A DNA stretch of 59,152 nt, the filler included, from Asterionella formosa (taxonomy: Eukaryota), in NCBI GenBank assembly GCA_002256025.1. It is 8 parts of 8 records of this genome, joined end to end, with 100 filler letters (N's around TTAATTAATTAA, not from the genome) between each part and the next. Parts side by side here need not be neighbours in the genome. Positions count along the whole stretch, not along the records: positions 1 to 7,333 come from NKIB01012476.1; 7 more parts are not named here. One strand, given 5' to 3'. A program made the translations under genes and the position numbers. The notes beneath the pieces are model-generated. The model did no database searches, was not told the origin of the DNA, and worked only from the letters and a program-made list of their open reading frames with translations. This document shows, piece after piece, positions 1 through 59,152 of this stretch (its first letter is position 1; every line of letters starts with the position of its first letter).

Positions 1-44
1 GTAGGAAGAATTTGATATCTGTATCGTCATTTGCTTGTTGGAAT

Positions 45-360
45 TGTCCGTTGCCTCAAACCTGCTTGGCGTGTGCGTACACACACTGTCGACTTGTTTT
101 CATTGGTATGTTGTTCTTGTATTCACTGTTGAACTTGTCCGCATCTTTGTTCACATCAATAGAGCGACAAGGGGCCTGGCTCTCTTCATTGTTGTTTGCT
201 CCTGGAAAAGTCGGTGTCCGTGTCATCCTCATCAATAGAGAGACAAGTTTTTTTGTTGGAAAAATTGGTACCCGTTGTACCATCATTCGCTCGTTCGAAC
301 CACTGTCCGTTGCCTCAAACCTGATTAGCGTGTGAGTACCGGTATGTGCACTGTCGACTT
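45..360. repeat. Diverged direct repeat (~50 bp, copies at ~45-95 and ~305-360)
   Basis: TGTCCGTTGCCTCAAACCTG...GCGTGTG.GTA...CACTGTCGACTT occurs twice. The second copy has an extra CCGGTA. Confidence 0.85.
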
Positions 361-713
361 TAGTACATTACAGGCGGAATGACTTCGCTACTAAATTGCG
401 TGATATAATAATATACCCTGTAGCACGATGCAGAATACAGTTGCTTCCCAATCACCTCATCATGATTGATAAAATGATACTGTGATATCATGACAAGGTT
501 TACATCGATGCATACATCAACAAAGTATGATACGTAATATTGAATAAAGTACATCACATAGCTATGATACATTGATCATAAAACTATGATTATTTTATAA
601 AATGTTTATGATATAATTTTGATCAAAATATGATTATGTTAAAATAATACAATGACAATAAAATACGATAAAATATGTACGCATATGTTACCAAGACATC
701 ATAGAATATAACA

Positions 714-1282
714 CAAGCAATCATAAAGTATGTTAATTAATATATCTGTTTGTCGTTTAATATATACAGTTAAAGTCAACACTTAATATGATAGTATTAT
801 ACAGTGGATAGGATCTAAGTATATGGATGCGTTGATATGTACATCACTATATTATGATTTGTGACATGATGGATTGATGCATATCACATACTGGTATCCT
901 CAACAACCAGCCATCACGTTCATTGTCGTGTCGTCTTTCCTTGTTTTAGCTATATACCGGTGTATGCCAGCATGTGTATTGTGTAAACACTACGCTGGCA
1001 GATATAAATCAAGCAATCATAAAGTATGTTAATTTATAAATATGTTTGTCGATTAATGTATACAGTTAAAGTCAACACTTAATATGATAGTATTATACAG
1101 TGGATAGGATCTAAGTATACGGATGCGTTGATATGTACATCACTATATTATGATTTATGATATGGATTGATCCATATCACATACTGGTATCCTCAACAAC
1201 CAGCCATCACATTCATTGTCGTGTCGTCTTTCTTTGTTTTAGCTATATACCGGTGCTTGCCAGCATGTGTATTGTGTTAACA
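714..1282. repeat. Direct duplication of ~275 bp (714-988 and 1010-1282)
   Basis: Both copies run from CAAGCAATCATAAAGTATGTTAATT to GCCAGCATGTGTATTGTGT with scattered substitutions; period ~296 bp. Confidence 0.95.
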
Positions 1283-1613
1283 ATTACTACACTCAGTTAC
1301 CATCACACCAGTTCCACCTCCACAGGCGCCGCAATAAGCTCCGCGAAAAGCTCCGCGTTTCCCTTACACTGTTCTACATCATTGTCTTCTGGCCCTTTGA
1401 CAACTTTCCAAATGTCATTTCACGGATTTCATGGAAAGGGTCAGTCAAACAAGAAACTAGACTTACTTCCATTGTTTACACTACACGACTTTATGTTTTC
1501 GGAAAAGAAGATGAAGAAAGTTATGAAATCAATCGAAGATTCCTTTGAAATCACTCAAAGATCAAATGAATTAGAACAGATTCATAATACTCCAGAAAAA
1601 ATAATAATGAAGT

Positions 1614-3528
1614 ATGTATGCCAATACAATAGTGGCTGAGATTGAAAAGAAGGAAAGATTGCTTTCGAAGAGGAAACCCAAACAGTTGGTCTTCGTGGAT
1701 GAAGACTCTATTTGTACAGAGTCACAGTTCCACCATCCAGTGTCGTATTTTACTCCTCATTCTCCCAAAATCGCTGATAATGAAGAAGAACTCAGTGATT
1801 CTCATTCATTTGATGATCAAATTCATGCGATGAATGAAAATATCGGCGGAAATGTGGCAGACAACACTTCAGAAGTAGAAATGGTTGAAAAGTTGCAAAA
1901 CCAAGAAACATATCTCACTATCCGTCCAGAACATCAAGATAAACATCATAAAAGCAGGGAAACTATTGCATTTCTAAAAGAAAAGATATTCAAGAAAAAG
2001 TCTAAGCTAGATCAAGACCTCGAATTCAAGAAGATCAATGCAGACAGAGATGTGATGCTGGCTAAGGCAGTTGATGCTCTGAATAGGGAACGAAGTCAGA
2101 AACACAAAATTGAATCTTTTTCCAAATCATACATGGAAGAAAAAGAATTTCTTTGTAAAATCATTGAAAACAATCCCGAAGGCAGCTATTTTTGTGAAGA
2201 GTCGGCATGTGAAATGTGTAGAGTTATTATGCCAAAGCAAACAGGCGGCATTTTCCTTGAGTTTGCCAAAATCGCATGGACAACTAAAATTGTGGAAAGA
2301 TTTGTACACCCGTACCCCGCAAGATATATGAAATTATGCCTCTGTATTTTATGGTGTCAAAGGTATCAAAAAATCATCTTCAGATTTTAAAGATCTTGCA
2401 TATTGGGACCTTGAAACAATTACCTCTATGATCCATTATATAATTCATGAACTTCATCGAAGTGATGTAAAGGTAATACTATATTTGATCTGGATGAGAA
2501 CCCAGGAAAGGGTAATAACAATCCATATATATACCAAGGTGATTGTCATCCACTTCATCACGAAAGTAACTATGTGCTAATTTTGTATTGCAAAAGATCA
2601 GATGAGGAGGAAAACAATCATTTTGTGAATTATCTTTTTGCTATTAATGATGGATTATGTCAAGTCCGTGATCCAGGAAAAGATGCAAGTTTGGATGAAC
2701 ATTATGATCAAACCTTGCCCGTAAGTACTGCATCATTTTCACCTTGCCCGTAAGTACTGCATCATCCCCGGATGCAGAAAAGAATTGGAATTGTTATGCA
2801 CCGGCCGATACAGGATATCTTCCACAAGAATTCCATATACCTGAAAAAATTGGGTTCTCTGGCACCAAAGCACCATTGCAGATCAGTATGGCCACTGAAC
2901 ATGATTCCATATTATTTCAACCAGGCAGAAGATGACAGTGGAGGGTCATGTTGACCTTTTACAATTGTGAAAGTGTTGGAAACTTTATTGCAATTAGAAA
3001 GGAATGGCAAAACCAAATTTCTTGGCAAACGGGCACATTTCCGTTTCGAGACTGAGTCCTGGAAAGTTTTAAAACGTCAGGTGGTAGCAACAGATCGAAC
3101 AGACAATTTCATATCCATTACATCTGAACCACCAACCAAGTCAACACGCATGCTTTCATCTTGGAACAGTTTGGCCTCAAGTGACAACGACAAATTCTCA
3201 TGAGGATATGTTTCAGTTGGAAATAACTGTTCTACAATTTTGTATCGACAAAATCTTGACATCCTATTTAGATTTAAAAATGTTGAACGAAATATTTGGA
3301 CGAGTTCCTTGCAACTATTCTTTCAAGAAGGATGAAGTTGTCAACGTAAAATCCATGATACAACAAAGTAATGACAAACTTGCTGTATCTGATGATAGCC
3401 CTTCTGGAATCAACTTGAAGAAGTTTGCAGACTCATATCGAACTGCAGTTGAAAAGTGGAGAAGCAAAATTTCGGACGAAACGAGAAGGACCATCTTAGG
3501 TTCTTTGGGAGTGAAAAAGAACAAATAA
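1614..3528 (+). pseudogene. Fragmented ORF with a putative Ulp1/C48-like cysteine peptidase core, probably the accessory ORF of the adjacent transposon
   Basis: Broken frames give YVLILYCK...ENNHFVNYLFAINDGLCQVRDPG (~2570-2680) and Q..EDDSGGSC*PFTIV (~2918-2970), the His-Asp-Gln-Cys order of C48 peptidases. It has several frameshifts, a stop codon and a 29-bp-period duplication at 2712-2765. Confidence 0.5.
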
Positions 3529-3735
3529 TGGACCATTGGGATCATCCGATCTCATCATTTCTTAAGAAATTGTAGTTTGTGAAAACCTCATAATAACCAA
3601 TTTAGTATGTGAAACTATATTGTTACCATTATAATTTATATTATTCTTATATATATTTATCAACGTTCGCTTGTTAGTTTTTGGTCCCACCCGATTGATT
3701 TCCATAAATTACGTGGAGGCATGGCAACATAAAAA

Positions 3736-6700
3736 TTATCTTTCCGTATCTGTTCCAAAACTTGCTTCTTGCGGTTTCAGAGATTTCCTTGATTCCTGTG
3801 GTTTCAAAGCAGGAACAACAAATGCTGCCGAAAGTATGTTATGAAATTCAAAAACGCTCAATTCAGTTGTATCATTGCATAAGGTGTCTCCTCTTGCAAA
3901 AAACATACGTTTATGAATTTTCATTTCATTTCAGTTGAACTTTTCAAGGAACGAATACACGCTAAGAGAATGGTTGTTGTTGAGTTGGAGAAAATAACAT
4001 TTCCCCAAAGAAGTGGGTAGTTTTGCCAGAACTGTGTTGAAACTTGATCCATCTTCCTTCTCCCAGTTCACTTCGACCCAGTCAAACCATTCACGACCAA
4101 AGATTCCTGCCTTTGAATCAATATTCCATTTCGGATGGCATCTGGCATCTGAGAATAGTAGTTTGGCTGGGAACGTTACTTTCAATTTTAACATGATAAT
4201 AAAAGTCAATCCTTACAATGGAAACAGGCCCAACCCCATCTTCAAGACTTTTAATTCTTGCTATTTCTATTGCTGAATTCGCAATGCTCTTTACGTAGTT
4301 GACCCTTTGGTAAATCAGGATGAACCAATTGAGACAAGGGTGCATCCTTACTCCGTGATACAGCATGCCCAATCTTATTAGGGACACCTGCTATAATTAA
4401 CAGGAAGGGCTGGCTGGTGAATGGATCTTGGTAGTAGGCAACTTGCCCAAATTATCAGGCGACGTACTAGCTAGGCAACATCATTGTATCCGGAATCATT
4501 CCTTCGAAATCAATTTCTGTTGAAATACCCTCAGTTACATTGATGCTATTTTCTCTACTCATCTTCTTTTGTTTGTTTTCTGTATGTAATGAATCACTTA
4601 CAAAAACAATTTTTCGTGCCAAGGCAAACTGCCTTGTTTCATATGACCTTGTTAAAATGTCATGCTTTAATCGATGTAATTGTCCATTGACACGCTTACT
4701 GGGTCGTTTCAATTTGTCTTTCAAAAAAGACTCCAAATATCCACCAAAGAAATTAAGAGGAGATCCGAACTTCCTAATCAGATGAGGGTAATGTTTCATT
4801 CCATGAAAATTTGCCATTCGTAAGCCAATTTGAGATATCATTTCCTGTTGGGGACCAATCATAATCTTAGTAACTGACATAAATCTCTTAACCCTTTCCT
4901 CCAAAATATCAATACATGTTGATGTATATTGTGGTATGAATAAAGTGTCATTGATAGATATACATAACCATAACATCAATGTGAAATCCTTTTCTAGTTG
5001 TATGTTCTCTGAACCCATCATTCCACCCATTGAATAAACAGATAACAGACATAATCCGGGAATAGCTTGCCCTGAAATTTTCGACAAAGCTGTCATCCCA
5101 GATCTGTATGACAATTTTGGAATCTCACGATCGCTTTGCCTTTCTAAATGACTATTGATATATCTAGCACTTTGTTCGAAGTATAGTCTCGAAAATACAT
5201 TTCTGGTGCTGGTACAAGTGTTGGGTCTTGATTTTTGCCAGTGTAGATATTCTTGATAACTGGTGCGTGTGTCCTTTTTGGTCTTTGCCCGTTTCTTCGG
5301 TTGCTCTTGATCAAGAAAAGCAGAGTCTGTTGTTTCAGTGATAGCTACGTTTATGATCGGAGATGATTTCTGGAATATCTGGTTATTTTCTTACTTTAAA
5401 AAAACATGTCCATTCTTCAGGGATAGTCCAATAATTGTACAAAGATTCCAAAATGTACTTAAATATTCCAAGTAGTAATTGATGAAGAACCTCAAATGGA
5501 GTTGCACCAAATAATCCTTCTAAGTCACCACCAAAAAATGATTTATTACTGCAGGCATAATAGGGTTATGCGATATAACACACAGGGCACCACTCGTTTG
5601 CTGTTGCGTATTTGCCATTAGATTGGGAGACACCATACTCAGGTGGGATACATGGCAATTTTCCATCGGGATATGCATTTTTGTCAAGAAACTTGTTTAA
5701 AAACATTTTAACATCTGACACCTTACGACATTGTTCACATCCAATATCAGGATTATTGGCATCCTCAGTTGAAACCAGGCAATTACGACAAACATATCGT
5801 CGATATAATCCATTACCACCCCTGAAGCCACAAATTTTATTGTGTTCTTCTGTATCACCAATGATAATTCCAATCTGGAAATAAACTTTTGTCATACCCA
5901 GACCATGAACCCAAATATCGTATGACTTGTTTGGATCGCTCTTCGAAAGGCGACAATAGAAATCCTGTAACAGAATGATATAATTTGAGTCTACATAAGG
6001 ACAAGCCGTCACCAGATAACACCTTATTATTCATTTGTTTTTCCAGATCACTGACTTCAATGTCTGGCAAAAGAGATACTAATTGCCATACATCAACCTT
6101 TTTTCTTCCTTCTAACGTTAAGTTTAACATTGTCAGCAAAAACGGATGCTCGGAAGTTTCATTTGTTTATCAATAGGTGAACCATCACTGAAAACTGCTA
6201 GGGCAACAATAAACACCCTGTCTTGCCTTCAACACTCCATTTTCTGATGCAGGAGAATTGTTGAATGCATTTTCAAACCAAGTCGCAGAAGTTACTTCGT
6301 CATTTATGCATGCATTCTCCACAAGTTGTAAGTTTCACTTGTGGGTGACATACAAAATGTTGCATGATATCGGAATCACGTAGCAATCCTGCCATGAGCT
6401 GTACTGGTTCGAAATAATGGAGTGTGCGTGGGATGATCATATTTGAATTGTTATCAATCTTTATTTGTTTGGTCAACAGTTGACAACCAGCTAATGTTAG
6501 TGGAAAGAAAATATCCATGCGTTTTTTCAAAGTCTGGTAGGATGGAGCTTGATACCTTCCATCAAAATATTTCATTGCCTTTGCCTTGAACAGCCATTTC
6601 ATTAGATGATCAAAGTAAACTACTTGGAAGTTAAAATTGAGGAGGAAGAGGCATTTCCATTGCATTTTCAGGGAGAAAGCCGGTGCGATCTTGAAAATCT

Positions 6701-7112
6701 GAATATTGCATCGTTTCTGAATTCAACCCTTGGACAGTTTTTAGTCTCAATTGTTCGTCCTGTTGTGACTGAATATTGTTATAAACTGAATCGTCGCTGT
6801 CGTCATGAAGTGGATGATTGTGATCACTTGATTAATCTCTTCTTGTCTAATCTCCCTAAATGCTGCAGCAGTTACACTGTCATCATTAACTTCTTTCCTT
6901 GAATGATTAGATGCACTACCGCAATACATAGTTTCACTATGTATTCCAGGAACTCGATGTTCCTGCATGCAATGTCGACAGTGACCATATGCATAAAAAA
7001 CACGGTTGCTACAATTTCGATTGTGAGACTCAGATGGGGATTTGTTCTTCCGAAATTTGTAGTTACACAGATAACACCATTGCAATGTGCGCAAAGACAT
7101 TGCAAATTGCAA
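3736..7112 (-). mobile_element. Degenerate Plavaka-type (CACTA/CMC-related) transposase pseudogene
   Basis: Motifs occur in the expected order across frameshifts: N-terminal CxxC...H...C finger, DEVTSATWF, VFIVALAVFSDG (D1), HPFLLTMLNL..RKK..W....LP, IIIGDTEEHNKICG (D2)...CRNC, GATPFEVLHQLLLGIFKY, RQSDREIP, FHGMKHYPHLIRKFGSPLNFFGGYLES (E), WFDWVEVNW. Confidence 0.82.
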
Positions 7113-7333
7113 ATGATGACCAAGTCAGGATATGAAAAGGATAGAATGAAAATGAATTAATATATAATAATAAATTGAGCGCCACTTCGAACATGCTGTG
7201 CTGGAAAATACAGAGTCGTGAAATTATCACTCCACTATAGTAGTAAAAATGGAGGTATACCGCTACATGTAGTACAGGCGGCACTAATAGTAATAGTAGT
7301 ATAGAGCAGAATCAATGTTTTCCTATCATCTAT

Positions 7334-7433
7334 NNNNNNNNNNNNNNNNNNNNNNNNNNNNNNNNNNNNNNNNNNNNTTAATTAATTAANNNNNNNNNNN
7401 NNNNNNNNNNNNNNNNNNNNNNNNNNNNNNNNN
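7334..7433. other. Artificial contig spacer
   Basis: N44-TTAATTAATTAA-N44, which has stops in all six frames. Confidence 0.99.
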
Positions 7434-7710
7434 TAGCAACAGTCATGAACATATGATGTTCTATTGCTCGCTTACTACTCCGACTATTCTTTTTCAATTT
7501 TATGATCATACAATCCTAAAACTATGATGATTTACTGTCCCGCTGCAGTAGCAGCAGTCATGAACATATGGTGCTCTGTTGCTTGTTCACTACTTCGACT
7601 ATCCTTTTTCAATTTTATGATCATACAATCCTAAAACTATGATGATTTACTGTCCCACTGCAGTAGCAACAGTCATGAACATATGGTGTTCTGTTGCTCG
7701 CTTACTACCT
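7434..7710. repeat. Tandem repeat, 115-bp unit, ~2.4 copies (truncated by contig start)
   Basis: TAGCA(A/G)CAGTCATGAACATATG starts at 7434, 7549 and 7664. Confidence 0.95.
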
Positions 7711-7899
7711 GGTACTCTGACTACCTGGTACCCCCAGTATATCACTTCCTACTTGCTACTGGTACTCTGTATATATATGATAAAATGTTATTGTTGTATG
7801 ATGTACCAGTACACATGAAGAAATCCCGCCCAAGAAGAAAGGGGCTTAAACAATTTGCTACCGAAATCCTCGCGTATAAATAATGATACAAATGGGTTA

Positions 7900-9412
7900 T
7901 GGCTTAGTACAGCAATTGAATGGTCTAAATAATTAGTTCCAACGGACGTAGAAAATATTGATGCAAAAAAATTTCAAAAAAACAGTACCAGTACACGAAG
8001 TCATGGAAAACAATGGGCATAAAGTGCATTGAATATTTTCGAATGATGTATATGCAAGTATGATCATCTCAACAATACCAGACGTTCCATATTGAGAGTG
8101 CCTTTGATTTTTATAAATGTACGACACTTGATATATTTATATATTTACAAATTTTATAACTATATACATGGCAAATATATTTGAAATCGTTCTGTCATGT
8201 TAACAAACAATGCCTGCTTCATGAAAAGAAATATCGGAGTAAAGCACATGACAAGAAAGGAAAGTTTACGCAATAACGAAAAACATTGCGGCTTTGTCAC
8301 ATTGCGCCTTCCAAGGATGGAGTATGTTTAAGGTAATAAAGCCATCAATGTGGTATGTAGATGACAATTGTTTGGAGGACAGCAACACAAAGTAAACTAA
8401 ACACACATTTCCTTTTTTCTCAGTTGAATCAACAGATCGTTTCGCTTGTTGGGGAGCACCAATGTAAAACAAAACAAAATTGGTAAGTGCTCTTGTCATT
8501 GGACTTATTCACTTCTGATGGAACATAACTGACGGACATGCCACGTTTACCTTCTCTCAAAGTTAAGCTAACAACAATGAATCAGTAAGTTTTATTTGGC
8601 AACATTGGAAACCTGAAACTTACTTATTCAAGAATTTACTGACGATTTACTATTACAGACTTATACATCATTTGCTTTGATTTGGCTGTGGTAAGTGAAG
8701 CAAGCAAGAGGATACAATGGAATGGCGTGATGTTGTGTCTGTGTAACATGTCCAGCTAACAAGTCGTTCCTTCTCATTTTTACTGTAACTGCATAGGACA
8801 ATATAGCCGGCGAGTTCAGAATGACATTAACAGCAGGGAGAGAGACGCAAAAGTAATAAGGCATTGCTTTTTTGGCACAAGATTCAGAAAAGAGAAAGAA
8901 AAGGGCGAGACAGGAACAATATACATTGAGCCGAGTAGAGAGAGAAACATTGGGTTGCTGGCATGTAGAATAATAGATAGTATTGCTAAATTTGATTGTT
9001 AAATTACAATCCATTTCAATCTATTTTGAAAAATGCTTGTGATTAGAATTATGATCATGTTTACAATAGATTTACGATGAAACAATTTAAATGATAGCAT
9101 AGAGTTGATCTGATTTTAGGATGCATTATAGTAATAATTTACATCGGGCAATCACAAGAATTGAAAATTATATGAGAAGGTTTATGATATTGATGAGTAA
9201 TGTTGTTGATCAGTTGATATACATTGTGTGATGATAATGTTCTTATTATCATTATACTTCAAGGTCGGTAAATATTAATAAATCATCATAGTTATAGGAT
9301 ACCTTGATCATAATTTTGATCCAAAAATTATCATATATACGAAAATCCTGTGCCACTTAGCGTACAATAGTACCCTTGATCCTATATGCTTGATACTTTT
9401 TATTTGCAGACA
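7900..9412 (+). mobile_element. Partial diverged copy (right arm) of the TIR element seen at 29928-34168
   Basis: Shares colinear blocks with 32590-34168: GGAAAACAATG...TGCATTG, the GGTAAGTGCT donor, ATACTTCAAG.TCGGTAAA, AAAATCCTGTGCCACTTAGC, CCCTTGATCCTATAT and the terminal TTTTTATTT.CAGAC. Confidence 0.8.
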
Positions 9413-10472
9413 AAATGTGACCATGGATCCATGGTTTGTTGCAAGGTGCATGCTTAAGTTGGTAAAAAATCGAATGCTCTTGACCATGTTTGATTGCAAA
9501 AGACTGGTGCAACACTTGATTGATTGTAGTTGCGCATCTCAGATGCTTGATAAAATTGTAGTTCGATAGGAGCTCCCACACATCTAGCTTGATTGACATT
9601 TGCTTGTTGCGACGAAGCTTGTGATGATGGTGGGTTGTTGGAAGTAAAAGAGGTAAGCAACCATACTCATGTCCAATGTAGTAGCCTGTGCCTGTGCATA
9701 GCTATGTAGACCTTTGTTGATTGCCCATTCCTCATTCTTGGGTTTCTTCTTCTCACATCATCATGGTGATTTGTGTCCCGCTGTTCCACAGCAGTAAAGG
9801 CTTCCTGTGGTCAAAGAATGATTGATCACCACTGTTGATGCCCTCTGAATTGTTGTTGAGTGCAGGCAAACCACCACGAAGTAGATTGGAACTGTTCAAT
9901 TCAATTCTGGTCTGAATGGTGGGACCCCATTGTTTCAACCATGCAGTTGCAACTTTCTTTTCCTTCTATGTGTTGATCCACTTGAAAATCATCAAATCGC
10001 GAAGGATTGGAACTAGCTGTATCCAGGGACTTCTTTTATATGCCTCGAAGTCTTCACCCATTCTCTTCTTGTTTTTTTCATATTTCTTGAACTTTCCTCT
10101 ATGCTTCTTTACCCATGCATTCCAGGCATGATAAGAGCACATACCAAATGTAAATTCGGCATTTGACCAAATCTTCTTGACAGCCTTGCGACAAGCTAAA
10201 GTATAATCAGTCATTGTCTGTATGACAAAGTCTGGTGAGTCCGGTTCCCAGCACCAAGGAGTGTCGCCAAGGGGAAGAGGCAAATTGTCAGTGCGTGCTG
10301 GAGTGTCGCCTGCAGGTGACAATGGCAGGATCGAAAAGTTAATGGGATCTACCCCTTTTTTCCCAGAAGAGGAAGCACTATCATCTGACAAACTATCTCC
10401 TGAACTCTGCAAGATACTATCATCCTCCTCAGAGGAGGATGAATTATGAGATGAGTTGGAAGAACTAGACAT
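9413..10472 (-). mobile_element. Mutator-like (MULE) transposase relic, incomplete
   Basis: MTDYTLACRKAVKKIWSNAEFTFGMCSYHAWNAW carries D2 plus the CxxH signature. After an in-frame stop comes GGLPALNNNSEGINS (catalytic E). No first-Asp region was found, and the 3' side abuts the TIR at 9412. Confidence 0.75.
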
Positions 10473-11989
10473 TTCGTATTTGTTGAGCGACTTTTGACAA
10501 AAAGTAATTCATGGGAAAACACGACAATTCCAAATATAATGCCGATATGATGTATGATGTGGACTTTTATTGCTAAGTAGCTAGTAATGACAGACCTACA
10601 GGATTATATGTGAATTCCAACTGCTGGTACAACACATGTATATAGTGATGCATATTATATACCAGTATGATTGGCAAACATACTACTGGTTCTGTACTAA
10701 CATTACTTGCATGTGTGTTTGTACAGCTGCCTGTGGTATGGGGTTGATGAGACATCAACTCCATCTTGACCATGACGAAATTATGGGTTTGAATATCTTC
10801 ACGAATATTGACAATGAACAATTCCTATTTCGCATATGTATGTAGACTGACATAGACAAGATTATCGTTGAATTATAAATTTTTTTGCACTAGTATTGAC
10901 TACAAAAGGTTAAAATCGGCGCTGGAAGTTGTTTCTGGTTGTCATTTGCTCAGTTTTGAAGATGTGACCAAAGTAGCGACAGTTTTGAGTTCGCGGTGAT
11001 TAGCTTGATAACTTTGACTAGATACAGTTTTCTATGCTTTGTAGAAATAGATGAGAAAACCTGAGCGACAGTATTCTCAGAGACGGTATAACATTTCAAG
11101 ATCATGCAACAAATTCCTCTACGTCAATTTTGTAGTGACTTTCATGTACACATTAATTGTCGTTATTCATATTTCTATGGAATCTTGGTAAGGTCATTTG
11201 ACACCTTACTATAGACATACTTTCAGCCATTCAACAATAGACTGCTTGTTCTTTACGGGAACAAAAAGTTCGCATCGCGGAAATGGTCACGAACTCCCCT
11301 GACTGATGTTTTATGCATTTCCAACACTTTTTTGCAAAAAATGTATTCTTTCTTCCATGTCGATGTGATCATTGGTTCTAATAACTTGAGCGCCGCTCGT
11401 CCTTTGTCGTTGCTTTAGTGAAACCCTGCATTTCATGATAAATTTATTAATCAAGTACTCTGTAGTAGTTTTAAAGTCAGATGCCTGCTTTGCTGATCCA
11501 AGGTAATATAGTTGTAATCATTAACAGACGTCTTGTTGGTATGAGAAGCATTATCGGTCCCTCCTTTGACATGAGCCTTCTTGATAAAACCTTCCTTTTC
11601 CACTCATTTTGCGCCTTTTGAGAATTCTTCAGACTCTGAATGGTCTGGTACACTCACGTCTTGTCTTTGGACTCTCCACGATCCACATGATGTTGTTTCT
11701 TTCTTAGCTTTGGTACTTCCTGACCAGATAATTCTTTAAATCTGTTGAGATTGAGTCCCAAAGCCTTCTATTGCTTTTTATCCTGTAAGGATAAACCAGG
11801 GACCAAGTAAGCTGTAGATATATTCAACGATGTGACAAAGATCGATTGAAATGTTTTCTAAAAGATTTAAAAGAAAGAAAAGAATTATGAGTTTTAACAA
11901 GAGGCCGCCAGCCAGCCATATCTGTACCAGCCCACACCATTGTATTTGCTCCTGTGACACGACACGAAATCCCCCCCCCCCTCATGCTG

Positions 11990-14756
11990 GCGGAACAGGC
12001 TCTCAACATTTCTCCCCATCTCCTACATACACGCATTCCTACCATGATGCAATTTTATGGGTTTTCTCATCCTCTGGAAACTTCAATCAAAGGCTGCACT
12101 AGTAGCCCTCTCAAATCAGGTTCTTAATGCATCTCCAATACCTTGAGTACATCACACATTCTGAAAGCAACCAAGCTAGCTGGTTATTATTTCTTACATG
12201 CTCTCTTGGACCATGCTGCCAACTCCTCCACCTCTGTCTGCCCTTGCACCTTTACCCCTATACTCAGATTCTGCTGATCCTGTCAGTTTTGCCTCTGCTC
12301 TCTCAGCATTCTGGCAGATGAATTATCCAAAGACCATCAGTACATGGCCTCCATGGCTGTGGAGATATTGCTCTTTATGAAGCAAATTTTCTCTAGGCCG
12401 GTCATTCTCCCCTTCCATGAATTATGAACAGCTAAGGGTTTGCGGAACAACTGTCAGAGAGAGCTATCCTCCTCCTAAACGATAGGACTCTGTCGTTGCC
12501 GCTTCCTCTTTTCCTGACACCTTCTTTTCAGTCCTTAAATCGCCTGTATACCCATGATGCATTCACCATTCCTCATATTCCTACTGTTTCTTTTGACTGT
12601 TTTTCTCTTGTTGTTCCTCCATTTCTCACACATGCCGACAATTCCAACACTCTTCTCCCCATTACTCATGTTGATCGGCTCGCTCTGTTCTGAACCAACA
12701 GGCCTTCACCAATGTGACCTAGGTGCTATAGTGTTTGTGCTACATCCACTTTATAACTATTCCAGAACTATAGTACTACCCCTTTTTTGTTCCCGCCTTT
12801 GACCTTGTAGGTGCTGAGCGATTCATCTTCTCAGGGTAAACTCTGTCCCAGTTATGGTTACTACCAACTCCATTTTTCTGATGGTTCTACCAGCACCCCT
12901 GTCCTCATGTACTGCTACTGCCCTCAGTTGTCTGAGACTCTTCAGCTTCACTTTTGATGAAGCACATGTCACCTCGCTCTTCCAAACGCCCTCCTGGGCC
13001 TTAATCTCTCTTTGACCTTGATCTCCACCAACCTCCTATCCTGGAGCCCCATAACGAGCCATTGTCCACAAACATTCCTACTGCTGTCCCGCCTGAACCA
13101 CCGCCCTTTCCTATGTGTGCAACTATGATTCCTACACTCGTCCTTACATGTCCTTTTCCCCTACCCTTTGCTTGGTGAAAACTTCACACCTCCTCCAACT
13201 TCCAATGCTTTCATTCTTCCTTCTTCTGGTGATCATCCTACAACCAATGCTGCTGCTGCCATTTCTGCTCCAACCAGAAGTGATGTCAATTGAATTGTCT
13301 GGGAATCCTTTTGGCCCTAACTTTGTTGAATCTTTTCCAATCACAGGGACATATGATCTCATTCATGGACGCCTTTGCTCGATATCCTGCACCCCTTGTA
13401 CACCTGCTGACTGCATCAGTTACTGGCACTCTTGTCTTTGCTTTGCTTATATCTTATCTGTTAATCATGTTCCCATTTCCACCATTACTGGTGATCTGGT
13501 CTTTGCCATTGCTCATGCGTGTACTACTTCTCCCCATACCTCGCTCCACATGCAACATCTCTTTGACCATTGATGACATCCACAACACTTTTTCAGCTCA
13601 GGGTCTACCTCAATTATTTTTTAACCAACTTCAAGATATACCTCAAAGTCAAAAAAGCTTGCACACAGGTTTCCCCTAAAGCCAGTCGTTTAACTCGAAA
13701 AGGCCTTCAAACCCAACCTGACTGAATGGAATGCCTTGCTGCTGAGATCCACCAATTTGATCAATATGCACAGCAGGATATGTTTGGTGATCCTTGCCCT
13801 CCTCCTGCTTCCATCTTTTATTGGGTATTATGGATATACAAAATCAAGGAAGAAGAAGAAACCAGAAAAAAGGCTGGAGCTGTTTGTGATGGTTCTACTC
13901 ATGTGGAACAAGCTCAAGTTCATGATCCCACATACGCACCCACCCCTGTCTGACCTGAGGGATATGCGTCGCTACTTTGCACTTGCTGGCTGCTCTTGAG
14001 AATAAATTGGTCTTTGGTGCTAATGTTTTCTCCAATACCGTTGCTGAAGCCACTGCCCCTGAACAAGTTGTATCGCATGTGTGTTGATACCCAATAAGGT
14101 CTTCCACCCATTCCAGTCAGTTATGTCATTCCTATATGAAAGAACTTACAAGGTCACACTGAAGCTCCTTGAAAACAATGGTCCCACCAAATCAATACCA
14201 TCTTGCAGGAATACAATTTTATCCCCACTGTTCATGCTCCTTGCCTCTAGCTACCGTGCTATAATCTCCAATGAAAATTTACTTTTCCTTCGACACCAAG
14301 TCAATTACTTTGCCATTGCAACCAATGACTTCTTGCTTCTTTATACCCACATCTGTGATGCTCTTCAGAGCAAACTCCTTGTTCCTATGAAACATGAGGG
14401 CTAACTCACTCATTGGAACGGTATTGATGTCATTCAAACTAGCAATTTCATCACTTTCCAATGTGGTACATACATCCGCAACTCCTCCACAATCATGCTT
14501 GGATGGACATGGAAGGATCCAAACTTCCCATGCCTGCTGACAATGACCACATCAAAGCTCTTGACAGCATCTTGTTTCCTCCTACTAACTCAGAGGGTGA
14601 ACATCTGGCACTGGAAACTAGTTATTTTAGATATTGGGGGGCCATTGGTGAACTTATATGGGCCATGATTACCTGTTGTCCTGAACTCAGTTTTCCTCTT
14701 GTTAAATTGAGTCAATTCTCCACCCAGCACCATGTTGCCCTTCACAATCCAGCAGT
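11990..14756 (+). mobile_element. Heavily decayed Ty1/copia (CoDi-like) retrotransposon pol region, truncated by contig end
   Basis: RT motifs: HQFDQYAQQDMFGDP, WIYKIK...KKAGAVCDGS, TYAPTP, LQGHTEAP*, QVNYFAIAT (from QVDDF), AIGELIWAMITCCPELSFPLVKLSQFS. Many frameshifts. The 5' boundary is approximate. Confidence 0.88.
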
Positions 14757-14856
14757 NNNNNNNNNNNNNNNNNNNNNNNNNNNNNNNNNNNNNNNNNNNN
14801 TTAATTAATTAANNNNNNNNNNNNNNNNNNNNNNNNNNNNNNNNNNNNNNNNNNNN
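14757..14856. other. Artificial contig spacer
   Basis: N44-TTAATTAATTAA-N44. Confidence 0.99.
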
Positions 14857-15422
14857 ATAGCATATAAAATCGTGAATCGGAGTATAGAGTGTCCATGCAT
14901 ACATGTTGATCGTATTTTTAGCATATACCGGTATATACATTCAGCGACTTGGAGTGTCAATATATATATTTAGAGATTTTGACAAGGAATCTATGTACGT
15001 ATTCGCAAATTTCCACTGATTCAAATATTTCAAATGGAATCACGTCATTCAAAAATAGCTAATTAAATTCTTAATTCCAGGGAATTTTCGCAACCCTAAG
15101 CAATATTTTAATTTTTGCCTAGGGGTTCAAATGCAGCAACCTTGAGAGATGTTCTCTGTACTGAGTAAAACACCACCAAAATGCGTACAAATTTCTGCAA
15201 TAATATGGATTTATGTATGTATAAAGTTTTGTTGGATCACTATATGTAAACCTATAGCATCATCACACATGTAAAAATGCAACCAGTACACCTTTATTTT
15301 GTGGGCAGAAATGCAGTTTAGTACACCAAATTTTAGGTCGAAAATAGTAGAGTCAATATGCTGTCGCATGTCGCAACCCTAAATCATTCTCCAAGAGGGT
15401 AAACTGGAACACACTCACTCCA

Positions 15423-18400
15423 TCAAGCCGTCCGAGAAACAATGGTGAATGCTGTCAAGTTGAGTTGATCATACTTGGTGGTCACATTTTTATCAAAATC
15501 CATGACCACAGTAACTTCAATCTTGTTGTTTATACCCACAAATAGGCCAGATACAATATATGTTCCAAAACTATAACCAAAAGGACCAGCAGAAATTTGG
15601 AACACATCAATATTGGGTTGAAGGTTGCCATTGACACTGATCTTTAGATCAATCACGGCACCAACCACAGGGTTGTGGAGGAGGATATCAGTGAGAGCAT
15701 TTGAAGTTGTAACTTGTTGGGCTCTTGATCCTGTTATTTCATCAATTGTATTGTCAATCATGTGCAATGCACTGCCAGTGATAACTTCGCTGCTCAAACC
15801 AACTCCAATACCAACACGGATCACCCCCATGGTGTCTAGCAATAAAAGCTCACTGGTGTAGACACGAGCACTTGCTTGGTTGTCTTTTGGGATGATTGAA
15901 GGTGCAACTTCACCATCACCATCACCTGCAACATTTGGAATACCATCGGAAATGAAGAAAAGGAGATTGTTTCTATTGGATGGGGCAACCTTGAAGTAGT
16001 CTACAGCCTTGTCCAATGCATCATCGAAGTTGGTCCATCCCGCTGCACGCAATGACATCAGTTTGTTTCTCAAGACAGCATTGATTTTGTTGCGATCTGT
16101 TGTGTCTAGTGGCGAAAACCTTCCATGATAAACAGCATCAGTCGCAAATGAGATTAGACCAATGTCGACATTGCTATTGTCCAAAATTGCAGATGCTGAA
16201 ATTGACTGCAATAAATTTAGGATTGAAGCAATCTCAGCATCAAGAATAGTATTGTTGAATCCATCATTGTTGACATCTCCAGTTGGGTTTCCACCAAAAG
16301 GATCTGTAGTACTTCCTGAAATATCAATGACAATACCAATATTAAAAGGAGGCTCAAACCCATACTTTGCAATACTTCCCATCACACATGCATTTGGGTT
16401 TGTGCTGCTCTTGTCTGTTGTAATTGTCAGCTTTTGATGTTGAATTGACGGTATCCCAGAAGAAGAAGAAAAAGATATCAAACCAGAATCAAAAGAGTGA
16501 ATTTGATCTACCTCACAACCGATACTTGGAGAGCTCGATGGAAGAAGGGTTGGTAAAAGTGTGGGTGGATAAGATGGTACAGAAGTAGGCTGGCGAGTAG
16601 GGCGAGAGGTTGGTGCTATCGTTGGTTTGTTGGTGGGAAATGTAATTGGTGCATGAGTTGGTGGCATTGTAATCGAAGTGATAGGTGCGATAGTGGGAGA
16701 TGCTGTAGGTTGATTGGTTGGCTGAGAAGTCGGTGTAGCGGATGGTCCAAAGGAGGGTCGAGGAGTCGGTTTACGTGATGGTAATAGAGTGGGTAAAAAT
16801 GTTGGCGCAGCAGTTGGTTGAAGCGAGGGAGGAGGCGTAGGTGAGTCAGTGGGTGAAGAAGTGGGTATAGCAGTTGGTAAAAATGAAGGTAACGCTGTTG
16901 GTGATGGTGTTGGGAAAGATGTAGGTTGAAGAGTGGGTTCAAAAGTAGGTTGTACGGTTGGTATCTCAGTTGGTTGGAAACTAGGAATTGCTGTAGGTTG
17001 AATGGTTGGCTGAGAAGTCGGTGTAGTGGTTGGTCCGAAGGAGGGTTGAGGAGTCGGTTCACGTGATGGTAATAGAGTGGGTGAAAATGTAGGTGCAGCA
17101 GACGGTTGAAGCGAGGGTGGAGGCGTAGGCAAGTCGGTGGGTGAAGAAGTGGGTATAGGAGTTGGTGGAAATGAAGGTAACGCTGTTGGTTGAGTGGTTG
17201 GTGATGGTGTTGGGATAGATGTAGGTTGCAGAGTGGGTTCAGGAGTAGGTTGTAAGGTTGGTATGTCAGTTGGTTGGAAACTTGGAAATGCAGTAGGTTG
17301 AGTTGTTGGCTGAGAAGTTGGTGTAGTGGTTGGTCCGAAGGAGGGTGGAGGAGTCGGTTCACGTGATGGTAATAGTGAGGGTGAAAATGTAGGTGCAGCA
17401 GTCGGTGGAAGCGAGGGTGGAGGCGTAGGTGGGTCAGTGGGTATAGGAGTTGGTGGAAATGAAGGTAACGCTGTTGGTTGAGTGGTTGGTGATGGTGTTG
17501 GAATAGAGGTAGGTTGCAGAGTGGGTTCAGGAGTAGGTTGTAAGGTTGGTATGTCAGTTGGTTGGAAACTTGGAAATGCAGTAGGTTGAATGGTTGGCTG
17601 AGAAGTCGGTGTAGTTGTTGGTCCGAAGGAGGGTGGAGGAGTCGGTTCACGTGATGGTAATAGAATGGGTGAAAATGTAGGTGCAGCGGTCGGTGGAAGC
17701 GAGGGTGGAGGCGAGGGTGGGTCAGTGGGTATAGGAGTTGGTGGAAATGAAGGTAACGCTGTTGGTTGAAAGGTTGGTGATGGTGTTGGGATAGGGGTAG
17801 GTTGCAGAGTGGGTTCAGGAGTAGGCTGTAAGGTTGGTATGTCAGTTGGTTGGAAACTTGGAAATGCAGTAGGTTGAATGGTTGGCTGAGAAGTCGGTGT
17901 AGTTGTTGGTCCGAAGGAGGGTGGAGGAGTCGGTTCACGTGATGGTAAGAGAGAGGGTGAAAATGAAGGTGCAGCGGTCGGTGGAAGCGAGGGTGGAGGC
18001 GTAGGTAGGTCAGTGGGTGAAGAAGTGGGTATAGCAGTTGGTGAAAATGAAGGTAACGCTGTTGGGATAGATGTAGGTTGCAGAGTGGGTTCAGGAGTAG
18101 GTTGTAAGGTTGGCATGTCAGTTGGTTGGAAACTGGGAAATGCAGTAGGTTGAATGGTTGGCTGAGAAGTCGGTGTAGTTGTTGGTCCGAAGGAGGGTGG
18201 AGGAGTCGGTTCACGTGATGGTAATAGTGAGGGTGAAAATGTAGGTGCAGCAGTCGGCTGAAGCGAGGGTGGAGGCGTAAGTGGGTCAGTGGGTATAGGA
18301 AGTGGTGAAAATGAAGGTAACGCTGTTGATTGAGTGGTTGGTGATGGTGTTGGGATAGAGGTAGGTTGCAGAGTGGGTTCAGGAGTAGGTTGTAAGGTTG

Positions 18401-21204
18401 GTATGTCAGTTGGTTGGAAACTTGGAAATGCAGTAGGTTGAGTGGTTGGCTGAGAAGTCGGTGTAGTGGTTGGTCCGAAGGAGGGTGGAGGAGTCGGTTC
18501 ACGTGATGGAAATAGAGAGGGTGAAAATGTAGGTGCAGCGGTCGGTGGAAGCGAGGGTGGAGGCGTAGGTAAGTCAGTGGGTGAAGAAGTGGGTACAGCA
18601 GTTGGTGAAAATGAAGGTAACGCTGTTGGGATAAATGTAGGTTGCAGAGTGGGTTCAGGAGTAGGTTGTAAGTTTGATATGTCAGTTGTTTGGAAACTGG
18701 GAAATGCAGTAGGTTGAATGGTTGGCTGAGAAGTCGGTGTAGTGGTTGGTCCGAAGGAGGGTAGAGGAGTCGGTTCACGTGATGGTAATAGTGAGGGTGA
18801 AAATGTAGGTGCAGCAGTCTGTGGAAGCGAGGGTGGAGGCGTAGGTGGGTCAGTGGGTATAGGAGTTGGTGGAAATGAAGGTAACGCTGTTGGGATAGAT
18901 GTGGGTTGCAGAGTGGGTTCAGGAGTAGGTTGTAAGGTTGGTATGTCAGTTGGTTGGAAACTGGGAAATGCAGTAGGTTGAATGGTTGGCTGAGAAGTCG
19001 GTGTAGCGGTTGGTCCAAAGGAGGGTGGAGTAGTCAGTTCACGTGATGGTAATAGAGTGGGTAAAAATATAGGTGCAGCCGTCGGTTGAAGAGAAGGTGA
19101 GTCAGTAGGTTCAGGAGTAGGTGAAGAAGTGGGTGTAGGAGTTGGCGGAAATAAAGGTAACGCTGTTGGTAATGAACTTGGAATAGGTGAAGGTTGCAGA
19201 GTGGGTTCAGGAGTATGTTGTAATGTTGTTATGGGAGTTGGTTGGAAACTGGGAAATGCAGTAGGTTGAATGTTTGGCTGAGAAGTCGGTGTAGTGGTTT
19301 GTCCGAAGGATGGAGGAAGAGTCAGTTCACGTGATTGTAATAGAGAGGGTGAAAATGTAGGTGCAGCAGTCGGTTGAAGCGAGGGTGGAGGCATAGGTGA
19401 GTCAGTGAGTGAAGAAGTGGGTATAGGAGTTGGTGGAAGTGAAGGTAACCCTGTAGGTTGAGGAGTTGGTAATGGTGTTGGGATAAGTGAGGGTTGCAGA
19501 GTGGGTTCAGGAGTAGGTTGTAAGGTTAGTATGTCAGAAGGTTGGAAACTTGGAAATGCAGTAGGTTGAATTGTTGGCTGAGAAGTTGGTGTAGTGGTTG
19601 GTCCGAAGGAGGGTGGAGGAGTCGGTTCACGTGATGGTAATAGTGAGGGTGAAAATGTAAGTGGAGCAGACGGTTGAAGCGATGGTGCAGACGAATGTGA
19701 GTCAGTGGGTGTAGGAGTTGGTGAAAATGAAGGTAACGCTGTTGGTGATGGTGTTGGGATAGATGTAGGTTGCAGAGTGGGTTCAGAAGTAGGTTGTAAG
19801 GTTGGTATCTCAGTTGGTTGGAAACTAGGAAATGCAGTAGGTTGAGTTGTCGGCTGAGAAGTCGGTGTAGTGGTTTGTGCAAAGGAGGGTGGAGGAGTCG
19901 GTTCACGTGATGGTAACAGAGAGCGTGGAAATGTAGGCGCAGCAGTCGGTTGTAGCGAGGGTGGACTTGTTGGCGAGTCAGGTTGACGCAAAGGTGGAGG
20001 CGTAGGTGAGTCAGTAGGTTCAGGAGTGGGTTGACTCGACCGTTGATGCATTGGTGAGTCAGTAGGTTCAGGAATAGGTGAAGAAGTGGGTGTTGGTGGA
20101 AATGAATCCACAGGCGTTGGTCGATTAGCTGGCAGTGTGGTTGAATCAGATGGAGGCAGGACAACGGGTCCAGTACTCATGACAACTGACGGATGGTTGG
20201 AAATACTTGGTGCGACACTTGGAATTGTGCTTGGCTGGTATGAAAAACTTGGCAATGCAGTGGGAGAAGCCGTACTACCAAGATTTGGTGGAGCAAGAAG
20301 AATGGGTTGATTGGAGGGGCCTTGTAAAACACTTGGTCCAGAACTGATGAGAACTGACGGATGTTTGGAGATACTTGGTGTGACACTTGGAAAGGTGCTT
20401 GACTCGATTTTCGAATTCGGCATTGTGTTTGGAAATTCTGTTTGGAAATCGCTTGGTACAGCAGTGGGTGCATTAGCTTGGGAAGGAGGAGTAACATCAA
20501 TGGGCGATATAGAAAAATTTCCAATGATGGGTCCTTGACAGTATCCGCAACTGCGGTCATGACTGGAAGGATAGATCGTAGCAGAGTTTAGATAAGGTAA
20601 AACGAAAACGTCACACAGTCTTTTATCGTGTTCACTGAAACTGTTGGGTACATTGAACGTTCCCAAGATCGGCAAGCCATGGTTATTATCAACAAGGCCG
20701 GTGGGTCCAGTTCCGCACGCAAGTAGTTTTTCGTCGACAAAGACCTGCCACTTGGTCGAAGTAGCAATGCCCGTCCCATTCTTTAACAGAATGGCAAAAG
20801 GGTTTTTCCCCTCGTCATAGTTGGGAATGAACCACCCGCCCAAGTAGGACGTGCTAGGATTATTCAACGTAATGACAGGACTGCCGTGGAATGAGTATGC
20901 CCATTGCGAAGCCTCAGAAGGAGAATCAATCACTGCAAAGAAAGGACGAATCGTCTGCGAATCATTGGAGAAAAATTAGTGAGAGCTGTGATCACTGGCA
21001 TCGGCATTCCTAATTGTGTCCGTATCTCGTCTTACCGGAAGTGCGGAGGCGTTGATGGAGAGCACCGATGCCGCGGCGGCTGTGTGAACCAACGACTGTA
21101 ACTTCATGCGGTTCAAATCTTTGAATAGCTGAAAGCAATTGTAAGGAAACGAAGAATGGATTGATAATAATAATTTTTGTCCATTGAATTGATTTCCCGA
21201 TCAT
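15423..21204 (-). CDS. Secreted mucin/extensin-like Pro-Thr-Ser repeat protein with a C-terminal von Willebrand A domain (~1892 aa); exons 21204-21036 and 20932-15423
   Basis: A 103-nt GTAAG...TTTGCAG intron joins a hydrophobic N-terminus (MIGKSIQWTKIIIINPFFVSLQLLSA) in frame with the 1836-aa ORF. vWA MIDAS motifs: IVIDISGST, TNFDDAL, FFISDG. Confidence 0.9.
16690..20000 (-). repeat. Coding tandem repeat, 12 units of ~264-300 bp (~88-100 aa)
   Basis: The anchor SR(E/K)(P/L)T occurs 12 times; unit ~PPPSLQPTAAPTFSPSLLPSREPTPPPSFGPTTTPTSQPTIQPTAFPSFQPTDIPTLQPTPEPTLQPT...; all indels preserve the frame. Confidence 0.95.
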
Positions 21205-21547
21205 AGAATGTAAATTTCAACAAATCATGGTTGCATCGTTGCATTCACACCATCCGTTTATATCCGCATGTGCCGGTGAACGGAAGACTCTTGAGCCGTC
21301 GTGTTATCCATTTTCTACTTATTACTTATTGACACGCACTCAAGCCTGGATGTATACCATTATACAGACAGCGTAGCAGGGATTTATCTCAGATTTAAGA
21401 AAGCATAGCGATCACACTTTGACATCGTTCATTGTTGTTGTTGCTGCAATCAGCCAGTTTGGATAGCTAGTACTATATAAAATTTTAGGGCATACCAACT
21501 TCGGTGGTACTAGTATGCCCCTCTTTTTGTCAGTCGCTCCAGTATAA

Positions 21548-21645
21548 CCCCCCTCTGCTGGGTGAAAACAATTGCGTCATCAAAAATTTATCCGGTGCCA
21601 TTTCGACTCCTATGATTTTCTCCGGCTCAATTGACCTAATGAGTA
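21548..21645 (+). mobile_element. Terminal segment of a putative Tc1/mariner-type (Stowaway-like) element; second copy at 22828-22882
   Basis: CCCTCTG(CTG)GG(T/C)GAAAACAATTGCGTCA...GGCTCAATTG(A/C)CCTAA is shared by two contigs. The 22826 copy begins TA-CTCCCTC, like Stowaway ends. The opposite end was not found. Confidence 0.45.
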
Positions 21646-22169
21646 AATGCCGGATGTACGGTCGTCACAGTATTTTAAAACTGGCGACTACCGGTACGTA
21701 TCGAAAAAAGTTCTTGGGCTTTTTCGATTTTCACTTATGGGCTATCTCGAGCAAAATGACCTAATGATTATGTACAACGATTTTTTTAAATTAATAAATC
21801 TGTGATTGCTTTGCTTTTATTATTGCAACACACGGAGTACATATGTTTTTTACACACAGTCGGGTCAGTCCACGACTGCGTAAGCAATAACAAAATCATG
21901 GTACCAGGTACCTGGTACCTGGAAAGAACCGTTTTCATTGGAATTATATTTACCACTGGGCAATAAACATTTTGCGTTGTGTAAAAATTATAGAGATAAC
22001 AATGCTTAGGGTTGCTAGATATGACACAAAATAATTGAATAATATATTATATGCAAGCAAATTCTTTCTTTGCTTGGGGGGCATAAATGCATTGGCACCA
22101 CATTTTCTGATGTACGGTACCTGGTACAGGTACCCTGGTATCCTGGTGGTACCAGGTACCTGTTTTCAG

Positions 22170-22269
22170 NNNNNNNNNNNNNNNNNNNNNNNNNNNNNNN
22201 NNNNNNNNNNNNNTTAATTAATTAANNNNNNNNNNNNNNNNNNNNNNNNNNNNNNNNNNNNNNNNNNNN
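22170..22269. other. Artificial contig spacer
   Basis: N44-TTAATTAATTAA-N44. Confidence 0.99.
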
Positions 22270-22882
22270 TCCATTGAGCTTTGTCTTCTTTATTACTAAG
22301 CAAAAAATATAAACAAGCACTGAACATATCTTGACGAAAGCATATGCTGCCGGACACAGAGGAAAACAGTTATCAATTGTCCACTTCTACTTATGTGTGC
22401 TCTATAATTTTATTACCTACCCTGTTGGAAATACATATTGCTGGTACTAGCAGTAGGCAGCCTCCCTTAAATCCATTCACTCAAGTTTGGCCACATACGT
22501 ATGCATTGGTCATTCATGTCATCACTACACTACCAGGTACTGTTCCTGTTCACCATGGAATGATGATAGCTACCAGAGGCATACTCCAATATTCCTCTGC
22601 TATTTGTCATGTGTTGTGTACTAATTACCGGTAACTCATACCAGTTACCAAGAAGTAAGTTGCAGTAAATAGGAAATTTAGCTGTGTTTTCCTTTAAGTA
22701 AAAACAGTCTTTTACCAAAACTCCCAACATACCATTGATAGATTCTGTTCCCTTTTCCATATTCAATTCTTCGAAACCGCAATGTGTATGATTGTTGCAT
22801 CACCATTGTTGTCCTTGTTATGTGGTACTCCCTCTGGGCGAAAACAATTGCGTCAAATCTTTCTCTGGCTCAATTGCCCTAA

Positions 22883-23864
22883 GGTCTGTTCTTATCATTT
22901 TTCATTGTGTATCACTTAATTTGAAAAATTTGGAAAATGTATCAGCAATGACAGTAACTCGATTTGAACTGAATTTCATTCATTCCAAACTTGATATTGT
23001 ATCACTAATTGCTTTGTATCACAGCATATCATCATGGTGTAGAAACATGGATCGTCAGTGGCAACGACAGGCCAGCGATGAACATCTAAATATATCTGAG
23101 CAGTAATATGCATATGCATAGCCTAGAAAATCGGAATTTAATAAAACAAATATATCATGTGATGGAGCCCATGTAGTGTACATGCTACCAGTACTGGGAG
23201 ACTCATCAACATGTTGTCATTAACACATTGACTATGTTCTTGATAATCGGCCATTTCTCCATCAAAATGGGAAATAAGACGCTGCACCGTTGAGGTTTAA
23301 TATATCTTTGTTTGAACGATGCAACAGAAAAAGGAATATAGAAATGACTTTAAAATTGCGTGAGAAATTACGAATCTACAATGTAAAAGAATATTCTTTG
23401 ATTTATAGGAAGGCAAATAGAACTATTGATTTGTTCCAGCAACGACTAAAGCTATGACCACCAATACGACTAGTACAACGATACTATAATATGACAAAAG
23501 GGCATGCAAAACTGGTGTTAGGCTAGAATTTATATTATAGACGCCATTAGCTAGATCAATCAATTGCAACAGTGGTGTTTTCATGTTGCATTCCCATCAA
23601 CAAATTAAATTATACAGTTACTAGTATTACTGGCATTATTTTATCGGTGACAACGGACGTGATACACAGCGATCAACGGCTGTATCACTGATACAGCATT
23701 GGTCAGGAGTACAAAAATGTATCAGTGCTACACCCATGATACACCGGTGATCAGACAAAAAAACCGTTGGTGATACAAAAATATGATACTAAATGCCATT
23801 TTCGAAACCAAACCCGGAGATGATACACCAATGACGACCAGTGACAGAATGATAAGAACGGCCC
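22883..23864. mobile_element. Non-autonomous PIF/Harbinger (Tourist-like) element, 982 bp
   Basis: TIRs GGTCTGTTCTTATCATT / AATGATAAGAACGGCCC match 15/17. TAA flanks both sides (22880-22882, 23865-23867). Subterminal TGTATCA repeats lie on the left and mostly TGATACA on the right. Confidence 0.8.
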
Positions 23865-24123
23865 TAATGAGCACAATCATATAAGGTACAGATCGATGTA
23901 TAGTGCTGTACATTATGGTTGTGGCCCAGTAATTACACATTGTGAGGTCTTTTTTCCCAAAACATTTTTATGATGTACCTCAATCAACACATTACCTTCA
24001 ACTAAATAAAATAGTTCAAGGTAAAATTAGCTTTCACCAATACCACCACTTTGCATATCCTTAGATACAGTCATTGTTCGACTTGAGGGTATGTTCTACC
24101 TTCAGATATGGTAAGGACCTCAT

Positions 24124-24248
24124 TTCTGGAGAGAAAGTGCAGTTATGTATTGTAGATTCGTAACTATCCCAAAAATAGTCAAAAAAAAGGGGCTATCAAG
24201 AAGCATTGTAAAAAATCTACGATACATAACTGCACTTTTTCTCCAGAA
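24124..24248. repeat. Inverted repeat, 35-bp arms (33/35 match), 55-bp spacer
   Basis: TTCTGGAGAGAAAGTGCAGTTATGTATTGTAGATT (24124-24158) pairs with 24214-24248. Confidence 0.92.
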
Positions 24249-25333
24249 GTTAACTCATGACGTTATAAGATAGGGTACATGCTGTATATTTTAATCGTCA
24301 TGAAACCCCATCACAGATGTAGAGCAATCCTCCTCCAAAGTCGACCTGATTGACTTTTCTGGACAGTTGCTCACCAAAATATTAGAATCGGAATTTGAAC
24401 ATCCAAAAATGTTCTTGTACACTTCGATTCTTGCGTAGGTATGTTTTGCAGCATAATTCTCTATCCAAAAAGACTCCTTGGTAAGACCTGCTGTGTCACT
24501 ACACATATTCTGATTGGTTGAATTGAATTTACTCACCTCCATCAGATTTGCTGGAGTATGCCAGTCTCGTAGAATCATGCCAGCCAAAAATGTATTAGAT
24601 GAACTGCATGCAAATAAATAAAATCAGCCAGTACTAGTTTCATCCTGCCTTCCATCATCATGAACCAAGATTATAACCACCATTCTGGTACTCCAGTGCT
24701 GATATAGCCTTTGGGCGTAATGTAATATTAAAACTATGTACAGCAAAGTAGATTCAATGTAAAGATGTAAATGATACCCAACGCATCCACAGAATAGTTG
24801 CTGCTTGCTTTTTTCAAGAAATCCATTCATCACTTTTTGTTTCTCTTTGTTTGTTGCGGGGAATTTATAGGATAATGCTGTGCATGCAGGAGTTCATAGC
24901 ATCAAGGAACATTTGAGAGATTGCATAAACAGATGGATCTGCAAGAAACTCCCTAGTCATTGCAAATGTCAAAAAACGGCTAACTGTTTTGCCATAGCTG
25001 AGATATTTTTCGAAATGTATCTCTGTGAAGATTCAATTTTTTTAGATGGTACAGAAAAGATTGAACTTTAGCGCCTGTCCTGTCTCACGTTGTCCGTTTG
25101 CTTCATCAGAAAAACAATTGACACCCATTCCTTGCAGTATTGCGTGTTAGAGACCCGGAATCAAGAAATTCACTATACTTCCTGAGAATTCAGGGGAAGC
25201 TTCGTTGTTCGTTGTTCGCTGTTCGCCGTATGCATGTATGTTGCAAAATAATTGTGCAGGAATGCGATCACCATCATTCACGCAAGCAAGGTGCTTCTGA
25301 AGTCTGAAATTGTAGTAAGTATTACATGATATC

Positions 25334-26668
25334 ATGAGCAACACACCCCTCAAGAAGGGCAGCAACGACAGGGCAATCCCTGGTGCCGATGACAAGGTGG
25401 AGCATGTGTTTTTGAATGAATCCGGAGAGTGCGCTGAAAACACGGTAATGACGTGCGAGGCCCTCTGTTCGCTTTCCTGCTCTCCACCGCCAGCCTCAGT
25501 TGCCAGCGCAAGTAGCACAGAGGAAAAGTTAGCTCAGTTATCTAGCAAATGCTGTCCGAAGCAACATCAGCTGCCAATGTTTCTTTCCAGTAAGTGCCCT
25601 GAATACAAGCACTTCATCGTCCCTTAATCATTTCATTGGCTACCTTGCCACGATGTTGCTAGTTCGCGCACACGCCAAAACTAGGGACTTAATTACACAG
25701 ATTTTTCAATTTAAATGATGAGAACAAACTCTGCACTTTCTTTATTCTGCGTTATGGTCTGATTTGGATGGTTTTACCAAGTGGAGAGACGAGGTTGTCA
25801 TGGACGGTGAAACTCAGCAATGTCAATCCACAAATTTGATTTTACCACAATACTTAAGCAGAGGAACTAACAATATCTCTCTTGCCCCGGACTTGGCTTT
25901 CTATGTGCAGAAACCTATCACATGATTGATCGATGTGATCCAACTGTGGCCACGTGGAGTCCATCTGGGGATAATTTTGTGGTCAAGAACGTAGAGAAGT
26001 TTGCCCAGGATATCCTTCCAATGTACTTCAAGCATTCAAATTTTTCTTCTTTTGCCCGACAACTCAATTTTTATGGATTTCGCAAGTTGAAAGCTGAACC
26101 GATCTTGACTGCCGACTTTGACGCACGAACGGCTTGCTACGTCCGATTTTACCACGAAAAATTTCAGAAGGGCCAGTCAGAACTATTGGGTCAAATCAAA
26201 CGAGCCACAAAGTCAGAGATGCAGTCGAAGGACGACGTAGACGGCTTACGCGGAGAAATTTGCAGAATGAAGGATCACATGCAATGTATGTCAGTTGATT
26301 TCGATAGGCGCTTGTCTGAAATGTCATACGATTATAATCGCCGCATCACAAACCTCTCAGTTGAGTACGACAAGCTTGCTGGTCTTGTTCAGCAGCTTAT
26401 CGCCACCAAAGGTGTCGAAGCAATAGCTGGTAGTCATTCGTCGGCGCCTGATATGCTGCGCTCCTTGACTCATGCCGCTTTGAGCTTGCAGGGGTCTATG
26501 CGAACGCATCATGATGACATGACAGTACCTGCCGCTACTGCATCGTACCCAGCCCAGGACGATCCTACCTCTGAAATTTGTGCCGGAACGAGGCGAAGCT
26601 GGATAACTGAAGAGTCTGAACCTCGCAAGTGCAAAAAAACCCATGTCGCCCGTTTCGATGATAGCTAA
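25334..26668 (+). CDS. HSF: Heat shock transcription factor (HSF DNA-binding domain plus coiled coil), 337 aa; exons 25334-25589 and 25911-26668
   Basis: Removing a 321-nt GTAAGT...TGCAG intron restores PMFLSKTYHMIDRCDPTVATWS...YFKHSNFSSFARQLNFYGFRK...FYHEKFQKG..ELL..IKR. Confidence 0.95.
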
Positions 26669-26791
26669 TTACTGCAGTGTCGCATACTAAGATTATAGGG
26701 AACACATAATGCTTGTACTCTTGAGCCAGACGAAAGATTATTTGAGAGAAATGGTGCTTTCAAATCAAAGAAAGCGCAAAGCCAAAAGTTT

Positions 26792-29562
26792 TTAGGGCGA
26801 AACCGTGAAAGAGTGCTTCAAACCAAAGAAACAATCTAGACTTAATCCAACTGCCTTGAATGTTTTGGACGACTGGCAGACATCTCTCCGAAGCCATGTG
26901 GGGAGGCCCATCCAAACTCGTTGGTCAGTGGCATATCTAGCGTCTGCGAGGATAATTGCAGCATAGTCATCAGCATGTCGAATGGCCCGCCCAACACTCT
27001 GATTTACTGCTCGCATGCATAAATTATGATAGTATGCTTGCCCAGTGGTGGCGCAATTGAAATGGGAAGCATTCTGGTCCATATTTGCCATTTTTTCTTT
27101 CAGTTCAGGGTCTGTTATATCGGGGTAGGGTAGACCCACTACCATGACACATCTAGCCATGTCATTCGCGAAGTTGATCCCTTCGCTCATCTTCCCCCCA
27201 ACTACAGAAAGCAGGATCGCTCCTTTCGATTGGGCGTCTCTAGAATATGCATCCAAAACTGCTTCTACTTGTTGAGAGCTCTTGGGTTCACGATAGACAC
27301 TCTTTTGTTGTAAGAAGTCTTGCCAAATCCCCGTTGCTTTCCAACGTCGGACCAAATGGGTCTCATACGAATAACTAGGCAAGAAGACTACCATACCTGA
27401 AGGAACCTTCATACAGACCTGGAGTATGGCTCGCCCAAGCTCATCACATACGACATTTGCTGTCCGCGACGTGTGACGAAAATCTAGCTTTTGGTTTGTT
27501 GGACCCACTGTCATGCATTCTAGCCGAATATTCGACGATGGCACAACATGATCACATGCAAAAGTTGTCAAAGTCTCCGAAACAGTTTCGAGGGTTGTGG
27601 ATGTGCTTTTGTTAAAGGCATTGTCGGCTTTCGCAGCTTCTTGAATGTGCTCAATGCCGAGGAGTTCGGCAGCGACATGAGCAAACGGTTTTAATGTCCC
27701 CCCTACCAGTGCTACACCGTGGGCTTCATCCAAAACGTTCTGGAAATGGGCAGCGGGATGAAGCAATACAAACCGTAATGTTGGATGTTGGATGGTCCTT
27801 GACCGCGAATCAGTATCAACAACTTCAGCTGGCCTGTCTGTCACAACCTTACCCTCCTTGGTTGTAGAAGTCAGCTTCTCGAGAAACCCTTGTACAACAG
27901 AGAGTGCAGACACATGTTTTGATAGGGTATTCTCCCCAGGTGCCGAGGACAATTCTTTAGATGCATCTAGGATTACCGTAGTAAAACCTAGCAACTTCTG
28001 AGGAAGGCGAGAGTGCTCCAGGTATCGAATAATTTTGAAAATGTTCACATTATCAAGTTTCAATTCAATCAATAGCTCTCCAGATGACATCATTTTGCGC
28101 GATTGACTCGGACCTGATTTCAGGTACCTAATGAAGGCCAGCAAACATTTTCGAATCTGTCCCAAGTAATATAGATTCCTCCCAGTAAGCCTTGAGGCAT
28201 AGCGCTGAGTATAAGCAGTCAATTGCTCCAAAGCTACTTCGGTAACAGGCAAATTTAATCTGCTCGAATGCAAAGTCCGGATAGCCTCTGGAAGATTATG
28301 TGCTTCGTCGACGAGAACAAGCGATTTCTTCAAAGATAGCCCAACAGCCGTTCGAGCTGCCTTTGATAGCAACATACTATAGGGCATTACAACCACCTCA
28401 GCAGTGGCAAGTGCTTCCTGCAGTAAACGGTTATTAATTCACGAGAAGTCGAGTTCGAAAGGACAGAAAATGAGTCACTTACTCTTGACGCATAGTATGC
28501 GCATGTATGAGAGGCTTGGCCCAACCTGGCCGAATCCTCAATGTCAGATGGACAAGCTACCATATGCAGAGCCAAAGTCGAGATAGCTTCTTTCGATATT
28601 TTGAGTGGGCAGCATTTGTTCTTTTCCTTTTGTAAGTCAAGGCAAGCTTCCGAAATTGATGCCTCAGATCTACCCTTCTTATTTATAGTAGCATTTCCAC
28701 AGAGCACCTGCCTTCCTCCAAGAGCAACTACACGAACATCTTTGCCCCAATAGGTTCTGCGAAGTTCCCCTACAAACTGCGATAGCTGCGAATGAGTTCG
28801 AGCGGCGTAAATAATTTTTCGGTATCCACTTCCGGGCTGAACATGTCCGATGGAAAGAGTTCCATGCGTGGCGCTTGATCCGTCTAAGTTTCTTCCGTCT
28901 AATATGCTCGAAAGGTCCGATGACTCCACCCATTTTCCCATTTCTGTGTCGCTCAAGTCTGAGTCCCGGTCTTCAGCATCTGATCGATACTCTCCAACGC
29001 AATAGTCTTCTCGTTTTGATAACTTTGAGTATTTCTTCATCGTTCGCGTAACTTTTCGTTCCGACATTTTGGCGGTCGTAACGGCGGATCGAACCAGATT
29101 TTCTCGTCTTTCCCGTAGATTGTCGGGGGCAAGTTTATTTTGCAGGGCAGTGATCTCCGCCTTGAGCTTGGACCTGAACTCATGAGCTCGCTGGCGTACC
29201 ACTTTTTCTTGGTAGATGCGTTCCGTCTCTTCGGGAGAAACCCATGAGTCCAGCCAGTCTATCCCACTGTTAATCTCCTGTGGTTTCGTCTCCGCCTCGT
29301 TGGAGCCTGAAAAGTCAGCCTGTTCGGTATGCCGCAACCACGCCATGGCAGCACATGCCAGTGACAGACTCTTGCCGGTTCCTGTTGGAGATTCCAGCAG
29401 CATGATAGCCGCACCTTTTGAGTTGTCCCTGTGCTTCCGTTCCAAGGCCTTCAGCATGGCGTCCATCAACGCTGTTTGCTGAGGATACGGATGCTCGAAA
29501 GGAAATGGAACCGTGGACCCACAAGGGAACGCATCGTTGGTGATATTGCTCGCTGACGCCAT
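26792..29562 (-). CDS. DDX11: DDX11/Chl1 (ChlR1) Fe-S superfamily-2 DNA helicase, ~901 aa; exons 29562-28483 and 28417-26792
   Basis: Motifs: PFPFEHPYPQQ, ESPTGTGKSLS, ARTHSQLSQF, Fe-S cysteines, CAYYASR, DEAHNL, GGTL, VVFLPSY, GGKMSEGINF, GLPYP, RAVNQSVGRAIRH. A 65-nt GTAAGT...CTGCAG intron lies at 28418-28482. Confidence 0.93.
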
Positions 29563-29581
29563 GTTCAATGTGCCAACAGAT

Positions 29582-29681
29582 NNNNNNNNNNNNNNNNNNN
29601 NNNNNNNNNNNNNNNNNNNNNNNNNTTAATTAATTAANNNNNNNNNNNNNNNNNNNNNNNNNNNNNNNNNNNNNNNNNNNN
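29582..29681. other. Artificial contig spacer
   Basis: N44-TTAATTAATTAA-N44. Confidence 0.99.
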
Positions 29682-29927
29682 GGGGGGTGCATGAGGTGAA
29701 AAGTTTGAAGTGTAGCTCTTGGAGCAAGGCTTGGAAGTCCGGGACCGGTACAGTGGCGGGAGTGGGGCTGTGGGCAAGCAAGGGCAAGGAAAAAATGTTT
29801 CAGGCGGAGGTCTACCCAACGAAGGATTTGGGCCAGGAGGAGTGGGGGGCGGTTGAGGTCGTCCTAGTATTCCATTGCCAACATTTCGCTATGGCGGATG
29901 GCATGAATAAACAGGCGGTAGTGGGTG

Positions 29928-32900
29928 CATCTGGAAATAAAAACCATCATATTTCCATTATGCATCATGGGATTATGATCATCTGATCATAATTTTTCGT
30001 TATATCATCTAATAATTTTGATAAATGCCCTTGTAATTTAAATAGTAACCCTTTTGATTATGGGAAATTAATTATTTTATGTATTGTTTCTTTTAGGTTC
30101 CTTTATTTCAATTTCTTGGTAGGATAATGTACCAGCCAGTTAGAGTAATGTGGTTTGGCTCATCATCCTCGCCAATCCTCACTCTGATTCTTGTAACAAT
30201 GACAAACCAGCCTTGTCGAAAGGAACGAGTTTGTGATAAAATCTTCATTTGTCGTTCAAGTCATCATATGTCTTCGATGAATCATCCTCTACGTTGCACA
30301 GCATGTTCGTACTATGCAATCCGTTAAGAGCTTGAAAAGAAATCCAATGAAAACGAAATGGCTCGTCACATAAGACGAATATTTCCGGTCTGTCACCAGA
30401 GTATCAATCAGTGTTACAACCTCGATCATAGTTAAACAACATCCATTATAGAACAGCACAATCTACTTCTCCATAACATCGTCTCTCTAACAAAAACGTA
30501 ATCCATCTAGAATTGAAACGCAGCATAGCAGGCGATATGCACAAAGAAGCATGAGACTGTCTATTTATAGTAACACTGTGATTCTGGTTTCGTCATTTTC
30601 ATGCCTCATTAGATTTTCTTTGTCATTGTACTAGTTCCTTACCTTTAAAGACAGGAGCGTTTTCTTTGATGCATCTGGAATGTGTCAATGGATGGCAGCA
30701 GTTGGATTTAGAAACAAACCTTGACAAAAGCACTGATACTTTGTAGATGTTCATGAAAAGCGAGACACTTTGACCTATCGAACACCAGCCAGTCTATACT
30801 GCAAAAATGCAAGAAGCACGAGTGGAATGACCATTTATGGATTCAACTTTCAGAACAATGTATAATATTAGGAACCGGAAGTCACATTTCATCTAATTAC
30901 GGTTTTCATTAGCTGTACTAGCTAGTATTGATTGGTGCGAGGAAGCAATGGTAGAATTGCTGCCAAACGGGCGGGGCGAACACAGAGAATCCTATTAATT
31001 TTTCTCCCCAATGATCCCAGACCCTTCTTGAATGTCACTTGCTAGAGAAAATGGAGAACAGCCGCCGTGATCTGTTGATTGTTGCTTTATGGTGACACTG
31101 ACCAAAGCCTCCAGAAATCTCAATGAGTTGCTTGTTTCTTGACTTGAATGCCAAAGGGATCGAAACCAGTGGAAAAATCAAAAGGGAACTAAAAATGATC
31201 TGCAAAAATCAGGACAATTGTGAAAGAGAAATGAAGGTTCTTGGGAGGAGAAGTAAAGGGATAATTGCTTCTGGTCTTGCGGGAACAAGAATAGATTGAC
31301 CCAAACAATGTTGACAAATAGGTACCTATGGGAAAAGGAAGCAATGCTTTCGACATCATCAATCTAGCTATACACAAGCCTGCGCCACCTAATGTCATCA
31401 ATATAGCTACCTCGACTTCATCAATGAAGAAGTCAATGGGTGGAGCATGTGAGGAAAATCCGGGTTGAGGTTTTCTTGACGCCAACTTGGGCCTGATTGG
31501 CTGAACTCCTTGCAGATGAAGGCATTGAGTAACCTGGGCCTGTGAAGCCAAAGGATAAAAAAAAATCTACAACAAGGGTGGTGAGATAGTGTTTAGGACG
31601 AGGGGGGAGCAAAAGTTATCATAGCTGAACGCATTCGAAACTTGTATAGACAATAGATAGTGGCATACCATTGCTGCTCTTGGCTGACAGCTGCCAAGTC
31701 AAGTACAAACACAACAAGAAGGGTGCATAAAAGACAGTGCGATTTTAATCGACTGGCTGATACTTAGTTGTGAGACTCACCATTCTGCAATGGGGTGGAC
31801 TTTGATCATTGCTTTGTTCGAAGCACAATCAATTCGAATGCTGTCCAGTGAAACAGCCAATGAAAACAATTGCGACGAAAAAGCGCAGAACAGATCAAGA
31901 GATTTCATAGGAATTAAAATAACAACAGCAGGGCATATATGATGCACTGCTCCTTGTGTAGACTAGCTATATTTGATCATTTCCATATTTCATACTAAAC
32001 AGGTGCAGCATGGATGACTCCTCCCAACCTTTCATTAGATATGCAGCCATGTTGCGATAATTCTACAGGACTTATAGGATTGGTGATCTGGTGGTTATCA
32101 TTTCCGCATTGTATATACCACCAGTAGGAGCCATGTATGTATGCATGCATGCTGCGATAATTCTTACAAGACATAAAAATTTGGTAGCTTGGGAGTTATC
32201 ACTTCCGGACTGTATACAGGGGAGGAAGTGGTTGCATGCATGAGCAACGACTACTCCGGTATAAACTATGATCTTTAATCGATGATTCTTGATTCGTTTA
32301 TCCTATGATACCATTGATCATAACATATTGATCATATGATGAACGGTGTCGTTGATGAGAAAATGAAAGATCAAACTTTATTTTCAGGAATCAGGATTAA
32401 TTGATCTTAAAAATATGATCAAATGATCATAAACACATTAGCATGTTCAGTTTTCCGCTACACTATTGTGGCATTTCCATGATAAAAATAATTCCCAGGA
32501 AGTATACAGTACTACCGGTAGGCCATATGAATTTTGGTCAATATGTCCATATACATAAATGTATGATTTCGACCATTTGAAAAATTGGTGCTGATGACTC
32601 CCGTTTATTTGGGGGCTTAATTAAATCAGCCACTGACTTGTAGGTATAAGAAATGACACAAAAGAAAATGAAAAAACTCAACAGGTTGTGGAAAACAATG
32701 AAGTCATCATGCATTGTATATATTTGAATTATGTATAATCAAAATTGATATTAGTTTACACAGGATGTGCTGTATAATGAGCGTGTTTAAAACTATGCAA
32801 ATGTTCAACTAAATATACATTTAAACTTCTTACAAATCTTTCTATATATGTATTCATGGCTGAAATATTTGAAATCATTTTTTTATGTTCCTTGTCCTCA

Positions 32901-34168
32901 TGCATACACTTTGCTCCTGAAATGAAGAATTATCACACATGATGACGCGGAAAACGAAAGTGATAATACAGCACAATGATACATGCGGCTTAGAAGAGAA
33001 GAAGGGCGGAATCAATTGATGGCAAGAAGTCAAGAGCAAATGCCTTTCATTTTCCTTGTCATGCTGCATACACTTCCTGAAATGAAGGATCTCCAGCAAC
33101 ACATGATGCGAAAAACTGAACTGACAATACAGCACGATAAGAATGAGTGAATATGATGGAGAAGGGCGGAATCAACAAGCTTTGCATAGCGTCACGGTTT
33201 GTCAAGAGCAAATGCCAGGATGATCAATTGCTGGGATTACAAATACGGAATGATTCGGCCCCTTTCAGTGATTCAATAGCTCCTTTTCGATTTGGTGGCT
33301 GGCCAACCATCAATGTGGACAAAAGAAATCGGTAAGTGCTGCCTATCAGCCATCTTTGGATCAATCTGCAACTGTTAGAAAAACTGACACATATGTGTTG
33401 CTTCTTTCGGGATAATGGTAGACAAACAGTATTTGTAAGTTACAAACAGCAGTGTTGGAGCCCATTTATTGATCGATACTTTGCTTCTCATTCAATCTTC
33501 AACTGACACATTCTTTTACAGAAATATGCATCAGTTACTTCCTCAATTTGTGGTAATTGAAGATAGAAGCAAAACGCATGTTGTTGTGTAAGCGAAACAT
33601 GAACAGCTAACAATGAATTGCTTCTTTTTGTTAGTATGGCGGATTGGAACAACGAAACGGATTCAATAGTGCGTGAATGCAAAATCAGAACCCTCAGGCG
33701 GAGTAAATGGAACAACACAGGGGAACAACGGCAAAGCAACCAGTACAACAACCTTCAGAATTGGATTGGGGGGAATGTGGAAGTGAAAGCTGAAGCACAT
33801 ATCATTGCAATGAGAGCATTGTAGAACATTCTGTAGCCACTAAAGATATGGAAACATAAAACCATTCTTAAATATAGTTCTAAATTTTGATCAATTTCAT
33901 CCTATGTTAGATGTTGATATCGATGAGAATTACGATCATGCTAAGACAGATGTATGACAAAAGTATACACATCATATGACCATGTTAAACTAATTATATG
34001 ATGCAATGGTATTATAACTATGATAGTATCATCATACTTCAAGCTCGGTAAAAATTTACCGCATGATCATATTTTTGATCGAAAAACTATTATATATGTA
34101 AAAATCCTGTGCCACTTAGCATATGATACCCTTGATCCTATATTCATGATAGTTTTTATTTACAGACG
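29928..34168. mobile_element. ~4.24-kb decayed DNA transposon with ~23-bp TIRs
   Basis: Left CATCTGGAAATAAAAACCATCAT against the reverse complement of the right end, CGTCTGTAAATAAAAACTATCAT. There is a sharp GC-to-AT transition at both ends, and the subtermini are TGATCA-rich. Confidence 0.8.
31130..31560 (+). pseudogene. Highly decayed IS630/Tc1/mariner-like transposase fragment
   Basis: Relic motifs across frameshifts: W.EK.KG..L.VLREQE*IDP, TSLRHLM, DFINEE, TP...AEL.ADEGIE*.W. These resemble the PKxHxELAGEGIEYxW type of DD-E C-terminus. Confidence 0.5.
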
Positions 34169-36132
34169 CGGTCAAGCCACTGTGTGGCCCAAAGACCTCT
34201 GCCAAAACCAGGAGGAAGGATTTGAGTGTTATCAAGGCATGCCAGCCACATGGGGGGTGGGAGGGGAAGCTTGGAAGCTTCCTTGAGAGCGAGAACATCA
34301 GGGAGGGTGAGGGTGTTGGCGCCACCATGGAGATCTGAGGAGATTGGCGATAGGTCTTTGAGGTGAGCGTCAAGGGCTTGGGAGACATTTGTCACCAGAA
34401 ACATGGTGAGGCCTGTGCCAAGATCATGGAGGTTGTCCACAAAATTACATCTGGTGATGGCATTTACGAGGGCGGGGGTCGCCACAGGGGAGTGGGTGGA
34501 GTCTAGGTTCTTTTCAATGGGGGCACACCGAAGGAAACATTGGTGGAGAACGTAGGCCGCTTCCCCTTTCAGAGCATCGGCTAGCTCATGATAGAGTGTG
34601 GGTAGTTCCTCTTCGATGTCGACATCACAGAATTTTAGGAGGAATCATGGGAGGGCCCCTTGGAAGCGGTGGGAAGGGAGTTTGGGGCTGGAGGTGGGGT
34701 CAGCAGGCGGGGTGTCACGGGAGCGGAGCAAAGCATTGAGGGCCTGGGTCAGGGCATCAGGGGCGCAAGGGAGCTGATTGAGGCAGAGAGTGATGGGGTC
34801 CCAGGTCCCTGTGAACCACTGTGGCTGTGTATTTGGCGATGGCTCCGTTGAGAGGAGTGACAAACCGGCCGGGGAGATGGGAGGAGGTTTCCCGGCAGGA
34901 CGTCCATGGGGTCTAGGGGGTTTGGCCCCTTCCATATATTTGCGATTCGTAACCATGCAAGAATGTCGGTGTGAGCATCCCGGAGACCCTTTGCCAGGAT
35001 CTGGCCGCCCAACTCCTGCCATGCTTGCCGGGGTCTGAGGTCCCGGTTGATGAGGATAGCGGCAAGGAATGGGGGGAGGTACATAGAGTGGCGAACATGA
35101 ACTATTTCTGTGGTGCCCGGTTGGAGGGGAGCAGTTTCAGGAGGGGTTAAAGGGCCCAAGAACTCCCCAGGGCCTCCATGTTGGTCCCAATTGTGAAGGG
35201 CTTCATCCATTGTTTCGATGGCTGGGACATGTAATGGTTCAAGAGGAGCAAAGATCTCGTCACCAGCATAAACTAAAGGGAACTGTTGGTGTTTTGCCAA
35301 CCGTGTGTAAGTACCTACAGGTACCGTCCTTACCTTCCCAGTCTGCAGACAGTCATACATGGGCATGTACATATCTGTAGCTATCTATAGTTTAAAGAGA
35401 TGATAGTTATTCATATATGGATATGCATGTGCGAGTCTACTTGTGTGTGAGTACTGGTGCCAGGTACTGTCTATTGTATCATCTATTGTACTGGTACCGA
35501 TATGTTGCACAGATATTTTGGTATGTATAGTATATAGGGAGCGCAATAACGCCAAATCTAGAAATAGGCTAGGATAACGGCACTATAAAAATTATTGATA
35601 TATATATATATACACGATTGATTTGAATTTAAATCATGCCCATCATAGGGATACCTATATATGTAGCACACATATTTTTGCATGAAAACGTACGTACCGG
35701 TATAAGATTGATTTATTTAAATCATGTCCGTCATAGTGATACATATATACAGGACGAGGTATGTTGCACAGATATTTGTATTTAAACGTACTACGTGTAC
35801 GATTGATTTGAATTCAAATCAGGACCATGATGATAGGGATAGGGATAGGGAATGACATTGGTATATCTAAAGGTGATTGAAAGTACCTGGTACTCGCAAT
35901 ATCAAGTAGTAGTACAAACACGGTGGCATTGTTATCTACTGGTAATGAAGGGGATGCAATAACACGTTCTCGTACAAACAAGGTGACATGATTGGTATGT
36001 ATTGTCACCTCGTACTCAGGCTAGAACACGTTATTGTACAGACAAGGTGACAACATTGGTATCTATTGGTGATGGAGGGGAAGCAATAACACGAGGTGAC
36101 ATTGGTATCTATTGTCACCTCGTACTTGGGTC

Positions 36133-36440
36133 AAAAGTAAGATCAAACGAGCTAAAAAATATCTATCTATGATCTTATTTAATGGAAATCATATCTAACC
36201 AGAAAGTATGATCTGAAATTTTTTAGTAGCAAGATATATTAATGTTAAAAGAAAGATCAAAAAAGCTAAAGATTGTTATCTATGATCATATTTATTGGCA
36301 ATCATATCTAACCAAAGAATGATCTGTAAATTTTTAGTAGTAAGATATATTTATGTTAAAAGTAAGATAAAAAAAGCTAAAAATTGTTATTTGTGATCTT
36401 ATTTATTGGCAATCATTTCTAACCAGGAGGAGGTATGATC
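36133..36440. repeat. Tandem repeat, ~112-114-bp unit, ~2.7 copies
   Basis: AAAAG(T/A)AAGAT..A...AGCTAAA...TGATC.TATTTA.TGG.AATCAT.TCTAACCA recurs at ~36133, ~36247 and ~36358. Confidence 0.92.
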
Positions 36441-36489
36441 TGTAATTCATAAAGTTTGATTCGAGCGATTGATCTACGGGTGAATATTT

Positions 36490-36986
36490 TATGATTTGTA
36501 CCATATGAAAAATGTCGTATGACTCCCGCTAATTTATGGGCTTAATTAAATTAGTTACTTGTAGGTACAAGAATTGATGCGGAAAAATTCAAAGATAGTA
36601 CATCAGGTCGTGGAAAACAATGATATCCTCATGCATTGTATATATTTCAATTATGTATAAGCTTAATTGATGATAGTATAAACATTATGTGTATATATTT
36701 ATACGTCCTAAAATTTTTATAATTGTATACATAGCCTATACATTTGAAATCATGTTTAGAGGTTCCTTGTTATGCATACCGGTAACACATGATCCTGAAA
36801 TGAATGACAATCTCTGCCTTGTGACAAGGAAAACTGATAGAACGACGCTTCAACGCACGCAATGATGACAAAGCTTGCGGCTTAGAAGGATTGAAAATGG
36901 AAGAGTGAATGGAATCTAGCTATGGTATGTCAAGAGCACATGCCAAGGTAATCAATTGTTGGGTTCACAAAGACTAAATGATTGCT
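36490..36986 (+). mobile_element. Third, truncated copy of the internal region of the TIR element family
   Basis: Colinear with 32590-33250: GACTCCCG, GGGCTTAATTAAAT, GTGGAAAACAATGA, CATGCATTGTATATATTT, CCTGAAATGAA, GTCAAGAGCA.ATGCCA. Confidence 0.82.
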
Positions 36987-37086
36987 NNNNNNNNNNNNNN
37001 NNNNNNNNNNNNNNNNNNNNNNNNNNNNNNTTAATTAATTAANNNNNNNNNNNNNNNNNNNNNNNNNNNNNNNNNNNNNNNNNNNN
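36987..37086. other. Artificial contig spacer
   Basis: N44-TTAATTAATTAA-N44. Confidence 0.99.
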
Positions 37087-37388
37087 TCGCTTGTATTTTC
37101 TTCATCTTCTTTTTGATCAATGTCATATATATTGGTATGATCGCCAAAATGTAGTGTTTGAACATGACAAATTTTGGCCCTTTTCTTTAATGACGACGAA
37201 AAGTCATCAGCAGCTGATGGTGGAGATTGATGAAATCCATCATATTCTTCCTGACCGTCGTCTGGACCAGTTGCTGGTTTACGAAACAACTCAGCAGCTG
37301 TTTCGCATTCGGGGCTATGTGCGTAATGACGGTGAAGGGAAACAAATGGACCCTTACCACATATCAAACAGCAATCGTCGTCGTTCAT
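37087..37388 (-). CDS. 5' fragment of an ORF with an N-terminal C2HC-type zinc finger and acidic linker, possibly a transposase start; cut by the contig edge
   Basis: MNDDDCCLICGKGPFVSLHRHYAHSPEC is followed by a D/E-rich stretch and stays open to the gap. Confidence 0.45.
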
Positions 37389-38352
37389 GGTGATAAAACA
37401 CGATTAAATAGCGATTATGTACCGATATTTGTTTAATAGAAAGAGACAACGGCCAATATAGATATTTGATTTATCATTTGTAAAACCACAAAATAAATTA
37501 TCTCATTCAATTCGATTTAACACAGCTATACATCCAATGCTACTTTCACTAAGGCCAGCCACTTGCTAGAGATATGACTGTTTACTGTTTGAAGTATCTC
37601 GGAAATACCTCTCATTTTCGACTGACTACAACGATATTCGATGAACACTAAAATAGTACCGGTATGCGACTCCTTTTTCTATGGAACTACGGGTGCCAGT
37701 ATATATAAAACATATCTACCAACGTTTCTTTTGATTTGATTTCTTAACCGAATTTCATTTGATAAAATAATCATTGTAGACAAATTGTAGCCTTTCCGAA
37801 AAGAAATAGCTTTGGTTGCAGCTCTTATTTTCTACTCAGGCCGACTACAATGACATGATCATCAGATGAACGCGAATACATACAACAGCTATTTCTGTGT
37901 AACAAAATTCGCATATTCGATAGATTTGCTACAGCTAGATATTTTCCCTGTTGGAGTCTTCATTGTAGCGGTAGTTTTGCTTATAGACGCTCCGAAAAGG
38001 TGGGGAAAATAGTTGAATTAATTCAGACATCCTATGTAGTGCAATCTAGCGGCATTACTGGTACTAACCTTTTGCAAATCACAACGTTGGAAATCGTGAC
38101 GATTCACCATGTTCGTCAGATTTTCGTGAGGTCTGCATTGCTCGCCAAAAAGTATACTGACAAAGCATAGACTGCGCGCCAGCTTTTTGTTATGTAGAAT
38201 GTACACATGGCTAGCACAAAGCAAAGGTAAAGGAGGAGGACCATCCGCGCCAGGTTTCTTTTAATGGAAAACAGCTACTGGCTAGAACGTGGTGAAGGAA
38301 CAAATAATAACTTTCGTGGTAAAATGCATGGTGCATTGTGGTTGTTTTTATT

Positions 38353-38353
<1 letters not shown>

Positions 38354-38425
<72 letters not shown>
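38354..38425. repeat. (TTG)24 microsatellite
   Basis: Perfect 72-bp run. Confidence 0.98.
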
Positions 38426-38426
<1 letters not shown>

Positions 38427-40639
38427 CGCTATCGCTGTTGTTTCTGCTGCTGTTATCCTTTTGGATCCTATTGTTGGAAACACGGAGCTGGCTGGTGGCG
38501 CATCGTGGTTACTGTGCCTGTATGTCTACCCTTCTCTTGCTTGTTCTTTGCCCTCCGTTTGAACTGAATATGAATTGTTTGTTAAGAAATGGAAAAAGGT
38601 CTTATGTGAGTTTGAACGGCTATGATCTTACTCTGTGAGTCATGTTCTTCGCTTCCAGAAAGCAACGAGGACTCAGTTGCAGGCCGGTTCTGGAAACAGA
38701 CAGGCAATTGTTTCGTTATTCCTTGTCAGTAGTACAGAAAGGATGCATCTGAAAGTTCGAGAAATATTTTGGAAAATGGAGACAGGTTGTGTGTTACATT
38801 GTTGTTGTTGTTCCTCTGCACCATCGTGTTCTTCGACTGTGTTCGGAACTATGTTTGTTTGTTGTTGTAGTTCCTCTACCTCCATTTCGTTTTTCCTCTT
38901 GCTTGTTCCGTTTGTATTTGGAACAGTGGTCAGTCATGAACTCACTCTGTGAACCTTGTTCTTTTCCTACGGACAATCAAAATGTTTTTGGCAGGGCAGG
39001 GTTGAACCTTGGGAAGAATGAAATGTGTTGTGCTCTGTGTCAGGCAGGCTATCAATCATTTGTTTTTCGCATTGTCGAAATGATTCCTCTGATGCAAAGG
39101 AGACAATTATATACATGGTAAGCAAGTGCAATGTTTTCTTGCCTTTTGTTGCTTGATATTGTTTGCTGTTGCTTGTTGTGGGCGGATCTCCTCTCCTATT
39201 CTCCTTCGTCTTTGTTCGGAATTGTTAGCGCATGAATTGCTATTTGTAATGAATTAGAGGAAGGGCTTGATTGTGTGCTTGTTACTTGCTTGTTGATCAC
39301 GAACTTACTCTGCAAACGCTGTTCTTTGTCCACAGACAATCAATCTGTTGAGCGAGAGATTTGTTGGGAATCAGGCTGCGACATGGTAGCTAAGCACAAC
39401 GAAAATGATGCCTTTGTAACGATTGTTTGTTCATGAACTCACTCTACAATTGTTGTTCACTGATTGCAGACAATCATATGATCAGGGCTGGGTTGGCCAT
39501 TGGGGAACATGGTAAGGAGCACAGCAGAACCGAAATCATGGCTTCGTAACTTTTTTTCTCATCAACTCACTCTGTAAATGTTTCCCTCTTTCTATGAGTA
39601 GCCAAGCAATCTTGCGATTAGTTACAGCATCCAGCTGCAAGAATGAACATCCATTGCTTGTTGTATTGGTTTGAGAATCACGTTCTACTATAGAAAGTAT
39701 CAATATAAACTATATAGCGAAGCGATTAATTTGATTGATTTTGCGATTGTAGAATGAAATTGAAAAAATGAATTGGTTACACATAATTATTTGTTTGACT
39801 AGCATATATATTTGTTTAACCTTGAGGTATTAATGTGATCAATGTAAAGATAAAATGGGAGCAAACTAACAGAATTAATGGTAGTCAGAGTGAAGAATAT
39901 TTGTGAACGGAAATGTTGCGAATTGTAGAGAAAAGTACCGTATTATAGAGATTATTACTGAACAAATTTTTCTTCGTGTTGCAAGAAAATATTGTCAGTT
40001 GGCCCAAAAATTATGTGGGTTTCTAAAATAATTATGGAAGTTGTCTAAACTATTTTAGTTCACTCCGTCCATATATATTGTATGATGCATCATATCTTAT
40101 TGTGATGTCATACCCTTAAATTATGTACGTAGCTAAATTCGTCATATTGGGCCACCCAAATAATTAATTTGGGTGATCATATTTGACTAGCGTTTTTTTG
40201 TGGCGGCTGTACCAGTAATCGGCGTTGTAGATGAACAAGAGGAAGTGAACCCTCCTGTAAAAAAAGCGAAAAAGAATAAGGCACAGACAAAGTCAACCCC
40301 TCCAGATGCTGTGACCTGCAGCAACACATACTTCCATGTCATTAATGTCTACATGTGAAATAAGCATGGCAGTGATGTTTTGCTTCTAGGTCAGCCACCA
40401 ACTCTGGCTTACCTTGATGCAAGAAGATTTCGACACAAGTTCATTTTCGATCGACTTGTTGTCACATATTTTGATCATGAGGATGACGACTGCACCAATC
40501 TAGCGTTTCCCGAAGATGAATATTGGGACCAAGTTGGAATTGATGCTGACTACGCAAAAACATATGATGTCCTTTTCATTGGTAATGGGATACCTTAATC
40601 ATCATTATCAAGTTGGCTACTATCGAAAAAACAATCAAT

Positions 40640-41992
40640 CAGGCAGAAGAGGAATCACTACAATTCTATCTGCGATGAAGAGTCATTCCTCCAATGCTAA
40701 TGTACAACACTATGGTTGTGGAGCACTTTGGACCTTGGCTTTTCTTGACAAATACAAGGTGGAAATTGCTGAAGGAAGAGGAATCACTACGAGTCTATCT
40801 GCGATGAAGGGCCATTCCTCCAATTCTAATGTACAACACTACGGTGTGGAGCACTTTGGAAATTTGCTGTAAATAATGACAACAACAGGGTGACGATTGC
40901 TGAAGAAGGAGGTATCACTACGATTATATCAGCGATGAAGAATTGTCCAAAGAATCCTGATGTGCAAGACTATGGTTGTGGAGCGCTTTCTAACTTAGCT
41001 GTGAATAATGACAACAACCATTCGACGATTGCTAAAGAAGGAGGTGTCGAAACGATTCGGTCTGCAATGGCGTCTCATTCTAACAATGCTCGTGTGCAAA
41101 ACCATGGTTAGGCAGCGCTTCTTAACTTGGCTGTGAATGACGACAACAAGATAGCGATTGCTGAACAAGAAGAAGGATATATCAATAACATTGATGCTCA
41201 AACTTTGAATGAGCATGGTGTACAGACTGAGCTCCTTAAGAATGGACGTTATTGTTGTCCTGATCACACAGACATTCTGCTTCGCCAAAAGAATTGGATG
41301 GGAGTCTGGAAGACTGTGCAAGACAGCTGCCCTAAATGCGATCACGAACGAATGAATAAACAAGGTCAGCCTACTACTCAAACAAGTACAATGCCTCAGC
41401 AGCCCTCTTCTTTGCCAGCAACGCAATCTCAGCCTTCAACCCAAATTCCAACCACTGCGAATCAGATTGATAAAATTATTTCAATGTTGAAAATGAATGA
41501 GAGAAATGCTGACATTCTAGGAGGTGATCTCCTTAAGCTTGCTCACTTCGCTGAGAATAATGACGACAACCAGAAAAAGATTGTTGAAGGAGGAGGTAAT
41601 CCTTTGTTTGTGACTGCGATGAATAAGCATCTAAACAAGGATGCTTATGTCCAATACTCTGGTTGTGGAGCACTTATGAAGTTGGCTGAGAATCGCGACA
41701 ACCAGATGACAATTGCTGAAGCAGGAGGTATCACTTCTATTGTGTCTGCAATGAAGATTCATCCAGAGTTTCCTTATGTCCAAGAATATGGTTGTGGAGC
41801 ACTTTGGAACTTGGCTTTAAATGATGGCAACAAGGGGGGGATTGCTGATGAAGGAGGTATCGCTGCGATTGTGGTTGCAATGAAGAAACATCCAGAGAAT
41901 CCTAATGTCCAGGAATATGGTTGTGCAACACTTCGTAACTTGGCTTTGAATGTTGACAACTTGTTGATGATTGCTGACAATGGAGGTATTGC
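40640..41992 (+). pseudogene. Armadillo-repeat (Aardvark-like) protein pseudogene
   Basis: About 9 units of GGI..I.SAMK.H......VQ.YGCGALWNLA. It has a 1-nt deletion near 40845, an in-frame TAG at 41109 and a central CPDH...W......CPKC module. The last repeat is cut at 41992. Confidence 0.85.
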
Positions 41993-42200
41993 TTCAGGAA
42001 AACTTAAGGAAACTTCAGGAAATGTCAGGAAACATAAGGACTAATTTTGGAGACTTCAGGAAATTCCATGCATTTCCTAACATTTCCTGAAGTTTCCTTA
42101 AGTTTTCCTGAAAGTCATAGGCATTTCCTGATAGTCATAGTCATTTCCTGAAATTCATAGGAATTTCCTGAATGTCATAATGCTTCCTGAATGTCATAGT
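41993..42200. repeat. Foldback with 40-bp arms (39/40 match) and 40-bp spacer, followed by short TTCCTGA/TCATAG repeats; probable transposon end
   Basis: 41993-42032 pairs with 42073-42112; both arms are built from TCAGGAAA-like units. Confidence 0.85.
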
Positions 42201-42880
42201 CATATGCGGTTTGTTCTCGTTTTTGCAATTAGAAGAATTCCGCTATTTATTTCGCTGAATCGTGCTATGAATAGAAGATTTTCTTTATACGTTATAAAAT
42301 ATGTCGATGTCCAGTAACATGTTGTCTGTTTCAGGAAAATGACCGCTGGTTGAAGGTACAACAACAAGATGCGGTCATTTGGCTTACCGGTAAATAAACA
42401 ATTCGATATGGGATAAAAACAGCTAAATCCTTATTTCAGCAAAATTACCGCAACTTGCCGGTCTGCGTGTTCGGACAAATATTCGCAATATTCAGACTTG
42501 CTTTCCCGGAACTCCCAGCAGGAGTGGAGAGTGTTGGAGAAATTGTTTTAGGAATGAAAAATCCCGGAAAGAATTACCTAATACACATTGAATCGAATGA
42601 ATCAAGAAAGAAAATGGTACCGGTACCAGAGAAAACTCAGAATTCGAAAACAATCTACATCGCCACCAAAATCCATACTTCTATTAAAACTCTTAGGAAC
42701 GATTACAATCGATTACATGCAACATCGTTGTTCATATCTACAGCCTATTTGGTCACTGACGAGTCCTTACAGTTAGGGCTGACGAGAAAAGGAGTTTTTG
42801 ACACAACCTTCGAACAAGAACCGAACAAGAAGTCGCTCGAATAAACATCAGACAACTTCTTTTACCTTCAAGACGACGTT

Positions 42881-44377
42881 TGTCAAGAATATAGCATCAA
42901 TGGCTATAATGAGTCACAAGGACTGTGGACTCGACTATAGTCCAATGAGTCAAATGGTGCGTTCCCATGTCAAGAAGCTTGCTAACGAGATTGATGTCTT
43001 AGATCAATCAGAAGAAGGTTTACATCAACGAAAAGGGAACACGAAGAACAGGTTCTCGAAGTGTGATGAATGGGATTGAAACTTAGTTTTAGTTTAATCT
43101 TATAATTAAGAAACAGTGAGAATTGACAGAGTAAGGTCAATAGCGAAAACTAGCACGAAGGCTAGCAGCAGAAAGAAGATAACAATACTAGTGGTATAAC
43201 AGGTAAGTTTTACGTAAGAGGAACCCGTCAGACGGGAAGGAGTACGAGACCTTTCAACACGCTTTAAAGCGTCCACTTTAAGGCCACAGGCTACTCAGGA
43301 ACGATGGGAAGTGACGAAGACACGTCAGTGAGGTTGCCGACATTCGATGGGCAAGATGCTAAATGGCACATGTGGAAAGCGAAGTTTCTCGCATACGCGT
43401 GCTACAAGAACTTTCAAGGAATACTTAACGGTGACGAACTACCAAGAGGAGAGAAAGACCTAAAGGGCGATACGATCGTGTTGTCGGATGCTGACGAGAG
43501 ACGCATCCGAAGGAGCAACACAGTTGCTTACGCAAGTCTGATAATGGCATGCCAGAGTGGGCCATTCGGACACGTAAATAATGCAAGAAGTGCCGAGTTT
43601 CCTAACGGCAATGCTAAAGAAGCATGGGACAAGCTCATTTCTACGTATGAGTCAGGCAACATGGCGAATGTCATTGCCTTGTCCCACCAATGGACGAAGT
43701 GCACTCTAGGGGAAAACGAGAACCCCGACAGCTGGTATGTGGAGTTGGATCGAATCCGGGAACGATTGGGCAATACAAGCTCTGCCGTTTCGGATGGTGC
43801 CTATGTGGCACACAGGATCAACAACCTACCTGAAAGCTACAAGAGTTTGGTAGTAGGAAGGTTCGGCCTGGCGCGCAACACGCTAACGGTCGAAGAGATT
43901 AAGACAGACATCCGGGACTACTACGATCTATATGTCCGGGATGACGTCAAAACGACTGACAAGAACAAGAGTGAACAGGCCTTCTACACGAAAGGGAAGT
44001 TCAAAGGTGACTGTCGTAAGTGTGGCAAGTATGGCCACAAGGCGGCTGAATGTCGCAGCAAGGGCAATAGTGCCGACAAGAAGGAGCTCACTCCTGAGCA
44101 GAAAGAAAAGAGGAAAACGATTAAGTGTTTCAAGTGCCAACGCATGGGACACTACGCAAGTGAGTGCACCAGTAACAGTGCATCTAAGAATAATAGAAAC
44201 GAAGAGAACAACACGACTACATCTACCCAGCATGGAATGTTCGTCGCCAGCACGTGCGTCGAAATTAGTTACAACGAGGAAGTCAACCTCGCTCGTGACG
44301 TCAGAAATCGCTGGTTGTTAGACAGCGGTGCTACTGTTCACATCTGCACGGACGTGCGCATGATGGAAGACAAGAAA
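42881..44377 (+). mobile_element. Young Ty1/copia element: candidate 5' LTR (42881-43259, TG...CA) plus gag-pol start, truncated by contig end
   Basis: An intact gag-protease ORF follows. The LTR limits are inferred only from the TGTCA...CAACA termini; no second LTR is in the window. Confidence 0.75.
43304..44377 (+). CDS. Copia gag-pol polyprotein, 5' part (gag, two CCHC knuckles, aspartic protease start)
   Basis: RLPTFDG...WHMWKAKF, GNAKEAWDKL, CRKCGKYGHKAAEC, CFKCQRMGHYASEC, WLLDSGATVHIC; no stops up to the gap. Confidence 0.92.
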
Positions 44378-44477
44378 NNNNNNNNNNNNNNNNNNNNNNN
44401 NNNNNNNNNNNNNNNNNNNNNTTAATTAATTAANNNNNNNNNNNNNNNNNNNNNNNNNNNNNNNNNNNNNNNNNNNN
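44378..44477. other. Artificial contig spacer
   Basis: N44-TTAATTAATTAA-N44. Confidence 0.99.
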
Positions 44478-45329
44478 GCCTTATTCCGAAATCATCACAA
44501 GCAAAATAGGGAATAGAGAAAATGAATCATTTGCATATACTAAAGCAAAAATGCAAAATTCAGTCTGAAGCTCACCATCGGAAGGAGCTACCGGTACCTG
44601 GTACCCGTAGTCTACCTGGTACCAGGGGTAACAGGGTACCCGGTGCTGAGTACCAGGTACCAGATTGTAGTATACCTATGAATGGTGATAAAGCAAGGAA
44701 TTTTTTATGGGATTGCTGGTATAGGTACGTATTAACTACCTGGTATCTGGTACCGTATCCGGATATATTTATGGCATAGTAGCTATGCTACTACTTAACG
44801 GTAATTGATATTTCACCATAATGAATTCCAATAAATGATGACAAGAACATATGTACCAGGTACCTGAATAGAGATATACTGTAGACTGCAAGTTTTGTAC
44901 CTGGTACTCTACCAACCGGTATCATTAGGAAAAGAGTGAATCGTATGATGGGACAGAATCGAAAAAAGGGAACACAAAATGCGAAACAAAATTGATTGTG
45001 TTCCCATTTCATGACTGGGTTTTGACATCGTTGTTCCACAAATAAATGAAAGAAATATGATGCTTGGAAAGGTTTCTTTTGCAGTGGTGGCATTGCTAGT
45101 AACCAATACTGTCGATGGTCAAAGAAATGTAAGCCAAACTGTGTTCCAAGCATAAAGCGACCAAGCACCCTTTGTGTCCAGTATTGACATCGTTTGCGTG
45201 ATGTGTAGTGTGTCTTACTACTATTCAGCTGAACCATTTACCTGAGACGTTTAACAATGACAGGGATCCCCTGGAGTTCAGGTTGCAAGCTGTGAATGTC
45301 TCTTCTGCCAAATAGCAGTCGTTCATATC

Positions 45330-46800
45330 ATGTTGGCTGGTGGCGCAGCCATCTCAAGCTACCGCTGTCTCACCGACGAGACCCAAGAGGGTGATGGAGA
45401 GTCAGAAATGTCGTATTCTATCGACCTCCCTGCGCCTTTTGTTAATGGAAACAATGTGACACTGGATTCCGGTGTGTCTACAATTTGCATCGTTGGTGGT
45501 TCTGCCATTCGAACTGAGTTTGGAAAACCCGACTACGTTGTTATTCCACCAAATGCAGATATACACTTTGTTGCAAGTCGTAATATCAATCGTCAGCGTC
45601 GTCTAACACAAACATTTGGAAGCCGGACAGTGCTTGTCGTCCTTGTCAAAGCTCCTGATTCACTGCAATCCAATTCTGTGAGAAGCCTTGCAAATGGAAC
45701 CTTCGGTATTGGAGGTCAGCAGTACTCTGTTGCCTCTCAGTACAGTTCATGTTCGGCTGGGAAGCTAAACTTTATTCCAGCAAGTGGATATCCTACTAGA
45801 ATCACAAATGGAGTTATAAACATTGCACTTCCATCTTCTATCAACGACATATACATCTCCGACCTGGAAAACTCCATGAAAATAGCAGCGAAGGTTTTGC
45901 TAGGCATTAACGACCTTAACAACCATTTCTCTCACATCATGTTTTGTATGCCACGTGGTACCAAAATCAAAGGAAATGATGCGAAAACTTGGTCAGCATA
46001 TGGAATTACACCTGGTCAATATTCATATTATAACAATAGTGAGTACCGGTTTAATGATGGAACTTTCCAGAATTTCCAATCACATGCCTACTTATCCGTT
46101 CCCTTCTCTTTTCATGTATTTCTTATCACAGACTGGTGCAAGAGTCTCAGTGCTAAAATGCATGAGCTTGGGTGAGTACTGTATTGCCTTCTCCTACATG
46201 TGTCGACGTACTTTTTGTTTCCATTTCTCACCACTTCTGTCGAATTTTTATAGGCATAACCTAGGTCTTCAGCATTCCAATGAGAATGGAATTACTTATG
46301 ATGACAGGAGCTGTATGATGGGCTACTCATACTATGATAAAGGATCGCCAGCCATGTGCTTCAATGGCCACAAGAATTATGTCCTCGGCTGGTATGCAGA
46401 CAAGCAGATCACAGTTGACCCAGCAACCGATGGGGCCTGGTCTGGCAAGCTTGTGGGTTTTGTAGACTATATGAAGGCATCGATTGATCGCAATGAATAT
46501 GTTCTTATTATTTCCGGTAACCTATACATTCAGTACAACTTAGCTAAAGGATTTAATTTTCAAGTACAGGAAAAGGCAAACATGGTCACGATTGCAACAG
46601 CCCCAAACAGCAAATCCATATCTACTCTGCTATTGTCACTCTCGGCAAAGCAATTTGTTGTAATTGACTCTTACGTAATAGAAGCATGTGAGACAGTCGA
46701 TGCCAGTTCTACAGCCCCAAAGTATGTGGAACTTTCAGTTCGCTTGGAGACTCAGAGCTCGACTTGTCCCAATGCAAAGTTAGTCCCGATGCAAAATTAG
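45330..46800 (+). CDS. Peptidase M11 (gametolysin-like) zinc metalloprotease; introns 46039-46131 and 46172-46253; true 5' end uncertain
   Basis: Splicing restores HELGHNLGLQH (HExxHxxGxxH), followed by YDDRSCMMGYS (Met-turn) and CFNGHKNYVLGWY. RQRRL-like propeptide site precedes RTVLVVLV. No clear signal peptide is seen, so it may be incomplete or a pseudogene. Confidence 0.82.
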
Positions 46801-48228
46801 TCACCATGCAGGAACCTCCGCTTCATCCAACGTCTACGAAAACTACTGCTTTGTCTACCGCAGCACCAACGAATACTATGACTGAAACGAAACCGTCGGC
46901 TTCGCCAGCTACAATGCTTCCTCCTCGATAATTATCGCTCCATGAGGGGAAATCCAACAATTTGATCGTTTCACTGTTAATTCTTGATCTTAGTGGTTGG
47001 CGCCTTCCAAGTACTAGGTTAGGTGCACAGTTTGAGTGATGGCATCAGCCTACCAGTAATAGCCTCTTACTTGCATCGCGACTGCGATGGTGTTGATTAT
47101 ATTTCTCACATGCCGAAAGTAATACATGATTAATGACTAGGCCAGAATGGGTCGATTCCAGCAGGAGTTAAAACTCCAGCAAAGTCGCCATGCCTTGGGA
47201 AACATTCAAGCATTTGAATGGTTGGAGGTTCGTGATCGCTGTAATGAAGCTTCAAAGGAACAGTGGGGTGCGATTCCGGCATGCGACGGCTATCTTCTGG
47301 GAGTGGTCGAATGGTTGTGTCCACGAATGGTATGTGATAGTCTCAAAGTGGTGATTTGCTAGTACTTTATACATGTTGTGCACTGTCCCCAAATCAAATG
47401 CGTTGCAAATGCTGGTCATGAGCATGTTGAGGTTCTTATTATGCAGTGCAGGAAGGACACGCCAGTCCTATCGAATTGCCACCGGAACTTTTTCGTGACC
47501 CATCCCCTGAGGGATAATGCTATCATTAACTCCCGATTCTTCATTCTATGTACCGCCATAATGCATATTATAGGGGGTTGATTGGTTCCAATATCAGAAA
47601 TCCTGGGCTTGTTACGCATTTATTGCAGCCTCCAAAATGACATACTTGTCACCCTTAACAGGAATAGCATACCGGTAGTCTCCATTGGAATACCCGTCCA
47701 CAATCAAGTCAAATTTTTCAGCACGAATCATAACAATCTCGACATCATCTCTTTTGGCGTCCTTGGTAAAAATATAAAAATAGAGATGTGATAGTTAGTT
47801 TTCAGACAATGCACCTCGTGGAGACCCAGTAGTTTTGAGGTTGTCGAAGATACCAGTTTGTTTTTAGGAGATGATACACATGAAAAGGTACTACAGTACT
47901 AGGTACCTGGTACTGTATAGTATAAAAAAGTATTTACCACGTCATTCCGGTAAATAATATACCGGGATTTGAAATTATGGTCATCGTTGGCTTTGGTTTA
48001 TTATGCACAATATACCGGTGTACCGGTTCATGTTTACACGACTATCGTTAGTACGGGTATCATATGTTTTTCAAAGATCGTGTTGACATGAATTTCGGTA
48101 CCAGGTACCATGTACCGGTATACTACTAACGCCGGGAGCATTACATCGGCTACATGTGATGTGCATAATTTATGTTTTGTTGGGTTTTTAAGCTCGCATG
48201 ATTGTTCACAATTTATTTGTATAAGATC

Positions 48229-48876
48229 ATGCCCATTACGTTCTTGTTCCAATCTATCACTCTCTTCATCGTGCTGGGCAGTCCAACAATGGTATTGATG
48301 TTGGACGCTCTGCAACCGTCCTTGACAATGCGCACGACAAGACGTCACCATTCCTCGACAGTCACTTGTTATATGGAATTATTCCATGACAATCTGCTCC
48401 TCTCCACCGCTTGTGTTGGTACTGTTGTCGCTACTAGTGCTTGGTTCCTGTCCTTAGAAAAATCTCAGCGAAACAACAGAGATGCGGAGTATGATGCCTT
48501 TCAACAAGAACGTGCCAGATTGGCGTACTTGAAGCCTCGTGACGAATTATCATTATGGACCGAGGCTGAGTTGGAAAGATACAATGGAACTGATGAAACT
48601 GGACCACTCCTAATGGCCGCAGACGGGTACGTCTTCAATGTATGGAAGGGACGACACTTTTATGGACCAGGTGGTGCCTATCATTTATTTGCAGGTCGAG
48701 ATGCAACTCGGTTGCTGGCAAAAACAATGGTGGAAGAAGAAACACCCGAAGAACGTGCCATTCCACTGACCATGGGAGAGAGAGCAGCACTTGCCGGTTG
48801 GATGTGGACCTTTAAATCAAAATATGAGATTGTAGGACGTTTGGAAAATTACAATCCACAAGATACATCCATGTAG
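48229..48876 (+). CDS. Cytochrome b5-like heme/steroid-binding (MAPR/Dap1-type) protein, 215 aa, with signal/transit-like N-terminus and one TM segment
   Basis: WTEAELERYNG...LLMAADGYVFNV..GRHFYGPGGAYHLFAGRDATR...W...FKSKYEIVGRL. First ATG is at 48229. Confidence 0.9.
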   Translation: MPITFLFQSITLFIVLGSPTMVLMLDALQPSLTMRTTRRHHSSTVTCYMELFHDNLLLSTACVGTVVATSAWFLSLEKSQRNNRDAEYDAFQQERARLAYLKPRDELSLWTEAELERYNGTDETGPLLMAADGYVFNVWKGRHFYGPGGAYHLFAGRDATRLLAKTMVEEETPEERAIPLTMGERAALAGWMWTFKSKYEIVGRLENYNPQDTSM

Positions 48877-49511
48877 AGATGCAAGGGGGATTTCATGATG
48901 TGTCCATTTCATCCATCAAGGGGATTCATCTGGGGTATCGGTACCCCTCCCCTGGTACTGGTTTTTCTTTAAGGGAGGGAATTGATGTGCACCAAGAATT
49001 CATTTCTAAACACACTTATGTTTGATTCTGTACATTTCTGCTGCAATTTTCCAGTTTACCAGGGTTGTCATTATCCTGGAAGTAGGAGCTACCGACATGT
49101 CAGGGCGACAATACCCTTATTGTCGGGCCAAGTATATCTGAGCGAGGAGTTACTAAATGCACCCAATTGTTTCATGATTTATCCCATCCTGTACATTACT
49201 AATGGCAACAATTTAGGTTAACATACTATGCTCAACCTATAGTCGGAAATTTCAAGACTTTCCAAGATCTGACATTTGACTTTCCTGTCGTCCTTATGAT
49301 AAGCTCGAGGGGCAACAAGTCTTACTATATGAATATAGTCACAGCAATATTTTTCTTGCCATCATATCGTCATTGTCAACGGCCCTAATAGTTATAATCT
49401 AAGCAAGTGTGTGATGACTGTATGATGGATGTAGAGAATGTGTGCTTTTAGATACTGTATTTAACAATACATATACTGGTATTTTATAGAATGTGCATGA
49501 TGTGCATGTAT

Positions 49512-50315
49512 TTATACAGAAATAGATTGTTTTGCCTGCATCAACACAAACGAGCCCGTCACGACGCCAACAGCAAAAACGACCATTCCAAGGAGACACA
49601 AGTCAATAACGCGGATTTGCACCGAACCCTTGGTGGTAGCATGCATTTTTAGGGCTTTGCTGATGGCATCTTTATGAAATGGCTTGTCCGTCACCTTTCC
49701 AAAGATAAACCCTTCCTCTTGAATGGGTTCCACATATTTGGGAGCATCACTGCGCAGCAAAGCCAAGGATGGTAACCCATCAATGGAAAATGAGTTCTTG
49801 AGTGTGTTATAATTGAATATTCCCACCTTGCCTTCTCGACATGCATATTCTTCCAAGGTACCACGGTACTTTTGAAACTCCATAATAGGTAAACTGAAGC
49901 CACACGATGAAGAAACACGATGAACGTTCAACTTGTAGACCGCCCGAAAGCCAAAACTTTTCGTGACTTCTTGGGGAAATTTGGCCTTGAGTCCAGGAGG
50001 GACATCTTCCGCCATGATAACTTGGGCCTTGCCATGCAATCTCAAAATCTTGGGTGCTCCGTGTTCAAGGTTACAAAAGAGAAGAGTCATCCGACCATTT
50101 TGGAGTACATGTGCCGCTGTTTCCGCTCCACTTCCTGTCAAATCTGCATATGCCACTGTGTTGGGGCCCAGTACAATGCACGAGTTGCCAGGTGCCTTTG
50201 GACTGACGGAAATGTGATGTTCGGCAGAAAGGGGCGCTGTTGCAACGAAAAAGACTTTCTGAGCCGCAATGAAGGCGGCCTCGTTCTCTGATATATTTGG
50301 GATGACTTTGCCCAT
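49512..50315 (-). CDS. Pyridoxamine 5'-phosphate oxidase-related FMN-binding protein, 267 aa, with a C-terminal TM helix
   Basis: FIAAQKVFFVATAP...SVSPK, YADLTGSGAETAAHV..NGRMTLLFC, PKILRLHG, SSCGFSLP, NSFSIDGLPSL. Confidence 0.88.
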   Translation of the reverse strand: MGKVIPNISENEAAFIAAQKVFFVATAPLSAEHHISVSPKAPGNSCIVLGPNTVAYADLTGSGAETAAHVLQNGRMTLLFCNLEHGAPKILRLHGKAQVIMAEDVPPGLKAKFPQEVTKSFGFRAVYKLNVHRVSSSCGFSLPIMEFQKYRGTLEEYACREGKVGIFNYNTLKNSFSIDGLPSLALLRSDAPKYVEPIQEEGFIFGKVTDKPFHKDAISKALKMHATTKGSVQIRVIDLCLLGMVVFAVGVVTGSFVLMQAKQSISV

Positions 50316-51766
50316 CGTTTTGGTGTCCCAGTCGATCAACACTTGTGGGGGCAAGCACTTTCAATAACCTGGTCTGACGTCAGGTCCGTGATTCGTGTCT
50401 AGAATTTTTTTTCCAATTTCTTCGAGAATACTGTGGAGCTACCGGTACTCATGAAGTACAATCTAACATGAAAGATGTTGTTTCGTTCACCTACCTATAC
50501 TCCTGTTACTCCTACATATACCGGTATCTAAATGACCCACCGGTAGACTAACGGTACCGGTATATGGAGTATCTTATGCTAGAATCAAGATTCCCTTGCA
50601 GTCCCGCCTCAGTCATCATAACTGCTGAGTGAATAAATATGGTCAGACATGCATAACAAAGTAACTGTTTTAGCACCCTTACCACGTCGATTATAATACT
50701 CGTAGAATTTGGTAATAAGTGTAGCTAAGCAAGTTACAAAGTGTGACTGACTCTTTGTGTTCCAAGTAACGCAAGTAACTCACCCACCATTGCCCATTGT
50801 CTGACCTCCAGCCAACGTGTTGCCCTGATGGCGAGAACTAGAAGAATTTGGATTAATGAAGTGCTAATCTATCCAAATGATGGTGCAAAAAATACAACTC
50901 AATCTCATCCTATATGTATTAGACGTACCTTCTACAGCTGCTGGTGCAAGAAGGGCAGCTGAGTTCTTCGTGACTGCATCCCTAACTTCAAAAGATCGGC
51001 TTTAAAGAATCCAATAAGGCAACTAAAATTTTCATAATATTCTTTTGCATCCCAATTGTGGCCTGTTCTGCTTCATTGCGGGAAACGTCAGCCCTAGCTT
51101 CTTTCAAATTCTCTTGAAACATACTTATAACTTTCAGTAATTCCTGGAGCAATTGTCCAGGCTATTTCGCTTGCAGGACCAAATGGTTGTGCCAAAACCA
51201 GCCATCAATGTAGCAGAGGAATATTGGAATGTGCCTCTAATACATATTATCATTCAATGGTGAACAGGAACAGTGTAGATAGCATTGCGATGACATGTGC
51301 GACCAATACGTACGTGTGTGCACGAACTTGAGTGAATGGATTTATGGGAGTCTTCCCATGTACAGTAGTGCAACCGGCAGTTTTGTATTTCCAACTGGGC
51401 AGATACCGTAATAAATTTATAGAGCACACATTACCGGTAGTACATAGAAGTAAACAATTGGCTAGTAACTTTATTTCTCGGTGTCCGCCGGCATGTGCTT
51501 TTATCGTGAAATGTTCAGCACTTGTTTATATTTTTTGCTTTCTACTGCATAGAACAATTCAATTACGCACGCACTTTGACAAGATACAATTGAAAAAATT
51601 AATAATTTATATTGTTTTTAAATTGGAAACCGGGAATTGGAACATTAAGCATAAATACGACCGGTAAATTTGTTTTCTTACAGGAACATGATATAAAATC
51701 GTTTAATTAATTGAATGTATACCACCAGTATATTTGTAGACCATCAACCACCGTCATCAACCCTAA

Positions 51767-51866
51767 NNNNNNNNNNNNNNNNNNNNNNNNNNNNNNNNNN
51801 NNNNNNNNNNTTAATTAATTAANNNNNNNNNNNNNNNNNNNNNNNNNNNNNNNNNNNNNNNNNNNN
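51767..51866. other. Artificial contig spacer
   Basis: N44-TTAATTAATTAA-N44. Confidence 0.99.
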
Positions 51867-51933
51867 CAACAACAACAACAACTTCTACTAAAACTACAAG
51901 CTTCCTTCACAATCCATAGCAAGGCAGACCAGC

Positions 51934-54900
51934 ATGTCGCTCGACTGGTTTCATCACTCGCAACTTCCAGTACCCCTTGATCGCTACATATCCCTCCTCA
52001 TTCTTGAAGATGTACCGCACGGAGATATCTTGCTCCTGGGGACTTGTATAGTCCTGACTGCACTGGTGTTTATACAATTGCGAGCTTTTGCTAGGCCACC
52101 TCCAGTACCCCTCAAAACGTTGCCACAGCGACCAGCCCTTCATATCCTATTCAAGCCCGACGATACTGCGATTTCCTTTCCTGTCGATAACTTGCAGGCA
52201 CACGCGAATTCAACTGAGCAAAAGCCAAAGCTAAATACCATCCGATCCATGACTAATTCCATTTTCAGGAATACGGGGGCTTCTTTGTCTGGAGACGATC
52301 CAATGGTAGACGTGGAAGAACATGACACTGATGCTCTACCTCCAAGGGCAGAAACTTGGCATACAGCTGCATCTGTCGACCTGGACGAACGATCAAATGA
52401 TACCGCTCCGCCAGAATCGCCCTTCCTTCACTTTCGGGATTTGCCAGATTCATTTGCACCGCTACTCTCGTCGTCACAAGTCGAAGTCCTACTCAATCAA
52501 CTCACTACCGACCTCATTCATGCGGTTCAAGTCGAGGGACGTGTCAATATTAGAGAAGGGAGACACGAGATTCCGTTGGACAAGGACAATTCGAGACCTC
52601 AATTTGTCGTAGAAGCTCCCAAGGGGGGATGTCGACTGACAGCCGTGGCGGGGATTGGAAGTGATCGATTGTCGCTGGAGGAAGATTTGGACGTGACGAG
52701 GCCAACCATATCACGATCGCGACCCATGGTGAAACATGCTGGGGTAGTCTTGGATCCACCACTCCCTCTTGCGAATGTGGCACCCACCTTGATTCACTTT
52801 CCGACTCTCTTTCAGGACAATTTAGTGCCCACCTTGCGACGAATTCAAATCGTGAGGTTCGTTATGGATGCAATCGCATCTTGTAGCTCTTTTTTAGAAA
52901 AGGTCTTGTGGATTATAGAAAGCAAGTGTCAAATTCACTTGTCCAGAGTTCAAATTACGCCTTTGTTCAAAGGGTGCTCAGATGGACATGATCCACAATG
53001 GCGACTCTCTTTGGCCTTTTCTGGTCACGTCCTGCTATTTGGATTGATACAAATTCCTTTTATTAGCATCACACTTCCAACCTTTGTCATTCCTCAACCG
53101 CACGCATTGTTGGAATATTTATTGACACCAGAGCCGCTGGCATCAGCTAAACTCAATCGAGAAAATATTGCCGAGAAACGTATTGCCTTGGCAGGGTTGG
53201 ATATTTTCGAAGTATGGAATCTTGAATTTAAGGCTGTTGCCACGCCTCCGGCAATAGGAGTCGACATTACTCTACCAGGAGGCGTTGCCCTAGCCTTGGA
53301 GGTAATGCATGGGCGCGATGCTGGTATTAGACGCCAAGACAATGAGTCGCAATTTCACGGGAACAATCCCAAAACAACCTCATCTGTTTCAGGAAATTCC
53401 CTTTCTTCCTGGACAACAAATGCCGAAACTGGAAGCAACTTGCGGTCCTTTCGAAGAGGCTTGGGTCATATGCCATCAACGCCGGCGTCAATTCAACCTT
53501 TCGACGCCAACAATCTCGTTCCTTGGTTCATGCATTTATCGGCCAAGGGCGTTGTCAGCAGAGAAAGACTCAGCATTCATATTATCAAGTGTACAGCACA
53601 GCACGAAGACACCGTATCTGCGGTACCAACAAAAAGTAGTTTTTCCACATCAGGGAGTTTTGCTGTCTGGAGAGCAGATCTATCGAAGGTTCTTGCTTCA
53701 GAAAATATTCCTGCTGATCGAAAGGCTAGTTATGGTCATTTAGTAGCATTGGCGTCATCGGAGGAAGCTCCATCTGTTGGAGCGATGTTGCTATATCCTG
53801 ACGACCAAGGCATCTCGTCCCGTCACAGACTGTTTCGAATGCTGGAATATGATTACGCCTTTGAGATTTGGGATGACACACAGATAGATGCAATTACTCT
53901 GGCCGTGGGAGCCTCGCATCCCATGTTAAAAGGAGGCACCATGGTTACTTTGATACTCGAATCGATTTACGCTCTCGGATCCATCACAGCTCGAGAAAAT
54001 GCAATCATCGATCCTGGTGCGTGGAAACGGAAACGGAACGTTCTGCTCCACCTCCCTGCTGTGGATTTTACATTTGGAATTCAGAATGCGTTTATTCCAC
54101 CTGAAAGTCTCAGTTACTCTGATGATGGGCAAACGAAATGCATTCCGGAAATGGAAGGCGGCAGAATGATGGTTCGTATTGTTGGAGGCATCGGACAGCA
54201 AGACGCCAACCATGAAGCAATAGATGAACGCGCGTACGTCATTCCTGTCCCAGAAGGAATCAAGGTGGTTGCTGATTTTGGTTTGGAATCGTTGACTCTG
54301 AACAATGAGTCGAACGTAAAGGAGTTTCCCGAACTTGACATCATGGAAGGAGTGAAATTACTTTCTCTCTTATCAGGCGCTTTTACTGGGCGAGTATCGT
54401 GTCACCTTCGACCGCAGAACTTGTCGCTGTCAATGTCGACCATTGGACCAAACAAAAAGAATCCCCTTGAGGCTTATGAGATTGACTTCTCACAATCAAA
54501 CCTTTCCTTTAAGGTCAAGGAAGCATCCTCGACTCTCGGTCACCGTCGTATCATTATTCCCACGGAAACTACAATTATGGTTAAGGTTGTCAATAGTGTC
54601 GTCGACATGTCACTGGAAGGAAACACGTCCTGTGAGTTAAGCTGGGACTTTCAGGGACTTTCCCCGATTCTCCAAGTCACCGATGTAGGGAAGTCTCCGG
54701 CGGCAGCTGTACACGAGAATCGCCAACAAGTTGCACTTCTTATTTCGGCACTGCGACAAGGTCGCCTCAATTTTCATGTATCGGCTGTAGGAGGCATTGC
54801 CATCCAAAAAGCGGCAACTTCCCGTGAAGATAGAGACGGCTTGTACGATTGGAAATTCTTTAACGCAATTGTTTCACCAGATCAAGAATCTGGCAAACGC

Positions 54901-57900
54901 TTAATGAAGGTGTTGCACGATAAGAAGACAATGGAAAAGATGTTGCAAGTCATAAAACTTGTGAATATGGATCTACACAGAGTCCTTCGTTATGTGTTGG
55001 ATCAGGTCTGGAGAGCGAAGGAAATTTTTGATCAGGAAGGAGTGACTGGTCCTGGCCATGCTATTCCCGGGCACAAAATGGCAAGGTTGCTTTCTCTCTT
55101 CCTTTGTGGCGATGTCAGCCAAGTCGATGTCCTCCGACCTATCATTCAACGCGTAACGTCAGGAGATGGTTTGGATGCAGTGAAAGTCAAGGAATTGCTG
55201 CGACAGCACGTCGAATTATATGATGACTACGCCCCAGAAATCGACAGGGCTATCAGATGGGCGTCTATGATGCTTGATCCAATGTCGGCACCACAACCTT
55301 ATGTCGAAAAGGAGGTCCCTCCATTGAGTCAATTGTCTAAGCATGCGTGCAGGTTTGTCGATATTCCTAGCGCAAGTCAGTTATATGATCAAATCCGCGA
55401 CAGGCCTCAACTTCCGCTGGATCCGTTATTCTCAAATTTATTGTCAAGAGTTGCTCCGTATTTGAGCTTCAAGCAGATTGAGTACTTCCTACAGGTCAGA
55501 TCTCCAACTGACTGGCAACCATCAGACCTAAAGAGGATTCGATATGTGTACTCAGTGAAGAAGAAGGTACTTGACATCTCTGAAAGCTACGGAGGCCTAT
55601 CATTCCTTCCCCAGAGCTTTTTGGTATCTGTCTTTCTTGGTGAAGCCACGAGAGCAAGTTTACGAGTATCTCGCCGAATTAGAAAAAATCAAAGGCAACA
55701 GTGGCAAGCTGAAAGATATTCAAAAGGAAAGTCAACGACGCTCTCGGCACTTAGGAGGCGGCGAATGCAAGCCCCAAGAAATCAAAGTTCACTTGGCGAG
55801 ATTATGGAGAACGCTGATGACAATTTCGTTCTAACTCCTGCAGCCAGAGTTGCATCGCAGGCAAAGTTTGTAGAAGACTCCACTCATGGAGCACTGCCAG
55901 GTGATTTATACATTGAGTTGGAGAAGTCGACTGAACAAAAGCTCGCCATCGAAGAAGGGGCGTACGAACTCGGAGATTCACTATTAGGACCTGCTGATGT
56001 GGCAGTGTTGCTACAAGCTGGGTTAACATCTGCAATGAAATCCTCAACTGTGGTTCAACTGAATCAACGAATGTTGCTTGACTTGATTGCAAGCCAACCT
56101 CGAAGTTTTGCAGTGGCAGTTCTTGCTGAAATTGGAACTCCTGGAGGTCAAGGAAGTCCCCGAAGTATGGCGTCTGCCTTGATGGCCCTTCTCGAGCTAG
56201 ATCAAACTTCTTTCACTGAAATACATCGCCTTGATATGCATGCTTTATTAGAATCGTGGCTGCCCGGGTTCAAAATACCTCAGCGCGAACATTTCATGGC
56301 TGGAGGCAGGTGGGCTCGACAGAGCTTCTACGAAGCCATTTACAACATTGCTACTGATATTTTAGAAGATGCTGAATGCTATATGGCTCTCAAAGGGCAT
56401 GTTCAGCGCGATCGTCGCAGCAGAGAAAGCGATCCAATCCCTGGTCCAAGAGAATTCATCGATGACAATTCTGATGAAATTGGAATGGACGTAAGTGAAA
56501 ATGGCCACCTCGAGAGTTTCATGCGCCAAACGTCAAAGCTGAATGCATCTATCATAGAAGCAAAGGCAAGTATCGAACATGCGGATCAACTTGGACGATC
56601 AATTATGGGACGCTTGATCAAGGCAGAAGTAACGAAGGGGGACGCAGATTACAGGGAAGCAATCGAAGCCTATCAGCATGCATTCAGTGCATGTGCAATG
56701 ACGCTCTCACTTGATAAGCTTGCTTTTCAAGCCGAATGGTTCGCAAACTTCTATCGCCGCAATTTCGAAGCGTTGATGATCAAGTCTATGTATGACAATG
56801 TTATTGAAGACGTTGACAACACTCGCGAGTGGTTCACAGCTTTACGCCGAGGATCCAAGGTTGAAAAACAACGAAAAAAACCCATGAAGCGAAGCTTATC
56901 TGCAGGCGCAGACACAGTACCTACATCCAGCCCAAAGAGCAATGATATTGGCATTGTGGTTGCTAGCGGTGTTGAAGAAGATGGTGAATTGTCCGAAGAC
57001 GATGTATTTAGTTTTCCAGAAAAGGTAACTGAACAAGCTCTCGTTGACGCAATCTTGGACGCAATTATTTTCACAGAAAAAGACAGGGAAAGTCTCGGTA
57101 GCGACCCTCTAGTAAGGCTCCTAATACCCAACCCACCTGGTGACTATAACTTTGTGATTGTAACAGCGATGGGGGTTATAACTGAGGGTGAAAGGGGTCT
57201 CGAGTTACAAGCAGCATTTGAAAGAATCAAAGCGAAACGAGGTGTCTCGGTTGTCCGAGCTGATACTGGAACTGCAAGGTCTCTTGAGTTCAATGCTTCC
57301 AAGATTAGTGAAGCAGTTGAGACGGTGACCAAGATGAAGAAACCATACGGACTTCTTGGATATTCTCAAGGTTGTGCCAATGCTTTAACTGCTGAATCAC
57401 TTTTGTTGTCAGGGTCCCCTATCCAACAACAGGCCATTACGAATAAGGAATGCGGTCTAGTTTGCCGCCAGCTGCTTTTCTCCGCGGCGAATGGATCCAT
57501 TCACGGCACGGCATCGAACAAAAAAGTACAAAGACTCATTGTGATGTGCGAGGAATTTTTCAAATATCAACAAGGATATTTCAGTCGAGCCCTGACTTCT
57601 AGTGTGCTTGAAGCATTGAACAATACCATGGATTCTGCGCCTTTCCAAAAGTTTATTGGTGGCGCTCAATCTATGCTGCCCGAAGGGTGCCGAGCGTTTT
57701 GGAGAGAGGCTCAGCACCTAAGTCACATACCAACCTGCACGATGCGAGGAGTGCTGGAACCACACACCACTCCAGAGTCGCTAGAAATGATATCTAACTT
57801 GCTGACGAAGCAATCTGGTTCAGCGCTGCACGATTCTCAAGTACACGTATACGATGCCGTAGGTTATCCGATTTACACGCATAATAGAAACGGGCAAATA

Positions 57901-58158
57901 TTAAAGAACTGCAATGTGGGTGAAGGCTCCATCCAGCGAACGCATCACTGGAGCCCTCTCAGCGATGAAGTCGTGTTCATGAGGACGAAACGAGATATTG
58001 ATCACGCGACCTTTGAGTGTGCTAAGGATCGGCACGTGTTCCCATGGGTAGATGTTAATGCCCGATTTGGATTTATCAAATACACCAACAAGCAGCAAGT
58101 AGCAGGCCACAATGGGAGTCAAGAAACGCTGAAGAATGGCAATTTTGAAGATTCGTGA
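51934..58158 (+). CDS. Large single-exon protein (2074 aa): N-terminal TM anchor, beta-rich middle, C-terminal alpha/beta-hydrolase-like domain
   Basis: Uninterrupted 6.2-kb ORF. TM segment ILLLGTCIVLTALVFIQL; YGLLGYSQGCANA (GxSxG), HDSQV and THHWSPL as candidate triad residues. Confidence 0.85.
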   Translation: MSLDWFHHSQLPVPLDRYISLLILEDVPHGDILLLGTCIVLTALVFIQLRAFARPPPVPLKTLPQRPALHILFKPDDTAISFPVDNLQAHANSTEQKPKLNTIRSMTNSIFRNTGASLSGDDPMVDVEEHDTDALPPRAETWHTAASVDLDERSNDTAPPESPFLHFRDLPDSFAPLLSSSQVEVLLNQLTTDLIHAVQVEGRVNIREGRHEIPLDKDNSRPQFVVEAPKGGCRLTAVAGIGSDRLSLEEDLDVTRPTISRSRPMVKHAGVVLDPPLPLANVAPTLIHFPTLFQDNLVPTLRRIQIVRFVMDAIASCSSFLEKVLWIIESKCQIHLSRVQITPLFKGCSDGHDPQWRLSLAFSGHVLLFGLIQIPFISITLPTFVIPQPHALLEYLLTPEPLASAKLNRENIAEKRIALAGLDIFEVWNLEFKAVATPPAIGVDITLPGGVALALEVMHGRDAGIRRQDNESQFHGNNPKTTSSVSGNSLSSWTTNAETGSNLRSFRRGLGHMPSTPASIQPFDANNLVPWFMHLSAKGVVSRERLSIHIIKCTAQHEDTVSAVPTKSSFSTSGSFAVWRADLSKVLASENIPADRKASYGHLVALASSEEAPSVGAMLLYPDDQGISSRHRLFRMLEYDYAFEIWDDTQIDAITLAVGASHPMLKGGTMVTLILESIYALGSITARENAIIDPGAWKRKRNVLLHLPAVDFTFGIQNAFIPPESLSYSDDGQTKCIPEMEGGRMMVRIVGGIGQQDANHEAIDERAYVIPVPEGIKVVADFGLESLTLNNESNVKEFPELDIMEGVKLLSLLSGAFTGRVSCHLRPQNLSLSMSTIGPNKKNPLEAYEIDFSQSNLSFKVKEASSTLGHRRIIIPTETTIMVKVVNSVVDMSLEGNTSCELSWDFQGLSPILQVTDVGKSPAAAVHENRQQVALLISALRQGRLNFHVSAVGGIAIQKAATSREDRDGLYDWKFFNAIVSPDQESGKRLMKVLHDKKTMEKMLQVIKLVNMDLHRVLRYVLDQVWRAKEIFDQEGVTGPGHAIPGHKMARLLSLFLCGDVSQVDVLRPIIQRVTSGDGLDAVKVKELLRQHVELYDDYAPEIDRAIRWASMMLDPMSAPQPYVEKEVPPLSQLSKHACRFVDIPSASQLYDQIRDRPQLPLDPLFSNLLSRVAPYLSFKQIEYFLQVRSPTDWQPSDLKRIRYVYSVKKKVLDISESYGGLSFLPQSFLVSVFLGEATRASLRVSRRIRKNQRQQWQAERYSKGKSTTLSALRRRRMQAPRNQSSLGEIMENADDNFVLTPAARVASQAKFVEDSTHGALPGDLYIELEKSTEQKLAIEEGAYELGDSLLGPADVAVLLQAGLTSAMKSSTVVQLNQRMLLDLIASQPRSFAVAVLAEIGTPGGQGSPRSMASALMALLELDQTSFTEIHRLDMHALLESWLPGFKIPQREHFMAGGRWARQSFYEAIYNIATDILEDAECYMALKGHVQRDRRSRESDPIPGPREFIDDNSDEIGMDVSENGHLESFMRQTSKLNASIIEAKASIEHADQLGRSIMGRLIKAEVTKGDADYREAIEAYQHAFSACAMTLSLDKLAFQAEWFANFYRRNFEALMIKSMYDNVIEDVDNTREWFTALRRGSKVEKQRKKPMKRSLSAGADTVPTSSPKSNDIGIVVASGVEEDGELSEDDVFSFPEKVTEQALVDAILDAIIFTEKDRESLGSDPLVRLLIPNPPGDYNFVIVTAMGVITEGERGLELQAAFERIKAKRGVSVVRADTGTARSLEFNASKISEAVETVTKMKKPYGLLGYSQGCANALTAESLLLSGSPIQQQAITNKECGLVCRQLLFSAANGSIHGTASNKKVQRLIVMCEEFFKYQQGYFSRALTSSVLEALNNTMDSAPFQKFIGGAQSMLPEGCRAFWREAQHLSHIPTCTMRGVLEPHTTPESLEMISNLLTKQSGSALHDSQVHVYDAVGYPIYTHNRNGQILKNCNVGEGSIQRTHHWSPLSDEVVFMRTKRDIDHATFECAKDRHVFPWVDVNARFGFIKYTNKQQVAGHNGSQETLKNGNFEDS

Positions 58159-58217
58159 ATGTCTACAACAATACAGAACATGAAAAATGCCAGTAAATAG
58201 AGTATATCAATACACTT

Positions 58218-59036
58218 CTAGAACCATCCACCTTTCTTTTCCTTCTCCTCTCGTCTCTGTTTCGCTTTTTTATGTTCTTCATCAAACTCTTCATCAATGG
58301 CACATAAGCACGCAATAACTAGAAGAGCATCCATCCCTGCAGCCACCTGCACCTGGTAGTGATTAAATGCATCAAATTGTATCAAGCCTTCCTTTGAAAT
58401 CTTGGCAACCACTTCATTTTTTGTGTTTTTCATGACAAAATTTCGATCTATAAAATCTCCTTCGAGACGAAAAGCGGGAGGAGGTTTGAACAACCCAGTG
58501 ACTCCAAAGCCTCCATTTCCTTCCAGATAGAAATCAAATGTATCAGTAAGACTGACGACAGTTTTTTCAATCCAACCTAGCTTTCCATTCCCTTCTCCCC
58601 GATAAATATCATATGTTGGAGTCACTGCCATTGACACACGATCAAGGAGACAAGTGACTTCTCCGGTAATGGTACGTATTCTCATCTTGTCTTTCCCTGG
58701 TAAATGCAACATTGCGCCCCGGACTTGAGCGAAATGAGTATTTGTTTCGGCGTCGAAGACATCAAAATCTTCTCCAGTAAAAGTAATAGCTCTCTCTTTT
58801 ACGGCGAATACTCGGTTGCGATCCGCCAGTGACAACGAGGAACATAGAGCAGGACTGTAGGGAAGTTGTGTTTGCGAGCTGAGCCTTCCCCCACTCAACG
58901 CAGCTCCGATGTCATCCAAAAAGTTCATATGCAAAGAAGCGAGCTTCCGAAACTTCATTGATCTGGACCATGCTGAAATCAGAATGGGGAGAAGAAGGAG
59001 AAGAAGGACAAAGGAGTGCAGACAGTTTCTCATCAT
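58218..59036 (-). CDS. LURP-one-related / Tubby-C-like (scramblase-fold) protein, 272 aa, with a bipartite plastid-type presequence
   Basis: Signal peptide ends in ISA-W. Motifs: FAVKERAITFTGEDFDV, FRLEGDFIDRNF, VVAKI, YQVQVAAGMDALLVIACLCAID. Confidence 0.85.
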   Translation of the reverse strand: MMRNCLHSFVLLLLLLPILISAWSRSMKFRKLASLHMNFLDDIGAALSGGRLSSQTQLPYSPALCSSLSLADRNRVFAVKERAITFTGEDFDVFDAETNTHFAQVRGAMLHLPGKDKMRIRTITGEVTCLLDRVSMAVTPTYDIYRGEGNGKLGWIEKTVVSLTDTFDFYLEGNGGFGVTGLFKPPPAFRLEGDFIDRNFVMKNTKNEVVAKISKEGLIQFDAFNHYQVQVAAGMDALLVIACLCAIDEEFDEEHKKAKQRREEKEKKGGWF

Positions 59037-59152
59037 GGTAGGAAAATTTTCTATTTACCGGAATTTTCTAAAAATGATTACCGGTAATTCTCATGTAACA
59101 GTGTAACAGGTATCCGGTACCAGGTATGTACCTGCTACCAGGTACCTGGTAC

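Follow-up and report, generated by a model that had tools for sequence, protein, structure and literature searches.

TA-bounded palindromes upstream of diatom genes look more like selected control elements than plain transposon scars

Two short palindromes, the octamer TACCGGTA and the 9-mer TACCWGGTA in its extended form (G/C)TACCWGGTA(C/G), are tentatively read here as promoter-proximal elements of a diatom that are kept by selection and are gained or lost as TA-bounded units; the confidence placed in this reading falls slightly short of even. In the stretch of DNA that was analysed (the window, 59,152 nucleotides) and in related contigs, these words are over-represented, flanked by TA and biased toward promoters, they come and go as whole units, and the 9-mer is found without decayed copies. 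On balance, the palindromes look more like selected control elements than plain transposon scars. The case for selection is drawn from the enrichment, the avoidance of ORFs, the promoter bias, the missing halo of near-copies around the 9-mer, the free W at its centre, the parallels in oomycetes and the stramenopile lineage of the host. The 9-mer variant, the overlapping arrays and the birth or loss of copies as TA-duplicating units are new here.

In the mechanism proposed, the elements would occur singly or clustered, both upstream of genes and in 5' leaders, where a putative dimeric sequence-specific protein would bind the palindromes and selection would keep them intact. New copies would not be made by point mutation. 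Instead, whole 6- or 7-nt units would appear or vanish at a pre-existing TA, an insertion at that point leaving TA on both sides. Transposon excision would be the leading, though unproven, candidate source of such insertions.

Sequence and setting of the palindromes

The window is composed of eight pieces of ~7.3 kb joined by seven spacers, each consisting of two 44-N runs around a 12-letter filler. The host is probably an araphid pennate diatom; as a diatom it is a stramenopile, as are the oomycetes. Public runs containing piece 7 are labelled as freshwater, lake-water or algae metagenomes. Pfam matches in the window ORFs were to an HSF DNA-binding domain, armadillo repeats, a copia-type gag, gametolysin M11, an XPD-type helicase, a PNPOx-like protein, Cyt-b5 and a LURP-one-like protein. 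An ORF of 2074 aa (51934-58155, plus strand) carries no Pfam domain. It has 113 full-length-type relatives, the named ones all from diatoms at 50-82% identity, and the nearest named relative is from Thalassionema nitzschioides (62% identity). Sequence comparison marks this ORF as a conserved diatom protein to which Pfam assigns no function.

Repeats are frequent in several of the pieces. An open frame of 1850 aa on the minus strand (15423-20975), with a PT disordered repeat and a VWA domain, contains ~11.5 copies of a 288-bp tandem repeat at 16696-19965 and shows an extreme GC skew (+0.54 to +0.69 on the plus strand). The armadillo-repeat gene (40645-41993) has internal DNA repeats of 129-132 bp and is followed downstream by an inverted repeat (41993-42112) and a 20-bp tandem repeat (42104-42203). 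The copia-type gag with its zinc knuckle (43268-44377, plus strand) runs off the end of piece 6; the preceding stretch 42100-43200, which holds two copies of TACCGGTA and has a homolog in the metagenome contig L021, may be the LTR of this element or another repeat. Non-coding tandem repeats lie at 7434-7708 (115 bp, 2.4 copies) and 36133-36425 (111 bp, 2.6 copies), and a ATGATCAT-like word turns up repeatedly in several non-coding stretches of the window. The gametolysin-like gene has two short GT..AG introns, at 46038-46132 (93 nt) and 46170-46253 (82 nt), both skipped by the RNA contigs of run X9.

Words were counted against a third-order Markov expectation after the 3.3-kb coding tandem repeat had been masked, which left 55,182 nt. 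The most enriched 8-mer is TACCGGTA, with 18 sites where 0.94 are expected, and TACCWGGTA (that is, TACCAGGTA and TACCTGGTA) has 8 + 11 = 19 sites where 0.65 are expected. Counts in the same masked sequence also exceeded expectation for TACCAGTA/TACTGGTA (13 sites against 2.7), TAGCTA (24 against 8.4) and TACGTA (13 against 4.5), and TACTAGTA was found twice (0.65 expected). A first-pass annotation of this DNA had called TA-bounded words conspicuous, citing TACCGGTA at 337-344 among others. The site is present and the words it had noticed are indeed over-represented. The same annotation had taken TA-N(1-5)-TA to be pervasive as a class, which the counts do not support. In a table of TA-N(1-6)-TA words of the masked window the remaining words were near expectation and the class as such was not enriched; the signal is therefore one of about five specific palindromes and not of a general TA-N-TA excess.

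TA stands on both sides of 18 of the 96 occurrences of CCGG and 19 of the 85 of CCWGG, every other flank pair being found three times at most, and for the words themselves TA on both sides is nearly obligatory. The centre of the 9-mer is always W (one-letter variants with C or G in that position number 0, with 0.2 expected). Among pairs of adjoining 9-mer units, the W is identical in 71 and differs in 63, which shows a centre letter that is free within a word that is otherwise exact. Such a near-random centre argues against plain slippage and fits either scars laid down in random orientation or a constraint from which the W is exempt. Isolated 9-mers have G/C flanks, as written in the extended form, and then more TAs outside. 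Only one array of such units in the window, at 59102-59151, was reported by Tandem Repeats Finder.

The TA flanks, the restriction of the centre to W and the lack of linkage between neighbouring W letters also favour an alternative that is serious and nonetheless unlikely, namely that the words are neutral footprints of Tc1/mariner-type excision. Elements with CC...GG ends would enter at a TA, which is thereby duplicated, and later be excised; repair would leave TA, four or five terminal letters and TA, with W as the mismatch where the overhangs meet, and scars would accumulate at any place that tolerates them. In Sleeping Beauty the canonical scar has a W-centred filler, like the diatom 9-mer, and the first five letters of Mos1-type mariners are those of the 5-nt filler.

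The two words differ in their near-copies. Steady neutral decay predicts an excess of one-mismatch copies of about the number of perfect copies. For TACCWGGTA, the window has 13.0 one-mismatch variants with 13.3 expected beside 19 perfect sites, an excess of ~0, and the related contigs, which were picked by motif, have 130 with 93 expected beside 250 perfect sites, an excess of 37. For TACCGGTA, there are 38 variants with 16.4 expected, an excess of ~22 beside 18 perfect sites, and CpG positions account for 17 of them where 5 are expected. The TACCGGTA halo fits neutral decay and, with it, the earlier idea of CpG decay, so that TACYRGTA is plausibly a CpG-decayed TACCGGTA; its neutral size favours footprints and counts against the selected-element reading. 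The 9-mer speaks the other way. Decayed copies are missing in two organisms, yet its units are common to strains that are ~1% apart over piece 7. None of the 40 listed between-strain substitutions falls in a motif site, which is uninformative with ~1 expected. One-ended three-letter fillers are a product of mariner excision. Counted on both strands of the window, they are not enriched (TACCATA/TATGGTA 5 against 11.4 expected, TACCTA/TAGGTA 16 against 17), and TACCATGGTA does not occur (0 against 0.3). The absence of mixed end-joining products of this kind (TACCATA/TATGGTA, TACCATGGTA) is a further point against footprints.

Placement around genes

The strict sites avoid coding sequence. ORFs of at least 120 aa make up 41% of the window, yet 35 of the 37 strict sites lie outside them, and the other two are in an ORF without RNA cover. 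Classing of sites as upstream or downstream within the window is noisy, owing to a spurious ORF and missing gene models. The densest cluster, at 44589-44906, comprises seven strict units and partial ones, placed 213-540 nt upstream of 45128, where RNA cover of the gametolysin-like gene sets in. The cluster at 47889-48120 is placed 110-340 nt upstream of the Cyt-b5-domain ORF (ATG at 48229), with TACCTGGTA at 47904, TACCAGGTA at 48099, TACCGGTA at 48113 and variants. The stretch 21689-22158, upstream of the PT-repeat/VWA ORF on the minus strand, contains TACCGGTA at 21689, overlapping TACCAGGTA/TACCTGGTA at 21902-21917, units at 22118 and 22150, and partial units. A looser cluster upstream of a minus-strand ORF (34752-35372) extends over 35489-35945, with TACTGGTA at 35489 and 35937, TACCGGTA at 35695 and TACCTGGTA at 35884. 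Just upstream of the minus-strand LURP-one-like ORF (start 59036), the cluster 59079-59151 has TACCGGTA at 59079, TACCAGGTA at 59118 and overlapping units at 59136-59151.

Three copies of TACCGGTA (50440, 50519 and 50555, together 50440-50562) are contained in an RNA contig covering 49426-50693, which places them in the 5' untranslated region of the PNPOx-like gene on the minus strand. The position relative to RNA thus varies between this cluster within a 5' leader and the one 213-540 nt upstream of the first covered base, and variable position with respect to transcript starts counts against the selected-element reading. Another TACCGGTA (47670-47677) is inside RNA-covered sequence and a minus-strand open frame of 60 aa, a candidate coding sequence only. 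One at 42618-42625 lies between the armadillo-repeat gene and the copia-type gag ORF. Isolated copies of the octamer occur at 14926-14933, 22626-22633, 32513-32520 and 37657-37664, the last ~600 nt upstream of a plus-strand ORF (38264-38635).

Scanned for pairs of adjacent 9-mer units, metagenomes yielded 132 stretches, among which are eukaryotic contigs with a GC content of 0.43-0.46 and the same word family. The words in these related contigs include TACTAGTA, TAGCTA, TAGWCTA, TACATGTA and GTA/TAC runs, and the top 6-mers are GTAGTA and CTACTA (~9-fold enriched). In L075 (6700-7400), L041 and L045, intergenic DNA consists almost wholly of TA spaced by one to five C/G letters, the words being TAGCTA (44 in 17 kb), TACTAGTA and GTA/TAC runs. 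Across 20 related contigs and the window, the density of TACCWGGTA per kb was highest in divergent intergenic regions (3.46), lower in tandem ones (1.68; 2.08 in the gene-start half and 1.28 in the gene-end half) and lowest in convergent ones (0.68), and 186 kb of ORFs contained not one copy. Choice of the related contigs by motif inflates absolute densities and perfect-copy counts (a point held against the selected-element reading) and affects the contrast between region classes less. With the window left out, at least one copy was present in 11 of the 19 divergent regions, in 24 of the 56 tandem ones and in 3 of the 21 convergent ones (divergent versus convergent, Fisher p = 0.007). The footprint alternative needs an extra assumption about integration sites to accommodate this fivefold promoter bias. 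Comparison of the related contigs by DNA and by the proteins of their ORFs yielded no orthologous promoters, and the DNA comparison gave one short repeat match, to L021.

Units gained or lost at TA

Every strict window site that has a homologous or allelic copy was compared with it (n = 7). In six of the seven comparisons the copy without the unit is shorter by exactly 6 or 7 nt, and the gap falls at TA in all but one, where the empty site is AA; in none of the seven does a same-length, substitution-decayed counterpart take its place. BLAST alignments tend to end at the indels of interest, and targeted alignments were added. The usable cases are those of the window, as the empty-site search in related contigs was swamped by low-complexity matches.

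The clearest case is TACCGGTA at 42385-42392, where the repeat copy in L021, 83% identical on both sides, has a clean 6-nt gap and a single TA. At 7706-7730, two TACCTGGTA lie 16 nt apart at the end of the 115-bp tandem repeat, and the first is a clean 7-nt insertion at TA relative to the two upstream repeat copies. Behind 44592, a contig of run X7 has an extra 7-nt unit that differs from both of its neighbours and is the reverse complement of the adjoining unit. For the isolated TACCGGTA at 36777-36784, the paralog at ~32905 lacks 6 nt; the gap is approximate, and an empty-site query aligns across the junction. This comparison, already drawn in the first-pass annotation, holds, in that the alignment is free of gaps once the 6 nt are removed. 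The isolated TACCGGTA at 51432-51439 is likewise absent, by an approximate 6-nt gap, from the reverse complement of ~22390, which is the AA case and also lacks the adjoining 4-nt CATA; the adjoining TA-CA-TA insertion is a point for footprints. The isolated TACCGGTA at 337-344 differs from the paralogous stretch at ~20-100 by a 6-nt gap after GTA, with messy flanks. Here the length difference noted earlier against ~77-83 stands, and the insertion then envisaged is accompanied by four adjacent substitutions. The sole comparison without an empty site is TACCAGGTA at 22531-22539, whose paralog (reverse complement of 51220-51345) has an unrelated 8 nt in place. Two further comparisons had been offered as insertions at TA. 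That of 9368-9372 with ~34126 is a 3-nt indel that can be written as TA-G-TA; that of 7986-7993 with ~36597 shows an ambiguous 8-nt gap among many mismatches and several other gaps.

Ordinary turnover of binding sites would mostly predict same-length decayed counterparts, and a binding-site model alone gives no account of unit-length gaps at TA in six of seven comparisons. At least three of the unit-gap cases are isolated copies of TACCGGTA (337, 36777 and 51432), with no second copy within 600 nt. Both facts weigh against the selected-element reading, and presence or absence of whole units at TA, including the clean L021 case and the 7-nt unit that varies between runs, is the strongest support for the earlier footprint interpretation. 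Overlapping units that share a TA, in addition, cannot all be occupied by dimers at once, which counts against selected elements as well.

A pair of allelic contigs from a related organism, overlapping by 7.8 kb, shows three substitutions and one indel, a 5-nt GACTA at TA; the word it makes, TAGACTA, is ~5-fold enriched in the related contigs, and the pair is in favour of footprints. The paralog alignments of the window and related contigs contain 117 indels of 3-12 nt, of which 5 are TA-type, compared with 10 for CA and 5 for TT. TA-targeted insertion is therefore not a dominant indel class, which tells against footprints and does not support the proposal that excision has been a major, pervasive indel mutagen in this genome.

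Oomycete parallels and the source of the units

Similar palindromes have been described in oomycete promoters. In P. infestans, TACCGGTA (M94) and TACATGTA (M93) are over-represented promoter palindromes, M93 having 4150 promoter sites (PMC3597505). A promoter motif of Plasmopara halstedii is given as ATACCGGTAT (PMC10031896). PsMyb37, a Myb-related protein of P. sojae, has been shown to bind TACATGTA in yeast one-hybrid and gel-shift assays (PMC11134190). The octamer of M94 is identical to the diatom word, and its sister word M93 is enriched in the related diatom contigs too (30 sites, 3.6 expected). M94, M93 (AM-20) and the diatom words alike are palindromes over-represented upstream of genes, often in multiple copies, in stramenopile hosts. 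By analogy, the diatom elements would seem to resemble in kind the TACCGGTA and TACATGTA promoter motifs of oomycetes. They differ in that the main partner word in the diatom is the 9-mer, with units that overlap in arrays, and in that diatom copies vary between paralogs or strains through indels at TA of exactly 6 or 7 nt. The binding assay concerns TACATGTA in P. sojae, and the accessible parts of these papers contained no functional test of M94, a point against the selected-element reading. A full-text literature search returned no promoter paper on TACCWGGTA and its relatives beyond the oomycete one and no diatom report of these words, the string matches being mostly primers.

Tc1/mariner footprints share with the diatom sites the TA flanks, the shortness of the filler and the single TA of the empty site. 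To our knowledge, transposon excision is the only mechanism that inserts the same four or five letters plus TA at isolated TAs. Diatom fillers, in contrast, are uniform and promoter-biased, the 9-mer lacks decay, and the density of sites is far above any that we know of for Tc1/mariner footprints; up to 29 units in 11 kb (L041) would call for dozens of cycles of insertion and excision per promoter. TA-flanked inverted-repeat elements with CC...GG ends, the donors foreseen in the first-pass annotation, were absent from the window and from ~0.63 Mb of related contigs, the candidates in both being motif arrays and chance pairs, apart from one hairpin. No Tc1/mariner transposase was found among the 15 window ORFs and the 78 of 125 locus ORFs scanned. 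One related metagenome contig (L047) carries a 1006-aa minus-strand ORF with a piggyBac-type DDE domain (16014-19031) and, ~1 kb from it, a 122-bp perfect hairpin with a third half-copy (14990-15115). The hairpin was rejected as a donor element, since its repeat extends beyond the TA and no other copies were found. A literature search on diatom mariner ends gave nothing useful. A low-copy donor is easily missed, one copy per Mb corresponding arithmetically to ~0.7 expected in the searched DNA. Transposon excision as the sole explanation fails several tests. In favour of the excision-footprint reading, units are gained or lost as wholes, a single TA standing where the unit is missing, in six of seven comparisons; the missing donor, the promoter bias, the undecayed 9-mer and the lack of one-ended fillers go against it.

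Of the readings considered, a hybrid that keeps scars as binding sites accounts for the most evidence, and it is unproven. In a general form, to which only a low probability is given, stramenopile palindromes of the type TA-NN(N)NN-TA would be born as transposon excision scars, each made of a duplicated TA and the terminal letters from both ends of the element, the perfect ones being retained as sites of a Myb-related or similar dimeric factor. The words so explained would be TACCGGTA and TACCWGGTA in the diatom and TACATGTA in oomycetes. Seidl et al. describe TACATGTA as a rare Tc1 footprint in C. elegans and reject a Tc1-footprint origin of the Phytophthora TACATGTA on abundance and conservation (PMC3520976).

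It is improbable that the units come from transposon-free errors of local copying, in which slippage or microhomology-guided template switching, at replication or at the repair of breaks, would copy nearby units, direct or inverted, in TA-rich promoter DNA of low complexity, units would be lost by TA/TA microhomology deletion and no function would be needed. Polymerase-theta end joining and quasi-palindrome template switching produce short insertions that copy nearby sequence, direct or inverted, with microhomology at the edges. Promoter microsatellites have in common with the diatom arrays head-to-tail 7-nt units whose number varies between strains, and the related contigs resemble cryptically simple sequence in their GTA/TAC-rich low complexity. 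Many units lie in TA-sharing arrays, with runs of up to five identical units in some contigs, and isolated units sit in a TA-S-TA context. The unit at 7706 has its direct copy 16 nt downstream, with ACTAC/TAC microhomologies, and the unit inserted in run X7 is an inverted copy of its neighbour. The enrichment of GTAGTA/CTACTA in the related contigs points the same way, as do the 2-nt edge repeats of ~30% of non-tandem paralog indels. As slippage arrays, however, the units fail, because neighbours differ at the centre about as often as not, the X7 unit is unlike both of its neighbours and many units are isolated. Several events lack a nearby template, among them the insertions at 337, 36777 and 51432, and the same few words recur across loci and organisms. 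Neutral arrays should also hold decayed units, of which the 9-mer has none, and the over-representation of the same octamer in oomycete promoters would be left unexplained.

An artefact of assembly, adapters or contamination is scarcely credible and, as far as contigs can show, refuted, for although palindromes with restriction-site-like cores can derive from linkers and the window is concatenated, contigs of three DNA runs from three other studies carry the piece 7 units wherever they cover them, one RNA run carries four units (three in the PNPOx-like 5' leader and that at 47670), the units lie within contiguous unique sequence and avoid ORFs, and unrelated metagenome assemblies contain the same words.

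The two words mark roughly half of the upstream regions seen, in a group of organisms whose promoters are poorly understood. One of them also occurs in oomycetes, which makes it an evident candidate for a control element conserved in stramenopiles. Birth unit by unit at TA is not what binding sites usually show. Were transposon excision the source, the diatom would offer a concrete example of regulatory motifs made by mobile elements from the scars they leave, and the question set aside for TACATGTA in Phytophthora would be reopened. Should scars indeed be retained as sites, cut-and-paste elements would seed regulatory words across promoters and leave no other trace.
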